Source: Candidatus Electrothrix sp. GW3-4 (lineage in GTDB: Bacteria > Desulfobacterota > Desulfobulbia > Desulfobulbales > Desulfobulbaceae). Taken from it: a stretch of 64,000 nt of DNA. Below, piece by piece: positions 1 through 64,000 of this stretch. The stretch is from positions 674,751 through 738,750 of the forward strand of contig NZ_CP147990.1 of NCBI RefSeq assembly GCF_037902255.1, given 5' to 3'. The notes under the pieces are model-generated. The model did not search any database. It was not told where the DNA came from and worked only from the letters and a program-made list of their open reading frames with translations. Position 1 is the stretch's first letter, and each line of letters opens with the position of its first letter. The translations under genes were made by a program, and so were the position numbers.

Positions 1-204
1 TTCGCTCGCCTCCAGTATCGGACGGGTTGTATTGCTTATATAATGAAAGTAGAGGGAAGTGGCTATAGTGTCAAGGTTTTTCTCTCTTTCCTTGTGTCGC
101 TATACTTCCTGCGCATCTTGCCGGAAAACTGTTGCCAAGGCCTGCCGGACAGTGTAGCCTTTCTTTATGAGATACCTAATCAATAGTACTGAGGAGAAAC
201 CGGT

Positions 205-531
205 ATGAAGGCACTCCGCACTCTGAAGCAGGTGCAGAATGGGCAGGTTCACCTGCATCTGCCCAAACAGTTCTGGGGACAGCAGGTTGAAATCATTGTG
301 CTCTCCGGGGCGCAGCAGGAAGGGGGTGAGGAGGCCGGAGCCTCTCTGCGCGGCTGTTTGCGGCAGTACGCGAATCCATCCCTGGCTGCGCAGGAAGAGG
401 GGGCTTGGGGCACTGCGGTGGAGGAAGCAGGATGGCGAGAACTGACTCCGTGCCGCTATGTCTCCTGCGTACCTTGCCGCGCTGCCCGTACCTGTGCCAA
501 TTCCTCGCGCCATTTCTCCAATAAAGGATAG
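205..531 (+). CDS. Small ORF; first ~40 aa resemble a SpoVT/AbrB-type (VapB-like) antitoxin fold (…QVQNGQVHLHLPKQFWGQQVEIIVL…). The C-terminal part is low-complexity and overlaps the convergent STAND gene.
   Basis: ORF track. Loose motif resemblance to VapB/MazE-type swapped-hairpin antitoxins. No PIN/toxin partner downstream. Confidence 0.2.
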   Translation: MKALRTLKQVQNGQVHLHLPKQFWGQQVEIIVLSGAQQEGGEEAGASLRGCLRQYANPSLAAQEEGAWGTAVEEAGWRELTPCRYVSCVPCRAARTCANSSRHFSNKG

Positions 532-2522
532 TCGATCCAATCTGCAATTTGCACAGCTACTGTAAGGTATTTCTCTGCTTGAACAAGGTTAAGTATATCT
601 TTATAGGTAAGCCCAATATTAAAGTATGTCACTGCTTCTCCGACCCTATCACCAGACTGCCGCCGTAGAACCAAGGCTTGTTCTAAATATTCCATGGCCT
701 TGTTATGATTTTCTTGAGAATGGTATATCGCAGCGATGTTGTTCAAGGTTTCTCCTGCTCCAATCTTGTCACCAGCCGCCCATCTGATAGGAAGAGCCTC
801 CTCTAAATATACCAAGGCTATCTCCCATTCATCTTGGTGCATATAAACGTTGGCAATATTATTCAAGGTCGTGCCTTCCCCTTCTTGACTACGGATTTCC
901 CGCCATATTTTTAGACTCTGCTTGAAATGGTGCAAGGCCAAGTCGTATCCTTCTTGAAGGGTGTGACTTTTTGCTATATTATTCAATGTTGCACCTTCTC
1001 CCTGCTTGTCACCTAACTCACGATATATTGGCAGGCTTTTCTCATACCATTCTAAGGCTTTCTTATGATCACCGCATCTCCCACAAGTGTACCCAAGACT
1101 GTTCAAGCACCAAGCTTCATCTCTACGACCGCCTATGTGTCGGGCAGCAGTTAAAGCTATTTTTAAGGCGATTTGTCGATCCACCCAATGTCCCTGCCTG
1201 TCTAAATACCTTGAGATTAAGTAAACAAAATCTGACACTTCATCCCACAGCTCATTATTTAGACAAGCCTCAAGGAAGCGCAAGTGGTGTCCCCGCTCAT
1301 CATTGGTGCAAACATATCCCTTTCTTCCGGGTAGCATATTAGAAACACAGAACCATTTATAATGGTCAGATAGCAATAGCAAGTTCTTCCTGCTCAAAGC
1401 CAGCTCAGTTCGGGCATAGGTATGCACCAACGCATGGCTTATCTGCCAGCGTTCCTCTTGCTTCTCCAGCAAACCATAATTAACCAGCTCACCCAACGCC
1501 TTCCGTGCCCGGCGTTCATCATCCTCAAGCACAGCCGCCACCGGTTCACGGGCTATCGGCGCAAAGGCCAAGGTACCTGCTACGCCCAGCGCAAGGCGGG
1601 CATCCTCGCTCACCTGCGCCACGCTACGCCGCAGCAGCAAGGCGGCATTCTCCTCCTGATGCGTACCGTCACCCAGTTCCTTGAACGGCTCTTTTTCCAA
1701 CCACTTCAAGTAATCTGCCGCGCTCTCACCCGTGCTGCTGAGATACCGGCCCGCAATGCGCAAACCCACGGGCCAGCCATCCAATATCTTGCAGATGCCC
1801 TGCACGCTTGCATCATCCGTCGTTGTAGGGGCACAGCGTGCTGTGCCCTTACTATGTAGCCGGAAGACCTCAGCTGCGGGCTGCTCCTCCAGCGGGGTCA
1901 GGTCAAGCCGGAAGCCCTGGGCATCGTCCCGCTTCCGACTGGTGATCAGCACCCCGCAGGTACTGCGCAGATCAAGCACGGCCTTGAGGTCATCCGCCTC
2001 CTCGGTTCCGTCCAAGATGATCAATGCCTTCCTGCCTGAGAGCACCTGCCGCACTGTGCTGGCAAGGCCCGTCTTTGCCTCCACCTGAAAGGCTACGCAA
2101 ATGGCTTGCAGGGCCTGCTCTGTTTGGGGATGTCCATAGAAGCTATGAAAGACTATGCCGTCCGGGAAGCGGGCTTTCTCCAGCTTATCCACTGCCTGCG
2201 CCGCCAAGGCTGACTTTCCCATGCCGCCCGGCCCGCACACAGCAACGACCTTGCCGGGTTGGAGCTGCTCCAATAAATCGGCAAGCTCCTTATCTCTGCC
2301 GAGGAAGCAGGCATCAAGGGGCTGGAGTTGACGGGGAATAACGGGCGGGGGAGTAGGCGGCGGCTGGTGATAATGAATGCCACCCTCCACATGGGCATGA
2401 TTGCCCAGCACACCAATTTGTGCATTCTGGGCATTTATCTGCTTACCGATAGCCTCATTCCCTTGGCCGATATTCTGCTCACCATCGCCACTGTGGTTGA
2501 AGGTATTGTCAGTCGTTCCCAT
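456..2522 (-). CDS. STAND NTPase of NB-ARC type with C-terminal TPR repeats and a short Q/N/G-rich N-terminal extension.
   Basis: Walker A GPGGMGKS, Walker B ALIILDG, then VLITSR (TTR-like) and GWPVGL (GxP-like) motifs. At least 5 TPR-like repeats (TLNNIAxxY…) in the C-terminal half. Start taken at ATG 2522 (MGTTDNTF…), which has AAGGA 11 nt upstream. The longer ORF start at 2624 is possible. Confidence 0.8.
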   Translation of the reverse strand: MGTTDNTFNHSGDGEQNIGQGNEAIGKQINAQNAQIGVLGNHAHVEGGIHYHQPPPTPPPVIPRQLQPLDACFLGRDKELADLLEQLQPGKVVAVCGPGGMGKSALAAQAVDKLEKARFPDGIVFHSFYGHPQTEQALQAICVAFQVEAKTGLASTVRQVLSGRKALIILDGTEEADDLKAVLDLRSTCGVLITSRKRDDAQGFRLDLTPLEEQPAAEVFRLHSKGTARCAPTTTDDASVQGICKILDGWPVGLRIAGRYLSSTGESAADYLKWLEKEPFKELGDGTHQEENAALLLRRSVAQVSEDARLALGVAGTLAFAPIAREPVAAVLEDDERRARKALGELVNYGLLEKQEERWQISHALVHTYARTELALSRKNLLLLSDHYKWFCVSNMLPGRKGYVCTNDERGHHLRFLEACLNNELWDEVSDFVYLISRYLDRQGHWVDRQIALKIALTAARHIGGRRDEAWCLNSLGYTCGRCGDHKKALEWYEKSLPIYRELGDKQGEGATLNNIAKSHTLQEGYDLALHHFKQSLKIWREIRSQEGEGTTLNNIANVYMHQDEWEIALVYLEEALPIRWAAGDKIGAGETLNNIAAIYHSQENHNKAMEYLEQALVLRRQSGDRVGEAVTYFNIGLTYKDILNLVQAEKYLTVAVQIADWIDYPLLEKWREELAQVRAARQGTQET

Positions 2523-2693
2523 AGATGATCTTGTTTCCTTTGATTGAGACCCCAGGTATCTTTTTATTATCCTAATCGTATAGTCTGTTTTATAAAAAAG
2601 GGCGAATGAAAAGGTTTTTTGCATCCTTGATGTGAATCAGGTAGAGTGATAGCCAGAACGGTTTCTTTGTCAAATTAACTGGACGTAATGTCA

Positions 2694-2848
2694 CTAACAC
2701 CTATGCAGCTTAACTACCCTACGCAGCTTCCCATCACCGACCGCAAGGACGAGATCGTCCAGGCCATTCAGGATAATCAGGTTATCGTTATTGCAGGCGA
2801 TACCGGCTCCGGCAAGACAACCCAGCTCCCCAAGATGTGCCTGGAATA
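2694..2848 (+). pseudogene. Diverged partial duplicate of the hrpA 5' end (MSLTPMQLNYPTQLPITDRKDEIVQAIQDNQVIVIAGDTGSGKTTQLPKMCLE) that breaks off after helicase motif I.
   Basis: About 90% nucleotide identity to 3790-3958 at the start of the intact hrpA. Homology ends abruptly at 2838/2839. Confidence 0.65.
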
Positions 2849-2985
2849 TATAACCAGCCTGGGGTAACACCTTGGGCCGGGGATATCTATACAGCTTGTC
2901 GCACAGACATCTTGACAATATGCATACCGAAAGATATCCTGAAGTATATTAATTATATCCTCAAAACTCAAAACAATACGACCTC

Positions 2986-3294
2986 ATGTTTAATCTGCAA
3001 CTGCAAGTCGATCCAAAAACGGAACAACGCCTGAAAGCAATTCTAGCGCATATGCAAAATGAAGAAACCTTTGCGCAAAACATCATTGCCTACCAAATTG
3101 CTGAACTTCAAAAAAGTCTGCTCAATATCCGGCTTGATTTAAAAGGCTTTGAAAATAAATATAAGCAGTCGAGTGAAAAATTCTACCGCCTGTATGAACA
3201 AGGACAGACCGATGACAGCGAAGATACGATGTTGTGGGCAGGTCTTTACGAAATGCTGCGTAATAATGAAGAGAGGCTGCGGGAACTCGCATGA
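2986..3294 (+). CDS. Hypothetical 102-aa protein, first gene of a 2-gene overlapping cassette.
   Basis: ORF track. Stop/start overlap ATGA with the next gene. Predicted helical/charged. No recognisable motif. Confidence 0.5.
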   Translation: MFNLQLQVDPKTEQRLKAILAHMQNEETFAQNIIAYQIAELQKSLLNIRLDLKGFENKYKQSSEKFYRLYEQGQTDDSEDTMLWAGLYEMLRNNEERLRELA

Positions 3295-3665
3295 TTGACC
3301 TCTACTTCCGGAATGTTGAACATATTATCCAGGAGTTTCCAAATATCCGCAGCTCCGCTCTCAAGAAAAAACAGTATAACGCCAAACAGGGATATATCAG
3401 CGGCTCTGTCCATTTTGACTCTGGAAGCCGTCTTGAGTTTATGGAACTCAAAGACACAGACAGATCAGCAAAGATAAAATATCGCTATCAGTATATGGAT
3501 CAACAGAATACCTGTCTCTTCCGATACGATAATGCACCACATCATCCCGAGATAACAACTCATCCTCACCATAAGCATAATGGGGAGGAGATTATCGCAA
3601 GTTGTGAGCCGACGTTATTTGATATTTTACTTGAGATTGCCGAACAAGAACGTGAAGACGAGTAG
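3291..3665 (+). CDS. Hypothetical 124-aa protein with a His-rich HHPEITTHPHHKH segment, second gene of the cassette.
   Basis: ORF track. Translational coupling to the upstream ORF. Family not recognised. Confidence 0.5.
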   Translation: MIDLYFRNVEHIIQEFPNIRSSALKKKQYNAKQGYISGSVHFDSGSRLEFMELKDTDRSAKIKYRYQYMDQQNTCLFRYDNAPHHPEITTHPHHKHNGEEIIASCEPTLFDILLEIAEQEREDE

Positions 3666-3757
3666 AGAAATCAGGGGGAAATCGCTCTTCTCAAAAGCCT
3701 CTCCTCTCACCCTCAGGTAAGTCCCCACCTTTGCATCCTCCCTGGTAATCGGGTAAA

Positions 3758-6700
3758 GTGGCAACCAGAAACGTTTTCCAAGAAAAACAATTGTGCGTAA
3801 CGCCACTAACACCTATGCAGCTCAACTACCCTACACAGCTCCCCATCACCGACCGCAAGGACGAGATCGTCCAGGCCGTTCGGGAACATCAGGTCATCGT
3901 TATTGCAGGCGATACCGGGTCCGGCAAGACAACCCAGCTCCCCAAGATGTGCCTGGAGGCAGGCCGGGCAGGGGAGGGGACCATGATCGGCTGTACCCAG
4001 CCCCGCCGTATTGCCGCCCTGTCAGTCACCGAGCGGGTGCAGGAGGAGCTGGGGCAGGTCCGGACGGTGGGGTCCAAGATTCGCTTTCAGGATCGCACCG
4101 GCCCGAAAACCCGGATCAAGTTCATGACCGACGGGATTCTTCTGGCCGAGACCCGGGGCGACCGCGATCTGCGGGCCTACGACACCCTGATCATTGACGA
4201 GGCCCATGAGCGCAGCCTGAACATCGACTTTCTGCTCGGCTATCTCCATCAATTGCTGGCCCGCCGTCAGGACCTCAAGCTGATCATTGCCTCGGCCACC
4301 ATTGATACCGAGAAATTCAGTAAGCATTTTCACGATGCCCCGATTATCCAGGTGGAAGGACGCACCTATCCGGTCACGGTGGAATACTGCCCCCCGGACA
4401 ACGATGACGATGAAAGCAATCAGGATATCGACCGGCTGGTTGCTGACCAGATTGTCAGGCTTATGGCGCGGCGCGGTGGGGATATCCTGGCCTTTCTCCC
4501 CACGGAACGGGACATCCTGGATACGGTGGCCTTGCTGCGTAAGGAGCTGGCTGACCGGGCCCTGATTCTGCCCCTGTTCGGACGGCTCCAGGGCGGGGAG
4601 CAGCGGCGTATTTTTCGTTCTGCGCAGCGGCGCAAGATCATTGTGGCCACCAATGTGGCAGAGACCTCCATCACTGTGCCGGGCATAGAATGCGTGGTGG
4701 ACACTGGCTTGGCGCGGATCGCCCATTATAATGTGCGGGCCGGGACCACCCATCTGCCCGTGACCAGGATTGCCAGGGCCAGTTGCGACCAGCGAGCCGG
4801 GCGTTGTGGTCGGGTAGGGCCAGGGCGTTGTATCCGCCTCTACAGCGAGGAGGATTATCTTGCCCGCGATGAGTTCACCCTGCCGGAGATCCAGCGTTCC
4901 AATCTGGCTGAGGTTATTCTCCAGATGCTCAGTCTTCGCCTGCCTGAGCCGCGCAATTTTCCCTTTATCGATCCGCCAGCACCCAGAGCGGTCAATGACG
5001 GCTTTCGTATTCTTCGGGAACTGGGGGCCCTTGACAGCGAGCACCAACTCACCGAGCGGGGCCGGATCATGGCTCGCCTGCCCCTGGACCCGCGCATCTC
5101 CCGGATGATTATCGAAGGCGCGGAACTGGGCGTGCTCCGGGAAACCACGATCATTGCCGCAGCCCTGGCTATTCAGGACCCCCGTGTCCAGCCGCCGGAT
5201 AAGCTGGAAAAGGCCCGGCAGGCCCACCGGGCCTTCAATTATCCCGGCTCGGATGTCATGACCCTGGTGAATATGTGGGATACCTGTCGAGGTGAAGCCC
5301 TGCCTTCGCCCGGTTCGTCTGATAAAGGGCAGAGTCGCCAGGATGATAAAGAGCAGACACGGGAAGCTGCCCCTACACCATCAGCCGGTCAGTTGCGCCG
5401 TTTTTGCGAGGCCAATTTCTGCTCCTGGCAGCGGATGCGGGAATGGTTTGATATTCATGAGCAGATCCTCCGTATCCTCAAGCAGCATAAGGAATTTGTC
5501 TCGGCCTTGGATCGTATGGCCGAATCGTCGTCTTTGCAGAATAATGTAGGGACACGGCATGCCGTGTCCCTACCGGAATCGCAGGATCGTAGGGGCGAAC
5601 CTTGTGATCGCCCGTTACGTTCCCCATCAAACCGTAGGGACGAACCCCTGTGTTCGCCCGGTTTATCTGATAAAGGGCAGACACGGGGATCTGCCCCTAC
5701 AGCACCAACCCTGGTTCATCAGGCCCTGACCGCAGGATTCCTGCGCAACATTGCCCTGCGCAAGGAAAAGAATACCTATCAGATCTCCGGCAACCGGGAG
5801 GCCATGCTCTTTCCCGGTTCCGGCCTGTATAATAAGGGGGGACAGTGGATCGTGGCAGCGGATTTTGTCCATACCTCGCAGCTCTTTGCCCGCATGGCCG
5901 CCACGATTGAGGTGGACTGGCTGGAACGCCTCGGCGGTGATCTCTGCAAACGCTCCTACTCGGACCCGCATTGGCAGAAAAAGTCCGGGCAGGTCATTGC
6001 CCTGGAAAAGGTCTCCCTGTTCGGTTTGGTGATTGCTGCGGATCGGCGGGTGAACTACGGGCGCATCAGCAAGAAAACAGCAGCGGAAGCCAAGGAGATT
6101 TTTATCCGGGAGGCTTTGATCCCCGGTGAACTCAAGGGCAAATATCCCTTTCTTGAGCATAATCTGGCCCTGGCTCGGCAACAGGAAGAGCTGGAGGAAC
6201 GCCTGCGTAGGCGCGGCATCATGACTGATGAGCAGGTTCTGTACGAGTTCTATGATCAGCGGCTGGAACTGGTGTATGACCGCTTCACCCTGAACCGCTT
6301 TTTGAGCAGGAAACGCAAGCAGGCCAAGCCCGGTGAAGAAGCGGACGGCTTTCTCAGGATGACAGAGGAAGATCTTTGCCAAAGCCAACCGGAAAGCGAT
6401 GAGCTGTATCGCTTTCCGAAAACCCTGACCACACCTCAAGGCGAGTTGCGTCTTTCGTATACCTTCCACCCTGGTCAGGATGACGACGGCGTGACTGTGG
6501 ATATCCCGGTCTCCTGCTGTCCGGCCCTGTCACCGAATCTCTTTGAGTGGCTGGTGCCCGGTCTGCTGGAGGACAAGGTGGCGGCCTTGCTCAAGGGGCT
6601 GCCCAAACGCCTGCGCAAGCTCTTTGTCCCTTTGCCGGACACGGCGGCCCTGCTCATGGACGGTATGGATCTCTACCAAGGTTCCCTGTACCCGGCCCTG

Positions 6701-7873
6701 GAGCGTTTTCTTCTCCGTCATTTTCAGGTCAGGGTGACACGGGCGGACTGGCAATTGGAGAATCTCCCCCTCCACCTGCGTATGCGTTTCCGTCTCTGCG
6801 ACGAGCAGGGAAAGGCTCTGTATTACACGCGTGATTTCCATAAGCTTGCTCTACATTGCGGTTCAATGCGGCAGACAATGCAGGGAGGGCAGATGCGGAA
6901 GGTCGAAGACCTGCCAGAAAGAAAGAATATCCAGGTATGGGATTTTGCCGTGGCTCCGCGCCCTCTGCCTGCACGGGACGAGCATAACCGGGTCACGGGC
7001 CTCTACTATCCGGCTTTGTTCCTGGGATTGAGCAAGGGGCAGGAGCAGCAGCTTTGCCTGAGGTATATTGCCGACCCTGAGCAGGCAGTTCGAGAGAACA
7101 GAAAGGGGCTTCGTTTCCTCTATGGGCAGTATTTCAGCAAGGAGTTTAAGGCGGTTGCCAAGGAATGCAAGGCAGCGGTGGCCGGGCATACCGCCTCCTG
7201 GCTCTCTCTTGGGATGAAGGCCGGGGCCGGAGAAACCAGGGACCTGTTGCTCAACTGTATTGTGGACAGCCTGTTTCAGATTAGCGGGGACCTACCGAAC
7301 AAGACTGGCTTTGAGCTGATCCTTGACGATCTCCGGGAGCAGGGAGTGACCCGACTGGCGAGGGAGCAGCTCAATCAGGTGCTGGATCTGCTGGCGGAAC
7401 GCCGCAAGACTCAGGTCGCCCTGACGCAAAGTAAACAACGGGCCGGGAAAAGTCGGAGTGCGGATCAGGCCCGCTTTGCCGAATATGAGGACTTACTTGA
7501 GAGACTGGTACCTGCGGATTTCCTTGATCGATTTTCTCCAGAAGAGGCCGGTGACCGAAAGCGGTACCTTCAGGCCCTGGCCAAGCGGGTAGAACGGGCC
7601 GAGCATAGTCCGCATAAGGATGCGGATAAGGTCAAGAGGGTTCAGCCCTTTGCTGAGCATCTCCGTCAGCTGGATCGGAAAGAGGCGGAGCAGAAAGCAG
7701 GCGGGAGCATTTCGGCTCCCTGCCGGGAGGCTGTGGTCCTGTATCGCCGCATGGTGGAGGAGTTCCGTATATCTGTCTTTGCCCCGGAAATCGGTACAGC
7801 CATGCCAGTCTCAGAAAAACGGCTGAAGCAGCAATGGAAGCTGGTGGAGGAGAGCTGCAGGAGGGTGGAATAA
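3758..7873 (+). CDS. hrpA: ATP-dependent RNA helicase HrpA (DEAH-box), carrying a low-complexity insertion.
   Basis: GDTGSGKTTQLP motif I, DEAHERS motif II, SAT, and the HA2/OB region. An alternative start at ATG 3815 (MQLNYP…) is possible. Residues ~515-650 are encoded by repeat-derived DNA (see the repeat feature). Confidence 0.9.
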   Translation: MATRNVFQEKQLCVTPLTPMQLNYPTQLPITDRKDEIVQAVREHQVIVIAGDTGSGKTTQLPKMCLEAGRAGEGTMIGCTQPRRIAALSVTERVQEELGQVRTVGSKIRFQDRTGPKTRIKFMTDGILLAETRGDRDLRAYDTLIIDEAHERSLNIDFLLGYLHQLLARRQDLKLIIASATIDTEKFSKHFHDAPIIQVEGRTYPVTVEYCPPDNDDDESNQDIDRLVADQIVRLMARRGGDILAFLPTERDILDTVALLRKELADRALILPLFGRLQGGEQRRIFRSAQRRKIIVATNVAETSITVPGIECVVDTGLARIAHYNVRAGTTHLPVTRIARASCDQRAGRCGRVGPGRCIRLYSEEDYLARDEFTLPEIQRSNLAEVILQMLSLRLPEPRNFPFIDPPAPRAVNDGFRILRELGALDSEHQLTERGRIMARLPLDPRISRMIIEGAELGVLRETTIIAAALAIQDPRVQPPDKLEKARQAHRAFNYPGSDVMTLVNMWDTCRGEALPSPGSSDKGQSRQDDKEQTREAAPTPSAGQLRRFCEANFCSWQRMREWFDIHEQILRILKQHKEFVSALDRMAESSSLQNNVGTRHAVSLPESQDRRGEPCDRPLRSPSNRRDEPLCSPGLSDKGQTRGSAPTAPTLVHQALTAGFLRNIALRKEKNTYQISGNREAMLFPGSGLYNKGGQWIVAADFVHTSQLFARMAATIEVDWLERLGGDLCKRSYSDPHWQKKSGQVIALEKVSLFGLVIAADRRVNYGRISKKTAAEAKEIFIREALIPGELKGKYPFLEHNLALARQQEELEERLRRRGIMTDEQVLYEFYDQRLELVYDRFTLNRFLSRKRKQAKPGEEADGFLRMTEEDLCQSQPESDELYRFPKTLTTPQGELRLSYTFHPGQDDDGVTVDIPVSCCPALSPNLFEWLVPGLLEDKVAALLKGLPKRLRKLFVPLPDTAALLMDGMDLYQGSLYPALERFLLRHFQVRVTRADWQLENLPLHLRMRFRLCDEQGKALYYTRDFHKLALHCGSMRQTMQGGQMRKVEDLPERKNIQVWDFAVAPRPLPARDEHNRVTGLYYPALFLGLSKGQEQQLCLRYIADPEQAVRENRKGLRFLYGQYFSKEFKAVAKECKAAVAGHTASWLSLGMKAGAGETRDLLLNCIVDSLFQISGDLPNKTGFELILDDLREQGVTRLAREQLNQVLDLLAERRKTQVALTQSKQRAGKSRSADQARFAEYEDLLERLVPADFLDRFSPEEAGDRKRYLQALAKRVERAEHSPHKDADKVKRVQPFAEHLRQLDRKEAEQKAGGSISAPCREAVVLYRRMVEEFRISVFAPEIGTAMPVSEKRLKQQWKLVEESCRRVE
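5547..5661. repeat. Three tandem REP-like palindromic units inside hrpA, translated in frame: 5547-5573 GTAGGGACACGGCATGCCGTGTCCCTAC (perfect 28-bp palindrome), 5589-5618, and 5634-5660.
   Basis: Palindromes read directly in the sequence. A related unit TGTAGGGGCGAATCCCTGTGTTCGTCC sits intergenically at 43925-43951. Confidence 0.65.
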
Positions 7874-7974
7874 TGGAAAGGAACGACCTGGTAAAACCAG
7901 ATAAAATCAGGAGGATCTATTAAACAGGTCGTTTGATAATGCGGAACCTTTGTACCAAAATAATATTGCTGATT

Positions 7975-8862
7975 TTACAAAAAACCTATTTTTAGCCTTT
8001 CTTTTGGCCATGCCCACGCTGTCAGATTGCTCATAAATGCTCCTGCAAAACACCCGCAATTTGAACAATCGGCATTATTCCCAAAGCATCGTCTCGTGTT
8101 CCATGAAGCATCAAAATGACGTGCCTCATCGCCCCAGTAACACCAGCCTCGATGGTCGGTTTTTTCATACCAGCTGATCATTGAATCATTCAGCAAAAAG
8201 TCGTTCGGATAGCGCGATTTCACTCTTCGAAGCTCCTGAAGAATCTCTCTACGGAGACTCTTTGCAGGAACTATGGGGTCGGTATCTTTGTCATCCCCGG
8301 TTTTAGACATGTAGATATTGCAGACAACGCCTGAAAAATTGTGTTCCTGAGAAGCCCGTACCAGCTGTTCAAGTTCAGTGTAATTTTGGCCGTTGACTGT
8401 CATATTGATGATGATCCGCTTATCACCGGAATAGTTTTTCAGAATTTTAGAAAAAACGCCTTGGCCTCGTATTTTGTCATTGGTTTTCTCGGTGCCCTCA
8501 ACAGATACATACAGAGGATGTTTGAATTCCAGAGGAATTTTTATAGTTCCATTTGTGATAATATACACAAAGGGGAAAATTTTATCCGCCAACATCAACA
8601 CATCTGGTCTTAACGCTGGTTCACCACCTACTAACAAAACGAGGCGAACTCCAGACTGATAGAGATCATGCAACCGTTCTTCCCATTGTGTTATAGGGGT
8701 AACCTCTTTTGAAAAATTTTTTTTCCCATAAAAATGATAACAATGCTCACACCTGAGATTACAGGCATCAGTGACATCAAACTCAGCCATAAACTTGGTT
8801 CCAAATACTTTCCGTTTCAGCTCAAAGAAGCCAAGTTGCGTTAACTTTATGAATTTATCCAC
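7975..8862 (-). CDS. Radical SAM enzyme with a C-terminal Cys-rich auxiliary-cluster (SPASM/twitch-like) region.
   Basis: CNLRCEHCY CxxxCxxC motif near the N-terminus. C-terminal CYWGDE…CFGNNADCSNCGCF. No precursor-peptide ORF found nearby. Confidence 0.8.
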   Translation of the reverse strand: MDKFIKLTQLGFFELKRKVFGTKFMAEFDVTDACNLRCEHCYHFYGKKNFSKEVTPITQWEERLHDLYQSGVRLVLLVGGEPALRPDVLMLADKIFPFVYIITNGTIKIPLEFKHPLYVSVEGTEKTNDKIRGQGVFSKILKNYSGDKRIIINMTVNGQNYTELEQLVRASQEHNFSGVVCNIYMSKTGDDKDTDPIVPAKSLRREILQELRRVKSRYPNDFLLNDSMISWYEKTDHRGWCYWGDEARHFDASWNTRRCFGNNADCSNCGCFAGAFMSNLTAWAWPKERLKIGFL

Positions 8863-9084
8863 TTTTATTTGGTTGTTTTATTGGTTACATTGATGACCAA
8901 GCTTCATGAGCATACCTGTTACTTTGCGTGTGCAGTGCGCGTTTGGTGCAAGCCGCTGCCCCTGTTGATAAAGGGGTGGCGAGTTCATCTCAATACCCGC
9001 ACCTTGTCAAAGGTATAGCTGACTTTTCGACTGATTTCAATTGAATTCATGTAACCTGTATTAACGTTTGACGGAGCAATTTCC

Positions 9085-9190
9085 GGTCTCGCTCTTTGCC
9101 CCGGAAATTGGCACGGCCATGCCTGTCTCTGAGAAACGGCTGAAGGAGCAATGGCAGCAGGTGGAGGAGAGTTGTCGGCGGGTGGAGTGA
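9085..9190 (+). pseudogene. Diverged duplicate of the hrpA 3' end, encoding …LFAPEIGTAMPVSEKRLKEQWQQVEESCRRVE*.
   Basis: About 85% nucleotide identity to 7770-7873. The differences are mostly synonymous. Confidence 0.65.
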
Positions 9191-9304
9191 GGTTGCCCGT
9201 TTGAAAAAAATATCCAGAAACGTGTAGATGTTGATTTGTTTTTTGAAGTATTCTGTTAGCTGCTGTTCAATCCGTCTATAATCTCATCAACGATTACATC
9301 CATC

Positions 9305-10455
9305 ATGATCAAAAAACTCGTTGTTTCCAATTTCCGCAGTCTTGGTCCTGACATTCATTTTGAACCGGGCAAGCTTTCTTTTTTATAGGACCGAACGGAT
9401 CAGGAAAGTCAAACATTCTTGATGTGCTCTCTTTTGTGAGGGATTCGGTTATGCAGGGCCTACCTGCCGCTATCACCCATAGACGTGGTATCGACAGTGT
9501 ACGGAGACGCAGTCATGGTCGTCCTTTTGATGTACACATAGAATTTCAGCTTCTTATTGATCAGCAGCATGTAACGTATGAATTTATTATTACCGGTGAT
9601 CGCCTCGAAGAGTATAGGGTAAAGACAGAAAAGGCGATTATGTACGGACCGAAGGGCGAGGAAAAGGTCTCATTTATCAGAAATGGTCATGAGTGGGATG
9701 GGCCGGAAGGAGTGGCGCCCTTTATGGATGAGCAATCCTTGGCCTTGACGGCACTGGGAGGAACAAAACAGTTCAAACCCTTGGTTGATTTTCTTTCAGG
9801 TCTAACCGTTTATTCTATTTTTCCGGATACCCTTCGGATTCCTCAGCGTTTTGATTCAAGCCATCCACTTAAAGAGCATGGAGAGAACTGGGTATCTATT
9901 TTACGGGAATTGGTGAAAGAAAAGTACGCCAAAGATGATATTGTTACAGGATTGAGGAAGCTCACCGGAGATATTGAGGATGTCCGAGTGGCGAGCGCAG
10001 CAGGATATCTGATAGCTGAGTTTAAGCAGCAGGTCAAAGGACAAAAGGCGAAACGTTGGTTTGACGCAGCTCAGCAGTCGGATGGAACGCTTAGGGTTGC
10101 AGGATTATTGACGGCCTTGGTGCAAACACCGGCTCTTCCGGTCATCGGTGTGGAGGAGCCAGAACTTACCGTTCATCCCGGAGCTCTGCCCATGCTCTAT
10201 GATTATCTGCGGCAGGCCAGCGAGATGTCGCAGGTCTTTGTTACTACGCATAGTCCGATAATCCTTGATGTTGTTGATGTTGAAAACGATGTTGTTTTTG
10301 TCGTCAATCGGGTGGATGGTAAAACAGATGTAAAAAGGATGGCGGATACCCAGCTGGAACCCGTTCGCAAGAGCTTGTTGCGATTAGGGGATCTCTTTAT
10401 GTCAGGTGACTTGCAACTTTCTCTTTTTGACGATGATACCCCCTGGAGGGAATGA
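9305..10455 (+). CDS. AAA family ATPase (OLD/ABC-like, AAA_21-type), interrupted by a -1 frameshift in a T6 homopolymer at 9379-9384.
   Basis: The frame from ATG 9305 gives MIKKLVVSNFRSLGPDIHFEPGKLSFL*. The adjacent frame continues …FFIGPNGSGKSNILD (Walker A) to 10455. One extra T would restore a single ~383-aa ORF. Confidence 0.75.
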
Positions 10456-11072
10456 TTGTGGCTGGCAAAAAGGGGTATCTGCTTGTGGAAGGACACGGGG
10501 AAGTGGAGGCTGCCCAGAATTTTATTACCCGCCTGAGTCACGATATCGGGATATACGACATTCCCTGGAGTAAACCCTTGCGTTGGACCAATCTGCATCA
10601 ATGGCAAGGGCATAAATCGGGAGGGGTAATGGCAGGTGCTGAATTTATTCGCACAAAGCCAGATGCTGGGGCATTGTTGATTCTTCGAGATGAGGATAAT
10701 CAATGTCCCAAGGAGCTTGCGCCGCAGATCGCAAGGCAATTGCGAATGCTTAAACTTCCCTTTCCAACGGCTTATGTGTTGTTGCATCCAGAATATGAAG
10801 TGCTCTTTCTTCCTTGTCTCGAGCAGATGGGGTTTCCGTCTTGGGACAGGGATTCGTGGGAGGCTCGGCGAGGAATTAAAGAATGGCTTTCCGGGAAGTT
10901 GCCCAAAGGACGTTCGTACAAGCCCACTGTGCAGCAGTTTGCTTTAACCCGGAAACTTGACTTCTCGATGCTGCGAGTAGCAGACGTGCCCTGTTTCGGT
11001 AGCTTGGAAAGAGGACTTCGGTTTCTATCAGATCACTCAGGCCAAACCGGTAAAGTATACCCGGTAGAGTGA
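10452..11072 (+). CDS. DUF4276-like protein (TOPRIM-like: LVEGHGE … LRDEDNQ), translationally coupled to the ATPase.
   Basis: ATGA overlap with the ATPase. N-terminal LVEGxxE motif and a downstream DxD-like acidic motif, typical of DUF4276/OLD-TOPRIM proteins. Identified from memory of the family. Confidence 0.6.
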   Translation: MIVAGKKGYLLVEGHGEVEAAQNFITRLSHDIGIYDIPWSKPLRWTNLHQWQGHKSGGVMAGAEFIRTKPDAGALLILRDEDNQCPKELAPQIARQLRMLKLPFPTAYVLLHPEYEVLFLPCLEQMGFPSWDRDSWEARRGIKEWLSGKLPKGRSYKPTVQQFALTRKLDFSMLRVADVPCFGSLERGLRFLSDHSGQTGKVYPVE

Positions 11073-11112
11073 GTCGTTCCCTACACTGCTCGCATAGTGT
11101 GTTTTAAACAAG

Positions 11113-11142
11113 CTGAAATGGCAATGGAAGCTGGTGAAGTGA
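11113..11142 (+). other. Short degraded remnant of the hrpA 3' end (CTGAAATGGCAATGGAAGCTGGTGAAGTGA).
   Basis: Matches hrpA 7829-7855 (…CTGAAGCAGCAATGGAAGCTGGTGGAGGAG…). Confidence 0.4.
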
Positions 11143-11196
11143 GGAATGTCTCCCTCGGTCCAGCTCTCCTATCCTGTGGGTGTTAGTGGGCGAATC

Positions 11197-11949
11197 TCAG
11201 ATACTTTCTATCGCGGCAAACTCCGGTTCATGAAGTGGGATGACATAATCCGCCATGTCCCGAACCTTAAGCATGAGGTCATAGGCGGCATAGGTATCGG
11301 TGCTGGTACCCGGCGGAATGACCTCCATCTCCATTGCCTTGACCTGTAACGGTGGCTCGAAGTTTTCTCGGATGACGCAAAAGCCGGTGATGGCGGTTTT
11401 ACCGCGTTCCGTGTCGATGAATACGGTCATGCCGCCCGGTGTATGGGCCGGGGTGTGCATCACTGAGATGCCTGGAAAAAGCTCCTGATCCGTGCTCACG
11501 GTTCTGATCTGTCCGGCCTCGCGGATTTCATAGATAAAGTCCTCCACATAGCGGTAATCCAGGGGGTGGGGATTATTGATGGTCTCCAGCTCTTTTTCGT
11601 GGATATAGAACACCGCATTACTACATTTATAATCGTTTTCGCAATGGTCAGTATGCAGATGGGTATGGATGACCACGTCAATATCTTCCGGTTTAAGTCC
11701 GTATCTCGCTAACCCCTCCTCAAGGGTGTAAATCTTCCCGCCGATGGCCTTTTCCCGGTCTTCGGAGATGACCGGATGCATTTCACCTGTGTCAATCAGG
11801 ATCTTTTTTTCACCACCTGCAATATACCAGCTGTAGATCGGGATGGTGTAAGGTGTGCCGTAGTCATACTGATAGGTCATCATGCCTTTGTCAAAGACCT
11901 TGGTGCCCACCACAATGGGGTGAATGGTATATTTGTTCATTGTGTTCAT
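11197..11949 (-). CDS. Metallo-beta-lactamase-fold hydrolase, AiiA-like N-acyl-homoserine lactonase type.
   Basis: HTHLHTDHCEN (HxHxDH) zinc motif. Length ~250 aa from MNTMNKY. Confidence 0.7.
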   Translation of the reverse strand: MNTMNKYTIHPIVVGTKVFDKGMMTYQYDYGTPYTIPIYSWYIAGGEKKILIDTGEMHPVISEDREKAIGGKIYTLEEGLARYGLKPEDIDVVIHTHLHTDHCENDYKCSNAVFYIHEKELETINNPHPLDYRYVEDFIYEIREAGQIRTVSTDQELFPGISVMHTPAHTPGGMTVFIDTERGKTAITGFCVIRENFEPPLQVKAMEMEVIPPGTSTDTYAAYDLMLKVRDMADYVIPLHEPEFAAIESI

Positions 11950-12137
11950 TTGGTTTGAAAGAATGGATTTGTAAGTTTGAGTGTCAAGCTTGATATAAAA
12001 AAGGATAAAAAGCAAGCGATTAACCGGAAGCGATCTCTTTTTTTGACTGGGGAGACTATGGGAAAAAGGGAGAACGTGGTATATTATTTGTCAGAAGTCT
12101 TCTTCTGATCGTCAACGTCTTCTCTTGAGGTGATATT

Positions 12138-12491
12138 ATGAAGATCGTTTTTGTCTATAATGCCGACAGCGGCAAGATCAATACGTTGCTTGATATTGGT
12201 CATAAGATCCTCCGTCCCGACAGCTATTCCTGCAACCTTTGCTCGTTGACCCATGGTGCTTTTAGTGAGAAAGAAGAGTGGCGGAAGTACCGGGAAGCGA
12301 GTCAACATGAGCTGGAATTTCTCCATAAGGATGAATTTGTGGAAAAGTATAGAGAGGACAAAGAATACACCTATCCTGTTATACTGAAGATGAGTGAGGG
12401 TGGGAAGAGCCTGGAGGTGTTGCTGGCGACAGAGGAAATTAATGCCCTGGCTGGCCTTGAAGAATTAGTGAGTAGGTTGCCCAAGAAATAA
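12138..12491 (+). CDS. Hypothetical 117-aa protein.
   Basis: ORF track. Followed by a terminator. Confidence 0.45.
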   Translation: MKIVFVYNADSGKINTLLDIGHKILRPDSYSCNLCSLTHGAFSEKEEWRKYREASQHELEFLHKDEFVEKYREDKEYTYPVILKMSEGGKSLEVLLATEEINALAGLEELVSRLPKK

Positions 12492-12550
12492 GAGGCTTCA
12501 GGGAAGAGAGCAGGAAGGAAAAACGCACCCTGCTGAGGAATGAAATTGAA

Positions 12551-12588
12551 CACCCGAGGGAGAGGAAACTTTCTCTCGGGTGTTTTTA
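12551..12588 (+). terminator. Rho-independent terminator: CACCCGAGGGAGAGG…TTTCTCTCGGGTG followed by TTTTTA.
   Basis: GC-rich hairpin plus a T-run after the 12138..12491 ORF. It also lies just downstream of the convergent acs gene. Confidence 0.6.
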
Positions 12589-12679
12589 TTCAAGGATGTT
12601 TTTGTAAAAATACCGGATGACTCCTTGGAGTCATCCGGCCAATTTTCATCCTTTGCTGGCCTTCCCCAGAGGGGTGGGG

Positions 12680-14662
<1,983 letters not shown>

Positions 14663-15180
14663 AATATTCTCTCCTTACAAAAACGAATTGTTGATTTATG
14701 GAGCTAAAAATACCATCGTGTCACTTTAAGAGCGATTAGTCAATAGTTTTACACGTCGAAAAGAGAAAGCTCTTTGTTTTTTTGGGCAAGAGAAAGATTG
14801 TACCCTTCTTTTGAAGGGTTGTTTTTGCTTTAATCCTTTTATTTTAATAGGTTGAGCTGTTTTTCTCTGGAATTTCTTGCGAGATTGCTCTCATCGGCTT
14901 GTAATAAAAACATTTTTTTATGTCAAAGGGATGAAAAAACCCGTTGGAGTCCATTTCCAAGGGAGAGGTAAGGTGGGGAAGGAGGTGACCCTGTTGTGCC
15001 CGAATGGGGTGGGAATGTTTTCAGGAGTGAAATAATAATGTCGCAGAGCTTTCCTTGATGTCGAGTTCTTTTCTTTTTTGTAGGCCCTATGGTGGCTATT
15101 GCCCTCTCGTGGGCTGAGTTTTTCTTTTGCTTCCTCGTTAATCCTTTGAAAGGATATGAGAAAACGTTGGTTGTTGCAAA

Positions 15181-15196
15181 TGGCATAGTCATTGCA
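15181..15196 (+). promoter_or_regulatory. Sigma-54 (-24/-12) promoter TGGCATAGTCATTGCA.
   Basis: GG-N10-GC spacing matches the TGGCAC-N5-TTGCW consensus. It lies 48 bp upstream of the nitrogenase-like gene start. Confidence 0.55.
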
Positions 15197-15243
15197 TTTA
15201 GCTTTAGTGGTGATATCAACTATCCAATAATCTGAGGAGCATC

Positions 15244-16611
15244 ATGGAAGCAGTCGCTTTAAAAGAACGGGAAAATCAGATTCATGTCAAGGGGGAGGCC
15301 CCTTTTAATATTGTCTGCAATAAGGACAGTCTGGCAGGAGCGGTCAGTCAGCGGGCCTGCGTGTTTTGTGGTTCACGAGTTGTCTTGTACCCCATTGCTG
15401 ATGCCCTGCATCTGGTGCATGGTCCCATCGGCTGCGCTGTCTATACCTGGGATATCCGTGGCGCCCTGTCTTCCGGTCCGGAATTGCATCGCCTTTCTTT
15501 TTCCACCGATCTCCAGGAGATCGATGTTATCTTTGGCGGGGAAAAGAAACTGCGTCGGGCCTTGATGGAGCTCATTGCGCGTCACCAGCCCAAGGCGGCC
15601 TTTGTTTATTCCACCTGTATTGTCGGTATTATTGGTGATGACCTTGAGGCAGTCTGTAAAAGTGTGACCGCTGAAACCGGTGTTACTGTGATTCCTGTAC
15701 AGTCGGAAGGCTTTAAGGGGAATAAGCGGGCAGGGTATCAGGCAGCCTGTGATGCCATGTTCCGGCTTATCGGGACCGGAGAAACGGAGGGGATCTCTAA
15801 ATATTCTCTCAATATCCTGGGGGACTTTAATCTCGCTGGCGAGATCTGGATGATTCGTGAATATTATGAAAAGATGGGTATCGAGGTGGTGGCCAATATC
15901 ACTGGCGATGGTCGTGTGGGCGATATTCGGCGGGCCCATGGTGCCGCTCTGAATGTAGTGCAGTGTTCCGGTTCAACTATGCAGCTGGCTAATATGATGG
16001 AAGATAAATATGGGGCTCCTTCCTTGCGGGTATCCTATTTTGGCATTGAGGACATGTCCGAGGCCCTGTACGATATTGCTCGATTCTTCCAGGAAAAATA
16101 TCCCGATGATCCTGAATCCGATCGAATCATGGAGCGGACCAAGGCCCTGGTCCAGGAAAAGGTGGGTGAGCTGGTCCCGAAATTAGAGAAATACCGCAAG
16201 GCCCTGGCCGGGAAAAAGGCTGCTATCTATGTAGGGGGCTCGTTCAAGGCCTTTTCTCTGGTCAAGGCCTTTCGCCTGGTGGATATGGATGTAGTTATGG
16301 TGGGCTCTCAGACCGGTACTGAAGAGGATTATCGGGAGCTGGAGGCCATTACAGATCCAGGCACGGTTATTGTCGATGATGCTAACCCCTTGGAGCTGAA
16401 TAGCTTTTTGAAGGAAAAAGGCGTTGATATCTTTGTCGGCGGAGTCAAGGAACGACCCATTGCCTATAAATTGGGCATTGGTTTCTGTGATCATAATCAT
16501 GAGCGTAAGGAGGCCTTGGCTGGCTTTGAGGGCATGCTCAACTTTGCCAAGGAGGTCTATTCCTCGGTGATGAGTCCGGTCTGGCGCTTTGTCCCCAGGA
16601 ATCAGGCCTGA
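15244..16611 (+). CDS. Nitrogenase component-1-type oxidoreductase family protein (NifE/NifD-like). Orphan gene.
   Basis: 455 aa. Conserved Cys/His region VFCGSRVVLYPIADALHLVHGPIGCA typical of NifD/E/K/N-fold proteins. No nifH/nifK/nifN neighbours. Confidence 0.65.
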   Translation: MEAVALKERENQIHVKGEAPFNIVCNKDSLAGAVSQRACVFCGSRVVLYPIADALHLVHGPIGCAVYTWDIRGALSSGPELHRLSFSTDLQEIDVIFGGEKKLRRALMELIARHQPKAAFVYSTCIVGIIGDDLEAVCKSVTAETGVTVIPVQSEGFKGNKRAGYQAACDAMFRLIGTGETEGISKYSLNILGDFNLAGEIWMIREYYEKMGIEVVANITGDGRVGDIRRAHGAALNVVQCSGSTMQLANMMEDKYGAPSLRVSYFGIEDMSEALYDIARFFQEKYPDDPESDRIMERTKALVQEKVGELVPKLEKYRKALAGKKAAIYVGGSFKAFSLVKAFRLVDMDVVMVGSQTGTEEDYRELEAITDPGTVIVDDANPLELNSFLKEKGVDIFVGGVKERPIAYKLGIGFCDHNHERKEALAGFEGMLNFAKEVYSSVMSPVWRFVPRNQA

Positions 16612-17115
16612 TATTTTATCTGGTAAATCTTTCGTCTTTTCTCTTTTATTTAGAAACGTTTTTGTTGGTTCTGATGCGTTTGGCCAACAGCTATACTGGC
16701 CGAACGCATGAGTCTGTATTTCCCTCGCTCCTTTTATCTCACCTTGTTTTTTTCTGTGTCCTCTCTGTCGTCATCCTGCCATTAAGGGGGGATCCTTTGA
16801 GGATGTACTTGATTGTGCTCTCTTCTTCTCTTTTTTCGTCTGACCTTTTTGAACTCCTCAATATTGCAAGAGAAGGGTGGGGGAAGAGAGGGGAACGATT
16901 CTGTGCGTTTTGGAATTCATAGTTGCATTTTCGTATAATGTGTAGTTAGTTCGGTCAGGTTGATTTATTACGTTATTATACTCGAAACATGTGAGTAACG
17001 TGCTTTTTCTGTTTGCAGAGAGCAGAAAAATATCATCTTGAGTGAGTTAGAGTTCTATCGAAGGTGACGGAGCGTTTTTCCGTACTTCGAGTCTAAGTAT
17101 AAGAAAGAGGAACGA

Positions 17116-18303
17116 ATGACCGTAGCAAAAAAAATGCAGGAGTTTGCCGATAACTCGTCCTGGATTCGTAAGATGTTTGAGCGAGGTGCCAGGATGAAGG
17201 CAGAATTCGGCGCGGAAAATGTGTTCGATTTCAGTCTCGGCAATCCGGATGTCGCACCACCAGCGAAATTTTTTGAGGTGTTGGCTGATCTGGCTGAATG
17301 TGATACTCCAGGAATGCACGCCTATATGCCCAACGGCGGTTATCCTTATGTGCGAGAGGCCGTGGCAGCTCAGTTGTCCGAGGAACAAGGGGCGGAGATT
17401 AGTATGGGCGATGTCCTTATGACCTGTGGAGCAGCAGGTGCCCTGAATGTGGTTATGAAATCCCTGCTGGACCCCGGCGATGAGGTCATTGTCCTGAGTC
17501 CGTTTTTTGTTGAGTATCATTTCTACGTGGATAACCACGGCGGTGTGGTCAAGATTGTGCCGACGGACGATGAGTTTCAACTTGACCTGGCAGCTCTTGA
17601 GGAGGCCTTGACAGAGAAGACCAAGGCCGTGCTGATCAACAGTCCCAATAATCCTACGGGCCAGCTGTACAGTGCCGAGTCCCTGGCTGCTCTTGGTACC
17701 TTGCTGGATCGGGCAGGGGAAAATTTCTGCACCACGATTTATCTGATCTCCGATGAACCGTATAGGAAGATTGTTTTTGATGGGACAGAAGTGCCCTCTA
17801 TTATGGCCACCACGACCAACTCCATCGTGGTCTCTTCCTATTCTAAGGATCTCTCCCTGCCTGGTGAGCGGATTGGTTATATTGCCGTGCATCCGGAAAT
17901 GCACGAAAAAGACCTGTTGCTCAATGCGATGACCTTGGCCAATCGTATCCTCGGTTTTGTCAATGCACCTGCCTTGATGCAGCGGGCAGTTGCTGAGCTG
18001 CAAGAGGAGAGCGTGAATGCGTCTGTTTATGAGGAGAGGCGTAAGGTGTTTTGCGAGGTGCTGGATGAGGCAGGCCTGGAGTATGTCATGCCTAAGGGGG
18101 CCTTTTACCTTTTTCCCAAAGCACCTATTGCCGATGATGTGGAATTTTGCCGCTTGCTTCAGGAGGAAAAGATTCTGGCAGTACCAGGGCGGGGATTCGG
18201 GGTTTCCGGTCATATTCGCTTGGCCTTTTGTGTGGATAAAGAGGTGATTGCCAGGTCGGTGGAAGGATTTAAACGGGCTGTGGCCAAGGCAAAGGGCGTA
18301 TAG
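17116..18303 (+). CDS. Class I/II PLP-dependent aminotransferase (aspartate/alanine aminotransferase family).
   Basis: SYSKDLSLPGERIGY (PLP Lys). 395 aa. Confidence 0.85.
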   Translation: MTVAKKMQEFADNSSWIRKMFERGARMKAEFGAENVFDFSLGNPDVAPPAKFFEVLADLAECDTPGMHAYMPNGGYPYVREAVAAQLSEEQGAEISMGDVLMTCGAAGALNVVMKSLLDPGDEVIVLSPFFVEYHFYVDNHGGVVKIVPTDDEFQLDLAALEEALTEKTKAVLINSPNNPTGQLYSAESLAALGTLLDRAGENFCTTIYLISDEPYRKIVFDGTEVPSIMATTTNSIVVSSYSKDLSLPGERIGYIAVHPEMHEKDLLLNAMTLANRILGFVNAPALMQRAVAELQEESVNASVYEERRKVFCEVLDEAGLEYVMPKGAFYLFPKAPIADDVEFCRLLQEEKILAVPGRGFGVSGHIRLAFCVDKEVIARSVEGFKRAVAKAKGV

Positions 18304-18321
18304 TTGTGTCCTTTTATCACG

Positions 18322-18801
18322 ATGAGAAGCAAGGCTCGAGCGTTCGCTCTTCAGCATCACGGAGAACAGAGGTACGGGGAGCATCCCTATGTTGTCCATC
18401 TTGATGCTGTGGCTGAGCTCGTGCAACAATACGGTGAGACAGCGGTTGTCATTGCCTATCTCCACGATGTTATCGAGGATACCGATGTCAGTATTCGCGA
18501 GCTTGAGGAGGTATTCGGGCCCTTGGTTGCCGATTGTGTCACTGTCCTCACTGATGAGCCTGGAAAGGATCGTCAGGAGCGCAAGGAGAAAACCTACCGC
18601 AAGATGGCTCAAATTAATGGGGCAACAGAGATCGCCTTGGTAGTCAAGGCCGCAGATAGGCTTGCTAATATGCGTGCCTGCCTTACGGGAAGAAAAGAGA
18701 GACTCTTGGCCGTCTATAAGGATGAGCATCCGGTCTTTACAAAGGCCGTGTTCAGGCCAGGGCTCTGTGACGAAATCTGGTCTGAATTTGCTGAATTATA
18801 A
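18322..18801 (+). CDS. HD-domain protein (RelA/SpoT-type small hydrolase-like).
   Basis: H…HD…D pattern (HHGEQRYGEHPY…YLHDVIEDT). Start taken at ATG 18322. Confidence 0.6.
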   Translation: MRSKARAFALQHHGEQRYGEHPYVVHLDAVAELVQQYGETAVVIAYLHDVIEDTDVSIRELEEVFGPLVADCVTVLTDEPGKDRQERKEKTYRKMAQINGATEIALVVKAADRLANMRACLTGRKERLLAVYKDEHPVFTKAVFRPGLCDEIWSEFAEL

Positions 18802-18852
18802 CCTGTTATCCCGTGTGGTTTGCTGCCTCCTGAATGCAGAGGGAGGGCGTGG

Positions 18853-19890
18853 GTGAAATCAATGAAGGAATTCTTCTCCAAGAGAACTCGCATGCTCGCT
18901 GCTCTTGCCTTCTGTTTTCTCCTGCTCTGCATTTCGGCGATCGTGACTATCCGGCAGCCAACCTCGAAGGAAAACCCTTTCCCTTCAGACCTTCGGGCAG
19001 ACCCGGACCGACTTCGTTGGCATGTCGAGTATCTGGCTGAAGAGCTTGCTCCCCGTAATCATAACCACCCTAAAAAACTGGCCGCCACTGTCCGTTACAT
19101 CACAACCGGACTTTCCGTTCCCGGTACCCAGGTCTCTCTTCAATCTTATAGGGCGGAAAATGCCGCTTCAGGCCAGCAAGAACAGGTGAATATTATTGCC
19201 CGCTTCGGTTCAAGGGAAGGACCTGTGGTGATTATTGGAGCACATTATGATGCGTTTGGCGATTTTCCTGGTGCAGACGATAATGCAAGCGGCATAGCTG
19301 GCTTACTGGAGCTGGCTCGGCTGCTGAGTCGGCGAGAGATAACAGGCAATATTGAGTTGGTGGCCTATGGAACGGAAGAAGACCCTTTTTTCGGCACCGA
19401 ACAGATGGGCAGTGCTGTTCATGCCCAGAGGTTAGCTGAGCAGGGGCGGACGGTAAAGGCCATGCTCTGTCTGGAGATGATCGGTTATTTTGTGGAGCAG
19501 CAGGAGTATAACTCATGGGTTCTGCGCTTGATCTACCCTCAGAACGGGCTCTATGCCGCTGTTGTCGGGCGGTGGCAGGATCGTCATCTGGCAAAGACGG
19601 TCAAGCGTTGCTTTGATGGGGCATCTGATCTGCCTACGGTGAGTTACTCTGGTCCTGTTCTCTTTGGTGCGGACCTTTCCGACCATCGCAATTACTGGCA
19701 GCACGGTTATCCTGCCGTAATGATTACCGACACTGCCTTTCTGCGCAATCATAATTATCATGCTGCGGGCGATACCCCTGATACGCTGGACTATCAGCGC
19801 ATGGCCAAGGTGGTTGATGGCGTGCTCAGTACAGCCCTCACCCTTTCCTTATCAACATCTTCTGAGAAAACAGGGGCTATATCGCCCTGA
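18853..19890 (+). CDS. M28 family zinc aminopeptidase, secreted.
   Basis: GAHYDAFGDFPGADDNASGIAGLLELARLL. N-terminal signal/TM. The start is ambiguous (GTG 18853 or ATG 18862). Confidence 0.75.
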   Translation: MKSMKEFFSKRTRMLAALAFCFLLLCISAIVTIRQPTSKENPFPSDLRADPDRLRWHVEYLAEELAPRNHNHPKKLAATVRYITTGLSVPGTQVSLQSYRAENAASGQQEQVNIIARFGSREGPVVIIGAHYDAFGDFPGADDNASGIAGLLELARLLSRREITGNIELVAYGTEEDPFFGTEQMGSAVHAQRLAEQGRTVKAMLCLEMIGYFVEQQEYNSWVLRLIYPQNGLYAAVVGRWQDRHLAKTVKRCFDGASDLPTVSYSGPVLFGADLSDHRNYWQHGYPAVMITDTAFLRNHNYHAAGDTPDTLDYQRMAKVVDGVLSTALTLSLSTSSEKTGAISP

Positions 19891-20229
19891 GAATCTCACA
19901 GAGCATACCGCTTAATTCTCTGGAACTTTCATGTCATGGGTTGCTGGTGCCCCATTGCCCCTTTCTGGATGATCCCTCCAGGATGACTCCTTGATTTTTT
20001 TACAATAAAAAGAAGAGATCTGTGAATAGATGTCGACAGATATCCGAGGTATGATTATTTTTTACTCTATATATATGAAAGTGGTCAGCGTGTTGCCCGC
20101 CATTTTTATTTTTTGTTATCCTGGCCCGCTGGACCGGGATAGGAGTTTAGAAGAGAAGAAAAAGGTGTCTGGCCCCGAAGGGGGAGTTTGCACAGAACAT
20201 GCCGTTAATCGAACCAGCAGGAACAGGGC

Positions 20230-21972
20230 GTGATGTCGAGTAAAGGGGCCTGGGATGAGGTCAAGAACAGGGTCCGCGAGGCAGCGGATATTGTCCAGGT
20301 GATCGGTGAGCATGTGCAGCTGAAAAAGGCTGGGAATGCCTTTACCGGTCTTTGTCCCTTTCACGGAGAGAAAACATCGTCTTTTTCCGTTAATCCACAA
20401 CGGCAGTTTTTTCACTGTTTTGGTTGCCATGAGTCTGGTGACGTCTTCTCTTTTATGATGAAATATCATCATATGGCCTTTCCTGAAGCGCTTAAAGAGC
20501 TTGCCCGGCGCTATCAAATTGATCTTCCTGAGCGTAATCTCACCGATGTCCAGCGGGAGCGCATGCGGCAACGCGAGCAGCTCTATCAGGTCAATCAGGA
20601 GGCTGCTCGCATCTTTCATGAGACTCTTGTCTCGTCGCCCCAGGCTCAGGCGGCTCGGCAATATCTGCAAGAACGCGGGGTGCCGCAGGAGGCGATGGTG
20701 AAATACCAACTCGGCTACGCCCCTCCCCCTGAAAGCGGTGGTTGGCAGTTTCTTATCACTCGCTTGCAAAAGAAGAATTTTTCCGTGGCCGCTATTGAGC
20801 AGGCTGGCCTTGCTGTCCGCAAGGAGCAAGGGCGATACTATGATCGCTTTCGCGATCGTGTTCTCTTTCCTATCTATGATATGAGTGGCCGCGAGGTGGC
20901 CTTTGGCGGACGTATCCTTGGTCAGGGAAAACCCAAGTATATGAACTCCCCAGAGAGCATGGTTTTTGCCAAAGGGAGCCTTCTCTTTGGTCTCTATCAA
21001 CATCGTCAGGCCATTCGCTCTGCTCAACGTGCTATTGTGGTGGAGGGGAATTTTGATCTCCTGCTCTTGGCGGTTCACGGGATTGATAATGTGGTTGCGC
21101 CGCTGGGAACAGCTCTGACTCGGGAACATATTGAGGCCCTACGTCGATACTGTGATGAGGTGGTGCTCCTCTTTGATGGTGATTCCGCCGGGCTCCGAGC
21201 AGCACGGCGTTCCATCCCCTTTTTTCTCAGTGAACGGCTGGAGGCCAAGGTGGCGTTGCTGCCAACGGGACATGATCCTGATAGCCTGGTACGGGAAAAG
21301 GGCGTGGTTGTCGTTCGAAAGTTGATTGAAGAGGCGGATTCCCTTGCTGAGTTTGTTTTTTCCGCGCTCAAGGAAGAGCACGGGTTGACCCTGTCTGGCA
21401 AGAATCGGATTATAGCGGAATTGGCTGACCTGATGGAGCAGGCCACTGATGCAGATCAGCAGGAGTTAATGGCGGCCCATTTCGCTGAGCAACTTGGAGT
21501 CTCTCCTGACCGTTTTCTCATTGAACAAAAAGGGAGCGAGCAAGTTGCTCAAGCTTCTGAACACCCTGCTGATCATTATGCAGAGCAACAATGGGCTTCA
21601 GGGGAGGGAATGGTATTGCCACCCGATGAGGACTGGGGACAGTCGGGACCTCCTCCAGATGTGGAGGAAGAGGGCTGGGATGCGTATTCTCCCTTGGGAG
21701 CGGAGGAAAGATCAGCTTCCTTGTATGAGCTTCCCAAAAAACAGCGACAGTTGCTGGACTTTTTATTGCTGTACCCTGAGTATCTGCCGGATCTGCTTGC
21801 GGGTGGCCTTAAGGAGGCGCTGGATTCATCGCCTGTCATGGGGATTGTCGATGCAATGGAGCAGCTTGCTGCTGCCGGGAGTTATGCACCGGAGCAGTTG
21901 CTCTCCGTTGTTATATCACCTCAGGAGAGACAATATCTTGCTGAGCTGCTTATTCAGGGGGAGATCCTTTGA
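20230..21972 (+). CDS. dnaG: DNA primase DnaG (zinc finger + TOPRIM).
   Basis: CPFHGEKTSSFSVNPQRQFFHCFGCHESGD zinc ribbon and TOPRIM VVEGNFDLL. It appears to lack its extreme C-terminal domain (see the next feature). Confidence 0.9.
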   Translation: MMSSKGAWDEVKNRVREAADIVQVIGEHVQLKKAGNAFTGLCPFHGEKTSSFSVNPQRQFFHCFGCHESGDVFSFMMKYHHMAFPEALKELARRYQIDLPERNLTDVQRERMRQREQLYQVNQEAARIFHETLVSSPQAQAARQYLQERGVPQEAMVKYQLGYAPPPESGGWQFLITRLQKKNFSVAAIEQAGLAVRKEQGRYYDRFRDRVLFPIYDMSGREVAFGGRILGQGKPKYMNSPESMVFAKGSLLFGLYQHRQAIRSAQRAIVVEGNFDLLLLAVHGIDNVVAPLGTALTREHIEALRRYCDEVVLLFDGDSAGLRAARRSIPFFLSERLEAKVALLPTGHDPDSLVREKGVVVVRKLIEEADSLAEFVFSALKEEHGLTLSGKNRIIAELADLMEQATDADQQELMAAHFAEQLGVSPDRFLIEQKGSEQVAQASEHPADHYAEQQWASGEGMVLPPDEDWGQSGPPPDVEEEGWDAYSPLGAEERSASLYELPKKQRQLLDFLLLYPEYLPDLLAGGLKEALDSSPVMGIVDAMEQLAAAGSYAPEQLLSVVISPQERQYLAELLIQGEIL

Positions 21973-22178
21973 AGGATGCGGCAGAAGAGCAGGGCCGGGC
22001 GTTTTGTGACGAACTCCTTGTATGGCTCAAAAATATGCTGCAGCAGAGAGAGGGGGGGGCGTTGCAGAAGCAGATTCTTGCCGCCGAACAGGCAGGAGAT
22101 GACGTTCTTGTCAGTGAGTTGCAGAGAAAAAAGATGCTTGTGCTCCAGGGAAAAAAACGTCATGGGGATGGAGGTTGA
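21969..22178 (+). CDS. Probable C-terminal helicase-interaction tail of DnaG, displaced into the -1 frame.
   Basis: The frame opens at 21945 and overlaps the dnaG stop. A G5 run at 21957-21961 is the likely shift site. The product is helical and charged, like DnaG C-termini. Confidence 0.4.
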   Translation: MKDAAEEQGRAFCDELLVWLKNMLQQREGGALQKQILAAEQAGDDVLVSELQRKKMLVLQGKKRHGDGG

Positions 22179-22775
22179 TGCTCGTTGATATTTTTTTGAT
22201 AGGTGTTGAATTGTGCTACGTTGTGAGCTTAAAGGAAAATTTTTCTTTTGGGAATAAGCGGGTGTTTGCGGGTGTTGATTGTTGTTGATAATTGTTTGAA
22301 AAGTTATTATATTTTTTCTGTTAAATTGATAATGGAATTGTCAATTGTTAGGAAATGATTAGGAGAAAAAAGAGAAAAATTTTTTTTCGTGTAAAAAAAA
22401 CTGTACAAGGGGTGTAGTAAATTGTACATTGCAGAGTGAGGTAATGATGGTACTGCCTGTTTTTGGCAGTATTATGTGATGTTCTGATTTGTTTTTTTCA
22501 GGTTGAAAAGTTTGGTGCAAAATAGAATGGCTGGACGCCATCGGGTCAGGGCGACAAATGAAACGCATTTCGCTTGCCAGATGTCGAGATTTTGTGATGA
22601 ACTTTTTTCAATCTGCCGATCTGTGAAGCACAAGAGAAAGGGTTGAACGCTTTGGGCGGTGCAAAAAAAAATCGCCTTGGGTCGGAATAAACAAAAAGCC
22701 GCTTATGCAGGTCCACGGGGAGAGGGCATTGCTTAAGTGATTTCGGTTTTTTGATGATACGGAGGAGGTATCTAC

Positions 22776-24287
22776 GTGAAGAACCAGACAGGAAAATCTT
22801 CAGAAATCTACGAAGAAGAGGGCGCCAGTTTGTCAACTGATGAGGGTCAGGAAAAAGATGGCAAGGTCGTTGAGAGTGATCATAGGGATGCCTATAGTAT
22901 TGATCCTATGAATATTTATCTTCGTGAAATGGGCAGTCTTGATCTGCTCAGCTACGAGGAAGAAATCAAGCTGGCTCAGAAACTGGAAGAGGGGGAGGCA
23001 AGGATTCAGAATGCTGTTCTGCGTCTGACCCTGGGTATGAAGACCTTGAAAGGCCTGGAAAAAGGCCTGGAAAGGGGGAATATGCGTATCGGATCTGTTC
23101 TGAATGGAATATCCGATAGTGACGAAAAAGAGCTGGCAGCCGTCCGGACATCCTTCTTGAAAGGTATAGAAGAGGCGAAGAGGCTCAATCAGCGCCGGGT
23201 CGCTTTATTTGAAGAACTGCGAGCAACGGCAGGCGAAAGCGAGGAAAAAGCGCTGTGGCGGGAAATTCGGTCAGTCGGTCTACGGATAGTCGAGTTATTT
23301 CAACCGTACCGGATCAGCTCCAAAAAACTCCTTTCAACGGCAAAGGCAGTTGAGGAGTTTAATGAAAAGGTTAAAAAGGTTCGTGTACAAGCGCAAAGGG
23401 AGTCTTTGCTGGCTGCACATAGGGGAGAGGCTGAAAAAAACGCGCCAAGGAGAGTTGATAACGAGCAGCGAATTAACTTGGATTTAGCTGAAACCATCGG
23501 GCTGGACTACCAGAGTTTTGCCGAACTCTTTCAGGAAGTGAAGGCCGGAAAAGAGACTGTCAGAGAAGCGAAAAAGACCCTTGTACGGGCCAATCTGCGG
23601 CTGGTTATCTCTATTTCCAAGAAATTTCTCAATCGAGGGATGTTGCTTCCTGATCTGATTCAGGAGGGCAATATTGGCCTGATGAAGGCTGTTGAGAAAT
23701 ATGACTATAATCGGGGGTATAAATTTTCTACCTACGCTACATGGTGGATACGTCAGTCTATTAATCGCGGCATAGCTGATCAGGGAAGGACCATCAGATT
23801 GCCGGTGCATATGATTGAAGCTATTAATAGGATGCTTCGTTTTACCCGTGATTTTCAGCGGATAGAAAGTAGAGAGCCCAGCCTGGAAGAAATGGCGGAT
23901 CAGCTGGATACGGATGTGGAGTATGTGCATGCCGCATTAAAGACAGCACGTGACGCGATCTCTCTTGATGCACCTGTGGGTGATGAAGAAGACACCATGC
24001 TCAGTGATTTTATTGTTGATGAACTCAATCCTGGACCGCAGGACTTTTCCATTACAGAAAGTCTGAAACGTTGTCTTGCCAAGGTGATGGGTGAGTTGAC
24101 TGAGCGTGAAGAACAGGTGCTTCGCATGCGATATGGTATTGAGGTCGGCTGTGACCATACCCTGGAGGAAGTGGGGCAGCGTTTTGACGTGACCCGCGAA
24201 AGGATTCGTCAGATTGAGGCGCAGGCTATCAAGAAATTGCGCCATCCTTCCCGAAGTAAATACCTCGAACCGTTTATGTCTGACTGA
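22776..24287 (+). CDS. rpoD: RNA polymerase sigma-70 factor RpoD.
   Basis: Regions 1.2-4 present. [29 protein letters not shown] in region 2.4/3. GTG start. A 600-bp AT-rich leader lies upstream. Confidence 0.9.
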
Positions 24288-24302
24288 TATCATCGCTGCC
24301 GA

Positions 24303-25454
24303 ATGGAGGGACGTAATGATATCCAAGACTGGCTGGCATTAATTGCCCTCCCTGGCCTTGGATGCGTCCTTGCCCGGCGCCTGCTTGCAGCCTTCGGAAC
24401 ACCTGGCAAGGTGCTGAAGGCTGGCAAGGCGGTTGCCGAGGTTCCTGGTATTGGCAGAAATCTGGTTGAACTTTTTTCTAGCCCATCCCGGCTGGACAAG
24501 GCCCGCTTCTGGGCTGAACAGGAATGCGTTCGCGTTCATGCACAAGGCATTCAGCTGCTCTGCTGTGATGACCCCCTTTATCCCTCTCTTCTCCTTAATA
24601 TCCACGATTACCCTCTTCTTCTCTATTGCCTAGGGAATATTGATTGTCTTTGTCTTCCGGCGGTTGCGGTGGTTGGGTCCCGTACGCCAACAAATTACGG
24701 GAAAGGCGTGAGTGTTACCCTTGCTCAGCAACTTGTCAGGAAGGGGCTTGTTGTGGTCAGTGGGCTTGCCAAGGGAATTGATGGGCAGGCGCATATCGGT
24801 GCGCTTGAGGCGGGGGGAAAAACAATAGCCGTCCTCGGATGCGGTCTGGATGTTGTCTATCCAGGCGCGCACGGTCCTCTGTATAAACAGATCGGCGAAC
24901 AGGGATTGCTTATGAGTGAGTATCCCCTTGGTAGCCCACCAGAGGGATTCCGCTTTCCTGCCCGTAACCGCATTGTCAGTGGCCTTTCCTTGGGTGTTGT
25001 TATTGTCGAGGCTGCTGTCCGCTCCGGGGCATTGATCACAGCTAGGCTTGCCCTGGAGCAGAATAGGGAGGTCTTTGCTGTGCCAGGCAGAATTGACTCG
25101 CCAAAGAGCTCAGGGCCGCACGGTTTACTGCGACAGGGCGCTACCCTGGTCTGCTCTGTCGAAGATATTCTTGCCGAATTACCACCAGTGCTTCCTTCAC
25201 AAGAAAGTGATCAGGTTCCTGCTCATAACGCCACTCCTCCCGTTGTCCCAAAAGATAAAACCATCGCCCTCCCTGATGATCTTTCTGAAGAAGAAAGGGC
25301 CTTGATGTCTGCCATGAAGGGGGGCTCGATAGATATTGAGCAGTTGTCTGAACTCTCTGCTTTGCCTCTGAATACTCTTCATGTCCTTCTTCTTGGCCTT
25401 GAGCTCCGCGGTTTGATTCGGCAGCTTCCGGGTCAACAGTACGTCCGATCTTAA
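24303..25454 (+). CDS. dprA: DNA-processing protein DprA (Smf).
   Basis: Rossmann-like GSRTPTNYG…GLAKGIDGQAH…GCGLDVVYP. C-terminal wHTH-like tail. Confidence 0.85.
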   Translation: MEGRNDIQDWLALIALPGLGCVLARRLLAAFGTPGKVLKAGKAVAEVPGIGRNLVELFSSPSRLDKARFWAEQECVRVHAQGIQLLCCDDPLYPSLLLNIHDYPLLLYCLGNIDCLCLPAVAVVGSRTPTNYGKGVSVTLAQQLVRKGLVVVSGLAKGIDGQAHIGALEAGGKTIAVLGCGLDVVYPGAHGPLYKQIGEQGLLMSEYPLGSPPEGFRFPARNRIVSGLSLGVVIVEAAVRSGALITARLALEQNREVFAVPGRIDSPKSSGPHGLLRQGATLVCSVEDILAELPPVLPSQESDQVPAHNATPPVVPKDKTIALPDDLSEEERALMSAMKGGSIDIEQLSELSALPLNTLHVLLLGLELRGLIRQLPGQQYVRS

Positions 25455-25660
25455 TAGGAACTGTTTGCATTAGTTGTCGGCGCATGATATTTTTTTAATA
25501 AAGCGCAGTATATTTTTCAGGATATAAGGCGGTTGCCTTGCGGAAACCTATTGTCTATGCTTTAGTACCAAGAGCCCTTTTTATGCCAAGGCGTTGGCTG
25601 GGCACATTGACCGCCGTAAAAGTAGCTGCATTTACTCATTATTACCTGGAGGAAGATTTT

Positions 25661-26449
25661 ATGTATGTTCTCACATTTCGGATTGTCGCTTTGCTGGCAG
25701 TCCTTATGACGATGGCTTTTCCCCCGCACGCGCAGGCTGCGGAAAGTATGTCTGAATTGGTCAACAGAGCAGGGATGCAGCGTATGTTGTCGCAGAGGAT
25801 CGCTAAGGCCTATTTTTATCTCGGCAATGATGTCTCTGTAAAAGAGACCAAGCTCCAGCTGGATATGGCCATTGAGCGATTTCAAAAGAATCATGCCCTG
25901 CTGAAGGCAAACGTGCAGGATGCAGAGACCAAGGAGCTGCTCTCCTTTGTAGAAGATAATTTTTCCCAATATCTTGATTTGGTGACGAAACCCTATAACC
26001 AGGAAAACGCAACTCGCGTTTTGGCCTTAAGCGAAGCCCTGCTGGAGGTCTGTCATTCAGTTGTTCTTAATCTTGAAGATCAGTCAGGTGCCCATGATGA
26101 TCATATTATTAATATTTCAGGTAAACAGCGCATGCTCTCCCAGCGGGTCTCAAAGTTTTATATTGCCTATCAGGCCGGATTCCGGGACGATAACACGGTG
26201 CATAGTTTGAATAATGCTATTGAAGAGTTTGAGTCTGGCCTGAAAAAATTGATGAATGAAGGGCGTAACACTGAGGAAATTGATGCCCTGCTTACGAAGA
26301 TTAAAACAGAGTGGGAGAGGATTTCTCCGTATTTTCTCAAGGTCCGCAAGGGTGGCCTGCTGCTCATGGTACTGACAACGACTGACGATCTTACCAAGAT
26401 GTCAGATCGGCTGACTAAGCTGTATGTTGATAAAATTGTTGCCAAATAG
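25661..26449 (+). CDS. Secreted protein with two PilJ-N/NarX-type periplasmic four-helix-bundle sensor domains (NxAGxQRMLSQR motif x2).
   Basis: Signal peptide. GMQRMLSQRIAKAYFYLG and GKQRMLSQRVSKFYIAYQ P-box-like motifs. No transmitter domain. Confidence 0.7.
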   Translation: MYVLTFRIVALLAVLMTMAFPPHAQAAESMSELVNRAGMQRMLSQRIAKAYFYLGNDVSVKETKLQLDMAIERFQKNHALLKANVQDAETKELLSFVEDNFSQYLDLVTKPYNQENATRVLALSEALLEVCHSVVLNLEDQSGAHDDHIINISGKQRMLSQRVSKFYIAYQAGFRDDNTVHSLNNAIEEFESGLKKLMNEGRNTEEIDALLTKIKTEWERISPYFLKVRKGGLLLMVLTTTDDLTKMSDRLTKLYVDKIVAK

Positions 26450-26585
26450 GAGCGGTAATCCCTCTTTTACTTTGTAACTCCTTTGAACTGGTTGGGCGAT
26501 AGACAATATGATGTCTGCTGGATAATGTGAGCCCATGTCCGTCGCTATATCGCTGCACTATACTTTCCACCTGGAGGAAGATTTT

Positions 26586-27380
26586 ATGTATGTTTTCACA
26601 CTTCGGATTGTCGTTTTGCTGGCAGTCGTTATGACGATGCCTTTTCTCCCGCACGCGCAGGCAGACGAAAATATGTCTGAATTGGTCAATAAATCAGGAA
26701 TGCAACGGATGCTGTCGCAGCGGATTGCCAAGGCCTATTTCTATCTCGGTAATGATATTTCTGCGAGAGAAACGAAGTTGCAATTGAATATGGCAATTGA
26801 GCGGTTTAAAAAGAATCATGCCCTTTTGAAGGAAAAAGTACAAGATAGCGAAACAAAGGATCTTCTCTCTTTTGTTGAGGAGACCCTTTCCGAATACAGT
26901 GATTTGGTCAATAAACCGTATAGTCAAGAGAATGCGGCTCGCGTCTTGGCCTTAAGTGATACCCTGCTGGAGGTCTGTCATTCAGTTGTTCTTAATCTTG
27001 AAGATCAGTCAGGGGAGCATGTGGATCATATCGTTAATATTTCGGGTAAACAACGTATGCTCTCTCAGCGGGTCGCAAAATTTTATATTGCCTATCAGAC
27101 CGGATTCCGGGATGAGGATACTGTTCATAAGTTGAATAATGCTGTTGAGGAGTTTGAGACAGGGTTAAAAGAACTTATGAGTGAAGGTCGTAATGATCGA
27201 GAAATAAACGATCTTCTTGTCAAAGTAGAAAAAGAATGGGAAAGAATCTCCCCGTTTTTTCTCAAGGTTCGGGAAGGTGGCCTACCGATCATGGTGTTGA
27301 CAGCGACTGATGAGATCACCAAACTGGCGGACCGAATTACTTCTCTCTATGTAGAGACTGTTGGCAAAGAGGGCAGGTAG
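26586..27380 (+). CDS. Tandem paralog of the preceding PilJ-N double-domain protein (~75% identity).
   Basis: Same architecture. The duplicated RBS/start context CCTGGAGGAAGATTTTATGTATGTT is also repeated. Confidence 0.7.
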   Translation: MYVFTLRIVVLLAVVMTMPFLPHAQADENMSELVNKSGMQRMLSQRIAKAYFYLGNDISARETKLQLNMAIERFKKNHALLKEKVQDSETKDLLSFVEETLSEYSDLVNKPYSQENAARVLALSDTLLEVCHSVVLNLEDQSGEHVDHIVNISGKQRMLSQRVAKFYIAYQTGFRDEDTVHKLNNAVEEFETGLKELMSEGRNDREINDLLVKVEKEWERISPFFLKVREGGLPIMVLTATDEITKLADRITSLYVETVGKEGR

Positions 27381-27749
27381 CTTAGCTTCTTTTTTGTTCA
27401 GCAACTCCTCTGGGTGATGGGTGATCTGGGTGATTTTTTCCAGTGTAGCCCACTATACAAGGCGTGATTCCTCCCCAGCTTCCTTTGGCGCAGGGGGGCA
27501 TGTCCCTTGGCGTTTTGACAGTTTTTGTTTTCTTTTGTCTTCTGGTTCCCTTCCATGCTGTTTTCCCCACTGACAGCATGGAGCGTGAGAGGTCGCTCCC
27601 ATCCTTTGTTTGGAAAGGATTACAGAATGAGGGAGGGCGCGTAGGGAGCTTGCTGTTGTGCGCGTTATGTAGTATAGGTTGAAAAACTGACTGTCCCATG
27701 ATAATCAGGAGCAAAACGAGATAAAAAACAGATCTAGAGAACAGCACCT

Positions 27750-28784
27750 ATGAAATACTCCCGCGTCTGCCTTCACAGCTTTGGCTATGAATTGCCGCCC
27801 AATATAGTGACCTCGGCTGATCTTGAGCAACAGCTCTCGTCCGTCTATAGACGGTTGAAGCTCCCGGAAGGCCGTCTTGAGTTGATGAGCGGTATCCGCA
27901 GCCGACGATTTTGGAATCCAGAAACCCTCCCCAGTGAAGGAGCTATTCTTGCCGGACGCAAGGCCCTGCTTGCCTCGGGACTCACCGCCTCTGATATTGA
28001 TTTTATGGTCTTCACCTCGGTGAGTCGGGATATGATGGAGCCTGCCACGGCCTCTTTTGTCCATCATGGTCTCGGGTTGGGGAGCCGTTGCCAGATATTT
28101 GATATCTCCAATGCCTGTCTTGGTTTCCTCAACGGTATGCTCATGCTGGCCAATATGATTGAGCTGGGCCAGGTCCGCTACGGTTTGATTGTGGCCTCTG
28201 AGACGGCCGAGGATTTGGTTTGTTCCACTATTGAGCAGCTGCAGACAGATGACACCCTGACCCGCAAGACCATCAAGCCTGCCTTTGCTTCGTTGACTAT
28301 CGGTTCAGGGGCCGTTGCCCTGGTTATGGGCTCAAAGAAGGTTCAAGATACCGGCCACCGGCTGGTTGGCGGCTCCTGGCGGGCCAATACCCGTCATAAT
28401 GATCTTTGCCACGGGGGACAGAATGGAGGGGATGGTACCTTGATGAGCACGGATTCTGAGGTCCTGCTGGAAAAAGGGGTTGAAACAGCGGAGTTCTGCT
28501 GGCAGGATTTTCAAAAAGAAACCGGTTGGAGCAAGGAAAAGGTCGATCGTTTTTTCTGTCATCAGGTCGGACAGGCCCATGCAAAGAAGCTGTTCTCCAC
28601 CCTTGAGCTTGATCCTGAACGGAATTTTGAGACCTTGCCAGTGCTGGGCAATGTGGGATCGGTGTCTGCACCCATCACAATGGCTATGGGGATAGAAAAA
28701 GGTAAGCTTAAACAGGGGCAGCGGGGAGCGTTATTGGGAATCGGTTCCGGGATCAACTCGGTGATGCTGGGGATTGAGTGGTAA
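27750..28784 (+). CDS. oleA: OleA-type thiolase (FabH-like head-to-head condensing enzyme of olefin biosynthesis).
   Basis: FabH fold with IFDISNACLGFLNGM active-site Cys and GIGSGINSVM C-terminus. Strong resemblance to remembered OleA sequences. Overlaps the oleB start. Confidence 0.6.
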   Translation: MKYSRVCLHSFGYELPPNIVTSADLEQQLSSVYRRLKLPEGRLELMSGIRSRRFWNPETLPSEGAILAGRKALLASGLTASDIDFMVFTSVSRDMMEPATASFVHHGLGLGSRCQIFDISNACLGFLNGMLMLANMIELGQVRYGLIVASETAEDLVCSTIEQLQTDDTLTRKTIKPAFASLTIGSGAVALVMGSKKVQDTGHRLVGGSWRANTRHNDLCHGGQNGGDGTLMSTDSEVLLEKGVETAEFCWQDFQKETGWSKEKVDRFFCHQVGQAHAKKLFSTLELDPERNFETLPVLGNVGSVSAPITMAMGIEKGKLKQGQRGALLGIGSGINSVMLGIEW

Positions 28785-29662
28785 TGGAACGTTTTTCCTC
28801 CGGGCTTGCCCAGTATCCTTTTACCCCAAAGACCTTCCAAACAGCTGACGGACATCAGCTTTCCTATCTTGATGAGGGGACTGGGCCGACCGTGGTCATG
28901 GCCCACGGCAATCCCTCCTGGTCCTATCTGTACCGCAATCTGGTGACAGCATTAAAGTCCGATTACCGTTGCCTGGTACCGGATCATCTGGGCTGTGGCC
29001 TTTCTGATAAACCGCAGGACTATCCCTACCTTCTCCAAAATCATATCGATAATTTTACGGCCCTGCTTGATAACCAGGGTATTGAACGCTGTGTCCTGGT
29101 GGTCCATGACTGGGGTGGGGCCATCGGGATGGGCTGGGCCGGACAATATCCTGAACGGGTGGCCGGGCTGGTGGTGCTCAACACGGCGGCTTTCCACTCC
29201 CGTCACATCCCCCTGCGGATCGCGGTGTGCCGTTGGCCCCTCCTTGGTGCCCTGCTCGTCCGGGGTCTGAATGGTTTTGCCCTGCCTGCCACCTTTATGG
29301 CAGTGCGCAAGCGGATGCAGCCCGAGATCAAGGCCAGCTTTCTTGCCCCCTATAATAACTGGGCCAGGCGGGTAGCGGTCCATGGTTTTGTCCAGGATAT
29401 TCCCTTGCAAGCCAGCCATCCCTCTTGGAACAGCCTGAGCCGGGTGGAGGATTCTCTTACGCAGCTTCAGGATAAACCTATGCTCATCTGCTGGGGCGGA
29501 AAAGACTTCTGCTTTAATGATCATTTCTATGCCGAGTGGCGCCGACGTTTTCCACATGCAGAGGCCCATTATTTCCCAGAGGCTGGCCATTATGTGCTGG
29601 AAGATGCCCTGCCCCAGGTGTTGGAACAGCTTCAGCCCTTTCTTCTCCGCTGCCATGTCTAA
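28778..29662 (+). CDS. oleB: OleB-type alpha/beta hydrolase (haloalkane-dehalogenase-like; beta-lactone decarboxylase).
   Basis: HGNPSWSYLYRNLV and VVHDWGGAIG motifs. Translationally coupled to oleA. Confidence 0.6.
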   Translation: MVMERFSSGLAQYPFTPKTFQTADGHQLSYLDEGTGPTVVMAHGNPSWSYLYRNLVTALKSDYRCLVPDHLGCGLSDKPQDYPYLLQNHIDNFTALLDNQGIERCVLVVHDWGGAIGMGWAGQYPERVAGLVVLNTAAFHSRHIPLRIAVCRWPLLGALLVRGLNGFALPATFMAVRKRMQPEIKASFLAPYNNWARRVAVHGFVQDIPLQASHPSWNSLSRVEDSLTQLQDKPMLICWGGKDFCFNDHFYAEWRRRFPHAEAHYFPEAGHYVLEDALPQVLEQLQPFLLRCHV

Positions 29663-29706
29663 CCCCACATGGCGCTCCCTGTTGCCTGCCATGGTGATCG
29701 AAAAAG

Positions 29707-30168
29707 ATGCAGAATAAGTTTCTCGGTACGGGAGAACAGGGCTTTCGCCCGATCCGCAAGATCCGGGTGGCCTTATCAGGTCTCCGTTATGCTGTCCTCT
29801 TTGATTTTGCGGTTGGCTATAAGGTCGTCCTGTCCGCCGTGACCCTGGCAGGCTGCTTTTACTACCGCCAATGGCTGGACTTCAGCATGGTCTTTATGGC
29901 CACTGGCTTTATGCTGGCCTCAGAGATGTTCAACACCACGGTTGAGGCGCTTTGTGATTTTCTGGAGCCCCATGAGAATGAACGGATAGCCATTATTAAG
30001 GATATCTCGGCTGCGGCTGCGGGTGTCAGTATCCTGGTCTGGTGTCTTGTTCTCGGTATTGAAGCTGTGCAGGTATTCCGTCACATTGACAGATCTCCCC
30101 TTGTTTATCTTGATCCTACATTCCGCATACCCCTTACCCATTTTCAGAATATAGTCTCAACTTTCTGA
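29707..30168 (+). CDS. Diacylglycerol kinase (DgkA) family membrane protein.
   Basis: ASEMFNTTVEALCDFLEPHENERIAIIKDISAAAAGV matches the DgkA catalytic motif. Three TM helices. Confidence 0.65.
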   Translation: MQNKFLGTGEQGFRPIRKIRVALSGLRYAVLFDFAVGYKVVLSAVTLAGCFYYRQWLDFSMVFMATGFMLASEMFNTTVEALCDFLEPHENERIAIIKDISAAAAGVSILVWCLVLGIEAVQVFRHIDRSPLVYLDPTFRIPLTHFQNIVSTF

Positions 30169-30556
30169 CTTGATCTATCACGTTGAGTTTGCGGAGGTGA
30201 ATGACAGTAGCAGCCTCGTCAATTATTGATTACACTACGCTCATTTGCAATTGTTTGATGAAGAAGTGCAATGATTTTAAAAGGGTTTTTCTCTGTTAAA
30301 AATGGAGACTTTGCTCTTTTTGATAGTTATAACAGAATATTGATCAGCTCAGAAAGTTGAGATATAGTCTTTCATATCTCCCACCCAACAGCTTGAGCAG
30401 ACGGTGCTCATATTTCGACCAAGTTGTTTGCGTTCCGAATGGTTAGATATCAGCGACTGTCCTCCATTCTCTCTTGACAGAAGAAAGACAGCGTTTTAGT
30501 CTTCAATTTATAGTTTTTCTGTAGTTATCTTTAATATTCAGGAAAGGAGAACTGCT

Positions 30557-30634
30557 ATGGCAACTATCATCGGAGGTACGGTTTCCCCATCAGGATCCCT
30601 ACCTTTTCCTCTCTTCAAGATAAAGGCGGTTTGA
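30557..30634 (+). CDS. Candidate 25-aa peptide MATIIGGTVSPSGSLPFPLFKIKAV with a strong RBS.
   Basis: GGAAAGGAGAACTGCT precedes the ATG. It ends 3 nt before the next ORF's start. Confidence 0.25.
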   Translation: MATIIGGTVSPSGSLPFPLFKIKAV

Positions 30635-30637
30635 GGT

Positions 30638-30847
30638 ATGCAATCGTCTGGTTTCGTTTCTTGGCCCGGCGCTTGCCTCATCATCTTTGTTTTTGTCATC
30701 GGTATCATCTGTGAAACACTGTCGAACAGGATGGATCCAGAGACGGTTCTTCGCTCTATGATGCGGAATGTGATTCCATTATCCTGTCAATGGGCGGGTC
30801 TCTTTCTTACCATTGATTTTATTATCGAGTGGCTGCTCAGTATATAG
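30638..30847 (+). CDS. Small (69 aa) two-TM membrane protein.
   Basis: ORF track. Hydrophobic. Confidence 0.4.
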   Translation: MQSSGFVSWPGACLIIFVFVIGIICETLSNRMDPETVLRSMMRNVIPLSCQWAGLFLTIDFIIEWLLSI

Positions 30848-31007
30848 GCAAGGGCTGGTCAGGAGACGATTTCCATCTGCAAACATAAGCCGATCTGTTA
30901 TGTTCAGGAGATGAGCAAGAGATCCTGGCCTGCAAGGGATGCGATGTGCTGATGGTTGCAGGCTGCGGTGAAGTACCAGGGGATAATCAGGAAGACAAGG
31001 GGGATGC

Positions 31008-32993
31008 ATGAACGTTCAGGTGCGGGAACAGGGAAACAAATTCTGGAAATTCATCCGGATGATCGCTCGGGTTGCCGGAAATGGCGGCAGGAAAAGGGGG
31101 CGCTTGCAACAGACGATCCTCCTCCTCCTGCCGCTGTTCTATGTCATGATCGGCTTTGTCTCCATCGACAAAGGGCAGGTCGGGATTGTCTTTGCCAAAT
31201 TTGGCAGCAAACCGGCGGTGGCTGAACGCTTTATCGTTGAGGAGGGGGAACAGGGCTATCGGCGGGAGGTGCTTATGCCGGGCATGCATTTCTACTGGCT
31301 TCTGGAGCCGCTTTGGAAATATACGATCAAGGAGGAACCCTTCACCACCATCCAGACCGGCATGATCGGGGTGGTCAATGCCAAGGACGGGTATCCCATG
31401 CGACCCGGTCAGATCCTTGCCGACTCAGACAGCTATGAAGAGGTCACTGAGGACGGGCGCAAGATCAAGAAATTTAAGATGGGCCAGAAAGGTCCACGCC
31501 TGGAGGTTCTCAAACCGGGCAGCTACCCGATCAATACCGCTTATCTGGAGATAAAGCCCTTTCCGTCAGTGCAGATCCCCGAGGGGAGTCTCGGCGTGCT
31601 GACCAGGCTGTACGGTGATGAACCGCCCCAGGGGACCATTCTGGTCTCCAAGGAGAGTGAATTCCGGGGGATCATCCGCGAGGTCTTACAGCCGGGTACC
31701 TATTACATCAATCCCCAGGCCTATAAACACGAGATCGTCGAGGCGGTGAAGATTGACAAGGGCCAGGTTGGGGTAGTCACCAAGCGGGTGGGTAAGGTGC
31801 CGCCGGAGGGAACTATCCTGGTGGATGCCAATGATGCGTTTCAGGGTATCCAGAAGCAGGTTCTGCAGCCAGGTATGTATTACATCAATCCCTATGAAAA
31901 ATCTCTGCGCATAGAAGATGCGGTCTTTGTCCCGGATGGGCATGTGGGGGTGCAGATCGCCAAGACCGGGATCGCCAAACCCGTGGATCAGCTCTTGGCC
32001 AAGGAGGGGGAACGGGGCATCCAGGAGGATACCCTGCCACCGGGCCTCTATTATCTCAATCCCTATGCCACCCAGGTGGTGAACATTGATATCCGCCAGC
32101 AGCGTTATGAGATGACCTATCTGGAAGGCCAGGGCGACACCCAGCAGAACGATGCCATTGTTTTTTACTCGGATGACGGCTTTGAGATTGCCATTGACGT
32201 AACCGTGCTCTTTCAGGTCCTGCCCCATGATGCCCCCTATGTGGTGGCCACCATCGGTCGGGATGTCCAGGATATCAAAGAGAAGATTATCCGTCCCCAG
32301 GCCCGTTCCTATGCCCGAATCCTCGGTTCCCGGTACAAGGGCGAGGATTTTGTCCACGGCGCGACCCGGGAGACCTTTCAGAACGACATCCATAAGGAGC
32401 TGAAGGTCAAGACCCTGGAGAGCAGGGTCCAGATGAATCAGGCCCTGGTCCGCCATTTCGAGGTCCCGGCCCAGTTGCGTCAACCTATCACCGATAAGGT
32501 CATTGCCCTGAAGATGCAGGAAAAGTTCGAGCAGGAGCAGAAGACCCAGCAGGCCAATGCTGATCTGGCCCGGGAAAAGGAAAAGGTCAACTTTGAGTCT
32601 GCCAAGGTGGTGGCCGAGACCAAGAAGGTCAAGGCGATCATCAGTGCTGAGGAAGAACGGGCGGTTGAGGAGATCAACGTGGCCAAGAAGGAGTTCATCG
32701 CCCAGGGTGAGGCCAAGAAGATTCAGATCGGTGCGGATGCGGCCCTCTATGAAAAGGAAAAAGAGGCAACCGGTATCCTGGCCTTAGGTAAGGCCAAGGC
32801 AGAGGCTAAGAAATTGGAACTGGCCGCCTATCAGGGGCAGGGCGGACAGCGTTTTGCCGAGGTGGAAAAGGCCAAGGCGCTGGGCAGCGGTATTGAGAAA
32901 ATCTATTATATTCCCTCTGATATGAGCATCAATGCCATTGCCAAGGACTTTGAAAACGCGATTACGGTGGGACTGCCGGATAATAAGAAGTAA
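31008..32993 (+). CDS. SPFH/band-7 (flotillin-like) protein with N-terminal TM, four ~90-aa internal repeats, SPFH core and a Glu/Ala/Lys-rich coiled-coil tail.
   Basis: Repeats of KGQVGxV…GTILV…GIQxxVLQPGxYYINPY, then NDAIVFYSDDGFEIAIDVTVLFQV (SPFH) and a C-terminal EA-rich coil. Confidence 0.75.
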   Translation: MNVQVREQGNKFWKFIRMIARVAGNGGRKRGRLQQTILLLLPLFYVMIGFVSIDKGQVGIVFAKFGSKPAVAERFIVEEGEQGYRREVLMPGMHFYWLLEPLWKYTIKEEPFTTIQTGMIGVVNAKDGYPMRPGQILADSDSYEEVTEDGRKIKKFKMGQKGPRLEVLKPGSYPINTAYLEIKPFPSVQIPEGSLGVLTRLYGDEPPQGTILVSKESEFRGIIREVLQPGTYYINPQAYKHEIVEAVKIDKGQVGVVTKRVGKVPPEGTILVDANDAFQGIQKQVLQPGMYYINPYEKSLRIEDAVFVPDGHVGVQIAKTGIAKPVDQLLAKEGERGIQEDTLPPGLYYLNPYATQVVNIDIRQQRYEMTYLEGQGDTQQNDAIVFYSDDGFEIAIDVTVLFQVLPHDAPYVVATIGRDVQDIKEKIIRPQARSYARILGSRYKGEDFVHGATRETFQNDIHKELKVKTLESRVQMNQALVRHFEVPAQLRQPITDKVIALKMQEKFEQEQKTQQANADLAREKEKVNFESAKVVAETKKVKAIISAEEERAVEEINVAKKEFIAQGEAKKIQIGADAALYEKEKEATGILALGKAKAEAKKLELAAYQGQGGQRFAEVEKAKALGSGIEKIYYIPSDMSINAIAKDFENAITVGLPDNKK

Positions 32994-33009
32994 ATAAAGA
33001 GGTGAAACC

Positions 33010-34281
33010 ATGCTGAACAACAAGGTGTTCTTCTTTCTTCTTGTCCTGGTATGCAGCTTGTCCTTCGCCTTAGCTGCTGTAGCTGCTGCGCCTGAACCTG
33101 CTCCAGCACCGATGAGCTATAAGCAGGTGACCTTTAATGCGGAGAAGTTATCCCAGGAGGTGGCGCAGGTGACCGGGCTGGCCCTGAATCCCATCCTTTG
33201 CATGTCTGCCTTAGGGGCGTACTCTTATTTCTCCGCGCCAGAACAGGACCGCTCCGCGTTGCCTTGGCATCTCTCACCTGTCTTTTGGGGGCCTTTGGCG
33301 CTTGTGTTAGGGATGATCTTTGTCAAAGACACCTTTGGGGTCGCCTTTCCCAAGCTGTTAAAATCTCCTCTGGATGCCTTTGAAATTCTTGTTGAAAAGA
33401 ATGCCAGCGCGGTCATTGCCCTGCCGGTCCTGGTGACCGCTGTCACCCAGGGTGAGTTTCAGCAATTGCAACAGCTGACCCAGTTGGGCTACGATACCCT
33501 CTTTCCGGTGGCCCTCGCAGCGGGTTCCGCAGAACTGGCTGTGAACTCCGGTCTTGATATGCTTTTCATGACCGTGACGTCTCTCACAGCCAGCATGATT
33601 TTCATCGTGGTCTGGGTGCTCTCCCAGGCCTTTAACGTCCTTATCCTGCTCTGTCCTTTTTCCCTTGGCGATGCCCTGTTGGCTGCGGCAAAGAACGCAC
33701 TTGTGGTGCTTATTATCGGCTTATCCGGGACCTATGCTGGAGCGTTTTTATCCCTCGCTGTCATTGCCTTTGCAGTCTACCTTTTTCCGAAGACCCTCCG
33801 CTTGGTGGTGTTCGGCACGGTTATTGCCCATGATCTGGTCTTCTATAAGTTGTTACGGAGCAGAAACGGCTCCTTGCCAAGAGACGGGATCAGGTGCTTT
33901 GCCAGCTGTTATTTGGGGCGAACCCCTCCCTTGACCTATGGAAGACTTATCCTGTACGACGGTGCGTTGCAGTTCTCTTACCGGTCTTGGCTTTTTTTCG
34001 GGAAACGGATTGTCAAGACAGGGATTGAGCCCTCTTCCTGTGAGGTCATCAGGGGGATCATCTCGCCCATTATCGTCTTGGAAGAAGAGGGGGGTGAGCA
34101 GATACAGCTCTTTCGGATTCGACCAAGGTTTTACAGGGATACCCAGCAAGTGGCGGAGCTGCTCGGGGTGCGCTGGAGCGATGAAGCGGTTGTCTCCAAG
34201 AGGTTCAGCGGTGCGGTGCGATGGTATCTGGGCTTGTTGCGAAAGGCGCCGAGATTGGATGTGCCGGGCGCATTAGCCTAA
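33010..34281 (+). CDS. Polytopic membrane protein of unknown function, with signal peptide and AP-rich linker.
   Basis: ORF track. Multiple hydrophobic segments. Lies 17 nt after the SPFH gene. Confidence 0.55.
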   Translation: MLNNKVFFFLLVLVCSLSFALAAVAAAPEPAPAPMSYKQVTFNAEKLSQEVAQVTGLALNPILCMSALGAYSYFSAPEQDRSALPWHLSPVFWGPLALVLGMIFVKDTFGVAFPKLLKSPLDAFEILVEKNASAVIALPVLVTAVTQGEFQQLQQLTQLGYDTLFPVALAAGSAELAVNSGLDMLFMTVTSLTASMIFIVVWVLSQAFNVLILLCPFSLGDALLAAAKNALVVLIIGLSGTYAGAFLSLAVIAFAVYLFPKTLRLVVFGTVIAHDLVFYKLLRSRNGSLPRDGIRCFASCYLGRTPPLTYGRLILYDGALQFSYRSWLFFGKRIVKTGIEPSSCEVIRGIISPIIVLEEEGGEQIQLFRIRPRFYRDTQQVAELLGVRWSDEAVVSKRFSGAVRWYLGLLRKAPRLDVPGALA

Positions 34282-35394
34282 GACCCGAAAATTGAGCACA
34301 TACTTTTTTTCTCCGTCCGGGATGAGCAAGTTTTGCGCGAGGAGTCTTTTGATATCACGTCGTGCTGTCTGGGTGGTCACACCACGGTAGAGGATGGAAA
34401 ATGGTTTCCGCTCCTGGAGATCCTTCAGGGAAAAGCTGACAGGATGGTCCAGTAAAATATCCATGAGTTCAAACTGGCGTGCGGTGAGTCGCTTGTTTTG
34501 TTTTTCTGATCGGTAAAAATCCTTAAGTGTACATTTGGTTATAAAGGCGAGGATGGTTTCTTTGATACGTTCCAGACTGTCCACAGAGGCTTTGAGGGAA
34601 AATGTGAGAAAAGGGCTCGGATCTTTCTTTAATTTGATGCTTTTTGAAAAGGCGATATAGTATTCGTCAACGTTTCTGTAATAATAATTGGAGAGCTCGC
34701 GGGGAGCGTATTTAATATGGACAGACTGGAGGATAAGCGCTTCCAGCAGTCGGGCTGTCCTGCCGTTACCGTCCCAAAAGGGGTGAATGGTGGCAAAATA
34801 ATAATGAGCAAGTGAGGCCCTGATAAAGGGGTTTGTTTGCAGCACTGCCTCGCTGTTTATCCAGCCTGTGTACTCCCTCATCAGATTTTTGATGTCCTCA
34901 AGGATTTTTGGCGGGGTATATACACCTCCGTGGGCCTTGTCGCCAACATAGACAATTCCGTTTCTGTACTTGCCCGGTCTGTTATTCTCATCCGCTACAT
35001 CGTTGGTTATCATTTTGTGGAGTTTGCAAATAATCTCTTCCGTTACAAGAAAAGGCTCAGAAGAGGGCTCAATGCTTGCGAGGAAGTTGTAGGCTGTGAT
35101 AAGATTCCTGATTTCCTGCTGATCTTTTTTGGTATAGACGGCAACTTCTTCCCCTTGGGCAATTTTTTCCACATCTTCTCTTGTGCAGGGATTACCTTCA
35201 ATGGCCGCTGTTCCGGCAATGGAGCTGTACATAATCTCCGGCTCTAACCGCGAGGCCAGTTCCGGTAAAATAGGTAAGTTGACAATGGTTTCATTGAGTA
35301 CGGTGGCTCTGACCAACAGGCTTTCGACTTGAGTCGCGTCATACTCATGATTGAAATAAAATTTGCCTGATTTGAAGGTGAGAAATTCTTTCAT
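34273..35394 (-). CDS. Fic/DOC family protein (AMPylator-type) with C-terminal wHTH.
   Basis: HPFWDGNGRTARLL Fic motif. 373 aa. Confidence 0.85.
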   Translation of the reverse strand: MKEFLTFKSGKFYFNHEYDATQVESLLVRATVLNETIVNLPILPELASRLEPEIMYSSIAGTAAIEGNPCTREDVEKIAQGEEVAVYTKKDQQEIRNLITAYNFLASIEPSSEPFLVTEEIICKLHKMITNDVADENNRPGKYRNGIVYVGDKAHGGVYTPPKILEDIKNLMREYTGWINSEAVLQTNPFIRASLAHYYFATIHPFWDGNGRTARLLEALILQSVHIKYAPRELSNYYYRNVDEYYIAFSKSIKLKKDPSPFLTFSLKASVDSLERIKETILAFITKCTLKDFYRSEKQNKRLTARQFELMDILLDHPVSFSLKDLQERKPFSILYRGVTTQTARRDIKRLLAQNLLIPDGEKKYVLNFRVLG

Positions 35395-35483
35395 TGTTAA
35401 ATGATGCTTTTTGTAATTATAAATGTAAGCATAATTAAGAGTGAAAATATATTATTATATATTTTTCAGATAAATAAATGTCA

Positions 35484-35498
35484 CTGTATATTATACAG
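35484..35498. promoter_or_regulatory. 15-bp palindrome CTGTATATTATACAG in the AT-rich region upstream of fic (candidate operator).
   Basis: Perfect inverted halves CTGTATA/TATACAG, ~90 bp upstream of the fic start. Confidence 0.3.
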
Positions 35499-35840
35499 GG
35501 TTTCAACGAAGATTCGAGTGAAATAATCAAGCGGAGCTTTTGTGGAGCGATTGTGTTCGTTCTTGAATAAGAATAATACTGAGGGATTGAATGCTGAAGG
35601 TGTGGAGCAGGGGCTCTTCGCCCCGTGGTGGGGTGAGATGGTGACGGATTTTATAGAAACGCCTGCTTTTTGTGAACCTGATGAATCGCCGGAACAGGTT
35701 CTTGAGTATGCAAAAACGTGGTTTCGGATTATGTTCGTAAACGGGTTTCGCTGAATGGCGCGTAGAGAGGAGGATTTCCTCCTGAGTCGGGCAGGTCGTT
35801 GCTCAAGTGCAATGAAAGCGGACAGCTCTTTGCTCGGATT

Positions 35841-35870
35841 GTCTGATTTCGCTTTACGCAATCAAGACCT
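35841..35870 (+). repeat. Repeat GTCTGATTTCGCTTTACGCAATCAAGACCT. It has a near-identical copy at 45819-45849 and degenerate relatives at ~36909-36933 and ~43980-44005.
   Basis: Direct sequence comparison. Contains an internal imperfect inverted repeat GGTCTGAT…ATCAAGACC. Confidence 0.6.
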
Positions 35871-35934
35871 CTGTGACTGAAGGCTGCTTGATCAGGTCGA
35901 TGGAACGGGAACTAAGAAAAGAAAGGAAAATAAA

Positions 35935-36123
35935 ATGGATGGCAATAATCGTTCAGATATTGAGCCAGGTTTAGCAGTGAAGATTGTTCTTAAGAAAGAC
36001 CAAAGATCTGGTCGTCTCACAGAAGGGGTTGTCAAAGATATATTGACCAATTCCTCATTTCATCCGCATGGCATCAAAGTTCGGCTGGAAAGCGGAGACG
36101 TTGGAAGAGTAAAGGAAATATGA
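35935..36123 (+). CDS. YwbE family (DUF2196) small protein.
   Basis: MDGNNRSDIEPGLAVKIVLKKDQRSGRLTEGVVKDILTNSSFHPHGIKVRLESGDVGRV matches the YwbE family pattern. Confidence 0.7.
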   Translation: MDGNNRSDIEPGLAVKIVLKKDQRSGRLTEGVVKDILTNSSFHPHGIKVRLESGDVGRVKEI

Positions 36124-36163
36124 GATTAAATAAATCAAGAACAATTTATTACAGTCATTGTAG

Positions 36164-36799
36164 TTGATAAGCTATGAAGGCATGAACGTAGCTTCAGAAA
36201 TGGGAGAAAGGTATTTGCAGCGTCCAACCAAAGAGCAGATGAGGGACTTACCGTTATTTAGAGGTATCAGCCTTGATAATATTGTTGTTGTGCAAGACGG
36301 AGAAGGTGCGGAACAGGCGATAAAAGAACTTAAAGAGGCTCCATGTCTCGGGTTTGATACGGAAAGTAAGCCATGTTTTCGTAAAGGAGAAGTGAGTAAA
36401 GGTCCGCATCTTATTCAACTTGCCAATGAATCAAAGGCCTTTTTGTTTCCGACAAGGTTTTTGCCCGCAATTACATTATTAGACAAAATATTGAGTGATC
36501 CTCATATAAAGAAAGTTGGTTTTGGTCTTGCTGGTGATGCTAAGATCCTGCAAAGAAAGTTTGGTATCAACTTGTTCAATACACAGGATTTGTCTGTAAA
36601 ATTAAAAAGTCACTTTCGATTAAAACAACGCGTCGGTATCAAGGCAGCTGTCGCAATGGTCTTTCAGCAACGTTTAGCAAAAAGTGCTCAAACCTCAAAC
36701 TGGGCCGCATTTCCGCTTCAGGAGCATCAACTGAAATATGCTGCAAATGATGCCTATGCTTCGTTATGTATTGATTTGGAAATTAATAAGAAATTGTAG
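36164..36799 (+). CDS. 3'-5' exonuclease domain protein (RNase D/DnaQ-like DEDDy).
   Basis: LGFDTESKP (Exo I) and YAANDAYASL (Exo III) motifs. Confidence 0.7.
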   Translation: MISYEGMNVASEMGERYLQRPTKEQMRDLPLFRGISLDNIVVVQDGEGAEQAIKELKEAPCLGFDTESKPCFRKGEVSKGPHLIQLANESKAFLFPTRFLPAITLLDKILSDPHIKKVGFGLAGDAKILQRKFGINLFNTQDLSVKLKSHFRLKQRVGIKAAVAMVFQQRLAKSAQTSNWAAFPLQEHQLKYAANDAYASLCIDLEINKKL

Positions 36800-36946
36800 T
36801 TGCGTAGGTCCGATTGAGCTCCGCGAAATCAGACAGTTCGAGCTGAAATTTTGCAGACACTGAGTGCAAAATTGAGCTGAACTCACTTTAAGACGATCAT
36901 CAATATCCTGTCCGCTTTCGCTGCACTCAAGCCGTGCCCCTACGGC

Positions 36947-39805
36947 ATGTTCCCCCTAAAAAACAACGAGCGCAATATGGTGCCCAATAAAACCCCGGAA
37001 CAGGTCGCCCGCGACAACATCGACGACCTGCTCAAGGCCGCAGGCTGGCAGGTCCAGGATAAAAACAGGATCAATCTGCATGAGGGCAAAGGCCAGGCTG
37101 TCAGGGAATATCAAACCGCAGCTGGTCCAGCTGACTATGTCCTGTTCGTGAACAAAAAGCCTGTCGCGGTTATTGAGGCCAAGCGGGCCAGCAAGGCTGA
37201 GAATATCACCACGGTAGAAGAACAGAGCGCAGGCTACGCCAGTGGCCAACTCAAATGGGTCGGCAAAAACGAGCCCTTGCCCTTCCTCTACCAGAGCACT
37301 GGCATCATTACCCGTTTCACTGATAATCGAGATCCGAAACCGCGTTCCCGCGAGGTCTTCACCTTTCATCGTCCTGAAACCCTCCAGGAATGGGCTGAGC
37401 AGGGAGAGGGCCTCAGAGCCCGTCTGACCCAGATCCCCTTGCTCAATCCCTTCCAACTTCCACCCAAGGAGCTGGATCTGCGCGACTGTCAGGAATCGGC
37501 GATCAGCAACCTTGAGGAATCCTTCAAACTGGATAAACCCAGGGCTCTGATCCAGATGGCCACCGGCGCAGGCAAGACCTATACCGCTATCACGGCCATG
37601 TACCGGATCCTCAAGCATGCCAAAGGCAAGCGCATCCTCTTTCTGGTGGATACCAAGAATCTGGGCGAACAGGCCGAGCAGGAAATGCTCACCTTCACCC
37701 CGCAGGATGACAACCGCAAGTTCACCGAGCTTTACGCAGTACAGCGCCTGAAAAGTGGCAATGTGCCCAAGGATGCCCAGGTCTGTATCAGCACTATTCA
37801 GCGTATGTACTCCATCCTCAGAGGTGAAGAGCTGGATGAGGCCCTGGAGGAACGCAATCCGGCCGAACAGCAGACCAAGCCCAAAGAGCCCATGCCGGTT
37901 GCCTATAATCCCAAGGTGCCGATCGAGTTTTTCGACTTCATCTTTATCGATGAATGCCACCGCTCCATCTACAACCTCTGGCAGCAGGTGCTGGATTATT
38001 TTGACGCCTACCTGATCGGCTTGACCGCCACCCCGGATAATCGTACCTACGGCTTTTTCAAGCAAAATGTGGTCAGTGAGTACACCCATGAAAAGGCCGT
38101 GGCTGATGGGGTTAACGTGGGTAATGAGGTCTATTTCATCGACACCAGGATCTCACAACAGGGCGCACAGCTGCGAGCCAGGCAGCAGGTAGAGCTGCGG
38201 GAAAAGAGGACCCGCAAGGGGCGTTGGCAGGAACAGGACGAAGACGAGGCCTATTCTGCCAAGCAGTTGGACCGGGATATTGTCAATCCAAGCCAGATCA
38301 GAACGGTGATCCGGGCCTTTAAAAACAGCCTGCCGGAGATCTTTCCCGGTCGTGATGAGGTTCCCAAGACCCTGATCTTTGCCAAGACCGACAGCCATGC
38401 CGATGATATTATTCAGACCCTGCGGGATGAATTTGGGGAAGGCAATGCCTTTTGCAAGAAGGTCACCTATAAGGCGGCTCAGGATAGGAAAGACAAAGCG
38501 GGCAAGATCATCCAGCAAGGCGAAGCAGCGAAATCCATCCTTTCCCAGTTCCGCAACGACTATAATCCCCGCATCGCGGTGACCGTGGACATGATCGCCA
38601 CCGGCACTGATGTCAAGCCGCTGGAGTGTCTGCTCTTTATGCGGGATGTTAAGAGCAAAAACTACTTTGAGCAGATGAAAGGCCGGGGAACCCGGACCCT
38701 GGAGCATGACGACCTGCGTAAGGTCACGCCCTCGGCCAGGAGTGCCAAGACCCACTATGTTATTGTCGATGCCATTGGTGTCACCAAGTCCCTCAAGACT
38801 GCCAGTCAGCCGCTCATCACCAAGCCCTCGGTTCCTCTCAAGGATCTGGCAATGGGCGTGATGATGGGCACCAGCGATACGGACACGGTCAGTTCTCTGG
38901 CTGGTCGTCTGGCACGTTTAAATAAGCAACTGGATGCAGAGGATCAGGCCAGAATCGAAAAGGCCGCCGGAGGTGTGGAGCTGCCCCGGATTATCAACGA
39001 CCTGTTTGATGCCATTGACGCGGATCGGGTCGAAGCCAAGGCCCTGGATCTGGCCAGGCAGCCTGCGGGAACAGATCCTGGAGATGAGAAGCGGCAAGAG
39101 GCCCAGGCAGAGCTCGTCAGTGCGGCAGCCGATGTCTTTACCGGCGATTTGATAGAGCTGATTGACTCCATCAGGAGAGAAAAGGAGCAGAAAATCGACC
39201 ACGATAACCTGGATGAAGTGCTCCGGGCTGAGTGGGGCAAGGATTCGGCAGAGAACGCCCAGCACTTGGTTGAGGATTTTGCCGCGTATATTGAGGAGCA
39301 GAAAGATACCCTGGATGCTCTGGAGATCTTTTATGATCAGCCCCAGCGTCGAAGAAAGATCACTTACGACATGATCCAGGAGGTGCTGGATACGCTCAAG
39401 GCGGACAGGCCCGCCCTTGCGCCCCTGCGCATCTGGAATGCCTACAGCCAGCTGGATGATTATCAGGGCAAGCAACCCATAAATGAGTTGACCGCACTGG
39501 TTGCCTTAATCCGCCGAGTCTGTCATATTGATTCGTCTTTATCACCCTATGATGGAACGGTGCGCAGGAATTTTCAGGATTGGGTGATGAAGCACCATGC
39601 TGGTGCTGGTGAGAAGTTCAATGAGGAGCAGATGCAGTGGTTGCAGATGATCCGGGATCATATTATCAGCTCGTTTCATTTTGAGCGGGATGATCTGGAG
39701 ATGGCACCGTTTGATAGTCAGGGAGGGTTGGGGAAGATGTATCAGTTGTTTGGGGATGGGATGGATGGGTTGATTGATGAGATGAATGAGGGGCTTGCCG
39801 CTTGA
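36947..39805 (+). CDS. hsdR: Type I restriction enzyme R subunit (HsdR).
   Basis: N-terminal nuclease domain (VIEAKRAS). Helicase motifs QMATGAGKTYTAI, FIDECHRS, LTATP. Confidence 0.85.
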   Translation: MFPLKNNERNMVPNKTPEQVARDNIDDLLKAAGWQVQDKNRINLHEGKGQAVREYQTAAGPADYVLFVNKKPVAVIEAKRASKAENITTVEEQSAGYASGQLKWVGKNEPLPFLYQSTGIITRFTDNRDPKPRSREVFTFHRPETLQEWAEQGEGLRARLTQIPLLNPFQLPPKELDLRDCQESAISNLEESFKLDKPRALIQMATGAGKTYTAITAMYRILKHAKGKRILFLVDTKNLGEQAEQEMLTFTPQDDNRKFTELYAVQRLKSGNVPKDAQVCISTIQRMYSILRGEELDEALEERNPAEQQTKPKEPMPVAYNPKVPIEFFDFIFIDECHRSIYNLWQQVLDYFDAYLIGLTATPDNRTYGFFKQNVVSEYTHEKAVADGVNVGNEVYFIDTRISQQGAQLRARQQVELREKRTRKGRWQEQDEDEAYSAKQLDRDIVNPSQIRTVIRAFKNSLPEIFPGRDEVPKTLIFAKTDSHADDIIQTLRDEFGEGNAFCKKVTYKAAQDRKDKAGKIIQQGEAAKSILSQFRNDYNPRIAVTVDMIATGTDVKPLECLLFMRDVKSKNYFEQMKGRGTRTLEHDDLRKVTPSARSAKTHYVIVDAIGVTKSLKTASQPLITKPSVPLKDLAMGVMMGTSDTDTVSSLAGRLARLNKQLDAEDQARIEKAAGGVELPRIINDLFDAIDADRVEAKALDLARQPAGTDPGDEKRQEAQAELVSAAADVFTGDLIELIDSIRREKEQKIDHDNLDEVLRAEWGKDSAENAQHLVEDFAAYIEEQKDTLDALEIFYDQPQRRRKITYDMIQEVLDTLKADRPALAPLRIWNAYSQLDDYQGKQPINELTALVALIRRVCHIDSSLSPYDGTVRRNFQDWVMKHHAGAGEKFNEEQMQWLQMIRDHIISSFHFERDDLEMAPFDSQGGLGKMYQLFGDGMDGLIDEMNEGLAA

Positions 39806-39807
39806 TA

Positions 39808-40203
39808 ATGGAAGAAGGTAGAGGGAAGAAGGAAGAATTTGTCGATCTTCGCCAGCGAACCAAAGCGTTTGCCCTTCGAGTTATTCGTTTATACGTCAGC
39901 TTGCCCAAAAGGACAGAAGCGCAAGTCATTGGCAAACAGTTATTGCGTTCAGGGACTTCCGTTGGTGCGAATTATCGGGAAGCTTATCGCGCAAGAAGTA
40001 AGGCGGAATATATTTCTACTGTTGGAATTTCGTTGAGAGAAGTTGAAGAGACCGGGTATTGGTTTGAGCTGCTGGTTGAGGCAGGTATTGTTCCTGAAAA
40101 TAAATTACGTTCTTTGCAGCAGGAGTGCGGGGAGCTAACGGCAATTTTTGTTTCTTCGATTAAAAAGGCGAAAAGAAGTAGCAGCCGGGGTGGAGCTGAA
40201 TGA
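39808..40203 (+). CDS. Four-helix-bundle protein (23S rRNA intervening-sequence protein family), commonly embedded in type I RM loci.
   Basis: Family pattern …ALRVIRLYVSLPKRTEAQVIGKQLLRSGTSVGANYREA…. Confidence 0.7.
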   Translation: MEEGRGKKEEFVDLRQRTKAFALRVIRLYVSLPKRTEAQVIGKQLLRSGTSVGANYREAYRARSKAEYISTVGISLREVEETGYWFELLVEAGIVPENKLRSLQQECGELTAIFVSSIKKAKRSSSRGGAE

Positions 40204-40216
40204 AGAAGGTAGAAGG

Positions 40217-41770
40217 ATGAAGGATAAGAATATTACCTTGGGCGATATTTCCGATACTGATATTAATCGCAGCGGGCCTTCTGGTGCCGAGTTTGTTTAT
40301 GTCGATATTAGCAGTGTAGATCGATCTTCTAAAACTATTATCAACCCAAAAAAATTAAAAACTTCAAAAGCTCCAAGTCGAGCAAAACAGCACTTGAAAA
40401 GTGGCGATGTTCTAGTTTCTATGACTCGTCCGAATCTCAATGCTGTCGCTCTGGTTCCCCCAACGTTAACCGGTGCAATTGGCTCAACAGGCTTTCATGT
40501 TTTACGCTCAAAATGGGTAGAACCTAAATTCATATTTTATCTTGTTCAGTCCCGTGAATTCATTGATGACATGAGTCTGAGAGTTCAGGGTGCATTGTAT
40601 CCAGCAGTACGACCAGCCGACATTTCTTCCTTCTTCCTTCCTCCTTTTTCCTTGAGCTATCAGCGAAGCGTAGTAGCTCGCCTCGAAGAACTCTTCTCCG
40701 AGCTGGATAAAGGCATCGAAAGCCTGAAGACCGCGCGGGAGCAACTCAAGGTCTATCGTCAGGCATTGCTTAAACATGCCTTTGAAGGCAAACTCACCGA
40801 ACAATGGCGGAAAGACAACGCGGATAAGCTGAAAACAGCGGACCAGCTTTTGGAACGCATCAAGCAAGAGCGCGAAGCTCGCTATCAGCAACAACTGGAA
40901 GCATGGAAAGTAGCGGTTAAGCTGTGGGAGGTTGGTGGGAAGGAGGGGAAGAAGCCGAGGAAACCAGCCGGTTTCAAGGAGCTTCCACCAATTGACGAAA
41001 CTGAGCTTGATGTTTTGCCAGAGTTACCTCAAACTTGGATATATCGTCGTTTGGCAGAAATTGCGCAAATTGGCTCTGGCATGTCAGTCAGCAGGAACAG
41101 AAAACTCAATAAGCCTGTGGAGGTTCCATATTTACGAGTAGCGAATGTTCAGCGGGGTAGCCTTGCACTTGATGAAGTGAAGACCATGCTGATAGAAGAA
41201 GGACAACTTGAAGCTCTCTTACTGGAAAAGTGGGATGTACTTTTTAATGAGGGCGGAGATAGAGACAAATTAGGTAGAGGCTGGATCTGGGAATCACAAA
41301 TTGAGAGATGTATCACTCAGAATCATGTGTTCAGAGCCACTACCTATCTTGGTGGTGAGGTTCATTCAAAATTTGTTTCTCATTGGGGAAACACTTATGG
41401 TCAGAACTATTTTGATAAAGGTGGTAAGCAAACCACTAATCTGGCGTCTATCAACAAGACTGTCTTGAGCATGTTTCCGATTCCAGTTCCTTCAGAAGAG
41501 GAACAGGAGCAAATCATTAAAGAGCTTGAAGAAAAGATGTCTACACTGGATTCATTCGAGATGGATATAGATACATCTCTCACAAAATCCGAAGCCCTTC
41601 GCCAATCCATCCTCAAAAAAGCCTTCTCCGGCCAACTGGTCCCCCAAGACCCCAACGACGAACCCGCCTCCGTCCTGCTAGAACGCATCGCCAAAGAAAA
41701 GGAAGCAGCCGCAGTCAAGGCCAAAAAAGCCAAGACCGTGAAGAAGAGAACGAAAAAAGGATGTACATGA
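40217..41770 (+). CDS. hsdS: Type I RM specificity subunit (HsdS) with two target-recognition domains and central/terminal coiled-coil repeats.
   Basis: Start at ATG 40217 (MKDKNITLGDISD…). Conserved LPPxxEQxxI spacer motifs. Repeated EALRQSILKKAF-type helix. Confidence 0.8.
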   Translation: MKDKNITLGDISDTDINRSGPSGAEFVYVDISSVDRSSKTIINPKKLKTSKAPSRAKQHLKSGDVLVSMTRPNLNAVALVPPTLTGAIGSTGFHVLRSKWVEPKFIFYLVQSREFIDDMSLRVQGALYPAVRPADISSFFLPPFSLSYQRSVVARLEELFSELDKGIESLKTAREQLKVYRQALLKHAFEGKLTEQWRKDNADKLKTADQLLERIKQEREARYQQQLEAWKVAVKLWEVGGKEGKKPRKPAGFKELPPIDETELDVLPELPQTWIYRRLAEIAQIGSGMSVSRNRKLNKPVEVPYLRVANVQRGSLALDEVKTMLIEEGQLEALLLEKWDVLFNEGGDRDKLGRGWIWESQIERCITQNHVFRATTYLGGEVHSKFVSHWGNTYGQNYFDKGGKQTTNLASINKTVLSMFPIPVPSEEEQEQIIKELEEKMSTLDSFEMDIDTSLTKSEALRQSILKKAFSGQLVPQDPNDEPASVLLERIAKEKEAAAVKAKKAKTVKKRTKKGCT

Positions 41771-42421
41771 TGGCTGTGCCTGGCGTTGAAACACCCTTTC
41801 GGCAGTCCCTCCGGGACGGGTTGAGTTTTCGGCAGGGAATGCATCAAAAAGACGTACAGCGTCCCGGAGGGACAGCCCGGTAATAGCCCCGTGATTTATC
41901 GCGGGGTGTTGTGTGTCCGACATCCTGTTGTATAAATAAATCCCCAGGGTTAAAACCCTGGGCTATGTTCGTTCGTCCCTTCGGGATGCTGTTTCCCGGA
42001 AATCCCCGCCCTGGAGGGGCGATCTATAATAGCCCACCGTTTTAACGGTGGGTGGCCCTGAATCAGTTATTCGAAATTTTCGAATAACTGCTGCCGATTG
42101 AGTTGAATGGAAATCAGTTATCCGAAATTTTCGGATAACTGCCGCCGATGGAAAAAATCACACCAGAATCATTCATGATCGTCTGTATACGTCCGATTTT
42201 TACTGGTGCCCAAGCTCTGCTTGGGTATCTCTGAATACAGAAGCTCCGGCTTCGGGAAATGAAGCGGAGCTTCAGAAAATGCAGTTCCCAAGCCGGAGCT
42301 TGGGAACCAGAGAAATAACTGCCGCTGATGGAAAAAACACACCAGAATCATTCAGAATCGTCTGGAGACGTCCGGTTTTGACCTTCTGATACAATAAACA
42401 AGCAGAGAGCGAAAAGAAAAA
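41771..42421. repeat. 650-bp non-coding, highly structured insert between hsdS and hsdM. It contains the following.
- 14-bp long-range inverted repeat at 41805-41818 / 41860-41873.
- Perfect palindromes at 42033-42052, 42064-42091 (28 bp CAGTTATTCGAAAATTTTCGAATAACTG) and 42116-42142 (27 bp).
- About 70-bp direct repeats at ~42135-42200 and ~42315-42380.
- Several GC hairpins at 42200-42310.
   Basis: Read directly from the sequence. No ORF over 40 aa. Confidence 0.7.
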
Positions 42422-43921
42422 ATGAACGCCGAAACCCTTATTTCCAAAGTCTGGAGTTTCTGTACCACCCTCAGGGATGATGGCGTCGGCTATGGCGACT
42501 ACCTGGAACAACTGACCTATCTCATCTTCCTGAAAATGGCGGATGAATACCGCAGGCCCCCCTATAAGCGCGATGTCGGTATCCCGGAGGAGTTCACCTG
42601 GAACAGCCTGCGCAGCAAAAAGGGCGCAGAGCTGGAAGGGCATTATATTACCCTGCTCCGGGAGCTGGGCATGAAGAAGGGCATGCTCGGCCAGATCTTC
42701 ACCAAATCCCAGAACAAGATTCAGGACCCGGCCAAGCTCTCCCGCCTGGTGGAGATGGTCAATGACACCGATTGGGTCATGCTGGATGCCGATACCAAGG
42801 GCACCATCTACGAAGGGCTTCTGGAAAAGAACGCCGAAGACACCAAGTCCGGCGCTGGTCAGTATTTCACCCCGCGCTCCCTGATCAAGGCCATGGTCGC
42901 CTGTATGCGCCCGGAACCCATGCAGACCATTGCCGACCCTGCCTGCGGTACCGGCGGCTTTTTCCTTTCTGCCTATGATCACCTGATCGGCAATCATAAG
43001 CTCGATAAAAAGCAGAAGGCCTTTCTCAAGTTTGCAACCTTTAGCGGCAATGAGATCGTCTCCAATACCCGCCGCATGTGCCTGATGAACATGTTTCTCC
43101 ACAACATCGGCGAAATTGATGGCGAGAGTGCGGTGAGCGCCAACGACGCCCTGATTGCTCCTCCCGCCTACACCGTGGATATGGTGCTGGCCAATCCGCC
43201 CTTTGGTAAAAAGAGCAGCATGACCTTTACCAACCAGGAAGGGGAACAGGAGAAAGACGACCTGACCTATAACCGCCAGGATTTCTGGGCCACCACCTCC
43301 AACAAGCAGGTCAACTTTGTCCAGCACATCCGCTCCATGCTCAAATCCACAGGTCGGGCCGCTGTGGTGGTCCCTGATAACGTCCTCTTTGAAGGCGGGG
43401 CTGGGGAAACCGTGCGCAAGAAGCTCATGGAGACCACAGAACTCCACACCATTTTGCGGCTGCCCACTGGTATCTTTTACGCCAACGGGGTCAAGGCCAA
43501 TGTCCTCTTTTTCGATAACCGCCCGGCCCAGAAAGAGCCCTGGACCAAGGAGGTGTGGTTCTACGATTACCGCACTAATATTCACCACACCCTGAAGAAA
43601 AAGCCCCTGCGCCTGGAGCATCTTCAGGACTTTATTGCCTGCTATAGCCCGGAAAACCGTCATAAGCGAGAAGCAACCTGGGATGCTGCAACCAACCCCG
43701 AGGGGCGGTGGCGGAAGTACGTCTATAATGATATCATCGCCAGAGACAAAATCAGCCTGGATATCTTCTGGCTCAAGGATAAATCCCTGGCCGACCTGGA
43801 CAACCTGCCTGAGCCGGAAGATCTGGCCGCAGAGATTATCGAAAACATTGAAGCAGGGTTGCAGAGTTTCCGGGAAGTTGCTGTTGGTTTAAGCGTAATT
43901 AGCACATCCACAGAGGGGTAG
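42422..43921 (+). CDS. hsdM: Type I RM N6-adenine DNA methyltransferase (HsdM).
   Basis: N-terminal HsdM_N (DYLEQLTYLIFLKMADE), NPPFG catalytic motif, AdoMet motif I DPACGTGGF. Confidence 0.9.
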   Translation: MNAETLISKVWSFCTTLRDDGVGYGDYLEQLTYLIFLKMADEYRRPPYKRDVGIPEEFTWNSLRSKKGAELEGHYITLLRELGMKKGMLGQIFTKSQNKIQDPAKLSRLVEMVNDTDWVMLDADTKGTIYEGLLEKNAEDTKSGAGQYFTPRSLIKAMVACMRPEPMQTIADPACGTGGFFLSAYDHLIGNHKLDKKQKAFLKFATFSGNEIVSNTRRMCLMNMFLHNIGEIDGESAVSANDALIAPPAYTVDMVLANPPFGKKSSMTFTNQEGEQEKDDLTYNRQDFWATTSNKQVNFVQHIRSMLKSTGRAAVVVPDNVLFEGGAGETVRKKLMETTELHTILRLPTGIFYANGVKANVLFFDNRPAQKEPWTKEVWFYDYRTNIHHTLKKKPLRLEHLQDFIACYSPENRHKREATWDAATNPEGRWRKYVYNDIIARDKISLDIFWLKDKSLADLDNLPEPEDLAAEIIENIEAGLQSFREVAVGLSVISTSTEG

Positions 43922-43924
43922 CAC

Positions 43925-43951
43925 TGTAGGGGCGAATCCCTGTGTTCGTCC
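43925..43951. repeat. REP-like palindromic unit TGTAGGGGCGAATCCCTGTGTTCGTCC immediately after hsdM.
   Basis: Same family as the intragenic hrpA repeats at 5589-5660. Confidence 0.55.
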
Positions 43952-44062
43952 TTGTATATCAGACGGTTTGAGCAATGCGTTGTCCGCTTTCGTTTTGTTC
44001 AAGCAGATCTATCCGACTGTTTCGTTATTTCATATTATTTTTTTACCCAAGGGAGAAAAACA

Positions 44063-44389
44063 ATGGCATCTATTGAGCACAATGGTATCACCTATGAGGT
44101 TGATTATGACGGTTTCCTGTTGAACGGTTCTGAGGAATGGGACGATAACTGGGTTGATTACGTAAAGGGTATTGAAGGTATCAACGACATAACCGATGAG
44201 CATCAGAAAGTTATTGTCGCTCTGCAGGAATACTACAAGAAGAATGGTATTCCCCCCATGCACGATATTATTTGTTCCAAGGTTACAGGGTTCCCGTTGA
44301 AGAAAATCTACGAGCTGTTCCCGTCAGGGCCTATTAAAGGAGCCCGTAAAATGGCTGGGTTACCCCAAATTAATCCCTCTACTATCTGA
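44063..44389 (+). CDS. DsrC/TusE-family protein lacking both conserved C-terminal cysteines.
   Basis: MASIEHNGITYEVDYDGFLLNGSEEWDDNW…YELFPSGPIKGARKMAGLPQINPSTI follows the DsrC fold pattern. The tail is …AGLPQINPSTI instead of …CxxAGLPKPxGCV. Confidence 0.65.
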   Translation: MASIEHNGITYEVDYDGFLLNGSEEWDDNWVDYVKGIEGINDITDEHQKVIVALQEYYKKNGIPPMHDIICSKVTGFPLKKIYELFPSGPIKGARKMAGLPQINPSTI

Positions 44390-44419
44390 CTTGAATTAAC
44401 TGAAGCTCAAAAAGTTCCG

Positions 44420-45801
<1,382 letters not shown>

Positions 45802-45858
45802 TCAATTTCATAATACAAGGTCTGATTTCGCTTTACTCAATCAAGACCTACACAGTTC

Positions 45859-46497
45859 ATGTGGACCGCCATGTTCCACCAAGATAACCTTACCCGCAGC
45901 TTAGCCAAAATAGGAGCACAACCCTCTTTTTCCATTTTCGATAAACTCAAACAAGTCTATACGGAGCCGGGACGCTACTATCATACGGATAAGCATATTA
46001 CCGACTGCCTGACTCATGTACAACCCCTCCGCCATCAAGCAACGCATCCAGCGGAGATTGCAATCGCGCTCTGGTTTCACGACGCAATCTACGACACCCG
46101 CAGGGAAGACAACGAAGAGCAAAGTGCGGAATGGGCAGTCAACTTTCTTGGAGCATCTGAGGTCAAACAGGCAGTCATAGACCGGATAGCCCGTCTGATC
46201 ATGGTGACCAAAATCCATGATCCCTTTGATGCCGATACCGCTCTCATGACAGATATTGACCTCAGCATCTTAGGTGCGCAGCCCCAGCTGTTTGAGCAAT
46301 ATGATGCTGATATTCGCCGTGAATACGCTTGGGTTCCAGACGAACAATTTCGACAAGGGCGTGTACAGGTTCTGAAGAGCTTTCTGGAGCGAGCAAGAAT
46401 CTACACAACAGCCTATTTTTCAGAGCAATACGAAGAGCAGGCCCGAGTGAATCTCAAGCGCAAAATTAAGCAGCTTTCCTCTGGTTTGTTGCTGTAA
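45859..46497 (+). CDS. Predicted HD-superfamily metal-dependent phosphohydrolase.
   Basis: RYYHTDKHI … WFHDAIYD (H…HD…D pattern). 212 aa. Confidence 0.5.
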   Translation: MWTAMFHQDNLTRSLAKIGAQPSFSIFDKLKQVYTEPGRYYHTDKHITDCLTHVQPLRHQATHPAEIAIALWFHDAIYDTRREDNEEQSAEWAVNFLGASEVKQAVIDRIARLIMVTKIHDPFDADTALMTDIDLSILGAQPQLFEQYDADIRREYAWVPDEQFRQGRVQVLKSFLERARIYTTAYFSEQYEEQARVNLKRKIKQLSSGLLL

Positions 46498-46538
46498 TAC
46501 CGAGAGATGAAAGATGGATAGAGACAAAGGAGGGCAGT

Positions 46539-47180
46539 ATGCGTAGCTTTCGAGAATGGACCTTGGCGGAACTGGACAGAGCGTTTAAACTAACTGTTCT
46601 TGATACCAGCCCGGTGCTGGAAAATTGGCTCAATGGCCAAGCGGAAATATCCTCCTATGAACAGCAAGCCTTAGGCTCTTTTCAAACCCTGTTAAAGACC
46701 CATGTCTATGACTGGAACGAGACCGAGCTCGCCTATAATTTCATTGGCCCGCTCATGACCCTGGTTCGTTTCAGCACAAAAGAATTTAATTTTTTTGCGG
46801 AACGTCCCTTATCTGGTGTTGTAGATGAGGTCGAAATGACAGGCAGGCCTGACGGCATTATTGCCTCTGGTTTTCGGGAGCCGCAACAGCCCTATTTTTG
46901 CCTCCAGGAATATAAGAAAGAAAAAGACCCAGAGGGCGATCCCGCAGCCCAGGTACTTGCAGCCATGCTGGTGGCCCAGGAGCTGAATCAGCATAAATTA
47001 CCAGTGTATGGTTGTTATGTGAAAGGGGAGGTCTGGCATTTTCTCACCCTGGAAGAGCGATCCTATGCAATCAGTCAGGGATATCTGGCCTCCCGGCAGG
47101 CGGATCTCAATGAAATTTTCACCATCCTGAAGCGTCTCAAAGTAATCATTACCGCTTTTACAAGCAGAACAGACACATGA
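46539..47180 (+). CDS. Hypothetical 213-aa protein translationally coupled to oleC.
   Basis: ATGA overlap with the oleC start. No recognisable motif. Confidence 0.5.
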   Translation: MRSFREWTLAELDRAFKLTVLDTSPVLENWLNGQAEISSYEQQALGSFQTLLKTHVYDWNETELAYNFIGPLMTLVRFSTKEFNFFAERPLSGVVDEVEMTGRPDGIIASGFREPQQPYFCLQEYKKEKDPEGDPAAQVLAAMLVAQELNQHKLPVYGCYVKGEVWHFLTLEERSYAISQGYLASRQADLNEIFTILKRLKVIITAFTSRTDT

Positions 47181-48817
47181 ATAACTGCAACATCGGTGCG
47201 GCTCTGCATAAGGCCGCCGCAGAACGGAAAGACGCCGTTGCCCTGGTCACGGGCAAGAACGGCAAATATCAACAATGGACCTTCCGGCAGGTGGTGGAAA
47301 ACAGCAATAGCTTCGCCAATGCCCTGCGGAAAAGAGGTGTACAGCGCGGCGACCGGATCATGCTCATGGTGCGGCCGTCCATGGAGTTCATCTGTCTGAC
47401 CTATGCCCTGTTCCAACTGGGCGCCGTGGTGATCCTCATAGATCCGGGCATGGGCTATAAGAACCTGCTCCGCTGTATCGGTTCGGTCCAGCCCAAGGTG
47501 CTAATCGCCATTCCCCAGGTGCATCTTTTTTCCCGTTTATTTCGCCAGCCCTTTAAATCGGTGAAGCAACGCTTCTGCATTGGCCAACCCTTTTTCGGGT
47601 TGTGCGGCGTCTATCTGCAAGGCGCAGCCCAGAAGGCTGGCCAGTATTTCAGTCCGGTGCAGACGGACGAGGATGAACTGGCCGCGATTATTTTCACCAC
47701 CGGTTCCACCGGTCCGCCTAAAGGAGTGCAGTACACCCACGGCATCTTTTATCACCAACTGCAACAGATCCGGGAGTATTACGGCATCGGTCCCCAGGAT
47801 ATCGACCAGCCCGGCTTTCCCCTGTTCGGGCTTTTTGCCACCGCCCTGGGTGCGGCGGCGGTGATTCCGGATATGGACCCCACTCGCCCTGCCGAGGTTG
47901 ACCCGGTCAAGTTCATCCGCTCCATCCAGGATAAGCAGGTCACCTATTCCTTTGGCTCCCCTGCCATCTGGAACGTGGTGAGCCGCTACTGCATTGACCA
48001 GGATATCACCCTGCCGGTACGGAAGATCCTCATGGCCGGGGCCCCGGTGCCGGGCGAGCTGATTGAACGAGTCCAGCGGATCATGCCTGAGGAGGGGGAG
48101 GTCTACACCCCCTACGGTGCCACCGAGAGCCTGCCCTCCACCTCCATCACCGGGCGGGAGATCCTCCAGGAGACCTGGGCCCAGACCCGGCTTGGTAAAG
48201 GTACCTGTGTTGGTCGCCCTTTGCCAGGGATGCGGGTTGCAATTATCCGACCGGTTGATGGTCCGCTGGCTCATTGGAACGAGGCCGAGGTCCTGCCCTT
48301 CGGGACCATCGGCGAGATCGCGGTCAAAGGTCCGGTGGTGACCCCGGCCTATGATCATAATGAGCAGGAAACCCAGCTGGCCAAGATCGCGGATCAGGAG
48401 GGGCTCTGGCATCGTATGGGCGATATGGGCTACCAGGATGAGCAGGGACGGCTCTGGTTTTGCGGTCGTAAGGCCCACCGGGTCCTGACTGAAGATGGTC
48501 CCATGTACACGATTTGCTGCGAGGCCATCTTTAACGAACACCCTGAGGTCTTTTGTTCTGCCCTGGTTGGTCTGGGTGAGCCAGGCAAGCAGGAGCCTGT
48601 GTTGACGGTGGAGTTGCACGCGAAAAAGGCCAAGGATGAAGAGCGTCTTTGCGCGGAACTGCATGAGCTGGCCCGTGCCAATCCCCTGACCAGCAAGATT
48701 GAGACCTTTATGATCTTTGCGGCCTTTCCGGTGGATATTCGTCATAATGCGAAGATCTTCCGGGAAAAGCTGGCGGTTTGGGCCCAGCAGCGCATGGAGT
48801 GCCGCCAGGGGCTCTGA
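47177..48817 (+). CDS. oleC: OleC-type AMP-dependent ligase (olefin beta-lactone synthetase).
   Basis: IIFTTGSTGPPKGV, VIPDMDPTRPA, HRMGDMGYQDEQGRLWFCGRK and C-terminal FPVDIRHNAKIFREKLAVWA closely match remembered OleC signatures. Confidence 0.6.
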   Translation: MNNCNIGAALHKAAAERKDAVALVTGKNGKYQQWTFRQVVENSNSFANALRKRGVQRGDRIMLMVRPSMEFICLTYALFQLGAVVILIDPGMGYKNLLRCIGSVQPKVLIAIPQVHLFSRLFRQPFKSVKQRFCIGQPFFGLCGVYLQGAAQKAGQYFSPVQTDEDELAAIIFTTGSTGPPKGVQYTHGIFYHQLQQIREYYGIGPQDIDQPGFPLFGLFATALGAAAVIPDMDPTRPAEVDPVKFIRSIQDKQVTYSFGSPAIWNVVSRYCIDQDITLPVRKILMAGAPVPGELIERVQRIMPEEGEVYTPYGATESLPSTSITGREILQETWAQTRLGKGTCVGRPLPGMRVAIIRPVDGPLAHWNEAEVLPFGTIGEIAVKGPVVTPAYDHNEQETQLAKIADQEGLWHRMGDMGYQDEQGRLWFCGRKAHRVLTEDGPMYTICCEAIFNEHPEVFCSALVGLGEPGKQEPVLTVELHAKKAKDEERLCAELHELARANPLTSKIETFMIFAAFPVDIRHNAKIFREKLAVWAQQRMECRQGL

Positions 48818-48910
48818 AAATAAGGCGAGCGCGGAGGTTCCGCGCATCCATGTTGATCAGGTAGTTTCTTGTTCTTTTTGTATCCCACTCATGAGAAAGG
48901 AGGCAATGCG

Positions 48911-49879
48911 ATGAAGTGTCTGGAGTTTGTAAATGGTGACCAAATGCCTATGTTGGGGTTGGGCACCTGGAAATCCGCACCCGGTGATGTCTACAAGGCA
49001 GTCAAGGAGGCCTTGAAGCTGGGCTATCGTCATATTGATTGTGCACCGATCTACGGGAATGAAGTCGAGGTCGGTCGAGCCCTGGCAGAGTCGATTGCTG
49101 AGGGGGTGGTGGCCCGGGAAGAGCTCTGGCTCACCTCCAAGCTCTGGAATGATTGCCATGCACCAGAAGACGTACAGCCTGCCTTGGAAAAGACTCTGGC
49201 TGATTTGCAGATAGCGTATCTGGATCTCTATCTCATTCATTGGCCCGTGGCCTTGAAGAAGGGCTCGCTTTTTCCCAATACCGGTGCTGATATGCTCTCC
49301 CTGGAGGAAATGCCGCTCGCCCAGACCTGGAGCGGTATGGAGGCGGTGCTGGCAAAGAAGCTCTGCCGTCATATTGGGGTGAGTAACTTCAGCCTGCCCA
49401 AGCTCCAGGGCCTGCTTGAGGTTGCTCAAGTGCGACCGGAGATGAACCAAGTGGAGTTGCACCCCTATTTGCAGCAGCCGGAACTGCTCGATTTTTGCCG
49501 GAAGAATGCGGTGCATATGACGGCCTATTCTCCTCTGGGCTCCCCTGATAGGCCCCTGGCCTTAAAGGCAGAGAATGAACCTCTGCTGATGGCCGATCCT
49601 GTGATCGGTCAGATTGCCCAACAGCATGGCTGTACCCCTGCCCAGGTCTTGATCAGCTGGGCTGTGCAGCGTGAGACGGTTGTTATTCCCAAGTCAATCA
49701 ACCCCGCACGAATGGAGGCGAACCTTGCTGCTGCCTCGCTGGCACTCAGAGTTGATGATATGGAGAAGATCGCGGCCCTTGATCGGCATCGTCGCTATGT
49801 CAGCGGGGATTTTTGGGTCCTTGCAGATGGTCCCTACACTGTAGGGAACCTCTGGGATGAAAAAAAGGAAGAAGGTTGA
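48911..49879 (+). CDS. Aldo/keto reductase (NADPH-dependent oxidoreductase).
   Basis: LGLGTWKS…GYRHIDCAPIYGNE AKR catalytic-tetrad context. Start at ATG 48911, with GGAGG upstream. Confidence 0.8.
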   Translation: MKCLEFVNGDQMPMLGLGTWKSAPGDVYKAVKEALKLGYRHIDCAPIYGNEVEVGRALAESIAEGVVAREELWLTSKLWNDCHAPEDVQPALEKTLADLQIAYLDLYLIHWPVALKKGSLFPNTGADMLSLEEMPLAQTWSGMEAVLAKKLCRHIGVSNFSLPKLQGLLEVAQVRPEMNQVELHPYLQQPELLDFCRKNAVHMTAYSPLGSPDRPLALKAENEPLLMADPVIGQIAQQHGCTPAQVLISWAVQRETVVIPKSINPARMEANLAAASLALRVDDMEKIAALDRHRRYVSGDFWVLADGPYTVGNLWDEKKEEG

Positions 49880-49900
49880 ACAATATGAAGAAGGAAAAGT

Positions 49901-50509
49901 ATGAAAGCAGTTGTTGTTGAACAGATTGGCGGGTTTCGTCTTGCAGATATCCCCTGTCCTGAGCCTGGTCCGGGTGAGGTCCTGATCAAAACCGCTGTCA
50001 CCGGTATGTGTCGAACCGACCTCAAGATCATCGAGGTCGGGCATCGGGACCTGGTCTTGCCCCGGGTCCCTGGGGAAGAGGTGGTGGGCACGGTCTGCGC
50101 AGTGGGGCCGGATGTTGCTCCCCAATATATGGGGCAACGGGTCTATGTCTATCCCGGGACAAGTTGCGGGCACTGTAAGGCCTGTCTGCAGGGGGCAGGC
50201 AACCTCTGCTCCGGGATGCAGATCATGGGCTTCCACCGTGACGGCGGTTTTGCCGACTATGTCGCAGCGCCAGTGGCAAGCATTATGGCGATCCCGGAGA
50301 GCTGTTCCTTTGAGCAGGCAGTAACTGCGGAGCCGCTTTCCTGCTGTCTCAATGCCCTGGAGTTATCCGAGCTGCAGGCCGGGGAACGGATCGGTATCTG
50401 GGGCGGTGGGCCTGCTGGTGCCTTTCTTGCCCGGGCTGCCCAGGCGATGGGTGCCGAGCCCATAGTCATTGAACCCCATGAAGCACGGCATTGCTATCAC
50501 GAATCCTGA
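49901..50509 (+). pseudogene. Truncated zinc-dependent MDR alcohol dehydrogenase. It has the catalytic domain plus the start of the Rossmann fold, then terminates.
   Basis: CGHCKACLQGAGNLC structural-Zn motif and GGGPAGAF, then premature end at ~200 of the expected ~340 aa. Confidence 0.6.
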
Positions 50510-51093
50510 GCCAGATCCGTTTCGGTACCACCCTGAATATTGCTGCCTCCCTGGCCAATCCAGCCCGGCCCACCCATGGTCTGCGCGGTGTTTATGCCGA
50601 GTCCCTGCTCAAGCCGGTGGCTGAGGTCATGGCCTCTATCGGCTACCAACGCGGCTTGGTGGTGCATGGCAAAGCAGACGGACAGGAAGGGGGTATGGAT
50701 GAGTTGTCGGTCTGCGGTCCTTCCACAGTGTGTGAATTTTCGGACAATGGGGAAAGGGAAGAGTACAGCCTGGCTCCAGAAGATGTCGGCTTAAAGACAG
50801 TACCGTTTGGTGAGATTGCGACCACCGGGGATCTGGATAAGGAGCGAAGACGTTTTCTCAGTGTTCTTGCGGGTAAAGGAGAGCAGGGCTGTGTGGATTT
50901 TACTTGTCTCAATGCCGGTGCGACCCTCTATGCGGGAGGACGGGCCGAGGGTATTAGAGAAGGAGTTCAGCTGGCCTCAGAAGCCATTGCCGATGGGTCG
51001 GCTCTTGCTAAGCTGAAAGGTTGGGTTGCAGTACAGAGTAACGATGGCACCGATGCTGCCGCACATCTTGCCGAGGAACTCGCTGCGTTATAA
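50491..51093 (+). pseudogene. C-terminal ~60% of anthranilate phosphoribosyltransferase (TrpD) without its N-terminus, in a different frame from the ADH fragment.
   Basis: …NIAASLANPARP…GLVVHGKADGQEGGMDELS…LNAGATLYAGG matches the TrpD C-terminal half. No other trp genes nearby. Confidence 0.55.
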
Positions 51094-51103
51094 GAGGAGA
51101 GAA

Positions 51104-51146
51104 GAGGGGAAAAAACAAGGGCAAGACGAACAACCGCTCGTCTTGC
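51104..51146 (-). terminator. Rho-independent terminator (hairpin GCAAGACGA…TCGTCTTGC with a T-run on the minus strand) after the cytochrome operon.
   Basis: 9-bp stem. The plus-strand A6 run at 51110-51116 provides the minus-strand T-tract. Confidence 0.5.
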
Positions 51147-51283
51147 CCTCCACAGAGTTCAGCAGCTTAATAACTCCCGTCCCTCCCCCTTGGGGGAGGG
51201 GCAATAGTAGATGAAAGTTGAGTAGGACGACTCAAAGGAGTCGACCGGTACTTTCATATAAGCCTCTCTGCTGAAGAAAAGGA

Positions 51284-51598
51284 TCAGTCAATCTCGTAGG
51301 TGAATTGTTTTTTCTCCGTAAAGATGACATCACCTTTTCCGCCACTGATAAAGTAGGACAGTTTAACTTCGATCTCAACCTCTTCGGTATCGGTATCAAA
51401 GTGCATCAGGTGTTCTACCTTCTGGGTCTGGCTCGGGGGCAGGGTGAGGTCGATGATCTCTTTGATCTGCCAGGCTCCATAGCGCATATCCCGGTCCATA
51501 TCAACACCGATCTCGAACCAGGTCTTCTGCGCAGAGTAGAGGATTTGTTTTTCAGGGTCTTTTTCTTCCAGATTTCGTGCGGTCACATCCAGGACCAC
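51284..51598 (-). CDS. 104-aa ORF in the same frame as the upstream cytochrome gene. It is separated from it only by a single TGA.
   Basis: Frame arithmetic (52591-51598 is a multiple of 3). Starts at GTG 5 codons after the TGA. Confidence 0.35.
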   Translation of the reverse strand: MVLDVTARNLEEKDPEKQILYSAQKTWFEIGVDMDRDMRYGAWQIKEIIDLTLPPSQTQKVEHLMHFDTDTEEVEIEVKLSYFISGGKGDVIFTEKKQFTYEID

Positions 51599-51613
51599 TT
51601 TGCCTGACCACAG

Positions 51614-52591
51614 TCAGCCGTCCGGGATACGATGTCCCGCCTTGTTCTCAACAAAGGCGGTGACCACAGCGCTGGGGACCCAGGCCTTATCGTTTTTCAC
51701 GCCTTTGATTTTGCCGGGCAGGTGGCGATACTGAGCGAAATTGACCTTGAGGCCAAGCCCTTTTTTCACCATGTCCAGGTCATGACCACCGGGGAAGAGA
51801 TGGCTCTTCTTGCCGTTCTTGCCGCCCTTTTCCATATGGCAGTCCTGACAGGTTTCGGTGCCGCCGTTGTTGGCGTAGGCGTTCTGGAAGCTGCCGGAAA
51901 GGGTGTTGCATTGGATGGTCTCTCCGTCCGGTGCCTTGTATTTGCCGTGGCACTGCATACAGAAAACTGAACGGGTGATATCAACGGTCTCAATGGTCTC
52001 ATGGGCACCGCCGCTGTCAGCTCCTGTGGGACCGTAAATGGCGCCTTTCTTGGGGTCTCCGCGCAGACCACGGGCAACCGTGATCGCCTTTAGATTATGA
52101 CAGGAAACACAGCCGACACTCAGCTTGGATAGCTCTTCTTTCGCCTTCTTGCCAGCTGGTTTGTCTTTTTCCTTATGGGCCGTAATAACCTTCTCGGCTA
52201 TTTCTACGGCTAATTTTTCAGATGCATACTGGATTACCGGGGCGTGACAGTCATAACACTTCATCACCTCGGCCTTGGTTATCGGTTTATTCCACTCTTT
52301 GGGAAGACCGATGGCAAAGAAATTATGAATACCTTTTATAGCACCGGGAGAGACAACCGACTGGGCATGCCAGGACTGCTGCCACTCATCATGAATTTCG
52401 GTATGGCATTCACCGCATTTTTTCTCGCCCAGCATTTCGACGAGTTCGTCAATGGTGTTTGCCTCCTTGGTGACAATGGAGTGCGGGTTCTTGTCGGCTT
52501 TTTTGCTTTCTTTTGCCGCAAGAGGTTGAGTGAACAGCATGATACAGCCCAGTATCAAGCATGTTCGAAACAGCACGGTAACTGCTTTCAT
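51614..52591 (-). CDS. Periplasmic multiheme c-type cytochrome with five CxxCH motifs.
   Basis: Signal peptide. CGECH, CYDCH, CVSCH, CMQCH, CQDCH. Confidence 0.8.
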   Translation of the reverse strand: MKAVTVLFRTCLILGCIMLFTQPLAAKESKKADKNPHSIVTKEANTIDELVEMLGEKKCGECHTEIHDEWQQSWHAQSVVSPGAIKGIHNFFAIGLPKEWNKPITKAEVMKCYDCHAPVIQYASEKLAVEIAEKVITAHKEKDKPAGKKAKEELSKLSVGCVSCHNLKAITVARGLRGDPKKGAIYGPTGADSGGAHETIETVDITRSVFCMQCHGKYKAPDGETIQCNTLSGSFQNAYANNGGTETCQDCHMEKGGKNGKKSHLFPGGHDLDMVKKGLGLKVNFAQYRHLPGKIKGVKNDKAWVPSAVVTAFVENKAGHRIPDG

Positions 52592-53119
52592 ACGTGTTTT
52601 CCTCCGAATAAAGAAAAGTTTTTACCTCAATCCTGATGGTTTCGTAAAAAGTCCAAAATTGCGAAAAATCGTGTTGTAACTCGCTGAGTAGCCGTTAGCG
52701 AATTGCTGTTTTCTGACTTTTTAGCAGGCCATCAATCCTGCTTGATCATAGCGCGTTCAACACCACCTCCTTTTCTTCAGAGCATTTTTTCTCTTTTTGG
52801 GACGTTAGATTAAGCTGTTGGACGATAACGACTTAATCTGAGCCTTTGTTTAAAATATATATAATACATTGTGGTATGGTTGGATAGGAAGCAAAAAATG
52901 ATGGAAAAGAGAAAATGTTCGATGAATATTAATGGGCTTCGGGATGAGGTTGATTGATTTTAATATGAAATAAGCAGGTTATATGGTGAGTCTTGACGGG
53001 GAAAAGAGAGGGGCAGGTTGGTTCTTCTCCATGCCCTTGGTTCATCTCTGTTGATAATTTTTTGAGGACGTGGGGGCGACTATGATGGATGATATCCAGA
53101 AGCACGAAAAGAGGACCTT

Positions 53120-53962
53120 ATGATTTCAGTTATTATTCCGACCTGTAATCGGGCCGGATTTCTTGAACAGGCAATTGCTTCAGTGGTGGATCAGACTCTT
53201 GCCTGCGGAGAAATTCTGGTGGTCGATGACGGTTCCACTGATGCAACCTCAGAGGTCGTCAGGCAGATTAGTGAGGGCAGCAAGGTGCCGCCGATTCGTT
53301 ATCTCTATCAGGAGAATAAAGGGGCCTCAGCAGCACGGAATAAGGGGGTTGTGGAAGCCCGCTATGATCTCCTCTCTTTTCTGGACTCCGACGATCGTTG
53401 GGCCCCACAAAAGCTGGAGATGCAGCTGCAAGCGATGGAGCGGCAACCGCAATATCTTATCTCTCATACCCGGGAGATTTGGTATCGGCGAGGCGTGCGG
53501 GTAAACCAGAAAAAGAAACATGCGCCACCACATGGCGAGATATTCAAACGTGCTTTGCGGATGTGTGTGGTCGGGATGTCCACGGTCATGGCGCGGCGGG
53601 AGCTCTTTACCCGTTACGGCCTGTTTGACGAGGAGATGCTCTGCTGTGAAGATTATGATCTTTGGTTGCGAGTGAGCAGGAAGGCGGAGTTTCTTCTGGT
53701 TGATGAGGCCCTGACTCTGAAGGACGGTGGGCGACCGGATCAGCTCTCAGTCCTTCATCGTCTGGGAATGGATACCTGGCGTATCCGTTCTCTTTGCCAT
53801 CTGTTGGAGAATGCTCCATTGACTTCGGAGCAATATACCCAGGCCCTTGCAGAACTGGAGAGGAAATGCAGGATTTACGGGAAAGGATGCATAAAGCATG
53901 GCAGGGTGGAGGAGGGGCGACGCTACCTTGCTTTGCCGGGGCAGTTCCGGTTTGAAGGGTAA
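53120..53962 (+). CDS. Family 2 glycosyltransferase (GT-A fold).
   Basis: ISVIIPTCNRAGFL…VVDDGSTD…ARNKG…LDSDD (DxD) motifs. Confidence 0.8.
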   Translation: MISVIIPTCNRAGFLEQAIASVVDQTLACGEILVVDDGSTDATSEVVRQISEGSKVPPIRYLYQENKGASAARNKGVVEARYDLLSFLDSDDRWAPQKLEMQLQAMERQPQYLISHTREIWYRRGVRVNQKKKHAPPHGEIFKRALRMCVVGMSTVMARRELFTRYGLFDEEMLCCEDYDLWLRVSRKAEFLLVDEALTLKDGGRPDQLSVLHRLGMDTWRIRSLCHLLENAPLTSEQYTQALAELERKCRIYGKGCIKHGRVEEGRRYLALPGQFRFEG

Positions 53963-54116
53963 TTTTTTAATATGAATAGTTTTTGCAATATTAAGCCCTG
54001 GGGTGAGTTTATCTGCTGTTTGGCCTTGATTAATATATTGAATTTGAGTAGTGTATTTTATACTCTAGTGTAATAAATTGTACCTTTTGTTCTGTTGACC
54101 ACGGGGTGGTGGTAAA

Positions 54117-54746
54117 ATGGCTATAATATCAAAAAGTCTCCTTTTATTCCTGTTTCAAGGGACCTTGTATTGGATCTGCTGGCAACCAGAAGAGATGGAG
54201 CCTTATCTTGCTTTTTTCGTATTGTTTTTTGTCCTTTTTTTCGTTTATGCAGGAAGTTGTGGGGCTATGCCGGATTTACGGATTACCTCTCTTCGGTTAA
54301 AAAAAATGGAACCAGGCAGGATGCCAGCTGTCTGCTATGAGATTGAAAATATCGGTGATGGCGAAGCAAGAAATGTGCAGATTGAAACGCGGATTACTGT
54401 AATTAAGAAAAAAAAAGCGGGTGAGATGTTTTCTCTTCTGATCCCTTCCCAGGCCCCCAAGGCATTTTTGTCCCACGGCAAAACCATGCATAAGAATTTT
54501 TCTTTTATGAAAAGGTTCGCTGCTGATGAGATGAATAAGGTTGAGAAGGGAGAACTGATCCTCTCTGCCTCTTCAATTATTCGGTATAAGGATGAACGAC
54601 GAAAAGTGCATAGGGAGTTGAGGGTATGGAGTGTTTATAATCCCAAAACGCAATGTTTTGAAAAGACCTTTGGATTGTGGGGTGGTGAAGACGGGCTAGA
54701 CATAGGGGTGAATCAACCCGTTTCGAGCAATTATGTGAGTTGTTAG
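54117..54746 (+). CDS. Membrane-anchored protein with a CARDB-like beta-sandwich domain.
   Basis: N-terminal TM segments, then PDLRITSLRLKKMEPGRMPAVCYEIENIGDGEARNVQIE. Confidence 0.45.
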   Translation: MAIISKSLLLFLFQGTLYWICWQPEEMEPYLAFFVLFFVLFFVYAGSCGAMPDLRITSLRLKKMEPGRMPAVCYEIENIGDGEARNVQIETRITVIKKKKAGEMFSLLIPSQAPKAFLSHGKTMHKNFSFMKRFAADEMNKVEKGELILSASSIIRYKDERRKVHRELRVWSVYNPKTQCFEKTFGLWGGEDGLDIGVNQPVSSNYVSC

Positions 54747-55108
54747 TCTGCTTATATTTCTTGGGCTCCTCCTCGGTGTTTTTTTAAGAGAGGTTATTTT
54801 TCAGGAAGTGAGTGCGTGGGGAAATTGCTGATGCAGGAGAGGGGGGCTACCTCTTTTTTATGCTTATTTATACGCACAGGAGGCGTAAGGTATATAGCCT
54901 TTTGCGGTAAAAAAAGGTATACTGTTTTGCTTTCTACTGGCGAAAAATCAAGGATAAGGTGAAGTTTGCTGCCTGTTAGAGAGAAAAGAAAATCTTGGTG
55001 TGGGATTGATGTTTCGGCAGGAAAGAGGCGTGCTTGAATGCGCAGTAAGCAGTAGAGTTGCGGGCTCTGGAGTTTCGCAATAATTTTTTTTCAGGAGAAG
55101 AGAGATAC

Positions 55109-57520
55109 GTGAGCGAGCAGGAAAAGACGTCCTACGGGGCGGAACAGATAAAGGTCCTTGACGGGCTGGAGGCCGTGCGCAAGCGTCCGGCTATGTACAT
55201 CGGCAATACTGCCGAAGAAGGACTGCACCATCTGATTTACGAGGTGGTGGATAACTCCATTGATGAGGCCTTGGCGGGCCATTGTGATCGGATCCGGGTG
55301 GTGATCCGTGAGGATGGCGGTGTCTCGGTTGAGGATAACGGACGTGGTATTCCGGTGGAGAAGCATCCGACGGAAGACATGACTGCCTTGGAACTGGTTA
55401 TGACGACCCTGCACGCCGGAGGTAAGTTCGATCACTCTTCCTACAAGGTATCTGGTGGGCTGCATGGGGTTGGTGTTTCGGTGGTTAACGCCCTGAGCAC
55501 GGCAGTCACTGCCGAGATCAAACGGAACGGAAAGGTCTACCGTCAGTCCTATGAGTACGGCGATAAAACCAGTGATATGGAGATCATCGGGACCAGCGAT
55601 CATACCGGAACAACTATCACCTTTAAGCCGGACCCCTCAATCTTCAGGGAAACTACCATCTTTAAGTACGATACGGTGCGTAACCGGCTGCGTGAGCTTG
55701 CCTTCCTCAATCGAGGCATCAGGATTTCTCTTAAGGATGAGCGCAGCGGGGCGGAAGACGAGTTCCATTTTGAAGGCGGGATTGTTGAGTATGTGGAATA
55801 CCTGAACCGTAAACGTACTTCGATTCATCCTGACCCTATTTTTATTGAAGGGGAAAAGGATCAGGTGCAGGTGGAGATCTCCCTCCAGTATTTTGATGGC
55901 TATTCTGAGCGCCTATCCTCCTTTGTTAATAATATCAATACCCGTGAGGGTGGGTCTCATGTAGCTGGTTTTCGGGCTGCATTGACCAAATGTATCAATA
56001 AATACGCCACAGATGATATTGTTCCGAAAAAAATGAAGGCCAAGATGGGCGGTGATGATGTCCGTGAAGGCCTGACTGCTATTGTCTCGGTTCGGGTGCC
56101 TAACCCCCAGTTTGAGGGACAGACCAAGACCAAGTTGGGAAATGCTGAGGTTAAATCCATTGTCTCTACCATCTGTCATGAGAAACTCAGCGCCTATTTG
56201 GAAGAGAATCCCCAGATTGCCAAGTTGATTCTGAGCAAGGCCGTTGATGCGGCCCGGGCCAGAGAGGCGGCAAAAAGGGCTCGGGATCTGTCCCGTAAAA
56301 AGGGTGGCACCTCGGTGATGATGGCGGGCAAACTGGCTGAGTGCCAGTCCAAGAAGCCGGAAGAGCGGGAGTTGTTTATCGTGGAGGGTGATTCTGCGGG
56401 TGGTTCTGCAAAACAAGGCAGAGATCGTTCTGTCCAGGCTATTCTGCCCCTGCGCGGTAAGATTATGAACGTGGAAAAGGCTCGTTTTGATAAGATCCTT
56501 GATTCCGAGGAGATCAAACAGCTGATCGCTTCCTTAGGGACCGGTATTGGTCGGGAAGAGTTTGACCAGGAGAAACTCCGCTACCATAAAATCATCATTA
56601 TGACGGATGCTGATGTGGATGGAGCGCATATCAGGACCTTGCTCCTTACTTTTTTCTACCGCCAGATGTTACCCTTGGTGGAAAACGGTTATGTCTATAT
56701 CGGTCAGCCACCCTTGTACCGGTTAGGACGGGGGAAAAAGGAACAGTATTTTATTGATGACGATGCCCTGAATAACTACCTTTATGACCAGGCCGCTCAA
56801 TTCATCCGGGTTCGTCGGGAGGACGGTGCAGAGATTGAGGGGCAGGCTATGGTCAACATGCTCAAGAAGTTGACTTTTTTTGGACGGGTTAACAGCTTTC
56901 TGGAACGGATGAATATTCAGGAAAGGTTGGCCTTCTTTCTTCTGGAAAACGACGTGCATTCCGCAGATCAGTTCCAAGATAAGGCCTTCCTGGAAGGATT
57001 GCTGGAAAAACTGGCTACCTTGGATTCGGTTGCCAGCAATATCCGCGTTTGCCGCTGGCGCCCGAGCTGTTACGAGGTAGATGTTTCCTTTCGTGGTCAA
57101 GCTCATACCCGGACTACTATGGGACCCAATATTCCGCTCATCCCGGAATATCGGCACGCCCTCGACCTGTACCCTGAAATTCGAGACTATGCCTCCGGTA
57201 CTTTTACGATTATCAAGACCTCGAGTTCAGGGCAGGAAAAGGAATTTTTGGCAGAGGACTGGCATGGATTGATTCGCTTGGTGCGTGAGGAAACTTTTAA
57301 GGGCAGTCATCTGCAACGCTATAAAGGTCTTGGTGAAATGAATCCGGAACAGCTGTGGGATACCACCATGAATCCGGAAAATCGCACGCTCCTTCAGGTA
57401 AAGATTGAGGATGCTGAGGCAGCTGATGATCTTTTTGTTACCCTGATGGGGGATAAGGTCGAGCCGAGACGTGAGTTTATCCAGAACCATGCGTTAGAAG
57501 TTGCCGAGCTGGATGTGTGA
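55109..57520 (+). CDS. gyrB: DNA gyrase subunit B.
   Basis: GHKL ATPase (LHHLIYEVVDNSIDEA, EDNGRGIP), TOPRIM EGDSAGGSA, C-terminal GyrB tail. Start at GTG 55109 after AGGAG. The longer ORF from 55058 is possible. Confidence 0.9.
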   Translation: MSEQEKTSYGAEQIKVLDGLEAVRKRPAMYIGNTAEEGLHHLIYEVVDNSIDEALAGHCDRIRVVIREDGGVSVEDNGRGIPVEKHPTEDMTALELVMTTLHAGGKFDHSSYKVSGGLHGVGVSVVNALSTAVTAEIKRNGKVYRQSYEYGDKTSDMEIIGTSDHTGTTITFKPDPSIFRETTIFKYDTVRNRLRELAFLNRGIRISLKDERSGAEDEFHFEGGIVEYVEYLNRKRTSIHPDPIFIEGEKDQVQVEISLQYFDGYSERLSSFVNNINTREGGSHVAGFRAALTKCINKYATDDIVPKKMKAKMGGDDVREGLTAIVSVRVPNPQFEGQTKTKLGNAEVKSIVSTICHEKLSAYLEENPQIAKLILSKAVDAARAREAAKRARDLSRKKGGTSVMMAGKLAECQSKKPEERELFIVEGDSAGGSAKQGRDRSVQAILPLRGKIMNVEKARFDKILDSEEIKQLIASLGTGIGREEFDQEKLRYHKIIIMTDADVDGAHIRTLLLTFFYRQMLPLVENGYVYIGQPPLYRLGRGKKEQYFIDDDALNNYLYDQAAQFIRVRREDGAEIEGQAMVNMLKKLTFFGRVNSFLERMNIQERLAFFLLENDVHSADQFQDKAFLEGLLEKLATLDSVASNIRVCRWRPSCYEVDVSFRGQAHTRTTMGPNIPLIPEYRHALDLYPEIRDYASGTFTIIKTSSSGQEKEFLAEDWHGLIRLVREETFKGSHLQRYKGLGEMNPEQLWDTTMNPENRTLLQVKIEDAEAADDLFVTLMGDKVEPRREFIQNHALEVAELDV

Positions 57521-57791
57521 AGAGGTAAGAGGGCAACGCCTCGTGTATCTCTTGTGTTGTCCTTGTTTTAAAACTCTGGGTGTTGTTCAATTTTTATTTT
57601 TTTCTACCTTTATTTTAAGTTGTTATAGAGGGGGTTGTCTTCTGTATCTCTAACTATCAATAAAATTTAATGGTATGTGTGTTTATTATGCATGAGCAAA
57701 GAACAAAACAGGATCGCATTAATGAGTTGAGAAACAAAATCTACTATGCTGAATCTGCACGAGATGCCTACAGAGAAATAAATTTAAATCT

Positions 57792-60095
57792 TTATGAAAC
57801 GAATTCTGTGTATGCAGAGGCCTTGAAACGCGAGTTGAGAGATTTGGAAGAATCATAAGTACGTCGATTGGATAAAAAGGGGCCGTCTTCTCCAGCGGCC
57901 CTGTCCCACCTCTTTATTTCCTTCTTTTTACCTGGCTGCTCGGGTTTGCCCCTCCTAACAGTTTGAAGGACAACACATCCCATAGCAACTACCTTGAGTT
58001 GGTCTCCTATCGCGACGCAAGGGGCTTTGTCAGGAGCAAGAATATCTGCTGGAGGCTCTTGCCGGGTATCAATGATCTTTTTCCAGACGCAGAGGCCCGT
58101 TTCAGCATCAGGCTCTGGAACGGTAAACAGCGCCTCCTCTCCAGGATGGCCGTTGAGCATAATAAAGAAGTTCGGATCGTCCTTATCTTCAATTGTACAG
58201 CCTTTGAGAAGAAAAGAGAGGGTGTGGATATGCTCGGACCAATCTTCTGTGCCTGGTTCCAGGGCCTGCCAGAGGATTGTTTGGCCAACAGGTGGCATAT
58301 CAGGCCTGTTGACCTCAAAGAAGTCCACCCGGCGGAAGATGGCATGTTGCTGGCGGAGCTGGATGAGTTTTCTGAAAAAACGGACCTGTCCTTTATTTTT
58401 TTCCACAAGATCCCAGTTAAGCCAGCTGATTGCATTATCCTGACACCAGGCATTATTGTTTCCCAGCTGGGTCTGGCCAAATTCATCCCCAGCCACCAGC
58501 ATGGGAACCCCTTGAGAAAGGAAGAGGATAACGGCCATTGTCTTAATGCGGCGTCGACGGAGAGTAAGGACTGCTGGTTTATTGGTTGGTCCTGGGGCTC
58601 CTGAATCCCAGCTCAGGTTATTATTATCCCCGTCCCGGTTCTTTTCACCGTTGGCCAGGTTCTGTTTTTCATTGTAACTGACGAGATCCGCCAAGGTAAA
58701 TCCGTCGTGGCTGGTAATGAAGTTGATGGAGTTACAGGGTCTACGGCCATTATGCTGATAGAGATCCGAGCTGCCTGCAATCCGGGTCGCCAAGGCCGAA
58801 ACCATGCCCGGATCCCCCTTCATGAACATCCGTACATCATCCCGGAACTTGCCATTCCACTCCGCCCAGCGGTGATGGGAGGAAAAATGGCCGACCTGAT
58901 ACAGGCCAGCCGCATCCCATGCCTCAGCAATGATCTTTGTGCTTGCCAAGATAGGGTCTTCGGCAATCATCTCTACGACCGGTGGATTGCTGAGAACATT
59001 GCCGTCCTGATCGCGTCCGAGGATTGAGGCAAGATCAAAACGGAAGCCATCCACATGCATCTCTATGACCCACCAGTGCAGGGCATCCATGATCAGGTTG
59101 CGGACTATAGGATGATTGCAGTTGCAGGTATTGCCGCAGCCAGAAAAATTGAGATACTCTCTGGTCTTTGGATCAAGCAGGTAATAGATCGGGTTGTCAA
59201 TGCCGCGAAAAGAGGTGGTCGGCCCGTCCCAACCTCCCTCGGAGGTGTGGTTGAAGACGATATCAAGGATAACCTCAATACCGGCTCGATGCAGGGTCTT
59301 GACCATGTCACGAAATTCCCACAAAGGGTGAGCACTGTCTGAAGAGTAGGAGGCCTTGGGCGCAAAAAAGGAGAGCGGGTTGTATCCCCAGAAGTTGCGG
59401 AGCTTTTCGTCGGTTTTCGGATTACGAAATTGGCATTCCGTTTCATCGAATTCTGTAACCGGCATGAGTTCTACCGCAGTGATCCCCAGCGCCTTCAGGT
59501 AATCGATTTTTTCGCAGATCCCTTTAAAGGTGCCTGGAAAACTGCAGCCCGATGAAGGGTGCTGGGTAAAACCGCGTACGTGCATCTCATAGATGATTGT
59601 ATCCTGTAAGGGGATGTTGAGTGGGCGGTCTCCTTCCCAGTCATAGTTGTCAAGAGGGGGGATCAGGCCGCAGGTTTGGTGATTGATGCAGGAGCGATCT
59701 TCACTCCAGCGTGGAGAACGTATCTCTTTGGCATAAGGGTCAAGTATAATCAGGCTATCATCAAAGGCCAGACCACTGGTCCGGGGCTCCATAGGGCCTG
59801 AAATCCTGTACCCGTAACGCAGATAGGTAGGAAGACCGCTGATTTGAATATGCCATATATCACCGGTTTTGTTAGTTTTTGGATCCAGGGGGATTTCAAG
59901 GCGGGAGGATTCGCAGGCATCCTTTACACCCAGGACTAAGGTGATTTTCTCTGCATGGCGGGAAAAAAGAGCGAAATTGATACCTACCGGTGTGACGGTT
60001 ACTCCGAGTGGCTGTGGTGAACCGGAAAATGTAGGGAAATTGATTTTCATGTTGACTTGGGAATTATTCCTATTGTATCCTTTTGTGTAGGACAA
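57792..60095 (-). CDS. glgX: Glycogen debranching enzyme GlgX (isoamylase, GH13).
   Basis: VILDIVFNHTSEG, GFRFDLASIL, and the N-terminal CBM48-like region. The true start may be the internal ATG at 60050 (MKINFPTF…). Confidence 0.85.
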   Translation of the reverse strand: MSYTKGYNRNNSQVNMKINFPTFSGSPQPLGVTVTPVGINFALFSRHAEKITLVLGVKDACESSRLEIPLDPKTNKTGDIWHIQISGLPTYLRYGYRISGPMEPRTSGLAFDDSLIILDPYAKEIRSPRWSEDRSCINHQTCGLIPPLDNYDWEGDRPLNIPLQDTIIYEMHVRGFTQHPSSGCSFPGTFKGICEKIDYLKALGITAVELMPVTEFDETECQFRNPKTDEKLRNFWGYNPLSFFAPKASYSSDSAHPLWEFRDMVKTLHRAGIEVILDIVFNHTSEGGWDGPTTSFRGIDNPIYYLLDPKTREYLNFSGCGNTCNCNHPIVRNLIMDALHWWVIEMHVDGFRFDLASILGRDQDGNVLSNPPVVEMIAEDPILASTKIIAEAWDAAGLYQVGHFSSHHRWAEWNGKFRDDVRMFMKGDPGMVSALATRIAGSSDLYQHNGRRPCNSINFITSHDGFTLADLVSYNEKQNLANGEKNRDGDNNNLSWDSGAPGPTNKPAVLTLRRRRIKTMAVILFLSQGVPMLVAGDEFGQTQLGNNNAWCQDNAISWLNWDLVEKNKGQVRFFRKLIQLRQQHAIFRRVDFFEVNRPDMPPVGQTILWQALEPGTEDWSEHIHTLSFLLKGCTIEDKDDPNFFIMLNGHPGEEALFTVPEPDAETGLCVWKKIIDTRQEPPADILAPDKAPCVAIGDQLKVVAMGCVVLQTVRRGKPEQPGKKKEIKRWDRAAGEDGPFLSNRRTYDSSKSLNSRFKASAYTEFVS

Positions 60096-60275
60096 GGAGC
60101 TGAGTAATTTGTTCGGGTTGTAGAGCGTTAGGGCCGTTACCTTATTCCTGCGCTCTTTCCCCTGTGAACCAGTGCTTTTTTGCCCCCCACACTTGTTGTG
60201 TGGAGTCGTTTATTTTAACCGTAGTAATATTATACTCTACTTTGAGAAATTTCTAAAAAATAATGGAGGCGCTCT

Positions 60276-61220
60276 ATGGGGCTTTTCAATGCATTGAATC
60301 TGAACGGTAATCCGACAACCGTAGACTGGGAAATGACCCCGGAATACAGCTTCGGTACCTTTGAGAGTTGGGGTGGTCGGGAGAGAGTTCGCAGTAGCAA
60401 TGAGCGGATCTATTATTTTTTTGTCGACGCCTGGGGAGAGCAGCCTAAGCTCTGTTTAATGGAGCGCGGTATTAAACATGCCAGGATCGTCGCGGAAATC
60501 AAGGCCCCGCCTGAAATGATGCAACGCTGTGTGCAGAAACAAGGGAAGGTGGCCCTTTTTGAGCGGACTCATGCCATTAACGGAGAACTCAAACAGTGGT
60601 TGATTGATAATATAATGGACACTGATGATACCTCACGGGTTATTCCTCTGAAGGAGGAAGATCAGCGGGACCATCTGGGGGCCACAGGTCTTCCTGGGAG
60701 TGAGGAGCCGCTCCCTGAGAATCTTCCGGCGCATATTAGCTTGCCTTCCACAACCCTTGAGTTTGTCGAGGAAGAGGCGGACAAGATGATCAAAGAGTAT
60801 AATTTCACTGATCAGAAGCGTAACCCCGATGGTCTGTTCAAGAATTATTTAGTAGATAACGGTGATGGCTTAACAGTGACCGATGTGGTCACTGGCCTGA
60901 TGTGGCAACGGGCTGGACTGGATATCATGAGCCACCGTATGCTCCGTAAAGAGATAGAGGCCATCAATAATAAGGGCCTTGCTGGTCATAACGACTGGAG
61001 AATGCCGACCCTGCCAGAGGCCATGTCTCTTTTGGACAACGAGTTGAACAGTAAAAAACTCTACCTCCATCCTGCATTTTCTGCTGATCAGCCCTTTATT
61101 ATGGTGGATACTGAACGGAGACCAGGGGGGCAGTGGTTTGTTGATTACAAACAGGGCAGTGCCTATTGGGCATCAGCAACTATCCCCGGAGGGTTTGGGC
61201 GACTTTGTCGTAACGTTTAA
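60276..61220 (+). CDS. DUF1566 (Lcl C-terminal-like) domain protein.
   Basis: TGLMWQRAG and HNDWRMPTLPEAMSL motifs characteristic of DUF1566. Confidence 0.55.
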   Translation: MGLFNALNLNGNPTTVDWEMTPEYSFGTFESWGGRERVRSSNERIYYFFVDAWGEQPKLCLMERGIKHARIVAEIKAPPEMMQRCVQKQGKVALFERTHAINGELKQWLIDNIMDTDDTSRVIPLKEEDQRDHLGATGLPGSEEPLPENLPAHISLPSTTLEFVEEEADKMIKEYNFTDQKRNPDGLFKNYLVDNGDGLTVTDVVTGLMWQRAGLDIMSHRMLRKEIEAINNKGLAGHNDWRMPTLPEAMSLLDNELNSKKLYLHPAFSADQPFIMVDTERRPGGQWFVDYKQGSAYWASATIPGGFGRLCRNV

Positions 61221-61246
61221 GTGAAAAAAAACAGTGCATGAAAAAA

Positions 61247-61278
61247 CCGCTTATGTCTATTGATATAAGCGGTTTTTT
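61247..61278. terminator. Bidirectional rho-independent terminator (CCGCTTATGTCTATTGATATAAGCGG flanked by A6/T6) between convergent genes.
   Basis: 8-bp perfect stem with an A-run upstream and a T-run downstream. Confidence 0.7.
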
Positions 61279-61309
61279 GGTGCCAAAGGGCCGTCTCAGA
61301 TGAATTGTA

Positions 61310-62401
61310 TCAGCTCTCTTTTTCGGTCTTGGCAAGTTGTGCCAACCTGATTTGCTCTTTTTTCTGAAAGCCGTACTCAACCAGTCGCTTAATATCCCGC
61401 CACATGGTTTCACTGCCCATGATGGCGACAACAATAGTATCATCTCCCCGTTGAAATTGGCCCACATAGGTTTGCCGAGCGAGATTGGTGTAACCGGTTT
61501 TACCTGCCAGAGTGCCCTTCACCTGCCAAAGCGCCCTGTTATGATTGCGGAGGAGTTTGCCATAGGAGGTTTTGATCTTTGTCCGTTTCATGCGGTGGGC
61601 AAATTCCTTATCCTGCATAGCGTGTCGGAAAATCTGAGCGAGATCCCGGGCCGTGGATTGCTGTCCCTTGGCAGTCAATCCAGATGCTGTGCGGCAGATG
61701 GTATTTTTTGCCCCCCAGAGCCGCGCATGCAGGGTCATTAACTTGGCAAAATCGGCCTCACTGCCAGCAATTTTTTCTGCCAGAGCAACGCTGGCGTCGT
61801 TTGCTGAAGCGAGGAGGACGGCGTTGATCAGATCGTTAGCCTTGTATTTTTTCCTGGTGCTCAAGTAGACCTTGGACCTTGGCATTTTTTCCGCATGCCG
61901 ACTTATCCCGATTTTTTCGTTATCCTTTAGACGTTTTATGGCGATCATGCCGGTCAGTACCTTGATGGTGGATGCCGGTTGACGGGGATTATCCGGGGCC
62001 TTGGCAAAGATGGTCTCGCCCGTTTTCGCATCCAGGATAATAGCGCTTTTTGAGGTGATATGCCGGTTAATGCCGGTCACACGTTTCCTCTTCTTCTCTC
62101 GGGAGCGTTTGGGCGTTGTGGTGCAAGAAACCCGCGTGACTCTTTCTTTGACCGAGGAAATACTCCCTTTGCTGCCGAGAATCACGGGTACACTGGAGTC
62201 TACAGAACAAGTCGATTCAACGGCTACCTTGTCATTTACGAGAGAAGATGATATGGAAGGAAGCTGTTTTTCAGCTTGGGGAGATTTTTTGGCTGTATTA
62301 CTTAAGACGGGGACAGCGGCTTGTGCTTGCAGCTGACCGGAAGAAAAGGTAAATATGCACGGAGCCAAGAGGGTGATGAATAAAAAAGAGCATCGATTCA
62401 T
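61310..62401 (-). CDS. Serine-type D-Ala-D-Ala carboxypeptidase (low-MW PBP, DacA/DacC family).
   Basis: Signal peptide. SxxK (PASTIKV), SAND(=SxN) and KTGYT motifs. Confidence 0.8.
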   Translation of the reverse strand: MNRCSFLFITLLAPCIFTFSSGQLQAQAAVPVLSNTAKKSPQAEKQLPSISSSLVNDKVAVESTCSVDSSVPVILGSKGSISSVKERVTRVSCTTTPKRSREKKRKRVTGINRHITSKSAIILDAKTGETIFAKAPDNPRQPASTIKVLTGMIAIKRLKDNEKIGISRHAEKMPRSKVYLSTRKKYKANDLINAVLLASANDASVALAEKIAGSEADFAKLMTLHARLWGAKNTICRTASGLTAKGQQSTARDLAQIFRHAMQDKEFAHRMKRTKIKTSYGKLLRNHNRALWQVKGTLAGKTGYTNLARQTYVGQFQRGDDTIVVAIMGSETMWRDIKRLVEYGFQKKEQIRLAQLAKTEKES

Positions 62402-62683
62402 AGAAGGTATCCTTTTTATGTCTCAGGTTCGGGGGAAATTTGCGAAACAGAAGCATGAGAAGGTATGGGCTTTCGTTTGCAGAAAAGCCGCTCTGTTTTC
62501 GCATTGAAAATTACAAATTTATTATAACTGATAAAAATTGACTTTGCATCTTTTTAGGGTAAAAATATTCTTTAGATGGATTGGCGCGACGCATCATTTG
62601 TCAGCACCGTCTTTTTTGTGGTTCAATTCTTCTCTATCGCAATATTCCTTTCCCTGAACATCGGATTTTTACAACTCGAATTT

Positions 62684-64000
62684 ATGAAAAAAATATTTTT
62701 TTGGCTTTGTTTTCTCTGCATCGTCGGAGTCCTTTCTTATTTTTTGCTCCGTCCTGCTCCGCCAGAACCTGGGCAAGCTGATTATGCCGATTTTCTCTCT
62801 GAGGAGGAGACCGTGGCTGCTGTCAGTCTTTATGACCTGGAGGGGGTGTCTGAGGCATTTCCAGAAACACCCTTGGGGCGTTTCCTCTCCAAACCGGTTA
62901 TGCATGAGATGATGAAAGAGCTTGGGGCTACGGAAGAGGATTTTGGGGGATATGATGCCTTTTATGAGAGTGTTGCCGATATCATGACGAGCCCGGTCTT
63001 TCGCCAGGTCTTTGGTGATGATGTGAGCATTGCCCTCTGTTCGCCGGATCTGGAAGGGGTACAGGCCAACCCGGAGCAGGAATTGAAGAATTCCCTTTTG
63101 GCCTTTGGTACCTCAGCTTCGGCAGGGCCTATCAGCCGATTTGCCCGCATGGTGATGCGGAAGGATGTGACCAACACGAAGATAGCTGGCCTGGATATGA
63201 CCCGGATCAGGGTGGATGAGCATGAGATGCTCTACGGGTATGATGTCCAGGGGGTTATTGTGCTGGCCTATGATCCCAGGAGGATCGTCAGGGCTGTTCA
63301 GCAAAAAACAGCAGGGAACGCCCTGCGGCATTCTCCGTCATTTACTGCAACAGAGGCATTCTGGAAAGAGGAGGGCCAGGGACGTGTCTATGCGCGTTTA
63401 CATTTCAATGCGATCTTGCTGCAAGACCTTCTCCGTGCTTTTGACCAACAAAAAACAGAGGATGTGGCAGAAGGGCTGGCAGGGGTGAAGAGCATAGGGG
63501 GGCTGATTGTTGAAACCCAGGGAGAGGTTCATGCACGAATCCAAGGGGAACGTGACCCTGAGCTGCTGCCTGAGGAGGTTCGGGCGAGAGAGGCCTTATT
63601 GGGTCGTGAGGGGGGGGCTGCCTCACCCCTCTTACAAAAAAAGACCTTGTTGCATTATCGATTGGCTCAGTTTGATAAGGCGTTTTTTCGCAAATTTTTA
63701 TCCTCTGCTGAGACGGAACAGCAGTACAGCGAGCTGGAAAAGACGGTTCAGGAAGAGGTCGGTTTCTCTCTGGATAAATTTTTGGAAGCAGTAGGGCCTC
63801 AGGCCGGGATATCGGTCCATGAAATTGTCAATGCAGGCATATTTCCCCTCCCGAAAACGGTGTTGGCTCTCCAGGTTCGGAATAAAAAGGCTGTGGGCTG
63901 GGCATTGAGAAAATTACGTGATGCTCTTAAAAAACAGGGGATTGCCAATGAACATCAGGAGAAAATACATGGTCATCGTATCTATTACTGGACGCTCATG
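62684..64000 (+). CDS. Partial (3'-truncated by the window end) membrane-anchored protein of unknown function, at least 439 aa. Not in the ORF track because it has no stop in the window.
   Basis: Uninterrupted reading frame from ATG 62684 (MKKIFFWLCFLCIVGVLSYFLL…) to the last base. N-terminal TM helix. Confidence 0.55.
   Translation, partial: MKKIFFWLCFLCIVGVLSYFLLRPAPPEPGQADYADFLSEEETVAAVSLYDLEGVSEAFPETPLGRFLSKPVMHEMMKELGATEEDFGGYDAFYESVADIMTSPVFRQVFGDDVSIALCSPDLEGVQANPEQELKNSLLAFGTSASAGPISRFARMVMRKDVTNTKIAGLDMTRIRVDEHEMLYGYDVQGVIVLAYDPRRIVRAVQQKTAGNALRHSPSFTATEAFWKEEGQGRVYARLHFNAILLQDLLRAFDQQKTEDVAEGLAGVKSIGGLIVETQGEVHARIQGERDPELLPEEVRAREALLGREGGAASPLLQKKTLLHYRLAQFDKAFFRKFLSSAETEQQYSELEKTVQEEVGFSLDKFLEAVGPQAGISVHEIVNAGIFPLPKTVLALQVRNKKAVGWALRKLRDALKKQGIANEHQEKIHGHRIYYWTLM

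Follow-up and report, generated by a model that had tools for sequence, protein, structure and literature searches.

The stretch of DNA analysed here (the window) comprises 64,000 nucleotides of Candidatus Electrothrix sp. GW3-4 and encodes, on its minus strand, a solitary NLR-like receptor in which an NB-ARC NTPase domain is combined with a TPR region (hereafter GW3-4 STAND). Its translation starts with MGTTDNTFNHSGDGEQNIGQGNEAIGKQINAQNAQIGVLGNHAHVEGGIHYHQPPPTPPPVIPRQL, and an NCBI protein of Candidatus Electrothrix sp. GW3-4 is 100% identical to the ORF and has the same annotated start. The features of the gene and its upstream region are as follows.

456..2522, minus strand: gene of the solitary NLR-like STAND receptor, NB-ARC + TPR, 688 aa (ORF translation, Pfam, NCBI identity)
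2433..2507, minus strand: motif A, NTFNHSGDGEQNIGQGNEAIGKQIN, residues 6-30 (25 aa; motA HMM, E 3.9e-11)
2367..2432, minus strand: motif B2, AQNAQIGVLGNHAHVEGGIHYH, residues 31-52 (22 aa; motB2 HMM, E 3.3e-12)
2307..2366, minus strand: proline-rich linker from the tags to the NTPase, QPPPTPPPVIPRQLQPLDAC, residues 53-72 (direct reading)
1668..2279, minus strand: NB-ARC NTPase domain, residues 82-285 (Pfam PF00931, 37.3 bits versus a cut-off of 23.5)
2211..2234, minus strand: P-loop GPGGMGKS, inside the NB-ARC domain
1825..1852, no strand assigned: 28-nt palindromic repeat, an in-frame insertion in the STAND gene that adds KGTARCA (pattern search)
543..1118, minus strand: TPR sensor region, approximately residues 469-660 (Pfam TPR_12/TPR_10 and PADLOC TPR matches)
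2523..2867, plus strand: ancestral 165-nt intergenic region and hrpA 5' fragment (2688..2867), aligned to the native E. aestuarii hrpA 5' end

With the GPGGMGKS, LIILDG and GWPVGLR motifs and four TPR_12 stretches identified by Pfam, the protein has the hallmarks of an NB-ARC STAND NTPase, and its ORF is intact, with the Walker A motif and the invariant residues of the family present. The P-loop begins at residue 97, confirming an earlier note on this DNA that counted about 95 residues ahead of it. Residues 1-72 contain no hydrophobic segment, and Pfam revealed neither an N-terminal effector domain nor an EAD or Death-like domain in the protein. The same note had offered an Avs-like antiphage STAND as an alternative. 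Avs and bNACHT STANDs indeed share the architecture of an NTPase with a repeat sensor and probably also the logic of abortive infection; however, they carry a fused enzymatic or effector domain at the N-terminus and are covered by PADLOC models, whereas GW3-4 STAND matches none of these and has an N-terminus consisting of tags only. PADLOC and NCBIfam gave no defence-system or specific family assignment, the sole PADLOC match being the generic 'TPR' model PDLC01169, and on this basis, and given the lack of a fused effector domain in Pfam, the Avs alternative is not supported.

According to the earlier note, the N-terminus carries a Q/N/G-rich repeat within 2384-2522. A conserved motif region rich in G, N and Q was indeed found there, but residues 6-52 represent two different conserved modules joined head to tail rather than one repeated unit, and the proposed range, which covers residues 1-46, stops six residues short of the end of the second module. 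The PPPTPPP linker follows directly C-terminal to motif B2, and its 'PPxIPxQLPxLD' stretch is conserved family-wide. The E-values for motifs A and B2 were obtained with HMMs that had been built from paralogues and were searched against approximately 26,000 six-frame ORFs. Compared with the C-termini of Bell proteins, motif A of GW3-4 STAND matches P0191 at 17 of 25 positions and P0174, from the same genome, at 14 of 25, while motif B2 matches P0165 and P0158 at 15 of 22. Furthermore, aligning residues 1-56 with the P0174 C-terminus yielded a score of 81, compared to 29±5.8 for shuffled sequences, and 0 of 2000 shuffles reached 81. The sequence is short and compositionally biased, as would be expected if it were a chance low-complexity G/N/Q stretch without significance; this explanation is refuted by the HMM E-values (1e-11 to 1e-12) and the shuffle test, and since the tags are also conserved position by position across more than 60 paralogues as well as on effectors, its probability is negligible. 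The composition of the tags (G 19%, N 15%, Q 11%, I 11%, H 11%, L 2%, K 2%, and neither P nor R) agrees with the bias published for bacterial amyloid signalling (BASS) motifs, in which Q, N, G, V and I are enriched and K, P and L depleted (Dyrka et al. 2020, bioRxiv 10.1101/2020.01.06.895854).

Neither the 64-kb window nor the 6 kb beyond its left edge contains a motif-bearing or HetE-N ORF, which bears out the earlier view of a solo sensor that has no effector partner. The region 2523..2867 is the site at which paralogues carry the effector gene, and it had been suggested that a former partner, if one existed, may have been displaced. In E. aestuarii, the orthologue is likewise arranged divergently to hrpA, which is intact there; the 165-nt intergenic region is shared and no effector is present, and alignment with the E. 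aestuarii hrpA places the toxin-antitoxin (TA) cassette of GW3-4 within hrpA itself. Since the orthologue is equally solitary beside an intact hrpA, no partner was displaced in GW3-4; this synteny, together with the ancestral hrpA fragment and intergenic sequence, rules the suggestion out.

The solitary state also raises the question of whether GW3-4 STAND is an orphaned remnant, with tags inherited from paired ancestors, a lost partner and a drifting gene that no longer signals. Consistent with this are the lack of an adjacent effector in the window and left flank, the 7-aa palindromic-repeat insertion within the NB-ARC region, and the fact that the 90% clusters to which ten Electrothrix Bell proteins belong (six of these proteins end in B2) contained no B2 effector from GW3-4. 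The insertion is common only to GW3-4 STAND and P0002, and the pattern search for the repeat gave 4 matches (2 sites, each read on both strands) versus 0 expected. However, the ORF has remained intact with its Walker A motif and the invariant residues of the family, and residues 1-350, including the tags, are 88-98% identical to P0002, compared to only 40-62% in the TPR sensor half, which argues for constraint on the N-terminus. Moreover, motif B2 is missing from the syntenic orthologue P0016, and having no counterpart there, it represents a module gained in the lineage of GW3-4 STAND. Finally, not a single motif-A receptor (at least 18 by our own reading, among 28 cable-bacterial STANDs of the family that were examined) has an effector in cis, so that a solitary location is normal for receptors of this class rather than a sign of decay. 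We therefore regard the remnant explanation as very unlikely.

Motifs A and B2 are found again, as are two sister modules, B and C, at the N-termini of many paralogous STANDs and at the C-termini of small effectors, which are either HetE-N/Bell five-helix bundles or single-TM mini-proteins. Among the relatives, STAND N-termini carry A, A-B, B2, A-B2, C, A-C or none of the modules, while Bell C-termini carry B2, C, B, A or C-A. At the loci of paralogous receptors, the gene of the effector is located 3-54 nt upstream of the receptor gene or overlaps it, and the effector ends in the motif with which the receptor starts; an effector adjoins the receptor in L012, L021, L022, L031, L060, L084, L088, L090, L091 and L092. 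Across the matched effector-receptor pairs from paralogous loci (n = 18), the shared stretch comprises 17-35 aa at 41-83% identity, as exemplified by L022 (KIGVIGDHAKVKGGIHF on one side and QIGIIGDKAKVEGGIHF on the other, 13 of 17 residues identical) and L084 (29 of 35). Such sharing is, at the level of sequence, the operational signature of BASS. In this operational sense, the earlier proposal of an amyloid-signalling-type motif at the N-terminus is supported, as the same motifs occur on HetE-N/Bell C-termini and the effectors are encoded directly upstream in paralogous loci.

The partner proteins at these other loci conform to the Bell/HetE-N type, for which a length of approximately 120-140 aa, a hydrophobic helix at the N-terminus, an acidic residue 2 or 3 and a helical bundle are characteristic. 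They match Pfam HetE-N at 28.3 bits (cut-off 25), PF20701 is precomputed for most of 108 relatives, and the proteins begin with MD or ME followed by a hydrophobic helix. For P0174, the only effector that was modelled, AlphaFold2 predicted a five-helix bundle (pLDDT of approximately 96) with a disordered tail. These features agree with the published Bell description, while fold searches were non-specific. The tail itself is disordered in the monomer prediction, at pLDDT 44-63, and the 53-aa tag of GW3-4 STAND, predicted alone, has a pLDDT of 67 and zero strands; neither monomer prediction is informative about a fold formed between molecules.

Profile searching with the tags across 1.84 billion representatives returned 105 matches, the best of which is a 100-aa protein of TM-A-B2 architecture (E 1.7e-21) whose gene lies upstream of a B2-STAND gene; a word-indexed search with the tag alignment yielded mostly short fragments with little architectural information. 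Further tag carriers include TIR, PNP_UDP, Metallophos-NACHT, NB-ARC-WD40 and TPR-only proteins, a repertoire that has likewise been described for BASS and for fungal ASM systems. The tags are not confined to termini: the motif lies more than 20 aa from either end in 20 of the 75 profile matches of at least 100 aa, it is found between TIR and beta-helix domains in one carrier, and in two proteins motif A is C-terminal to a TIR domain, being internal in the one that is clearly full-length. Conservation of the motif in relatives, on which the earlier note had made its reading depend, holds in part. Modules are retained in some relatives and swapped or dropped in others, as listed above, and in two paralogues the N-terminus is extended by a globular caspase domain, with the one inspected keeping A- and B-like motifs before the P-loop. 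Modularity of this kind is familiar from NLR/ASM systems.

These carriers also bear on the possibility that the N-terminus is itself the output, either as a self-assembling or membrane-active effector or as an element that serves autoinhibition or oligomerisation in an Avs-like antiphage STAND, so that no partner would be needed. This would fit a protein with only about 95 residues before its P-loop and no partner present, and in some paralogues a TM helix is indeed fused directly ahead of the same tags. Yet residues 1-72 of GW3-4 STAND are devoid of any hydrophobic segment, PADLOC assigns no Avs family, and dedicated effector proteins end in the same tags. Given the latter, the self-contained effector that the earlier note had considered is not supported, and we consider an output residing in the N-terminus itself to be highly improbable.

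Several known systems resemble the arrangement described here. The closest correspondence is with BASS1-10 (Dyrka et al. 2020) and BASS11 of the E. coli Bab/Agp system (10.1101/2024.11.07.622273), which likewise employ tags of approximately 20-25 aa rich in G/N/Q and hydrophobic residues. In those systems, too, a receptor of NB-ARC/NACHT+TPR/WD architecture starts with the tag, and a helical effector of approximately 120-140 aa, itself beginning with a hydrophobic helix, ends in it. TIR, PNP_UDP and further types of effector bear these tags there as well, and the collinear genes overlap or are separated by tiny gaps, which here applies to the paralogous loci only. Thus, the features by which BASS are operationally defined (Dyrka et al. 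2020), namely a short N-terminal motif on an NLR, the same motif on a Bell C-terminus, and the composition, are found, while an effector within 5 kb of the NLR is present in paralogous loci but not at the GW3-4 STAND locus. Further differences from BASS are that GW3-4 STAND bears two different tags in tandem without an adjacent effector and that a class of single-TM mini-protein effectors also carries tags. Bell/NLR/BASS systems were reported to be restricted to multicellular prokaryotes (Dyrka et al. 2020), and the tag-bearing STAND family is largely limited to filamentous or multicellular prokaryotes. For the clade of the cable bacteria, that survey (10.1101/2020.01.06.895854) yielded neither Bell nor BASS matches (Desulfobulbales: 34 genomes, 0 Bell proteins).

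Similarity to existing BASS or PP profiles, as envisaged by the earlier note, was not recovered. HMMs for BASS1, 2, 3, 4 and 6, rebuilt from the partial sequence lists of Table S2 of Dyrka et al. and searched against 32,203 six-frame ORFs, returned only noise (best E >0.1), with no tag-bearing ORF among the top matches listed. A lack of similarity to such profiles is among the outcomes that the earlier note had listed as refuting its reading; it counts against a known BASS/PP motif, not against a motif that works like one. As the rebuilt profiles miss the tags, A and B2 are, judged by these five profiles and by a comparison with BASS5 and 7-10 by eye, new motif classes. By eye, B2 shows a partial likeness to 'VDARxAxGVQIGD' of BASS3, 'V.GGIHF' of BASS2 and an unassigned Arthrobacter pair. 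The resemblance to BASS3 lies only in the lead-in 'QVDA+xA' and the following 'IGD'; the (I/V)-Q-(I/V)-G core of RHIM/PP/BASS3 is absent, with B2 having I-G-V-(I/L)-G instead (IGVLG in GW3-4 versus VQIG), and the rebuilt BASS3 HMM gave no score.

In the fungal NWD2/HET-S (HRAM) and PP/sigma systems, an N-terminal tag on the NLR templates the C-terminal prion-forming domain of an effector with a membrane-targeting helical domain, and 'all-in-one' fusions exist beside split pairs, as do the caspase- and TM-fused paralogues here. However, the HET-S effector has two pseudo-repeats of one motif and its NLR has one, whereas here each side can carry two unrelated motifs. Sharing of the same small module between a STAND receptor and separate effectors is also known from EADs of the Death-like kind (Kaur et al. 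2021, PMC8195603), and the HetE-N effector domain was noted as an effector of EAD-coupled conflict systems in the same study. EADs, however, are globular and mostly helical, whereas the tags described here are G/N/Q-rich stretches of 22-25 aa without a Pfam EAD match.

This comparison leads to the question of how the tags couple receptor and effector. They could be homotypic adaptor motifs acting in a Death-like or EAD style, through stoichiometric strand-strand or small-domain coupling and without amyloid or prion-like templating. Indeed, the genomic evidence (shared tags, adjacency and modular shuffling) reveals coupling and not its physical mode, the AlphaFold2 monomers lack a beta-solenoid, the motifs are unmatched by the rebuilt BASS1, 2, 3, 4 and 6 profiles, and some carriers have the motif internally. 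On the other hand, tags of approximately 22-25 aa that are rich in G/N/Q/I/V and poor in P/L/K, a partner of the Bell type, and genes that follow in this order with almost no spacing match systems for which fibrils and prion behaviour were shown experimentally, and Pfam found no EAD or Death-like domain. We thus consider purely stoichiometric adaptors rather unlikely.

Our preferred explanation, to which we assign a probability of roughly 0.6, is that residues 6-52 are tandem heterologous tags, A followed by B2, of the type that NLR-associated amyloid signalling employs, and that GW3-4 STAND is a lone receptor acting in trans on effectors. As neither GW3-4 STAND nor its syntenic orthologue is adjoined by an effector, the receptor would act on effectors encoded elsewhere, and with the same tags at the ends of small proteins of cable bacteria that attack membranes, it has the appearance of an isolated receptor setting off cell-death effectors from other loci. 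The absence of an effector from the window and the left flank means that the partner in trans is one that we infer; the same applies to the amyloid fold and its templating, to activation in trans, to cell death as the outcome and to the trigger. A candidate is encoded by the same genome, namely the Bell effector WGN25_00975, which ends in motif A. In the proposed mechanism, the TPR half would sense a ligand, upon which the NB-ARC domain would oligomerise and the clustered N-terminal tags would adopt a cross-beta or beta-arch fold. This fold would then template the identical tag at the effector C-terminus, and the effectors would damage the membrane (HetE-N/Bell bundle or single-TM mini-protein) or consume nucleotides (TIR), leading to the death of that cell of the filament.

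It is worth considering how such receptors and effectors may be connected. Of 5 effector genes with motif A that were examined, 4 adjoin a receptor on which only the effector's other tag is found, and the motif-A receptors examined, as noted above, have no effector in cis. Tentatively, cable bacteria might thus possess a hub-and-spoke network of short orthogonal amyloid-type address tags, in which effectors combine a 'private' tag, shared with the cis receptor, with the 'public' motif A, which the cis receptor lacks. Solitary A-receptors, including GW3-4 STAND, would then allow many sensors to fire a few shared cell-death effectors in trans. In such a network, its A-B2 double tag would enable GW3-4 STAND to reach effectors of two classes, or to build a two-rung hetero-solenoid together with TM-A-B2 proteins.

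NLR-associated amyloid signalling is well known from fungi and has recently been extended to Actinobacteria, Cyanobacteria and one defence system of E. coli; none of the papers searched links cable bacteria to NLRs or amyloid signalling. The tags described here would place a large, modular version of NLR-associated amyloid-type signalling in these organisms. New aspects are the tag classes, a minimal effector that consists of one TM helix and tags, receptors with two different tags, and receptors without an adjacent effector, which is the common state of the family. Moreover, new annotations could be given to hundreds of proteins that currently go by 'tetratricopeptide repeat protein' or 'hypothetical protein'. 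Should the tags be orthogonal 'addresses', they would provide, with peptides of 22-47 residues, a simple system for studying many-to-few wiring and specificity in prion-like signalling. Cable bacteria are centimetre-long multicellular filaments, in which the sacrifice of single cells has obvious consequences.

The NLR-like STAND receptor encoded in the window begins with two short tags in the layout A-B2, module A at residues 6-30 and module B2 at residues 31-52, ahead of a P-loop (GPGGMGKS) whose first residue is 97.

456..2522, minus strand: STAND gene, an ORF with a 688-aa product that starts with MGTTDNTFNHSGDGEQNIGQGNEAIGKQINAQNAQIGVLGNHAHVEGGIHYHQPPPTPPPVIPRQLQPLD.
205..531, plus strand: 108-aa ORF, overlapping the STAND 3' end antisense; called as a gene in Logan contigs, without a Pfam match, and may be spurious.
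1825..1852 and 5546..5573: 28-nt GC-rich palindrome (GTAGGGGCAC...GTGCCC..), in frame within two coding genes, STAND and hrpA.

An NCBI entry from Candidatus Electrothrix sp. GW3-4, a cable bacterium, is identical to this protein. Pfam assigned NB-ARC to residues 82-285 (37.3 bits, cut-off 23.5) and four TPR_12 stretches, with no match in residues 1-70; PADLOC returned only a generic TPR model and NCBIfam no specific family. In a search of ~26,000 six-frame ORFs, the module HMMs matched the protein at E 3.9e-11 (A) and 3.3e-12 (B2). Together with the conservation of the modules in paralogues and the ATG at 2522, which is the annotated start and is found at the same position in most paralogues, these matches establish that the Q/N/G-rich N-terminal motif described in the earlier note is real; the range given for it, 2384..2522, places it correctly but cuts off the final six residues of the second motif. 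Residues 6-52 (G 19%, N 15%, Q 11%, I 11%, H 11%, L 2%, K 2%, P and R absent) show the composition bias published for bacterial amyloid signalling sequences (BASS), and a rare NLR configuration with two motifs has been noted in Tuber.

Compared with its closest relative, P0002, the receptor is 88-98% identical over residues 1-350 and 40-62% identical over residues 351-688 (window 456..1470), a mosaic suggesting that the TPR sensor half may have been swapped by recombination while the signalling half was kept. The palindrome copy at 1825..1852 inserts 7 residues (KGTARCA), an insertion common to P0002 only, and several paralogues' leaders show similar 'VGxRHAVxL' translations. The repeat resembles a small, mobile palindromic element that ORFs tolerate.

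More than 120 relatives with 50-72% identity were found, nearly all from Electrothrix or Electronema, and their regions preceding the P-loop are assemblies of a few short modules, with a proline-rich linker ('PPxIPxQLPxLD') after every type.

Consensus of the tag modules
A: NTFxxSGxGEQNIAQGDxAIGKQVN
B: GDGNIFSGTGNVHVEHH
B2: QIGVLGNHAHVEGGIHYH
C: SGSGAVAQGxGAVAAGAGGIAVGGNV

Among 112 STAND N-termini, a sample biased by having been gathered by similarity to the window protein, the layouts were A (37), A-B (20), B2 (13), B (7), A-B2 (6), C (6), A-C (2) and other or none (21). Two paralogues of about 1195 aa (P0080, P0111) carry an N-terminal extension of ~500 aa with a caspase domain (PF00656). 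In the one caspase paralogue inspected (L019, 8438..12031, Electrothrix sp. YB6), A- and B-like motifs directly precede the P-loop, and the tag is therefore internal, between caspase domain and NTPase.

The same modules end small proteins encoded next to such receptors. Across 80 loci of family relatives, the module HMMs located B2 at the C-terminal end of small proteins whose genes precede B2-starting STANDs by 3-4 nt (L022, L031, L050, L057) or, at L058, where the effector ORF is disrupted, by 141 nt. These proteins begin with MD or ME followed by a hydrophobic helix, and match Pfam HetE-N (28.3 bits, cut-off 25); most of their 108 relatives have precomputed PF20701 assignments. Furthermore, the AlphaFold2 model of P0174 (WGN25_00975), from the window's genome, is a five-helix bundle at residues 20-115 (pLDDT about 96) with a disordered tail. 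These four features (start, HetE-N, relatives, helix-bundle model) agree with the Bell domain as published. Fold searches gave no tie of the effector bundle to HeLo, MLKL or Bab. The C-termini of the Bell relatives, a tally biased toward B2 by the query, were B2 (52), C (9), B (4), A (4), C-A (2) or other tags. In 18 matched and aligned effector-receptor pairs, 3 of which are copies of the L084 locus from the window's genome, the shared stretch spans 17-35 aa at 41-83% identity, in line with the threshold that Dyrka et al. set as an alternative, at least 15 conserved residues between Bell C-terminus and NLR N-terminus. The window's motif A matches the Bell tails of P0191 and of P0174 at 17/25 and 14/25 positions, respectively, and its B2 matches a Bell tail at 15/22. 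Residues 1-56 aligned to the P0174 C-terminus score 81, compared to 29±5.8 for shuffles, none of 2000 reaching 81.

This genomic evidence strongly supports a coupling of receptors to effectors by the tags (probability about 0.85). By analogy in composition and length of the tags, type of partner and organisation of the genes, amyloid templating is slightly more likely than not as the mode of coupling; AlphaFold2 monomer models, with no strands in the tag (pLDDT 67), were uninformative on this mode. The tag system works like Bell/NLR BASS signalling and like Bab/Agp. An existing BASS class was rejected: HMMs rebuilt from published pairs (BASS1, 2, 3, 4, 6) match no tag-bearing ORF, so that the suggested likeness to known profiles did not hold. 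By eye, B2 shares the lead-in 'QVDA+xA...IGD' with BASS3 and the end 'V.GGIHF' with BASS2, and it is similar to a pair from Arthrobacter that is unassigned ('GKVGIVGDHGHV'). B is similar to one of the BASS4 pairs ('NVNTGNIFAGGNVHIGD') and C to BASS6. In the 2020 survey by Dyrka et al., the counts for 34 Desulfobulbales genomes were 0 for both Bell and BASS, and our literature search found no paper that connects cable bacteria with NLRs or with amyloid signalling.

Besides STAND, the 64-kb window and 6 kb past its left edge contain no HetE-N or tag-bearing ORF; the remainder of the window comprises housekeeping genes and a type I restriction-modification system.

2620..2865: spacer and hrpA fragment, almost identical to the native arrangement in E. 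aestuarii.
2688..3790: duplicated hrpA 5' end, of which the ancestral copy is fragment 2688..2867 together with the spacer upstream of it.
2986..3294 and 3291..3665: two-gene TumE-type toxin-antitoxin cassette (PADLOC PDC-M44A/B), within an insert of ~1 kb that also supplies hrpA with a replacement 5' end and new upstream sequence.
36947..41770: HsdR (ResIII/EcoEI_R_C) and S subunit genes, the one additional defence-type system noticed when large ORFs of the window were sampled.

A UPF0175/DUF3368 pair lies just past the left edge (L001). The earlier note had considered that a partner was displaced from the upstream position. P0016, the syntenic orthologue in E. aestuarii, carries tag A only and is equally without an effector; it lies divergently next to an intact hrpA, across a 165-nt spacer. 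Since the native arrangement is kept at the window's fragment and a different upstream region precedes the full-length hrpA copy, the cassette and replacement 5' end entered hrpA rather than a STAND operon, and no partner was displaced. No integrase was seen, and 3 of 3 Logan assemblies break at the hrpA repeat, 237 nt upstream of STAND. A Bell gene lies upstream of only 5 of the 28 cable-bacterial family STANDs examined, all of B2 or C type. None of the motif-A receptors (at least 18 by our reading) has one, and we therefore regard solitary as the normal state of A-type receptors. The alternative offered in the same note, a solo sensor bearing a tag of the amyloid-signalling type, was largely right, as the same modules end effectors and the window holds no partner.

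The tags extend beyond Bell proteins. An A-B2 profile run against 1.84 billion representative proteins gave 105 matches at E ≤0.001. The best of them (E 1.7e-21), encoded 54 nt upstream of a B2-starting STAND in Electrothrix sp. Rat3, is 100 aa long and consists of a single TM helix and then A-B2; it is collinear with the N-terminus of the window receptor, 30/46 positions being identical by our count. Such proteins (L088, 8001..8303, Rat3; also P0279, P0281, P0344) share one TM helix ('HPEVTWSGAGLT..LYFL'), tags A-B2, a total of about 100 aa and a position just upstream of STAND. They match no Pfam family and are a previously unannotated mini-effector class. Their TM leader recurs fused to NB-ARC-TPR in some paralogues: in P0094, P0097 and P0344, leader and tags are joined straight to NB-ARC, the 'all-in-one' counterpart of the split TM-A-B2 protein and STAND. 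Other Pfam-confirmed carriers are TIR with motif A, PNP_UDP_1 with N-terminal B2, Metallophos-NACHT, NB-ARC-WD40, NACHT-TPR and TPR-only proteins. The tag lies within 20 residues of a terminus in 55 of 75 matches of at least 100 aa; many of the others have a TM leader ahead of it, and one TIR protein carries it between TIR and a beta-helix domain.

Effectors with motif A and the tags of their adjacent receptors
L090: Bell-A-GSGDNIGRDKVI; receptor with second tag only
L091: Bell-C-A; receptor with C only
L092: Bell-C-A; receptor with C only
L088: TM-A-B2; receptor with B2 only
L084 (window's genome): Bell-C'-A; receptor with both tags, 29/35 identical

L084 is the sole locus of the five whose cis receptor has both effector tags. 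There (5237..7277), WGN25_00975 overlaps the downstream receptor by 20 nt, and the 521 receptor residues up to the contig end, which falls inside the gene, comprise tags C, C' and A, a coiled coil and TPRs, with no NTPase domain. At the other four loci, the receptor adjoining the motif-A effector gene has only the effector's other tag. Motif A could therefore, on this small sample (n=5), be a shared port by which solitary receptors reach effectors in trans, and the window receptor may, tentatively, act in this way on effectors of the WGN25_00975 or TM-A-B2 type.

Follow-up and report, generated by a model that had tools for sequence, protein, structure and literature searches.

Candidate defence cassettes separated by displaced hrpA termini on both flanks of hrpA in the Candidatus Electrothrix group

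Introduction

Arrays in which the C-termini of rhs genes are displaced have reportedly been described by Jackson et al. 2009, and insertion of restriction-modification units with long target duplication (ILTD) is said to have been described by Nobusato et al. 2000. In the arrays of rhs and type VI effector-immunity genes the conserved part of the gene serves as an anchor, a new terminus comes in together with the genes downstream of it, and the old terminus is pushed outward to give an array of orphaned termini without an integrase. In Kirchberger et al. (2017; PMC5361080) the displacement is explained by homology-facilitated illegitimate recombination. In ILTD (Furuta et al., 2010; PMC2853133), defence genes are inserted without mobility genes, as inserts of less than 20 kb between direct repeats that exceed 30 bp, vary in length, occur in single copy in the empty genome and often lie at a gene's 3′-end. 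The ILTD repeats measure tens to hundreds of bp, are mostly near-identical, for example 417/423 and 388/397, with a single pair as low as 93% (384/412), and have been interpreted as a duplicated target of the recipient itself (PMC2853133). Transformation can furthermore give rise to duplications through interchromatid pairing (PMC3784515).

In integron arrays, cassettes are added serially at the promoter-proximal end and older ones are pushed distally. Elements such as e14 and phage 21 in icd, SXT/R391 in the 5′-end of prfC and the dusA-specific islands carry a replacement gene terminus. In these, a diverged, largely synonymous gene end keeps the gene intact and the resident end is left on the far side.

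Here we describe the surroundings of hrpA, a housekeeping RNA helicase gene, in a stretch of 64,000 nt (the window) from a cable bacterium (Candidatus Electrothrix). A sequence-only reading of the window had known of no described mechanism for the ends of hrpA; precedents do exist for integrase-free displacement and for long-target-duplication insertion (PMC5361080, PMC2853133). The locus resembles each of the systems above in the features named. It differs from the rhs and type VI arrays, where the anchor is a polymorphic toxin gene, in that the displaced hrpA termini are short, non-functional relics, the cargo consists of toxin-antitoxin and anti-phage cassettes, and displacement takes place at the 5′-end (with a copy of the promoter) as well as at the 3′-end. 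In contrast to ILTD, the hrpA copies are 78–92% identical with dN/dS of 0.06–0.22, so they lack the near-identity of a duplicated own target, and the insertions are serial and two-sided. Elements with a replacement terminus have an integrase and a fixed core, whereas here we find no recombinase, variable junctions and inserts of one or two genes. Unlike integron arrays, including integrase-less attC clusters, the locus has no IntI and no attC-like imperfect palindromes at the cassette borders; its cassettes have their own promoters and lie in both orientations, and the separators are relics of gene termini.

Results

The hrpA locus is made up of the following features:

456..2624, minus strand: STAND NTPase gene (NB-ARC and TPR; Pfam NB-ARC, TPR_12 and others)
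2618..2845, plus strand: displaced hrpA 5′-end, in register with 3730-3957; it adjoins the STAND gene, an arrangement shared with relatives
2846..3729, plus strand: TumA/TumE toxin-antitoxin cassette (PADLOC candidate PDC-M44; Pfam TumE, PADLOC PDC-M44A/B)
2986-3294, plus strand: tumA-like gene (PADLOC PDC-M44A/B)
3291-3665, plus strand: tumE (Pfam TumE, 87 bits)
3730..3814, plus strand: promoter-like element and 5′ UTR of intact hrpA, conserved in L001, L005, L007, L008, L139 and L155
3815..7873, plus strand: intact hrpA, DEAH-box helicase, 1352 aa from ATG 3815 (Pfam DEAD, Helicase_C, HA2, OB_NTP_bind, DUF3418)
7738..7873, plus strand: present hrpA 3′ terminus, type WKLVE, stop TAA, which pairs with the displaced fragments
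7874..9054, minus strand: radical SAM cassette (Pfam Radical_SAM; GC 41%)
9055..9190, plus strand: displaced hrpA 3′-end no. 2 (fragment 2), type WQQVE, stop TGA, matching 7738-7873
9191..11082, plus strand: HEC-01 candidate defence cassette (PADLOC HEC-01A 257 bits, HEC-01B 81.5 bits)
9305-10455, plus strand: AAA_21 ATPase (HEC-01A), frameshifted in a T-run near 9385
10452-11072, plus strand: DUF4276 partner (HEC-01B; PADLOC 81.5 bits)
11112..11145, plus strand: displaced hrpA 3′-end no. 3 (fragment 3), about 30 nt, type WKLV like the present end
11197..12015, minus strand: metallo-beta-lactamase-fold (lactonase-like) gene (Pfam Lactamase_B)

Upstream of hrpA, the segment 2618-2845 repeats 3730-3957 at an offset of 1112 with 85.6% identity over 228 nt, and 91% over 2672-2845 (self-BLAST E=1e-68). 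The copy that had been noted at 2680-2838, against hrpA 3790-3958, is thus real but longer than had been given. It holds a promoter-like element (2619-2647), a 5′ UTR, an ATG at 2703 and 143 coding bases, after which the reading frame enters cassette DNA and stops at 2865-2867, leaving a 54-aa remnant. The ATG of the STAND gene (2624-2622) falls within the first hexamer of the displaced promoter-like element, and the coordinates agree with the earlier statement that this NB-ARC/TPR gene abuts the upstream fragment. STAND orthologues lie upstream of hrpA in L001, L005 and L139, and L007, L008, L080 and L155 lack the gene; judged by gene order, the STAND gene is the old upstream neighbour of hrpA.

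The gene itself, which had been placed at 3758-7873, is intact, but GTG 3758 is only the start of the longest ORF, and alignment with relatives indicates that the true start is likely ATG 3815, with 2703 as its counterpart in the displaced copy. The promoter-like element consists of TTGCAT (3731-3736) and TAAAGT (3754-3759) with a 17-nt spacer, and it is kept among genomes in which the DNA to its left varies. As it matches the sigma-70 consensus at just 7 of 12 positions, a promoter function upstream of hrpA is something we infer.

Downstream, fragment 2 extends somewhat further (9055-9190 against 7738-7873) than the copy that had been reported at 9085-9190 against 7770-7873, which is real. 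Its core is 86% identical to the intact gene (9093-9186 against 7776-7869, E=1e-24), the leftmost 34 nt only 55%, and its frame is interrupted by a stop codon close to the left edge. Both 3′ copies finish exactly at the stop codon, which is TAA in intact hrpA and TGA in fragment 2. The shorter remnant that had been seen at 11113-11142 is borne out as well: 24 of the 28 bases at 11112-11139 are identical to 7822-7849, and the local alignment score of 20 (8.4 ± 1.4 for shuffled sequence) was reached in none of 2000 shuffles. Fragment 3 is followed by GTGAGG, the same hexamer as after other hrpA stop codons, and appears from the alignment to carry a 21-nt internal deletion ahead of it; it lies where L005 has a 78-nt hrpA fragment after the same HEC-01 cassette. 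We found no further hrpA fragments in the 64-kb window.

The suspicion that the fragments could be assembly artefacts is refuted by Logan assemblies from two other sequencing runs (L152, window 2816-3871; L153, 5549-13393; L154, 5549-10300), which are 100% identical to the window and together span every repeat junction. Substitutions in the copies are largely synonymous, as had been observed, with 5 synonymous and 4 non-synonymous changes in the 5′ pair (dN/dS 0.22) and 12 and 4 in the 3′ pair (dN/dS 0.06). The core of fragment 2 (9089-9190) is 95% identical to the hrpA end of E. marina (L008) and 86% to that of its own gene. In L012, an hrpA repeat of 840 nt differs by 52 synonymous and 18 non-synonymous changes (dN/dS 0.097), and the ORF of the fragment is still open. 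Since the copies are 78–92% identical with dN/dS near 0.1, one copy is donor-derived; by these measures the copies are xenologous termini from other hrpA lineages and not local duplicates.

The hrpA gene is also strongly mosaic by sliding-window comparison, a patchwork of recombined segments: identity to L005 is 96–98% at 4029-4400 and 71–77% at 6858-7370, identity to L001 is 73–78% at 6333-6700 and 91–98% at 6708-7220, and 7446-7873 is at most 89% identical to any relative. Its GC content is 58.6%, that of the cassettes 41–47%.

The cassettes hold the genes that had been listed (a two-gene pair, a radical SAM gene and an ATPase with DUF4276, beside the NB-ARC/TPR STAND gene), but just three of them are bracketed by hrpA fragments and not four, as the STAND gene is only adjacent to the 5′ fragment. 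The TumA/TumE cassette (GC 42%) has its own promoter-like site at 2912-2940 in a promoter scan, and the NCBIfam matches for TumA and TumE are both under the cut-off. In L155 this cassette likewise lies between hrpA 5′ copies, and window 2848-3845 is colinear with it. Cassette and promoter copy are 96–100% identical between the two, compared with 78–88% for the adjoining hrpA coding sequence and 87–92% for the displaced fragment, and at the left junction the sole difference is a 10-nt indel.

The radical SAM gene occupies 7975-8862, with a 271-aa version beginning at 8790, and a terminator scan places a hairpin at 7886-7902 between it and the convergent hrpA. Its homologues are found chiefly in archaea and Thermodesulfovibrionales, and the protein is under all NCBIfam cut-offs. 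We rejected the assignment as a prokaryotic viperin: viperin_w_prok gives 38.9 bits where 180 are required, only the CxxxCxxC core aligns, and the PADLOC pVip match spans residues 28–107 only. In the HEC-01 cassette the frameshift of the ATPase gene precedes the Walker A motif and recurs in the independent assembly, and L005 has intact copies. The core of this cassette (9272-11082) has the same limits in four contexts and its right flank varies among genomes; an 80-nt leader is common to the window and L005, and L005 13922-15904, made up of the intact hrpA end and HEC-01, aligns colinearly with window 9089-11074.

Across the relatives compared, hrpA in the Candidatus Electrothrix group is a conserved gene with variable DNA on both flanks. 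Gene order varies, and both the empty sites and the alternative cassettes for which the sequence-only reading had proposed to look were found. L001, L005 and L139 lack TumAE and have the STAND gene adjoining hrpA; downstream, hrpA is followed directly by HEC-01 without the radical SAM gene in L005, and by pntAB in L001. Single copies that align to the repeats are present in L001, L005, L007, L008 and L139, and the alternative cassettes are Upx, HEC-01, HigBA and SWIM/MoxR. Displaced ends of hrpA were likewise found in L005, L012, L155 and L136, the last being 3′-ends in a distant lineage. The inserts span 0.9–3.9 kb, are of defence type without mobility genes (TumAE, radical SAM, HEC-01 or Upx) and lie between repeats of 228, 136, 78, 840, 98 and 117 nt; the entire insert of L012 is a single gene, Upx. 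In Electronema (L004), a por/nifJ-like gene carries the same footprint at its 3′-end.

In these alignments every terminus is physically joined to the cassette lying beyond it as seen from the gene body, so incoming DNA brings a replacement terminus and the resident one is displaced outward, serially. The outer edge of a fragment is always the stop codon or the promoter element. The inner edge is variable (−840, −136, −98, −78 and about −57 at the 3′-end; +118, +133 and +143 at the 5′-end), giving fragments of 50–840 bases. The inner junctions are not spread over the 4-kb gene and lie near the P-loop codons (+118 to +143) and the EEFRVSxFA codons (−50 to −136), a clustering that could reflect a site preference. 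In L005, the HEC-01 cassette with about 30–45 nt of its downstream flank joins hrpA at −78; in the window, the same cassette and flank join it at about −57. The junction at −78 falls on ATGCCGG, a heptamer common to the L008 flank and hrpA, in a diverged alignment where the flank is only donor-like.

Neither a common core sequence or motif at the inner edges, nor terminal inverted repeats at the cassette borders, nor a tRNA at the hrpA locus was found. Scans with Pfam, PADLOC and NCBIfam, which covered all ORFs in 1–14.7 kb and ORFs of at least 90 aa in the remainder of the window, confirmed that there is no integrase or transposase in the island, and the 64-kb window holds no integrase or recombinase other than a distant IS110 transposase (44638-45609). 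No recombinase adjoins the repeats in L005, L012, L136 or L155. A search of 2.9 million viral contigs gave no hrpA-end fragments, and viral contigs likewise held no relatives of HEC-01 or of the radical SAM gene. A transposon or insertion sequence was discarded as an explanation, since terminal inverted repeats are lacking and the sole transposase lies 33 kb off, and so was an integron or attC cassette array, for lack of IntI in the window and of inverted repeats at the borders.

Discussion

We suggest that homology-anchored terminal displacement is the best model for the locus, and we hold it to be probable. DNA from another Electrothrix lineage would enter the cell carrying an hrpA end and the donor's adjacent cassette. 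The incoming part of hrpA would pair with the resident gene and recombine with it by homologous recombination, and the far end, which has no homology, would be joined illegitimately inside the resident hrpA terminus, sometimes at a microhomology of a few bases. The outcome would be an intact hrpA with the donor's terminus, followed by the new cassette, the truncated resident terminus and the older neighbours; repetition would build an array with the oldest fragment outermost. Once flanked by hrpA repeats, a cassette could use them as homology arms for exchange between lineages. The arrivals were thus most likely the work of ordinary homologous recombination with an untidy join and not of a dedicated integrase. 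In the sequence-only reading, serially integrating elements bring a replacement terminus and displace the resident one. The foreign terminus with its cassette and the displacement stand; the view of hrpA as the target of a dedicated mechanism or of discrete integrating elements is unsupported, given the variable inner ends, the missing core, the lack of a recombinase in the window, the mosaic make-up of hrpA, the heptamer at one junction, the footprint at por and the published precedents.

Other explanations have to be weighed against this model. A local tandem duplication with subsequent decay, or an assembly or binning chimera, could be suspected for direct repeats so close together in what is probably a metagenome-derived genome. 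The sequence-only reading had not expected such a pattern from tandem duplication. We regard this explanation as extremely improbable and already refuted: dN/dS is far below 1, fragment 2 resembles the hrpA of a different species more closely than the gene beside it, the copies end in different stop codons, distinct genes lie between the repeats, the independent assemblies agree over all junctions, and L155 has the same architecture in another metagenome. Site-specific integration would involve small elements, or what is left of larger ones, with an attP containing a replacement hrpA terminus and a tyrosine or serine recombinase encoded elsewhere or since deleted, on the model of e14 and phage 21 at icd and SXT at prfC. 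The geometry of a foreign terminus beside cargo with the resident terminus displaced would fit, as would the clustering of inner junctions near conserved motifs, the TumAE junction kept within 10 nt in two lineages, the constant limits of the HEC-01 core and the recurrence of the pattern at hrpA in the distant L136. Repeats of about 50 to 840 nt with no common inner-edge core speak against it, however, as do the missing recombinase, both in the window and beside the repeats of four relatives, the absence of hrpA ends from the viral contigs and the same footprint at another gene, and the L012 insert, being solely Upx, has no space in which a decayed element could lie. The sequences compared therefore do not support a site-specific hrpA integrase, and we think such integration rather unlikely.

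Unlikely, too, and about on a par with site-specific integration in our estimate, is a RecA-dependent cycle, in which recombination between the repeats frees a circle of one repeat and the cassette that re-inserts by a Campbell-type single crossover in the hrpA end of a recipient. In a variant, a linear repeat-cassette-repeat molecule integrates by interchromatid pairing, and an illegitimate join is needed for the founding event only. For restriction-modification units flanked by long repeats a virus-like cycle has already been put forward (PMC2853133), and interchromatid integration of partly repeated donor DNA has experimental proof (PMC3784515). The cycle would agree with the near-identity of cassette and promoter copy between the window and L155 amid diverged hrpA repeats, and with the architecture and junction kept between the two. 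On the other hand, HEC-01 is followed by hrpA fragments of differing type and length in L005 and in the window, and separate founding joins are therefore needed; a simple Campbell crossover predicts a donor-like 5′ fragment on the junction side, which is observed at 92% and is not donor-like; and repeats of 78–92% identity are poor substrates for RecA. We give slightly less weight to an undescribed, lineage-enriched cassette capture in Electrothrix and Electronema, in which conserved genes would offer their termini as preferred attachment regions, hrpA at both ends and por at the 3′-end. If it were true, these bacteria would hold integron-like arrays of integrase-less defence and toxin-antitoxin cassettes separated by gene-terminus relics, and in place of generic illegitimate recombination, a trans-acting enzyme or the genome organisation of the filament or cells could be what drives capture.

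Under terminal displacement, the locus would have started as STAND / hrpA / MBL / acs. HEC-01 would then have come with an E. marina-like hrpA 3′-end, leaving fragment 3, and the radical SAM gene would have followed with the present 3′-end, leaving fragment 2. On the other side, TumAE would have come, before or after either of these, with its own promoter copy and 5′-end, leaving the 5′ fragment beside the STAND gene. The lactonase-like gene, for which all NCBIfam lactonase families are under the cut-off, is missing at the otherwise colinear E. marina locus, where L008 skips from window 11082 to 12091; probably it is either the downstream neighbour of longest standing or one more cassette.

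Both this succession of arrivals and the recombination enzymes are what we infer, as is the way in which DNA gets into the cell. No genetic system is known for cable bacteria. A dprA homologue is present in the window at 24303-25454, the only competence-type gene noted.

Hotspot Structure and the Genes at hrpA

The hrpA locus of the cable bacterium Candidatus Electrothrix sp. GW3-4 is a readable record of integrase-free defence-island growth. The sequence-only reading had reported that repeats of the hrpA ends bracket the accessory cassettes at this gene, and both self-comparison and independent assemblies bear this out.

Genes around hrpA (window position, strand, assignment and source)
456–2624, minus: STAND NTPase with NB-ARC and TPR domains (Pfam)
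2986–3294 and 3291–3665, plus: TumA-like and TumE pair (PADLOC candidate PDC-M44)
3758–7873, plus: hrpA ORF with DEAD, Helicase_C, HA2, OB_NTP_bind and DUF3418 (Pfam)
7975–8862, minus: radical SAM gene (Pfam)
9305–10455 and 10452–11072, plus: HEC-01 candidate defence pair, AAA_21 ATPase and DUF4276 protein (PADLOC)
11197–12015, minus: metallo-beta-lactamase-fold gene (Pfam)
12680–14662, minus: acetyl-CoA synthetase (Pfam)

Alignment with relatives indicates that hrpA likely starts at ATG 3815, and its protein is 84–87% identical to those of Electrothrix genomes. The GC content is 58.6% in hrpA, 41–47% in the cassettes and 50.4% over the window. Within the hrpA coding region there are internal direct repeats (5294–5386 and 5642–5710, 86–88%) and a perfect palindrome with a 12-bp stem (5546–5573); the segment 5520–5690 is indel-variable among relatives, and short-read contigs break at 5549.

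On the 5′ side, 2618–2845 matches 3730–3957 in register, with 85.6% identity overall and 91% over 2672–2845 (E = 1e-68). The right edge of this repeat is hrpA coding base +143, directly past the P-loop codons, and its left edge falls exactly at a conserved element, TTTGCATCCTCCC..GGAATCGGGTARAGTGG (TTGCAT, a 17-nt spacer and TAAAGT), which resembles a sigma-70 promoter and is kept in six of the compared loci (L001, L005, L007, L139, L155 and the Electrothrix marina locus L008). A promoter scan omits the element, as only 7 of 12 consensus positions match, so it is conservation that speaks for a promoter role. The DNA to its left varies from genome to genome: the STAND gene is found there at the upstream copy in the window and in L001, L005 and L139, whereas L007 has a tyrosinase-like gene, L008 a transposase-like ORF, and L080 and L111 VapBC and HigA; the TumAE cassette takes this place at the inner copy in the window and in L155. 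The TTGCAT hexamer contains the STAND start codon, and for this reason the repeat seems to open at the ATG of that gene.

On the 3′ side, a displaced hrpA end (fragment 2, 9055–9190) corresponds to 7738–7873, its core (9093–9186) being 86% identical (E = 1e-24), and a third remnant (fragment 3, 11112–11139) matches 7822–7849 at 24 of 28 bases, with an alignment score that was reached in none of 2000 shuffles. The outer edge of every 3′ fragment is the hrpA stop codon (TAA in the intact gene, TGA in fragment 2), and the inner starts lie at differing positions. A tblastn hint that fragment 2 reaches 8990 was ruled out by in-register comparison, in which identity is at background level left of 9055. 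The leftmost 34 nt of the fragment (9055–9088) contain a stop codon and share just 55% identity with hrpA, against 86% for the remainder, which reaches 95% with E. marina. The 64-kb window holds no further dispersed repeats of the hrpA-terminus kind. We note that the 3′ repeat of intact hrpA contains GCTGGTGG, the exact E. coli Chi octamer, at 7840–7847, from which fragments 2 and 3 are each one base off. A role as a recombination signal was considered and dropped, since the octamer is missing from the hrpA ends of relatives and, being that of E. coli, may not be the Chi of this clade.

Logan assemblies from two other sequencing runs are 100% identical to the window over 2816–3871, 5549–13393 and 5549–10300. 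Their contigs span every junction, which excludes an assembly artefact, and they share a frameshift in the HEC-01 ATPase gene. This frameshift lies in a T-run near 9385, ahead of the Walker A motif, and places the N-terminus (MIKKLVVSNF...) in one frame and the sequence from the Walker A motif onward in another. Because the identical frameshift sequence is present in one of these independent assemblies (L153), the ATPase gene has probably become a true pseudogene.

A well conserved family of about 294 aa (58–62% identity) includes the radical SAM protein; it occurs chiefly in archaea (Bathyarchaeota, Altiarchaeota, Aenigmarchaeota and Halobacteriota) and in Thermodesulfovibrionales. The closest relatives of the window protein are mostly archaeal, and a bacterial copy next to hrpA suggests transfer between domains. 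Its identity as viperin was ruled out (38.9 bits, with the cut-off at 180), the sole match among solved structures was the generic SkfB core, and no named NCBIfam family matched. In an exact-sequence look-up the 295-aa ORF had no match and a 271-aa version was matched.

Origin and Direction of the Displaced Ends

The sequences of the hrpA-end copies show that they are foreign and did not arise by local duplication. Fragment 2 shares 95% identity with the E. marina hrpA end and 93% with a displaced fragment of L005, compared with 86% for its own gene, and it carries the signature WQQVE; fragment 3 reads WKLV, as does the present intact end. The substitutions are mostly synonymous, as the sequence-only reading had it, with 12 synonymous and 4 non-synonymous in the 3′ pair of the window (dN/dS 0.06) and 5 and 4 in the 5′ pair (0.22); a 92% identical, 840-nt hrpA 3′ repeat in another Desulfobulbaceae locus, L012, has 52 and 18 (0.097).

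Window 9089–11074 is colinear with L005 13922–15904: in L005 it is the intact hrpA end that precedes the 80-nt leader and HEC-01, in the window it is fragment 2, and the DNA after HEC-01 is unlike in the two. It follows that a terminus moves together with the cassette lying outside it, on the side that faces away from the body of hrpA, and that the resident terminus is pushed outward. The proposal of the sequence-only reading that replacement termini serially displace the resident one was correct. HEC-01, with about 30–45 nt of L008-like downstream flank, is joined to hrpA 78 nt from the hrpA 3′ end in L005 and about 57 nt from it in the window, which makes two separate joins; the L005 join falls on the heptamer ATGCCGG, which is found in the donor-like flank and in hrpA alike.

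The hrpA gene itself is a mosaic, in which identity to single relatives flips between 71–78% and 91–98% over stretches of a few hundred bases. In a comparison of the window with L155, a locus from another metagenome, identity is 96–100% over the cassette and promoter copy (2848–3845), 78–88% in the hrpA coding sequence past 3845 and 87–92% in the displaced 5′ fragment, a pattern indicating that the hrpA repeats also act as homology arms for later cassette exchange. The left TumAE junctions of the two loci are a 10-nt indel apart.

Related Loci

Both the empty sites and the alternative cassettes for which the sequence-only reading would have relatives searched were found. In L001, L005 and L139 the STAND gene adjoins hrpA and the TumAE cassette is absent; L001 has pntAB-like genes after hrpA, and in L005 HEC-01 follows directly, without the radical SAM gene, in the order hrpA, HEC-01, 78-nt hrpA 3′ fragment, 290-aa ORF, second HEC-01 copy and clpB. 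The L012 repeat surrounds one gene, anti-phage Upx (1751 bits). A check of this repeat for chimerism, which would tell a Campbell from a one-ended model, showed evenly spread differences, with no close relative to serve as reference. A 61-nt match (84%) between L012:5473–5533, about 4.5 kb upstream of hrpA, and L012:10444–10504, at hrpA coding positions of about +510 to +570, may be one more relic of hrpA, or else a helicase motif that a paralogue has conserved.

In L136, from a distant lineage (49% HrpA protein identity), hrpA 3′ end copies at 13465–13671, 15223–15319 and 17629–17778 enclose two unknown genes and a ParE-containing segment, and are followed by a SIR2-HerA system whose HerA is split into two ORFs (19778–21049 and 21403–22809). 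Three 5′ copies are present in L155, where the order is promoter to +118, HigBA, −5 to +133, TumAE, and promoter with intact hrpA; the two copies on either side of HigBA form a 117-nt, 88% identical repeat (L155:8482–10663), and SWIM, DUF5691 and MoxR genes are found downstream of hrpA. In L080 (2593–3161) and L111 (1249–1820), a single HigA-like gene separates the promoter element from the hrpA start codon, and no coding sequence is duplicated. Among the retrieved loci whose flank measures 2 kb or more, the C-terminus of hrpA is duplicated in 4 of 90, three of them in the cable-bacteria clade, and the N-terminus in 2 of 108. E. coli genomes searched with the hrpA end of an enterobacterial MAG yielded no hit, the query being too divergent.

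The hrpA footprint recurs at a different gene in Candidatus Electronema sp. JC (L004), where the end of a por/nifJ-like 813-aa gene is duplicated at 2389–2554 and 6539–6699. The duplicate comprises the last ~107 coding nt (~98% identical), the stop codon and a terminator hairpin, and the copies enclose MazEF- and VapBC-like toxin-antitoxin pairs over some 4 kb.

Mechanism and Implications

The most economical explanation of the hrpA arrays is homology-anchored terminal displacement, in which the hrpA part of incoming DNA would recombine homologously and the non-homologous far end would be joined illegitimately within the resident hrpA terminus. The same route has been put forward to explain C-terminal displacement in rhs genes and the effector-immunity arrays of type VI systems (PMC5361080), and it would also produce the structure of an insertion with long target duplication, as known for restriction-modification genes (PMC2853133). 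Once established, a repeat-flanked cassette could plausibly spread purely homologously, through a circle and single crossover or interchromatid pairing (PMC3784515). With these precedents, the variable junctions and no recombinase near the repeats, the suggestion of the sequence-only reading that an unprecedented mechanism targets hrpA is not supported. The hrpA arrays differ from the precedents in their foreign termini, two-sided arrangement, toxin-antitoxin and defence cargo, housekeeping helicase gene and occurrence in cable bacteria; a literature search returned nothing relevant on hrpA as a defence-island hotspot or on defence systems in cable bacteria.

A minority view is that a site-preferring or enzyme-assisted process lies behind the insertions, as the inner junctions gather around the best-conserved codons at either hrpA end, the limits of the HEC-01 core are constant in four contexts, the TumAE junctions of the window and L155 are near-identical, and a distant lineage makes use of hrpA as well. 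A dedicated integrase fits poorly with inner junctions ranging from ~50 to 840 nt and with the L004 footprint, and several negative results also speak against one. No tyrosine or serine recombinase was found in the 64-kb window, whose sole mobility gene is an IS110-family transposase (44638–45609, minus strand), and no tRNA was found; the three window cassettes have neither terminal inverted repeats nor a shared border motif, and no recombinase adjoins the repeats of L005, L012, L136 or L155. Viral contigs yielded no hrpA C-terminal fragments and no relatives of HEC-01A or the radical SAM protein, so nothing points to an attP-like hrpA end carried by phages.

Homology-anchored displacement concerns how defence islands grow at chromosomal hotspots without integrase or transposase. 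Each acquisition at hrpA loci leaves a foreign gene terminus, its cassette and a truncated resident terminus as scars, and since these are kept, the order, donors and junction type of successive events can be read from the sequence. If the model is true, a homologous anchor in a conserved flanking gene and an illegitimate join would suffice to build up layers of toxin-antitoxin and anti-phage cassettes to either side of a housekeeping gene, and the leftover repeats would become portable homology arms for more exchange. As a simple rule for searches, diverged, mostly synonymous copies of core-gene ends a few kb from the gene should flag recently acquired cassettes, and also new candidate defence genes in uncultured bacteria.

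Other Features of the Window

At 20230–27380, dnaG, rpoD and dprA (24303–25454) are consecutive, and next come two PilJ-domain paralogues in tandem (25538–27380, 79% identical); dprA is the sole hint of a DNA-uptake or recombination-mediator function within the window. A second accessory region (34273–45849) contains a Fic-domain gene, a 3′–5′ exonuclease, the IS110-family transposase and a type I restriction-modification system, the last consisting of hsdR (36947–39805), a 23S-rRNA-IVP-like gene, hsdS and hsdM (42422–43921). This region also holds a 30-nt repeat (35841–35870 and 45820–45849, 97%) and a 69-nt repeat (42135–42203 and 42315–42382).

Follow-up and report, generated by a model that had tools for sequence, protein, structure and literature searches.

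A probable TumA-TumE toxin-antitoxin cassette lodged between duplicated hrpA 5' ends in a cable bacterium

The window (the whole stretch of 64,000 nucleotides analyzed, from the cable bacterium Candidatus Electrothrix sp. GW3-4) carries near its left end two small forward-strand genes, tumA (2986..3294) and tumE (3291..3665), which encode proteins of 102 and 124 aa, respectively. Both open with an ATG, and the two overlap by the ATGA at 3291-3294. The ORF list and the sequence confirm the two overlapping frames reported in the first-pass annotation, and the strings quoted there, EDTMLWAGLYEMLRNNEERLRELA for the first protein and YDNAPHHPEITTHPHHKHNGEE for the second, are contained in the respective translations. 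The location of the pair, said to be exactly between duplicated hrpA 5' ends, is borne out as well, the segment 2618-2846 on the left corresponding to 3730-3958 on the right, with a start-to-start spacing of 1112 bp. Between the two copies of the hrpA 5' repeat, the coding-proximal 174 nt are 91% identical, and the 47 nt upstream of these 74%.

The left copy is made up of the native hrpA upstream region (positions -85 to -1; 2618..2702, forward strand), which continues leftward into the native intergenic DNA by a STAND NTPase gene (NB-ARC plus TPR; 456-2624), and of a hrpA 5' fragment spanning codons 1-48 (2703..2846, forward strand). The fragment, a displaced pseudogene remnant which ends in the Walker-A coding stretch and is called as a 59-aa ORF at 2688..2867, is 92-93% identical to 3815-3958. 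Next come a junction segment (2847..2883, forward strand) with a G+C-rich hairpin, AGCCTGGGGTAACACCTTGGGCC, with a minimum free energy of -18.3 kcal/mol for the interval 2840-2890, and the 5' non-coding part of the cassette (2884..2985, forward strand), the left limit of which is set by the homology with the cassette found at the unrelated locus L006, beginning at 2884.

To the right of tumE, and again on the forward strand, a 64-bp spacer (3666..3729), which in the hrpA context moves along with the cassette, is followed by the repeated hrpA upstream region (second copy, up', -85 to -1; 3730..3814) and by intact hrpA (3815..7873, ATG at 3815, stop at 7873). The latter encodes the DEAH-box RNA helicase HrpA, and scores 1172.8 bits against TIGR01967 (cut-off, 722.75). 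The second upstream copy is 98.8-100% identical to the upstream sequences of hrpA in two related contigs, L001 and the empty site L095, to which the upstream part of the left copy is only 68-69% identical. Beyond position -85, only the left copy of the window aligns with the empty sites L095 and L096.

The 124-aa protein matches the Pfam family PF20126 (Toxin TumE, formerly DUF6516) with 87 bits (E 8.5e-25; gathering score, 23.4 bits), residues 41-119 aligning to positions 2-79 of the 81-position profile. It also matches the PADLOC profile PDC-M44B (1.5e-21) and, near full length (residues 2-115), the NCBIfam profile NF045777, toxin TumE, with 72.4 bits (E 3.1e-20), a score which falls short of the equivalog cut-off of 90 bits and marks the protein as homologous, outside the equivalog. 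The AlphaFold2 model obtained from a 45-sequence alignment (pLDDT 95.8) features a helix at residues 2-15, seven strands, and a helix at residues 109-123. This predicted alpha+beta fold matches the published description of DUF6516 proteins, two helices on a seven-stranded antiparallel sheet with no relative in PDB (PMC10584680). Neither TumE nor TumA had a significant match in PDB sequence searches, whether run with single proteins or with profiles. Residues invariant in TumE include Y29, Q33, G34, K61, K63, Y64, R65, Y66, R78, D80, H84, H93, H94, H96 and E106. The His cluster which had been noticed in the second protein is therefore genuine, H84, H93, H94 and H96 all being invariant; it appears to be the most conserved feature of the TumE family, and would be the likeliest active site. 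The pI of TumE is 5.7, an acidic value atypical for RNA-binding toxins, which counts against the functional reading.

No Pfam family was matched by the 102-aa protein. Its relatedness to TumA comes from the NCBIfam profile NF045776, antitoxin TumA (34.4 bits, E 1.8e-8, the curated cut-off of 100 bits not being reached), on which only residues 44-89 align, to positions 14-59 of 76, and from the PADLOC profile PDC-M44A (1.7e-9). The protein is a long form, having about 30 N-terminal residues more than the 76-position profile. A profile search with TumA retrieved 726 representatives at 50% identity, which make up one family; its long form has ~102 aa, and its short form, devoid of the first ~30 residues, ~70-80 aa. 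The predicted structure consists of four helices (pLDDT 90.7), the N-terminal nonapeptide being less confident, and the pI is 5.0, in line with the earlier description of the first protein as helical and acidic. Cluster names were searched for a link between the long form and the validated Thioploca ingrica pair, and none was found. The public record of this genome still lists TumA as a hypothetical protein.

TumE-TumA was defined as a type II toxin-antitoxin system, the toxin of which shuts down translation, by Durairaj et al. 2023 (Nature 622:646; PMC10584680). As reported there, a small partner gene precedes the DUF6516 genes, toxicity and its neutralisation were shown in E. coli for six gammaproteobacterial TumE-TumA pairs, and the TumE protein of Allochromatium tepidum lowered 35S-methionine incorporation; an RNase activity of TumE was put forward as a proposal (PMC10584680). 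The first-pass annotation had suggested a toxin-antitoxin module or a small defence module, in which toxicity would reside in the 124-aa protein, a view supported by the assignment of this protein to TumE (PF20126, NF045777, PDC-M44B) and by the relatedness of its 102-aa partner to TumA (NF045776, PDC-M44A). Only the description of the cassette as unrecognised was wrong: profile searches relate its proteins to TumE and TumA, a family which was named and experimentally validated in 2023 (PMC10584680), and is present in Pfam, NCBIfam and PADLOC.

Both NCBIfam scores lie below the equivalog cut-offs, and by this measure the pair represents a sub-branch of TumE-TumA outside the validated subgroup, and not an orthologue of the validated pairs. 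The toxin domain with its predicted fold, the antitoxin-first order and the bicistronic overlap are all shared with the published system (PMC10584680), and the central and C-terminal helices of TumA are present in the antitoxin found here. The pair differs from the published ones in the host, a cable bacterium of the Desulfobulbales, the validated pairs being gammaproteobacterial; in the scores below the cut-offs of both NF045777 and NF045776; and in the antitoxin, which at 102 aa is of the long form and has an additional strand-and-helix segment at its N-terminus.

Among 21 fetched loci, reached by look-ups from either partner and set in unrelated neighbourhoods, 19 feature tumA first, tumE second, and a 4-nt overlap between the two. 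This arrangement was found in other Electrothrix/Desulfobulbales contigs (L004, L006, L088-L090 and L092), in a complete genome of the cyanobacterium Pseudanabaena (L099), in an Anaerolineales MAG (L100) and in a Methylobacter MAG (L104). The co-occurrence of the two genes in several bacterial phyla, and the fact that no housekeeping family is matched by either protein, dispose of the objections anticipated in the first-pass annotation, namely that the pair might not be conserved elsewhere or might map to housekeeping families. The two remaining loci, L003 and L091, keep tumA without tumE. In L003 the hrpA context is the same as in the window, and tumE is reduced to nine codons. In L091 (Ca. 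Electrothrix aarhusensis) a 147-aa TumA fusion is directly followed by a dehydrogenase gene, which in L092 follows an intact tumA-tumE pair. Loss of tumE with retention of tumA is the pattern expected if the second gene encodes the toxin.

A promoter-like site at 2912-2940 (TTGACA-17-TATCCT), contained in DNA which travels with the cassette, resembles sigma-70 promoters and probably drives tumA. An imperfect palindrome at 2924-2947 overlaps the -10 region of this site and is possibly an operator; by analogy with the validated pairs, TumA probably autoregulates the promoter. Translation of tumE is probably coupled to that of tumA via the ATGA overlap. Free TumE would, as judged from homology with validated members, block protein synthesis and arrest growth. 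TumA is expected, again by analogy with the validated pairs, to bind and neutralise TumE, an expectation for which support comes from synteny, from the overlap of the genes and from the way in which the toxin is lost. No terminator-like site was found between tumE and hrpA, and read-through into hrpA is therefore possible. An Rfam search of the interval 2400-4000 gave no match.

The proteins match two components of the PADLOC candidate PDC-M44, both present and adjacent (PDC-M44A, 1.7e-9; PDC-M44B, 1.5e-21), and TumAE may mainly be an anti-phage abortive-infection module, in which infection frees TumE and leads to translation shutdown, and not simply a selfish addiction device. This reading overlaps with that of a TumE-TumA toxin-antitoxin operon. 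Its neighbourhood speaks for it, the STAND NTPase gene being located upstream of the cassette, a HEC-01A/B candidate defence pair (9424-11072) downstream of hrpA, and the content of the locus varying among closely related strains; these genes, along with a radical-SAM insert described below, also bear out the island context assumed at the outset, the surroundings being variable and defence-rich. However, PDC-M44 is a candidate only, no mention of which was found in a literature search; most other copies of the pair reside alone between housekeeping genes, such as isocitrate/isopropylmalate dehydrogenase or ABC transporter genes; and tblastn searches with TumE against sequenced plasmids and phages gave no match. 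An anti-phage role of the pair as a PDC-M44 candidate is possible; that this is its main role seems rather improbable. Literature searches on PDC-M44 and on toxin-antitoxin systems in cable bacteria returned nothing relevant.

Relatives of the hrpA locus were recovered by a DNA-pattern scan of metagenome contigs, and exhibit different states. L095 and L096 are empty sites, featuring the STAND-NTPase gene, the intergenic region and a single hrpA. In L094 an inserted higB remnant and an intact higA separate the hrpA upstream region from the hrpA ATG. The window has one hrpA 5' fragment, TumA-TumE, and intact hrpA. In the 107-kb contig L001 the order is hrpA copy A (to about +111), HigB-HigA, hrpA copy B (+1 to +136), TumA-TumE, and intact hrpA. 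Copy B carries an in-frame TAG, and identity between the outer two of the three hrpA 5' copies of this contig, A and C, amounts to 97%. With the exception of L094, every inserted cassette compared is preceded by its own hrpA 5' fragment. A scan of genome contigs with the HrpA N-terminus retrieved only distant Desulfobulbales and other taxa (identity at most 71%), none with a second hrpA 5' copy or TumAE, and no Electrothrix empty sites. Small hrpA-fragment ORFs were seen elsewhere in L107, a frameshift-ridden long-read contig, and in L108, which ends in an inverted chimera; both contigs are uninformative on the locus.

The block 2884-3831, which includes the cassette, the 64-bp spacer, the second hrpA upstream copy and only the first 17 nt of hrpA, is 98% identical in the window and in L001, vs. 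a nucleotide identity of 70-87% for hrpA. The same pattern is seen in dS, which in this comparison is 0.086 for tumA and 0.059 for tumE, vs. 0.71 for the first 500 and 1.25 for the last 600 codons of hrpA. High identity and low dS of the block next to a diverged hrpA indicate that the block was exchanged between lineages long after their divergence. The cassette alone (2884-3667) resides at unrelated loci in L006 and L004, where identity is 90% and 77%, respectively. These comparisons mark the TumAE cassette as mobile DNA, foreign to the hrpA locus, which has moved sideways.

Repeats are found also at the 3' end of hrpA (7738..9186, no strand assigned), the last 132 nt of the gene (7738-7869) being repeated at 9055-9186 with 78% identity. 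The 1.2-kb low-G+C insert enclosed by these repeats carries a radical-SAM gene on the minus strand (7975-8862). L001 is devoid of the radical-SAM insert, and its hrpA 3' end is nearer to the displaced fragment (82.5%) than to the functional 3' end of the window. Repeats at both ends of hrpA imply that the gene acts as an anchor on both sides. Insertion of a toxin-antitoxin-hrpA-radical SAM block into an older hrpA in a single event was also considered, and rejected, since L001 has the 5' junction without the 3' one.

Homology-facilitated illegitimate recombination anchored on hrpA is the simplest reading of these junctions. The ancestral order would have been STAND-NTPase gene, intergenic region, hrpA. 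Incoming DNA, carrying the cassette along with its own hrpA promoter region and hrpA start, would have been joined by homologous recombination within hrpA at one side, and illegitimately, within the 5' end of the resident hrpA, at the other, so that hrpA was kept intact, and the displaced resident 5' end would persist as the 48-codon fragment. The hrpA-derived flanks may then have provided homology arms for the ordinary homologous exchange of the cassette between Electrothrix lineages. At the left junction, the final bases of the hrpA fragment (2840-2845) share a CCTGGA/CCTGAA microhomology with the left flank of the L006 cassette. The 97% identity of copies A and C in L001 points to gene conversion or to a looped-out circle that integrated, either of which would fit better than a one-sided linear event. 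Taken jointly, a TumE-TumA type II toxin-antitoxin operon which arrived by hrpA-anchored recombination is the best explanation for the locus, with a probability of about 0.85.

The hrpA 5' repeats could alternatively be the attL and attR sites of a decayed site-specific integrative element which had the hrpA 5' end as its target and brought in a replacement for it, the toxin-antitoxin pair being a cis-mobilisable remnant after integrase loss, and tandems being formed by accretion. Direct repeats do bound the insert, hrpA would be intact through an element-borne promoter and start, and L001 features a tandem array with a second toxin-antitoxin cassette. Moreover, the breakpoint immediately following CCCAAGATGT is identical with different cargo. 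It is found in L001 copy B and in L109/L110, contigs of a more distant lineage in which the hrpA 5' fragment ends at the very same base, +136, and other DNA follows; a breakpoint common to two cargos hints at a preferred junction. Yet no recombinase gene is found between any repeat pair, inserts measure just 0.7-1.2 kb, and that of the window holds only two ORFs. Breakpoints, expected to be uniform in site-specific elements or integron cassettes, vary from about +111 to +113 in L001 copy A, to +136 in L001 copy B and +144 in the window. The same signature recurs at the hrpA 3' end with unrelated cargo, the hrpA 5' core sequence is absent from the viral contigs searched, and the recently shared block reaches only to +17 of hrpA, short of the repeat boundary. 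A decayed element is, on the whole, unlikely.

Recombination anchored on hrpA, favoured here, may be part of a broader picture, in which hrpA ends in cable bacteria would function as a landing pad where small toxin-antitoxin and defence-type cassettes are taken up, accumulate in tandem and move from one species to another, displaced end fragments serving as portable homology arms, and +136 maybe as a preferred junction. This generalisation is speculative, and less likely than not.

G+C is 0.41-0.42 in tumA and tumE, 0.59 in hrpA, and 0.50 in the whole window. Relative to the L006 copy, tumA has a dN/dS of 0.06 and tumE one of 0.09, with dS at 0.41-0.45, values which point to strong purifying selection on both genes, and more than 100 homologues of the same length were found for each of the two proteins. 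That the two ORFs are chance or decayed frames, in an AT-rich spacer left by a local duplication of the hrpA start, is suggested by the low G+C content and by the lack of a clear Shine-Dalgarno sequence before tumA, and is refuted by the match of the 124-aa protein to Pfam, far over threshold, by the hundreds of full-length homologues with conserved lengths, by the low dN/dS values and by the confident structure predictions for both proteins.

TumAE and the HigBA/RelBE type II systems have in common the organization as small two-gene operons, a translation-stopping toxin, mobility, and location at scattered, variable chromosomal sites; in the related strains L001 and L094, a HigBA cassette occupies the same hrpA site as TumAE. 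In contrast, TumE has no sequence or fold relationship to RelE/HigB, and the toxin comes first in HigBA, the antitoxin in TumAE. Integrative elements such as SXT/R391, found in prfC, insert into the 5' end of their target gene and equip it with another promoter and start. Inserts at hrpA are like these elements in that the target gene is intact through the replacement 5' end of the insert, and in the occurrence of tandem arrangements, but are only ~1 kb long and without integrase, and have breakpoints which are not uniform, and long (up to ~230 bp), diverged repeats.

Another parallel is provided by the orphan arrays found at T6SS effector-immunity, Rhs and CDI loci, for which Kirchberger et al. 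2017 (PMC5361080) invoked homology-facilitated illegitimate recombination. There, as at hrpA, a conserved gene is the homologous anchor, the displaced resident end is kept as a fragment, and successive events lead to tandem arrays. Unlike in the published arrays (PMC5361080), the anchor is here a housekeeping RNA helicase gene, both ends of which are used, and the cargo consists of toxin-antitoxin or defence-type genes, not of variants of the toxin domain of the anchor itself. The insertion pattern is a new example of a described process, and not a new process. The TumAE module itself is ordinary, and only its lodging at hrpA is mildly unusual.

In E. coli, HrpA acts as a helicase in ribosome-collision rescue (PMC11419001). 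Both HigBA and TumAE, the two families found at the hrpA 5' site, have toxins acting on translation, and are co-oriented with, and directly upstream of, hrpA. A functional coupling of translation-targeting toxins with HrpA, which might be imagined, is nevertheless very unlikely, and is rated low because most copies of the pair are not beside hrpA.

The data extend the TumE-TumA family to cable bacteria, and delineate a long-TumA sub-branch which has no Pfam coverage on the antitoxin side. The hrpA locus, which alone includes empty, one-cassette, other-cassette, tandem and toxin-deleted states, is a compact natural example. It illustrates the gain of toxin-antitoxin genes by recombination anchored on a conserved gene, their spread between diverged lineages, the cassette having about one tenth of the dS of the gene beside it, and their decay, toxin first.

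The hairpin motif of the left junction, GGGTAACAC, was evaluated as a repeat element or general cassette boundary, and discarded, being found once in the window and absent from more distant cassettes. A shorter core of the motif has one further copy in the window, on the reverse strand, at 24712.

The DEAH-box RNA helicase gene hrpA bears at its 3' end (7738-9186) an insertion signature that mirrors the one at its 5' end: a duplicated 3' segment (7738-7869 and 9055-9186, 78% identity) brackets an insert of low G+C content (0.42). On its minus strand (7975-8862) the insert encodes a 295-aa radical-SAM protein that matches only the generic radical-SAM core.

Duplication of hrpA 5' ends extends further in the contig of a related Electrothrix (L001, JGI contig Ga0450804_3530075, 4787-6833), in which a triple tandem array reads hrpA copy A, HigB/HigA, copy B, TumA/TumE, intact hrpA. 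Copy B, which features an in-frame TAG, resembles the 5' copies of the window, while identity between copies A and C is 97%. The hrpA 5' fragments found in a more distant lineage (L109, 1734-1913; L110, 657-836) terminate at exactly the same base as copy B (...CCCAAGATGT, +136), and are followed by unrelated DNA holding two CCACTATAGTGG palindromes, of which about 200 bp are visible before the contigs end.

In the window, the junction between the hrpA fragment and the TumA/TumE cassette is occupied by a short G+C-rich hairpin motif, AGCCYRGGRTAACACYYTSGG (2847-2883), whose full pattern has a single occurrence in the whole window. Three more occurrences lie upstream of the same cassette at an unrelated locus (L006, 5628-5890); the motif was not found in more distant cassettes. 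A palindrome-containing repeat, with core GATAAAGGGCAGACACGGGGATCTGCCCCTACA, resides within hrpA itself in two in-frame copies (5294-5386 and 5642-5710), which are the only ones in the 64-kb window, and contribute to HrpA a low-complexity segment (..SDKGQTR..APT..), partly missing from the L001 orthologue.

Three natural variants retain an intact antitoxin gene next to a deleted or truncated toxin gene. In one, set in the same hrpA context as the window's cassette, tumE is cut to 9 codons (L003, 400-440); in Ca. E. aarhusensis a TumA fusion is found without TumE (L091, 5001-5510), and in the third a higB remnant adjoins an intact higA (L094, 1340-1440).

The neighbourhood of hrpA is defence-like. 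The native upstream neighbour is a STAND NTPase of 722 aa (NB-ARC/nSTAND1 plus TPR_12 repeats; 456-2624, minus strand), conserved in the two empty-site relatives, L095 and L096, in which a single hrpA lacks the cassette. A candidate defence pair, HEC-01, is located at 9306-11072, and is made up by HEC-01A (9424-10455, 7e-77) and HEC-01B (10452-11072, 1.9e-23). The HEC-01A ORF lacks the first 47 or so profile positions; a small ORF in a different frame, with its ATG at 9306 (MIKKLVVSNFRSLG...), looks like the missing N-terminus, an arrangement suggestive of a frameshift or of an error in sequencing.

Follow-up and report, generated by a model that had tools for sequence, protein, structure and literature searches.

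A HEC-01-type ABC ATPase and TOPRIM-like gene pair with a frameshifted ATPase gene downstream of hrpA in Candidatus Electrothrix sp. GW3-4

HEC-01 and related ATPase/TOPRIM systems

HEC-01, a candidate defence system in PADLOC-DB v2, pairs an ABC ATPase with a TOPRIM protein that shares the OLD metal site; it was discovered embedded in Hma defence systems and, when tested in E. coli, gave protection against none of the phages used (Payne et al., 2024, bioRxiv 10.1101/2024.01.29.577857). One cold-seep representative, in contrast, protected E. coli B from one or more of the three phages tested, T4, T5 and T7 (PMC12881386). The representatives used in both studies lie outside the Electrothrix subfamily. 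With two phage tests on record, one without and one with protection, the statement in the first-pass annotation that pairs of an ATPase and a DUF4276 protein are experimentally uncharacterized did not hold. DUF4276 has been placed in the TOPRIM superfamily (PMC12065111). No demonstration of nuclease activity was found in the literature consulted for any DUF4276 protein. The best-understood working model is PARIS, in which the ATPase senses a trigger and releases a tRNA-cutting TOPRIM dimer.

The window analysed here, a 64 kb stretch of the genome of Candidatus Electrothrix sp. GW3-4 (a strain that appears to belong to the species Ca. Electrothrix antwerpensis), contains a pair of genes which is, by its sequence, an ordinary member of the catalogued PADLOC candidate system HEC-01. 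The likeness lies in the adjacent genes for an ABC ATPase of ~380 aa and a TOPRIM-like protein of ~200 aa, in full-length HMM matches and in the same OLD-like acidic metal site. HEC-01A and HEC-01B are adjacent and co-oriented, in the same order in all relatives examined. The GW3-4 copy differs in that it stands alone after a housekeeping helicase gene, not within an Hma system, and in that its ATPase gene is frameshifted.

Three other groups of systems resemble the pair, but each was rejected as its home because a defining feature was missing. As in PARIS (AriA with the DUF4435 protein AriB), an AAA_15/21 ABC ATPase is split from a separate TOPRIM effector, and the ATPase matched the PADLOC AriA model (8.9e-32); however, its HEC-01A score was about 200 bits above its AriA score, and the partner matched HEC-01B/DUF4276 but not AriB/DUF4435. 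In MADS, likewise, Mad3 belongs to the AAA_15/21 ABC ATPases and Mad4 is homologous to DUF4276, and the GW3-4 ATPase matched both PADLOC mad3 (4e-22) and NCBIfam MAD3 (6.9e-26), but the latter match reached 91.4 bits against a cut-off of 420, and neither a methyltransferase nor any other MADS gene lies beside the pair. The OLD family (P2 Old, class 1 and 2 OLD, GajA and the retron Eco8 effector) combines an ABC ATPase with a TOPRIM carrying a catalytic Glu and DxD, and the ATPase weakly matched the Old, GajA and Eco8 models. Nevertheless, in OLD, GajA and the Eco8 effector the two domains are fused in one polypeptide, whereas the pair comprises two ORFs in GW3-4 and in all relatives examined, and the GW3-4 HEC-01B lacked a Pfam TOPRIM_OLD match. 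The earlier comparison with split OLD arrangements such as PARIS and Gabija was therefore apt as regards an ATPase with a separate TOPRIM-like partner and the PARIS analogue, but not as regards Gabija, in which GajA is a fused ATPase-TOPRIM protein.

Reading frames and the two predicted proteins

Both genes are on the forward strand. The ORF starting at the ATG at 9305-9307 has 27 codons, encodes the peptide MIKKLVVSNFRSLGPDIHFEPGKLSFL and is ended prematurely by the TAG at 9386-9388, leaving a 5' fragment of the HEC-01A gene at 9305-9388. The frame shifted by one base is open from 9364, reads FFFIGPNGSGKSNILD onwards and terminates at the TGA at 10453-10455; the main body of the ATPase, with its nucleotide-binding motifs, occupies this frame at 9388-10455. 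Insertion of one base between 9364 and 9385 gives a single ORF for a 383-aa ABC ATPase, as the first-pass annotation had proposed for a repaired gene. The frameshift site itself (9378-9385, C-TTTTTT-A, in which T9379-T9384 form a run of six T) is one base short in alignments to six related copies, compared with the relatives that read through. The public GenBank record appears to call a 356-aa 'ATP-binding protein' CDS from the ATA at 9385, an annotation which hides a pseudogene or an assembly error.

The stop codon of the ATPase and the start of the 206-aa HEC-01B ORF (10452-11072) share the ATGA at 10452-10455; the coordinates and peptides described earlier were reproduced, but the translational coupling that had been read from the overlap may not be needed. 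A Shine-Dalgarno-like box, GGAGGG, at 10445-10450 precedes the ATG at 10452 by 1 nt, but a GTG at 10458, an in-frame alternative start which gives 204 aa, by 7 nt. HEC-01B may therefore be translated from its own ribosome-binding site rather than via coupling. A promoter and terminator scan of 8850-11250 yielded nothing exceeding shuffled expectation.

The ATPase matched Pfam AAA_21 (4e-32) and AAA_15 (2.5e-17), and the HEC-01A model PDLC04178 (E 1.3e-91, 305.6 bits) aligned residues 2-371 of the repaired 383 aa with positions 9-381 of its 399. Walker A (GPNGSGKS), signature-like (SDGTLR), Walker B/catalytic (VEEPE) and H-loop His motifs are present, and residues G29, N31, G32, G34, K35 and S36, S259-R264, E284, P286 and E287, and H316 were invariant across 43 homologues. 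The nearest relatives among defined families are the defence ATPases AriA, AbiLi, MAD3, PtuA, OLD and GajA, the protein being structurally nearer to SMC/Rad50/PtuA heads than to OLD. Searches of solved structures by sequence and by profile returned P-loop-level matches only. The best matches, in Pfam and by structure comparison, were not transporter nucleotide-binding domains, and an identity as an ABC transporter subunit was rejected. In a model of the Rat3 orthologue (96 % identical), the residues corresponding to the 5' fragment form three beta strands before the P-loop (2-8, 17-19 and 24-28), and the lesion, at codon 26/27, cuts them off from the P-loop and the remainder of the protein.

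HEC-01B carries LVEGHGE (E13) and RDEDNQ (D80-E81-D82), a pattern previously likened to the TOPRIM glutamate and DxD. The likeness extends to the fold, a three-layer alpha/beta arrangement in which the Glu follows strand 1 and the DxD follows strand 3, and residues E13, D80, D82, E114 and E116 are invariant. Two PADLOC models were matched, PDLC04196 (E 1.9e-23, with residues 11-175 aligned to positions 7-175 of the 197 in the profile) and PDLC04200 (E 1.2e-17). Among the Pfam families that had been suggested for checking, DUF4276 (PF14103) was matched at 18.3 bits (E 0.003), below its gathering threshold of 30.2 bits, whilst no other Pfam family, including TOPRIM_OLD and DUF4435, was found at E values up to 0.1; no AriB match was obtained in PADLOC and no relative among solved structures by sequence and profile search. 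Many homologues 59-75 % identical to HEC-01B carry a precomputed PF14103 match, and UniRef gives one of them the name DUF4276 family protein. HEC-01B is classed as a DUF4276-related TOPRIM-like putative nuclease. A profile search gave 1572 matches, of which the best 150 are 72-276 aa in length, leaving no room for a fused ATPase of ~380 aa. The family is broad, with about 1570 representatives at 50 % identity, lacks a solved structure and remains a reasonable target for study.

Origin and reality of the frameshift

At the site of the lesion the intact related genes read CTT TCC TT(C/T) TTT ATA or CTT TGC TTC TTT ATA, and the window reads CTT TC- TTT TTT ATA. The alignment is best explained by the loss of one C from the CC beside the T6 run. 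A missing T within 9379-9384 had been proposed before; the 1 nt frameshift stands, but a lost C is the simpler account. The repaired protein, KLSFFIGPNGSGKS, is identical whether the lost base was C or T. The peptide expected from an intact gene at the junction is LSFFIGPNGSGK, and junction-spanning peptides of the ATPase would be KLSFFIGPNGSGK or KLSFLIGPNGSGK.

In five of the six related Electrothrix copies the ATPase ORF is intact (382-383 aa) and reads through the site, which indicates that the frameshift is strain-specific; in the sixth copy, from Ca. E. marina, the deletion is likewise absent, although the start codon is gone. The exact pattern of the frameshift site had no match among the GTDB representative genomes. 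In comparisons within Electrothrix, dN/dS was 0.03-0.075 for HEC-01A and 0.057-0.076 for HEC-01B, at dS values of 0.55-1.07. The ATPase was thus under purifying selection until recently, and such low ratios point to a recent frameshift. No second lesion occurs in the 356 remaining ATPase codons. Of the two genes, HEC-01B is still intact and the ATPase gene is split by a 1 nt deletion within 9378-9384, with the TAG at 9386; the ATPase, and with it the whole system, is most likely non-functional. The reading that we favour, and hold to be likely, is that a HEC-01-type module long resident in these bacteria carries a genuine, young pseudogene of its ATPase.

The frameshift could alternatively be a residual sequencing or polishing error, the living strain having an intact ATPase gene and a functional HEC-01 pair. 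For the genome (reads in BioProject PRJNA1081657), R9.4 Nanopore reads with Guppy 2.2.3 basecalls were assembled in Flye and the result was polished in only two rounds of Pilon with Illumina reads from MDA-amplified filaments, and its authors reported difficulties with the polishing. The lesion adjoins a T6 run, within which (at 9380) the contig from sequencing run SRR28154590 begins, with two other homopolymer deletions breaking the neighbouring MBL-fold gene; the ATPase gene is under strong purifying selection and free of any second lesion. However, a separate k-mer assembly of run SRR28154588 had the identical lesion and did not differ from the window across 7845 nt, as accurate short reads would give. 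From the zero differences we infer that SRR28154588 is an Illumina run, and recovery of the same lesion from a separate read set makes it probable that the frameshift is real. Wherever the noisy run SRR28154590 differs, the window has the gene-preserving length, which indicates that polishing worked locally. No other broken or split gene was seen within the window, the same locus has been damaged independently in two other Electrothrix genomes, and the exact repaired protein was not found in a collection of 15 billion proteins. An error is thus possible but unlikely. The ORFs at 39802-40203 and 40148-41770 were considered as a second split gene and rejected, since each is a gene in its own right within a Type I restriction-modification system.

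Nor is it at all probable that the lesion is tolerated or exploited, with low-level full-length ATPase arising from -1 slippage on U UUU UUA (9379-9385) or from transcriptional or replicative slippage on the T run. In the upstream frame these bases read T TTT TTA, a perfect slippery heptamer for -1 frameshifting (X XXY YYZ), with a stop codon directly after it. The product, KLSFLIGPNGSGKS, would carry at position 27 the Leu that is the family consensus, with KLSFLIGPNGSGK and LSFLIGPNGSGK as its junction peptides. For the 80 nt that follow, the predicted fold reaches -24.6 kcal/mol (z -2.0), a structure that the four relatives tested do not share (z +0.6 to -1.1). The statistic is marginal, though: 11 of 200 shuffles gave an equally good fold, and one of five sequences lies at about p 0.05; the helix begins merely 3 nt past the heptamer and a Shine-Dalgarno-like stimulator is absent upstream. 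The heptamer arises from the deletion itself, and none of the related copies examined needs a change of frame here, so a conserved programmed frameshift was rejected. A run of six T is also short for phase variation or RNA polymerase slippage. Synthesis of full-length ATPase by a small fraction of ribosomes, helped by the deletion-made heptamer and a moderately stable RNA structure, therefore seems a very faint prospect; if it occurred, it would throttle the ratio of ATPase to nuclease in a defence module that is potentially toxic, or let the module be switched on and off.

Residence downstream of hrpA and proposed role

Around the pair lie hrpA, genes for a radical SAM protein and an MBL-fold hydrolase, and acs; in at least four Electrothrix genomes the pair occupies this place behind hrpA. 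Its nucleotide identity to the pair of Ca. Electrothrix sp. Rat3 is 86.6 %, compared with 90.7 % for hrpA, 86.8 % for the MBL-fold gene and 87.4 % for acs. The pair has thus diverged from Rat3 to the same extent as the housekeeping genes on either side, and a recent horizontal acquisition was rejected; the cassette import proposed in the first-pass annotation would be ancient at best.

The locus encodes an SMC/Rad50-like ABC ATPase followed immediately by a small DUF4276-family TOPRIM-like protein, a module that has long resided behind hrpA in these cable bacteria. We infer a defence role, with sensor and effector on separate proteins, and, for GW3-4, a loss of function; the proposed mechanism is modelled on PARIS, OLD and Gabija. 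HEC-01A would undergo ATP-dependent dimerization and serve as sensor and regulator, and HEC-01B would act as a metal-dependent nuclease in which Glu13 and Asp80/Asp82 bind the metal. Phage infection would release or activate HEC-01B, which would cut DNA or tRNA and so abort the infection.

The constant position and flank-like divergence indicate vertical descent, and they would also fit a chromosomal ABC ATPase/TOPRIM module for nucleic-acid maintenance, tied to the hrpA locus and not anti-phage in cable bacteria. Such a role would agree with the strong purifying selection, with the lack of adjacent integrase or phage genes, with the failure of HEC-01 to give defence in the work of Payne et al. 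(2024), and with the location of the pair among ordinary metabolic genes in two planctomycete-like genomes. We nevertheless consider it improbable. HEC-01 occurs inside Hma defence systems and one representative protected against phage, the closest defined families of the ATPase are those of defence ATPases, and the pair is not beside hrpA outside Electrothrix. A STAND NTPase and a TumE toxin-antitoxin pair are among the neighbours, and the repeated loss and duplication at the locus are typical of defence genes.

This damage takes several forms. The Ca. E. marina copy, besides its lost start codon, has the change P30L within Walker A and is missing about 355 nt from HEC-01B, and S24.Bin023 possesses a second HEC-01 copy with HEC-01B shortened to 125 aa. 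Independent damage to HEC-01 copies in three lineages illustrates how defence genes turn over in a multicellular, uncultured bacterium. Beyond annotation the significance is small, the family being catalogued and the GW3-4 copy broken, but the intact orthologues of Rat3 and MAN1_4, or a repaired GW3-4 copy, could be used for mechanistic work.

The pair had also been described as lying between two copies of the hrpA 3' end. The copies are real but unequal. Copy 1 (7738-7869, within a feature placed at 7738-7873 on the forward strand) is the true end of the intact hrpA gene. Copy 2, a remnant upstream of the pair (9055-9186, forward), is 78-86 % identical to copy 1, 89.7 % to the hrpA end of Rat3 and 95 % to that of Ca. 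E. marina, similarities which suggest that it is probably a displaced native hrpA terminus. Copy 3, just past the pair (11112-11139, forward), is a weak remnant of 28 nt, with 24 matches that include an exact 16-mer (BLAST E about 0.003).

Between copies 1 and 2, outside the pair, lies a radical SAM gene on the reverse strand (7975-8862; Radical_SAM 4.9e-09). It is absent in Rat3, S24.Bin023 and MAN1_4, so that of the Electrothrix loci compared GW3-4 alone has it; this gene, not the HEC-01 pair, is what was recently imported between copies of the hrpA end. No NCBIfam family reached its cut-off with the protein, and an identification as a prokaryotic viperin was unsupported, the two partial matches (43 and 39 bits) being to the radical SAM core and far under the family cut-offs. 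Across cable bacteria the region after hrpA behaves as a small variable site, which has received insertions of the radical SAM gene, of a gene for an LRR protein or of a second HEC-01 pair.

Family assignment of the ATPase and its partner

The ATPase gene is read in two frames of the forward strand: a 5' ORF from the ATG at 9305-9307 to a TAG at 9386-9388 (translation MIKKLVVSNFRSLGPDIHFEPGKLSFL), and a main ORF, shifted by one base, that is open from 9364 and ends with the TGA at 10453-10455 (translation ...FFFIGPNGSGKSNILD...). Addition of one base between 9364 and 9385 gave a single ATPase ORF of 383 aa. The ATG of the partner ORF (206 aa, 10452-11072, forward strand) overlaps the ATPase stop as ATGA, and its product contains the motifs LVEGHGE and RDEDNQ; translation thus bore out the first-pass annotation on the split frame, the overlapping ORF and both motifs. 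Upstream of both possible starts is a GGAGGG box (10445-10450), 7 nt from an in-frame GTG (10458) and just 1 nt from the ATG, a spacing by which the partner gene may possess a ribosome-binding site of its own. Four Electrothrix loci share the ATG-ATT-(G/T)TG start arrangement.

The repaired ATPase matched AAA_21 (4e-32) and AAA_15 (2.5e-17) in Pfam, with an ABC_tran match confined to the P-loop. Against PADLOC-DB it was assigned to HEC-01A near full length (1.3e-91), a score far exceeding those of AriA (8.9e-32), AbiLi, mad3, Old and GajA, and the partner matched HEC-01B (1.9e-23). NCBIfam returned for the ATPase only a sub-threshold match to MAD3 (91 bits, cut-off 420). The partner scored 18.3 bits against Pfam DUF4276, under the threshold of 30.2, and many of its homologues at 59-75 % identity carry this domain, which has been assigned to the TOPRIM superfamily and counts Mad4 among its homologues (PMC12065111). 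The partner profile matched 1572 representatives at 50 % identity, 690 of them at E 1e-10 or better; the best 150 of the 1572 were 72-276 aa each, and therefore included no ATPase fusion.

Among 43 ATPase homologues the Walker A residues G29, N31, G32, G34, K35 and S36 were invariant, as were a signature-like SDGTLR (259-264), E284/P286/E287 and H316; E13, D80, D82, E114 and E116 were invariant among 52 partner homologues. In the predicted partner structure (pLDDT 91.4), E13 ends strand 1, and D80 and D82 end the third main strand, a modelled placement that corresponds to the TOPRIM pattern. No close relatives of either protein were found among solved structures. The original description of an OLD-like ATPase with a DUF4276/TOPRIM-like protein was therefore correct at its core.

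The locus is a damaged new member of an already known candidate family, PADLOC HEC-01, which was described as pairing an ABC ATPase with a TOPRIM protein that shares the OLD metal site, and which gave no protection in E. coli assays (Payne et al. 2024, 10.1101/2024.01.29.577857). A cold-seep representative of HEC-01 protected from one or more of the phages T4, T5 and T7 (PMC12881386). As the family has been catalogued and phage-tested, the claim that ATPase+DUF4276 pairs are uncharacterised overstated their novelty. MADS3-4 and AbiL are also on the list of ABC ATPase + TOPRIM systems. The locus lacked defining features of a fused OLD nuclease (the partner being a separate ORF), of PARIS (no AriB or DUF4435 match of the partner in PADLOC or Pfam; AriA 8.9e-32 against HEC-01A 1.3e-91) and of MADS (MAD3 91 bits against 420), and all three assignments were rejected.

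PARIS (AriA/AriB), OLD and Gabija serve as analogues for a mechanism in which the ATPase controls the TOPRIM protein. In PARIS, AriA senses the trigger and frees the tRNA-cleaving TOPRIM AriB. By analogy, the ATPase would most likely form a dimer on ATP and control the partner, which would bind metal via E13 and D80/D82 and cut nucleic acid during infection.

The frameshift in the ATPase gene

Around the frameshift site (9378-9385) the window reads CTT TC- TTT TTT ATA. The corresponding sequence is CTT TCC TTC TTT ATA in Rat3, in S24.Bin023 copy 1 and in Ca. E. marina, CTT TCC TTT TTT ATA in S24.Bin023 copy 2, and CTT TGC TTC TTT ATA in MAN1_4. A single-base frameshift had been reported as a missing T; the frameshift stands, and the relatives favour a lost C, the simplest reading of the alignment being loss of one C from the CC adjoining the T6 run. 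The repaired protein is identical whichever base is restored.

The ATPase ORF was intact (382-383 aa) in every related copy except that of E. marina. By codon analysis (dS 0.55-1.07 over both genes), dN/dS was 0.03-0.075 in the ATPase gene and 0.057-0.076 in the partner gene. No second lesion was found in the 356 ATPase codons downstream of the break, and the break is therefore either very recent or an artefact.

The GW3-4 genome (Ca. Electrothrix antwerpensis, GCA_037902255.1) is a Flye assembly of R9.4 Nanopore reads, polished by two Pilon rounds with Illumina reads from MDA-amplified filaments (PMC11247825), and leftover homopolymer errors are conceivable. The Logan assembly of SRR28154588 equalled the window across 7845 nt, lesion included. 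The SRR28154590 contig begins within the T run, at 9380, and lacks one base of the window in each of two homopolymers (G5 to G4 near 11562 and T7 to T6 near 11804), losses that disrupt the adjoining MBL-fold hydrolase gene (11197-12015, reverse strand). Such differences are typical of Nanopore-type errors and bear on the trust to be placed in indels of this genome. We infer that SRR28154588 is an accurate Illumina set and SRR28154590 a Nanopore set, which would mean that polishing was effective locally and that short reads back the lesion. No further split genes were seen in the 64 kb window, and the exact repaired ATPase was absent from a collection of 15 billion proteins. The frameshift is thus quite probably a real mutation.

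Translation from ATA 9385 would give 356 aa without the strands leading into the P-loop (residues 2-8, 17-19 and 24-28 in the structure model), and translation from ATG 9451, which is preceded by a GAGGGA box, would give 334 aa without the P-loop; judged from the model, neither plausible product should be active. The 356 aa frame is identical to NCBI WYD86334.1 (9385-10455), annotated as an 'ATP-binding protein' that starts right after the frameshift, with no pseudogene flag.

Full-length ATPase could be produced by -1 recoding, as the deletion places T TTT TTA directly ahead of the TAG in a classical slippery pattern, and the -1 product would have the family consensus Leu at position 27. The 80 nt downstream of the heptamer (9386-9465) folded at -24.6 kcal/mol (z -2.0), compared with z +0.6 to -1.1, and hence no excess structure, in four relatives with intact genes; 11 of 200 shuffles were as good, however, so that this marginal signal may be due to chance, and no relative needs recoding at this site. 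Recoding is therefore of low probability. With its ATPase broken, HEC-01 in GW3-4 is most likely inactive, and the intact partner gene could still be expressed, perhaps from its own ribosome-binding site.

The variable site downstream of hrpA

The pair lies directly 3' of hrpA in Rat3, MAN1_4 and S24.Bin023, and a gene for a 637 aa LRR protein separates the two in Ca. E. marina. In two planctomycete-like genomes the pair stood alone amid unrelated genes. Nucleotide identity to Rat3 was 86.6 % for the pair and similar for its flanks (hrpA 90.7 %, MBL-fold gene 86.8 %, acs 87.4 %), which indicates vertical residence; the proposal that the pair was imported as a cassette between hrpA 3'-end copies accordingly fails as a recent event.

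The true hrpA end (7738-7869) and a displaced 3' remnant (9055-9186) are separated by ~1.2 kb containing a strain-specific radical SAM gene (7975-8862, reverse strand) that reaches no NCBIfam family cut-off. Against the hrpA ends of Rat3 and E. marina, the remnant shows identities of 89.7 % and 95 %, respectively, and a comparable remnant in S24.Bin023 matches it at 93.5 %. The radical SAM insertion looks to have brought or duplicated the hrpA terminus. Downstream of the pair, a third copy (11112-11139; 24/28 matches, E about 0.003) may, tentatively, mark where the pair itself inserted long ago. None of the ORFs that lie between hrpA and acs was seen to encode a recombinase.

Other Electrothrix genomes had different inserts after hrpA. 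S24.Bin023 (L008/L013, 11788-14443) possesses two tandem HEC-01 pairs separated by an hrpA-end remnant, and the partner gene of the second pair is cut short at 125 aa. In E. marina (L019, 3958-7418) the ATPase start is changed from ATG to ATA, Walker A carries P30L and the partner gene is shorter by about 355 nt. Orthologous HEC-01 has thus been damaged independently in E. marina and S24.Bin023, at a variable site where HEC-01 copies decay repeatedly.

Within the hrpA coding sequence, direct repeats of ~40 nt spaced at 324-348 nt (5294-5710) encode a duplicated low-complexity Ser/Asp/Lys/Gly-rich insert. Upstream of hrpA are a gene for an NB-ARC/TPR STAND NTPase of 722 aa (456-2624, reverse strand) and a TumE-toxin two-gene toxin-antitoxin pair matching PADLOC PDC-M44A/B (2986-3665, forward strand); these and HEC-01 give hrpA a small neighbourhood of defence-like genes. 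Further along the window, 36947-43921 holds a Type I restriction-modification cluster that encodes HsdR (952 aa), HsdS (540 aa) and, in a downstream ORF of 499 aa, possibly HsdM; a four-helix protein of the '23S rRNA intervening sequence' type (39802-40203) is embedded in it.
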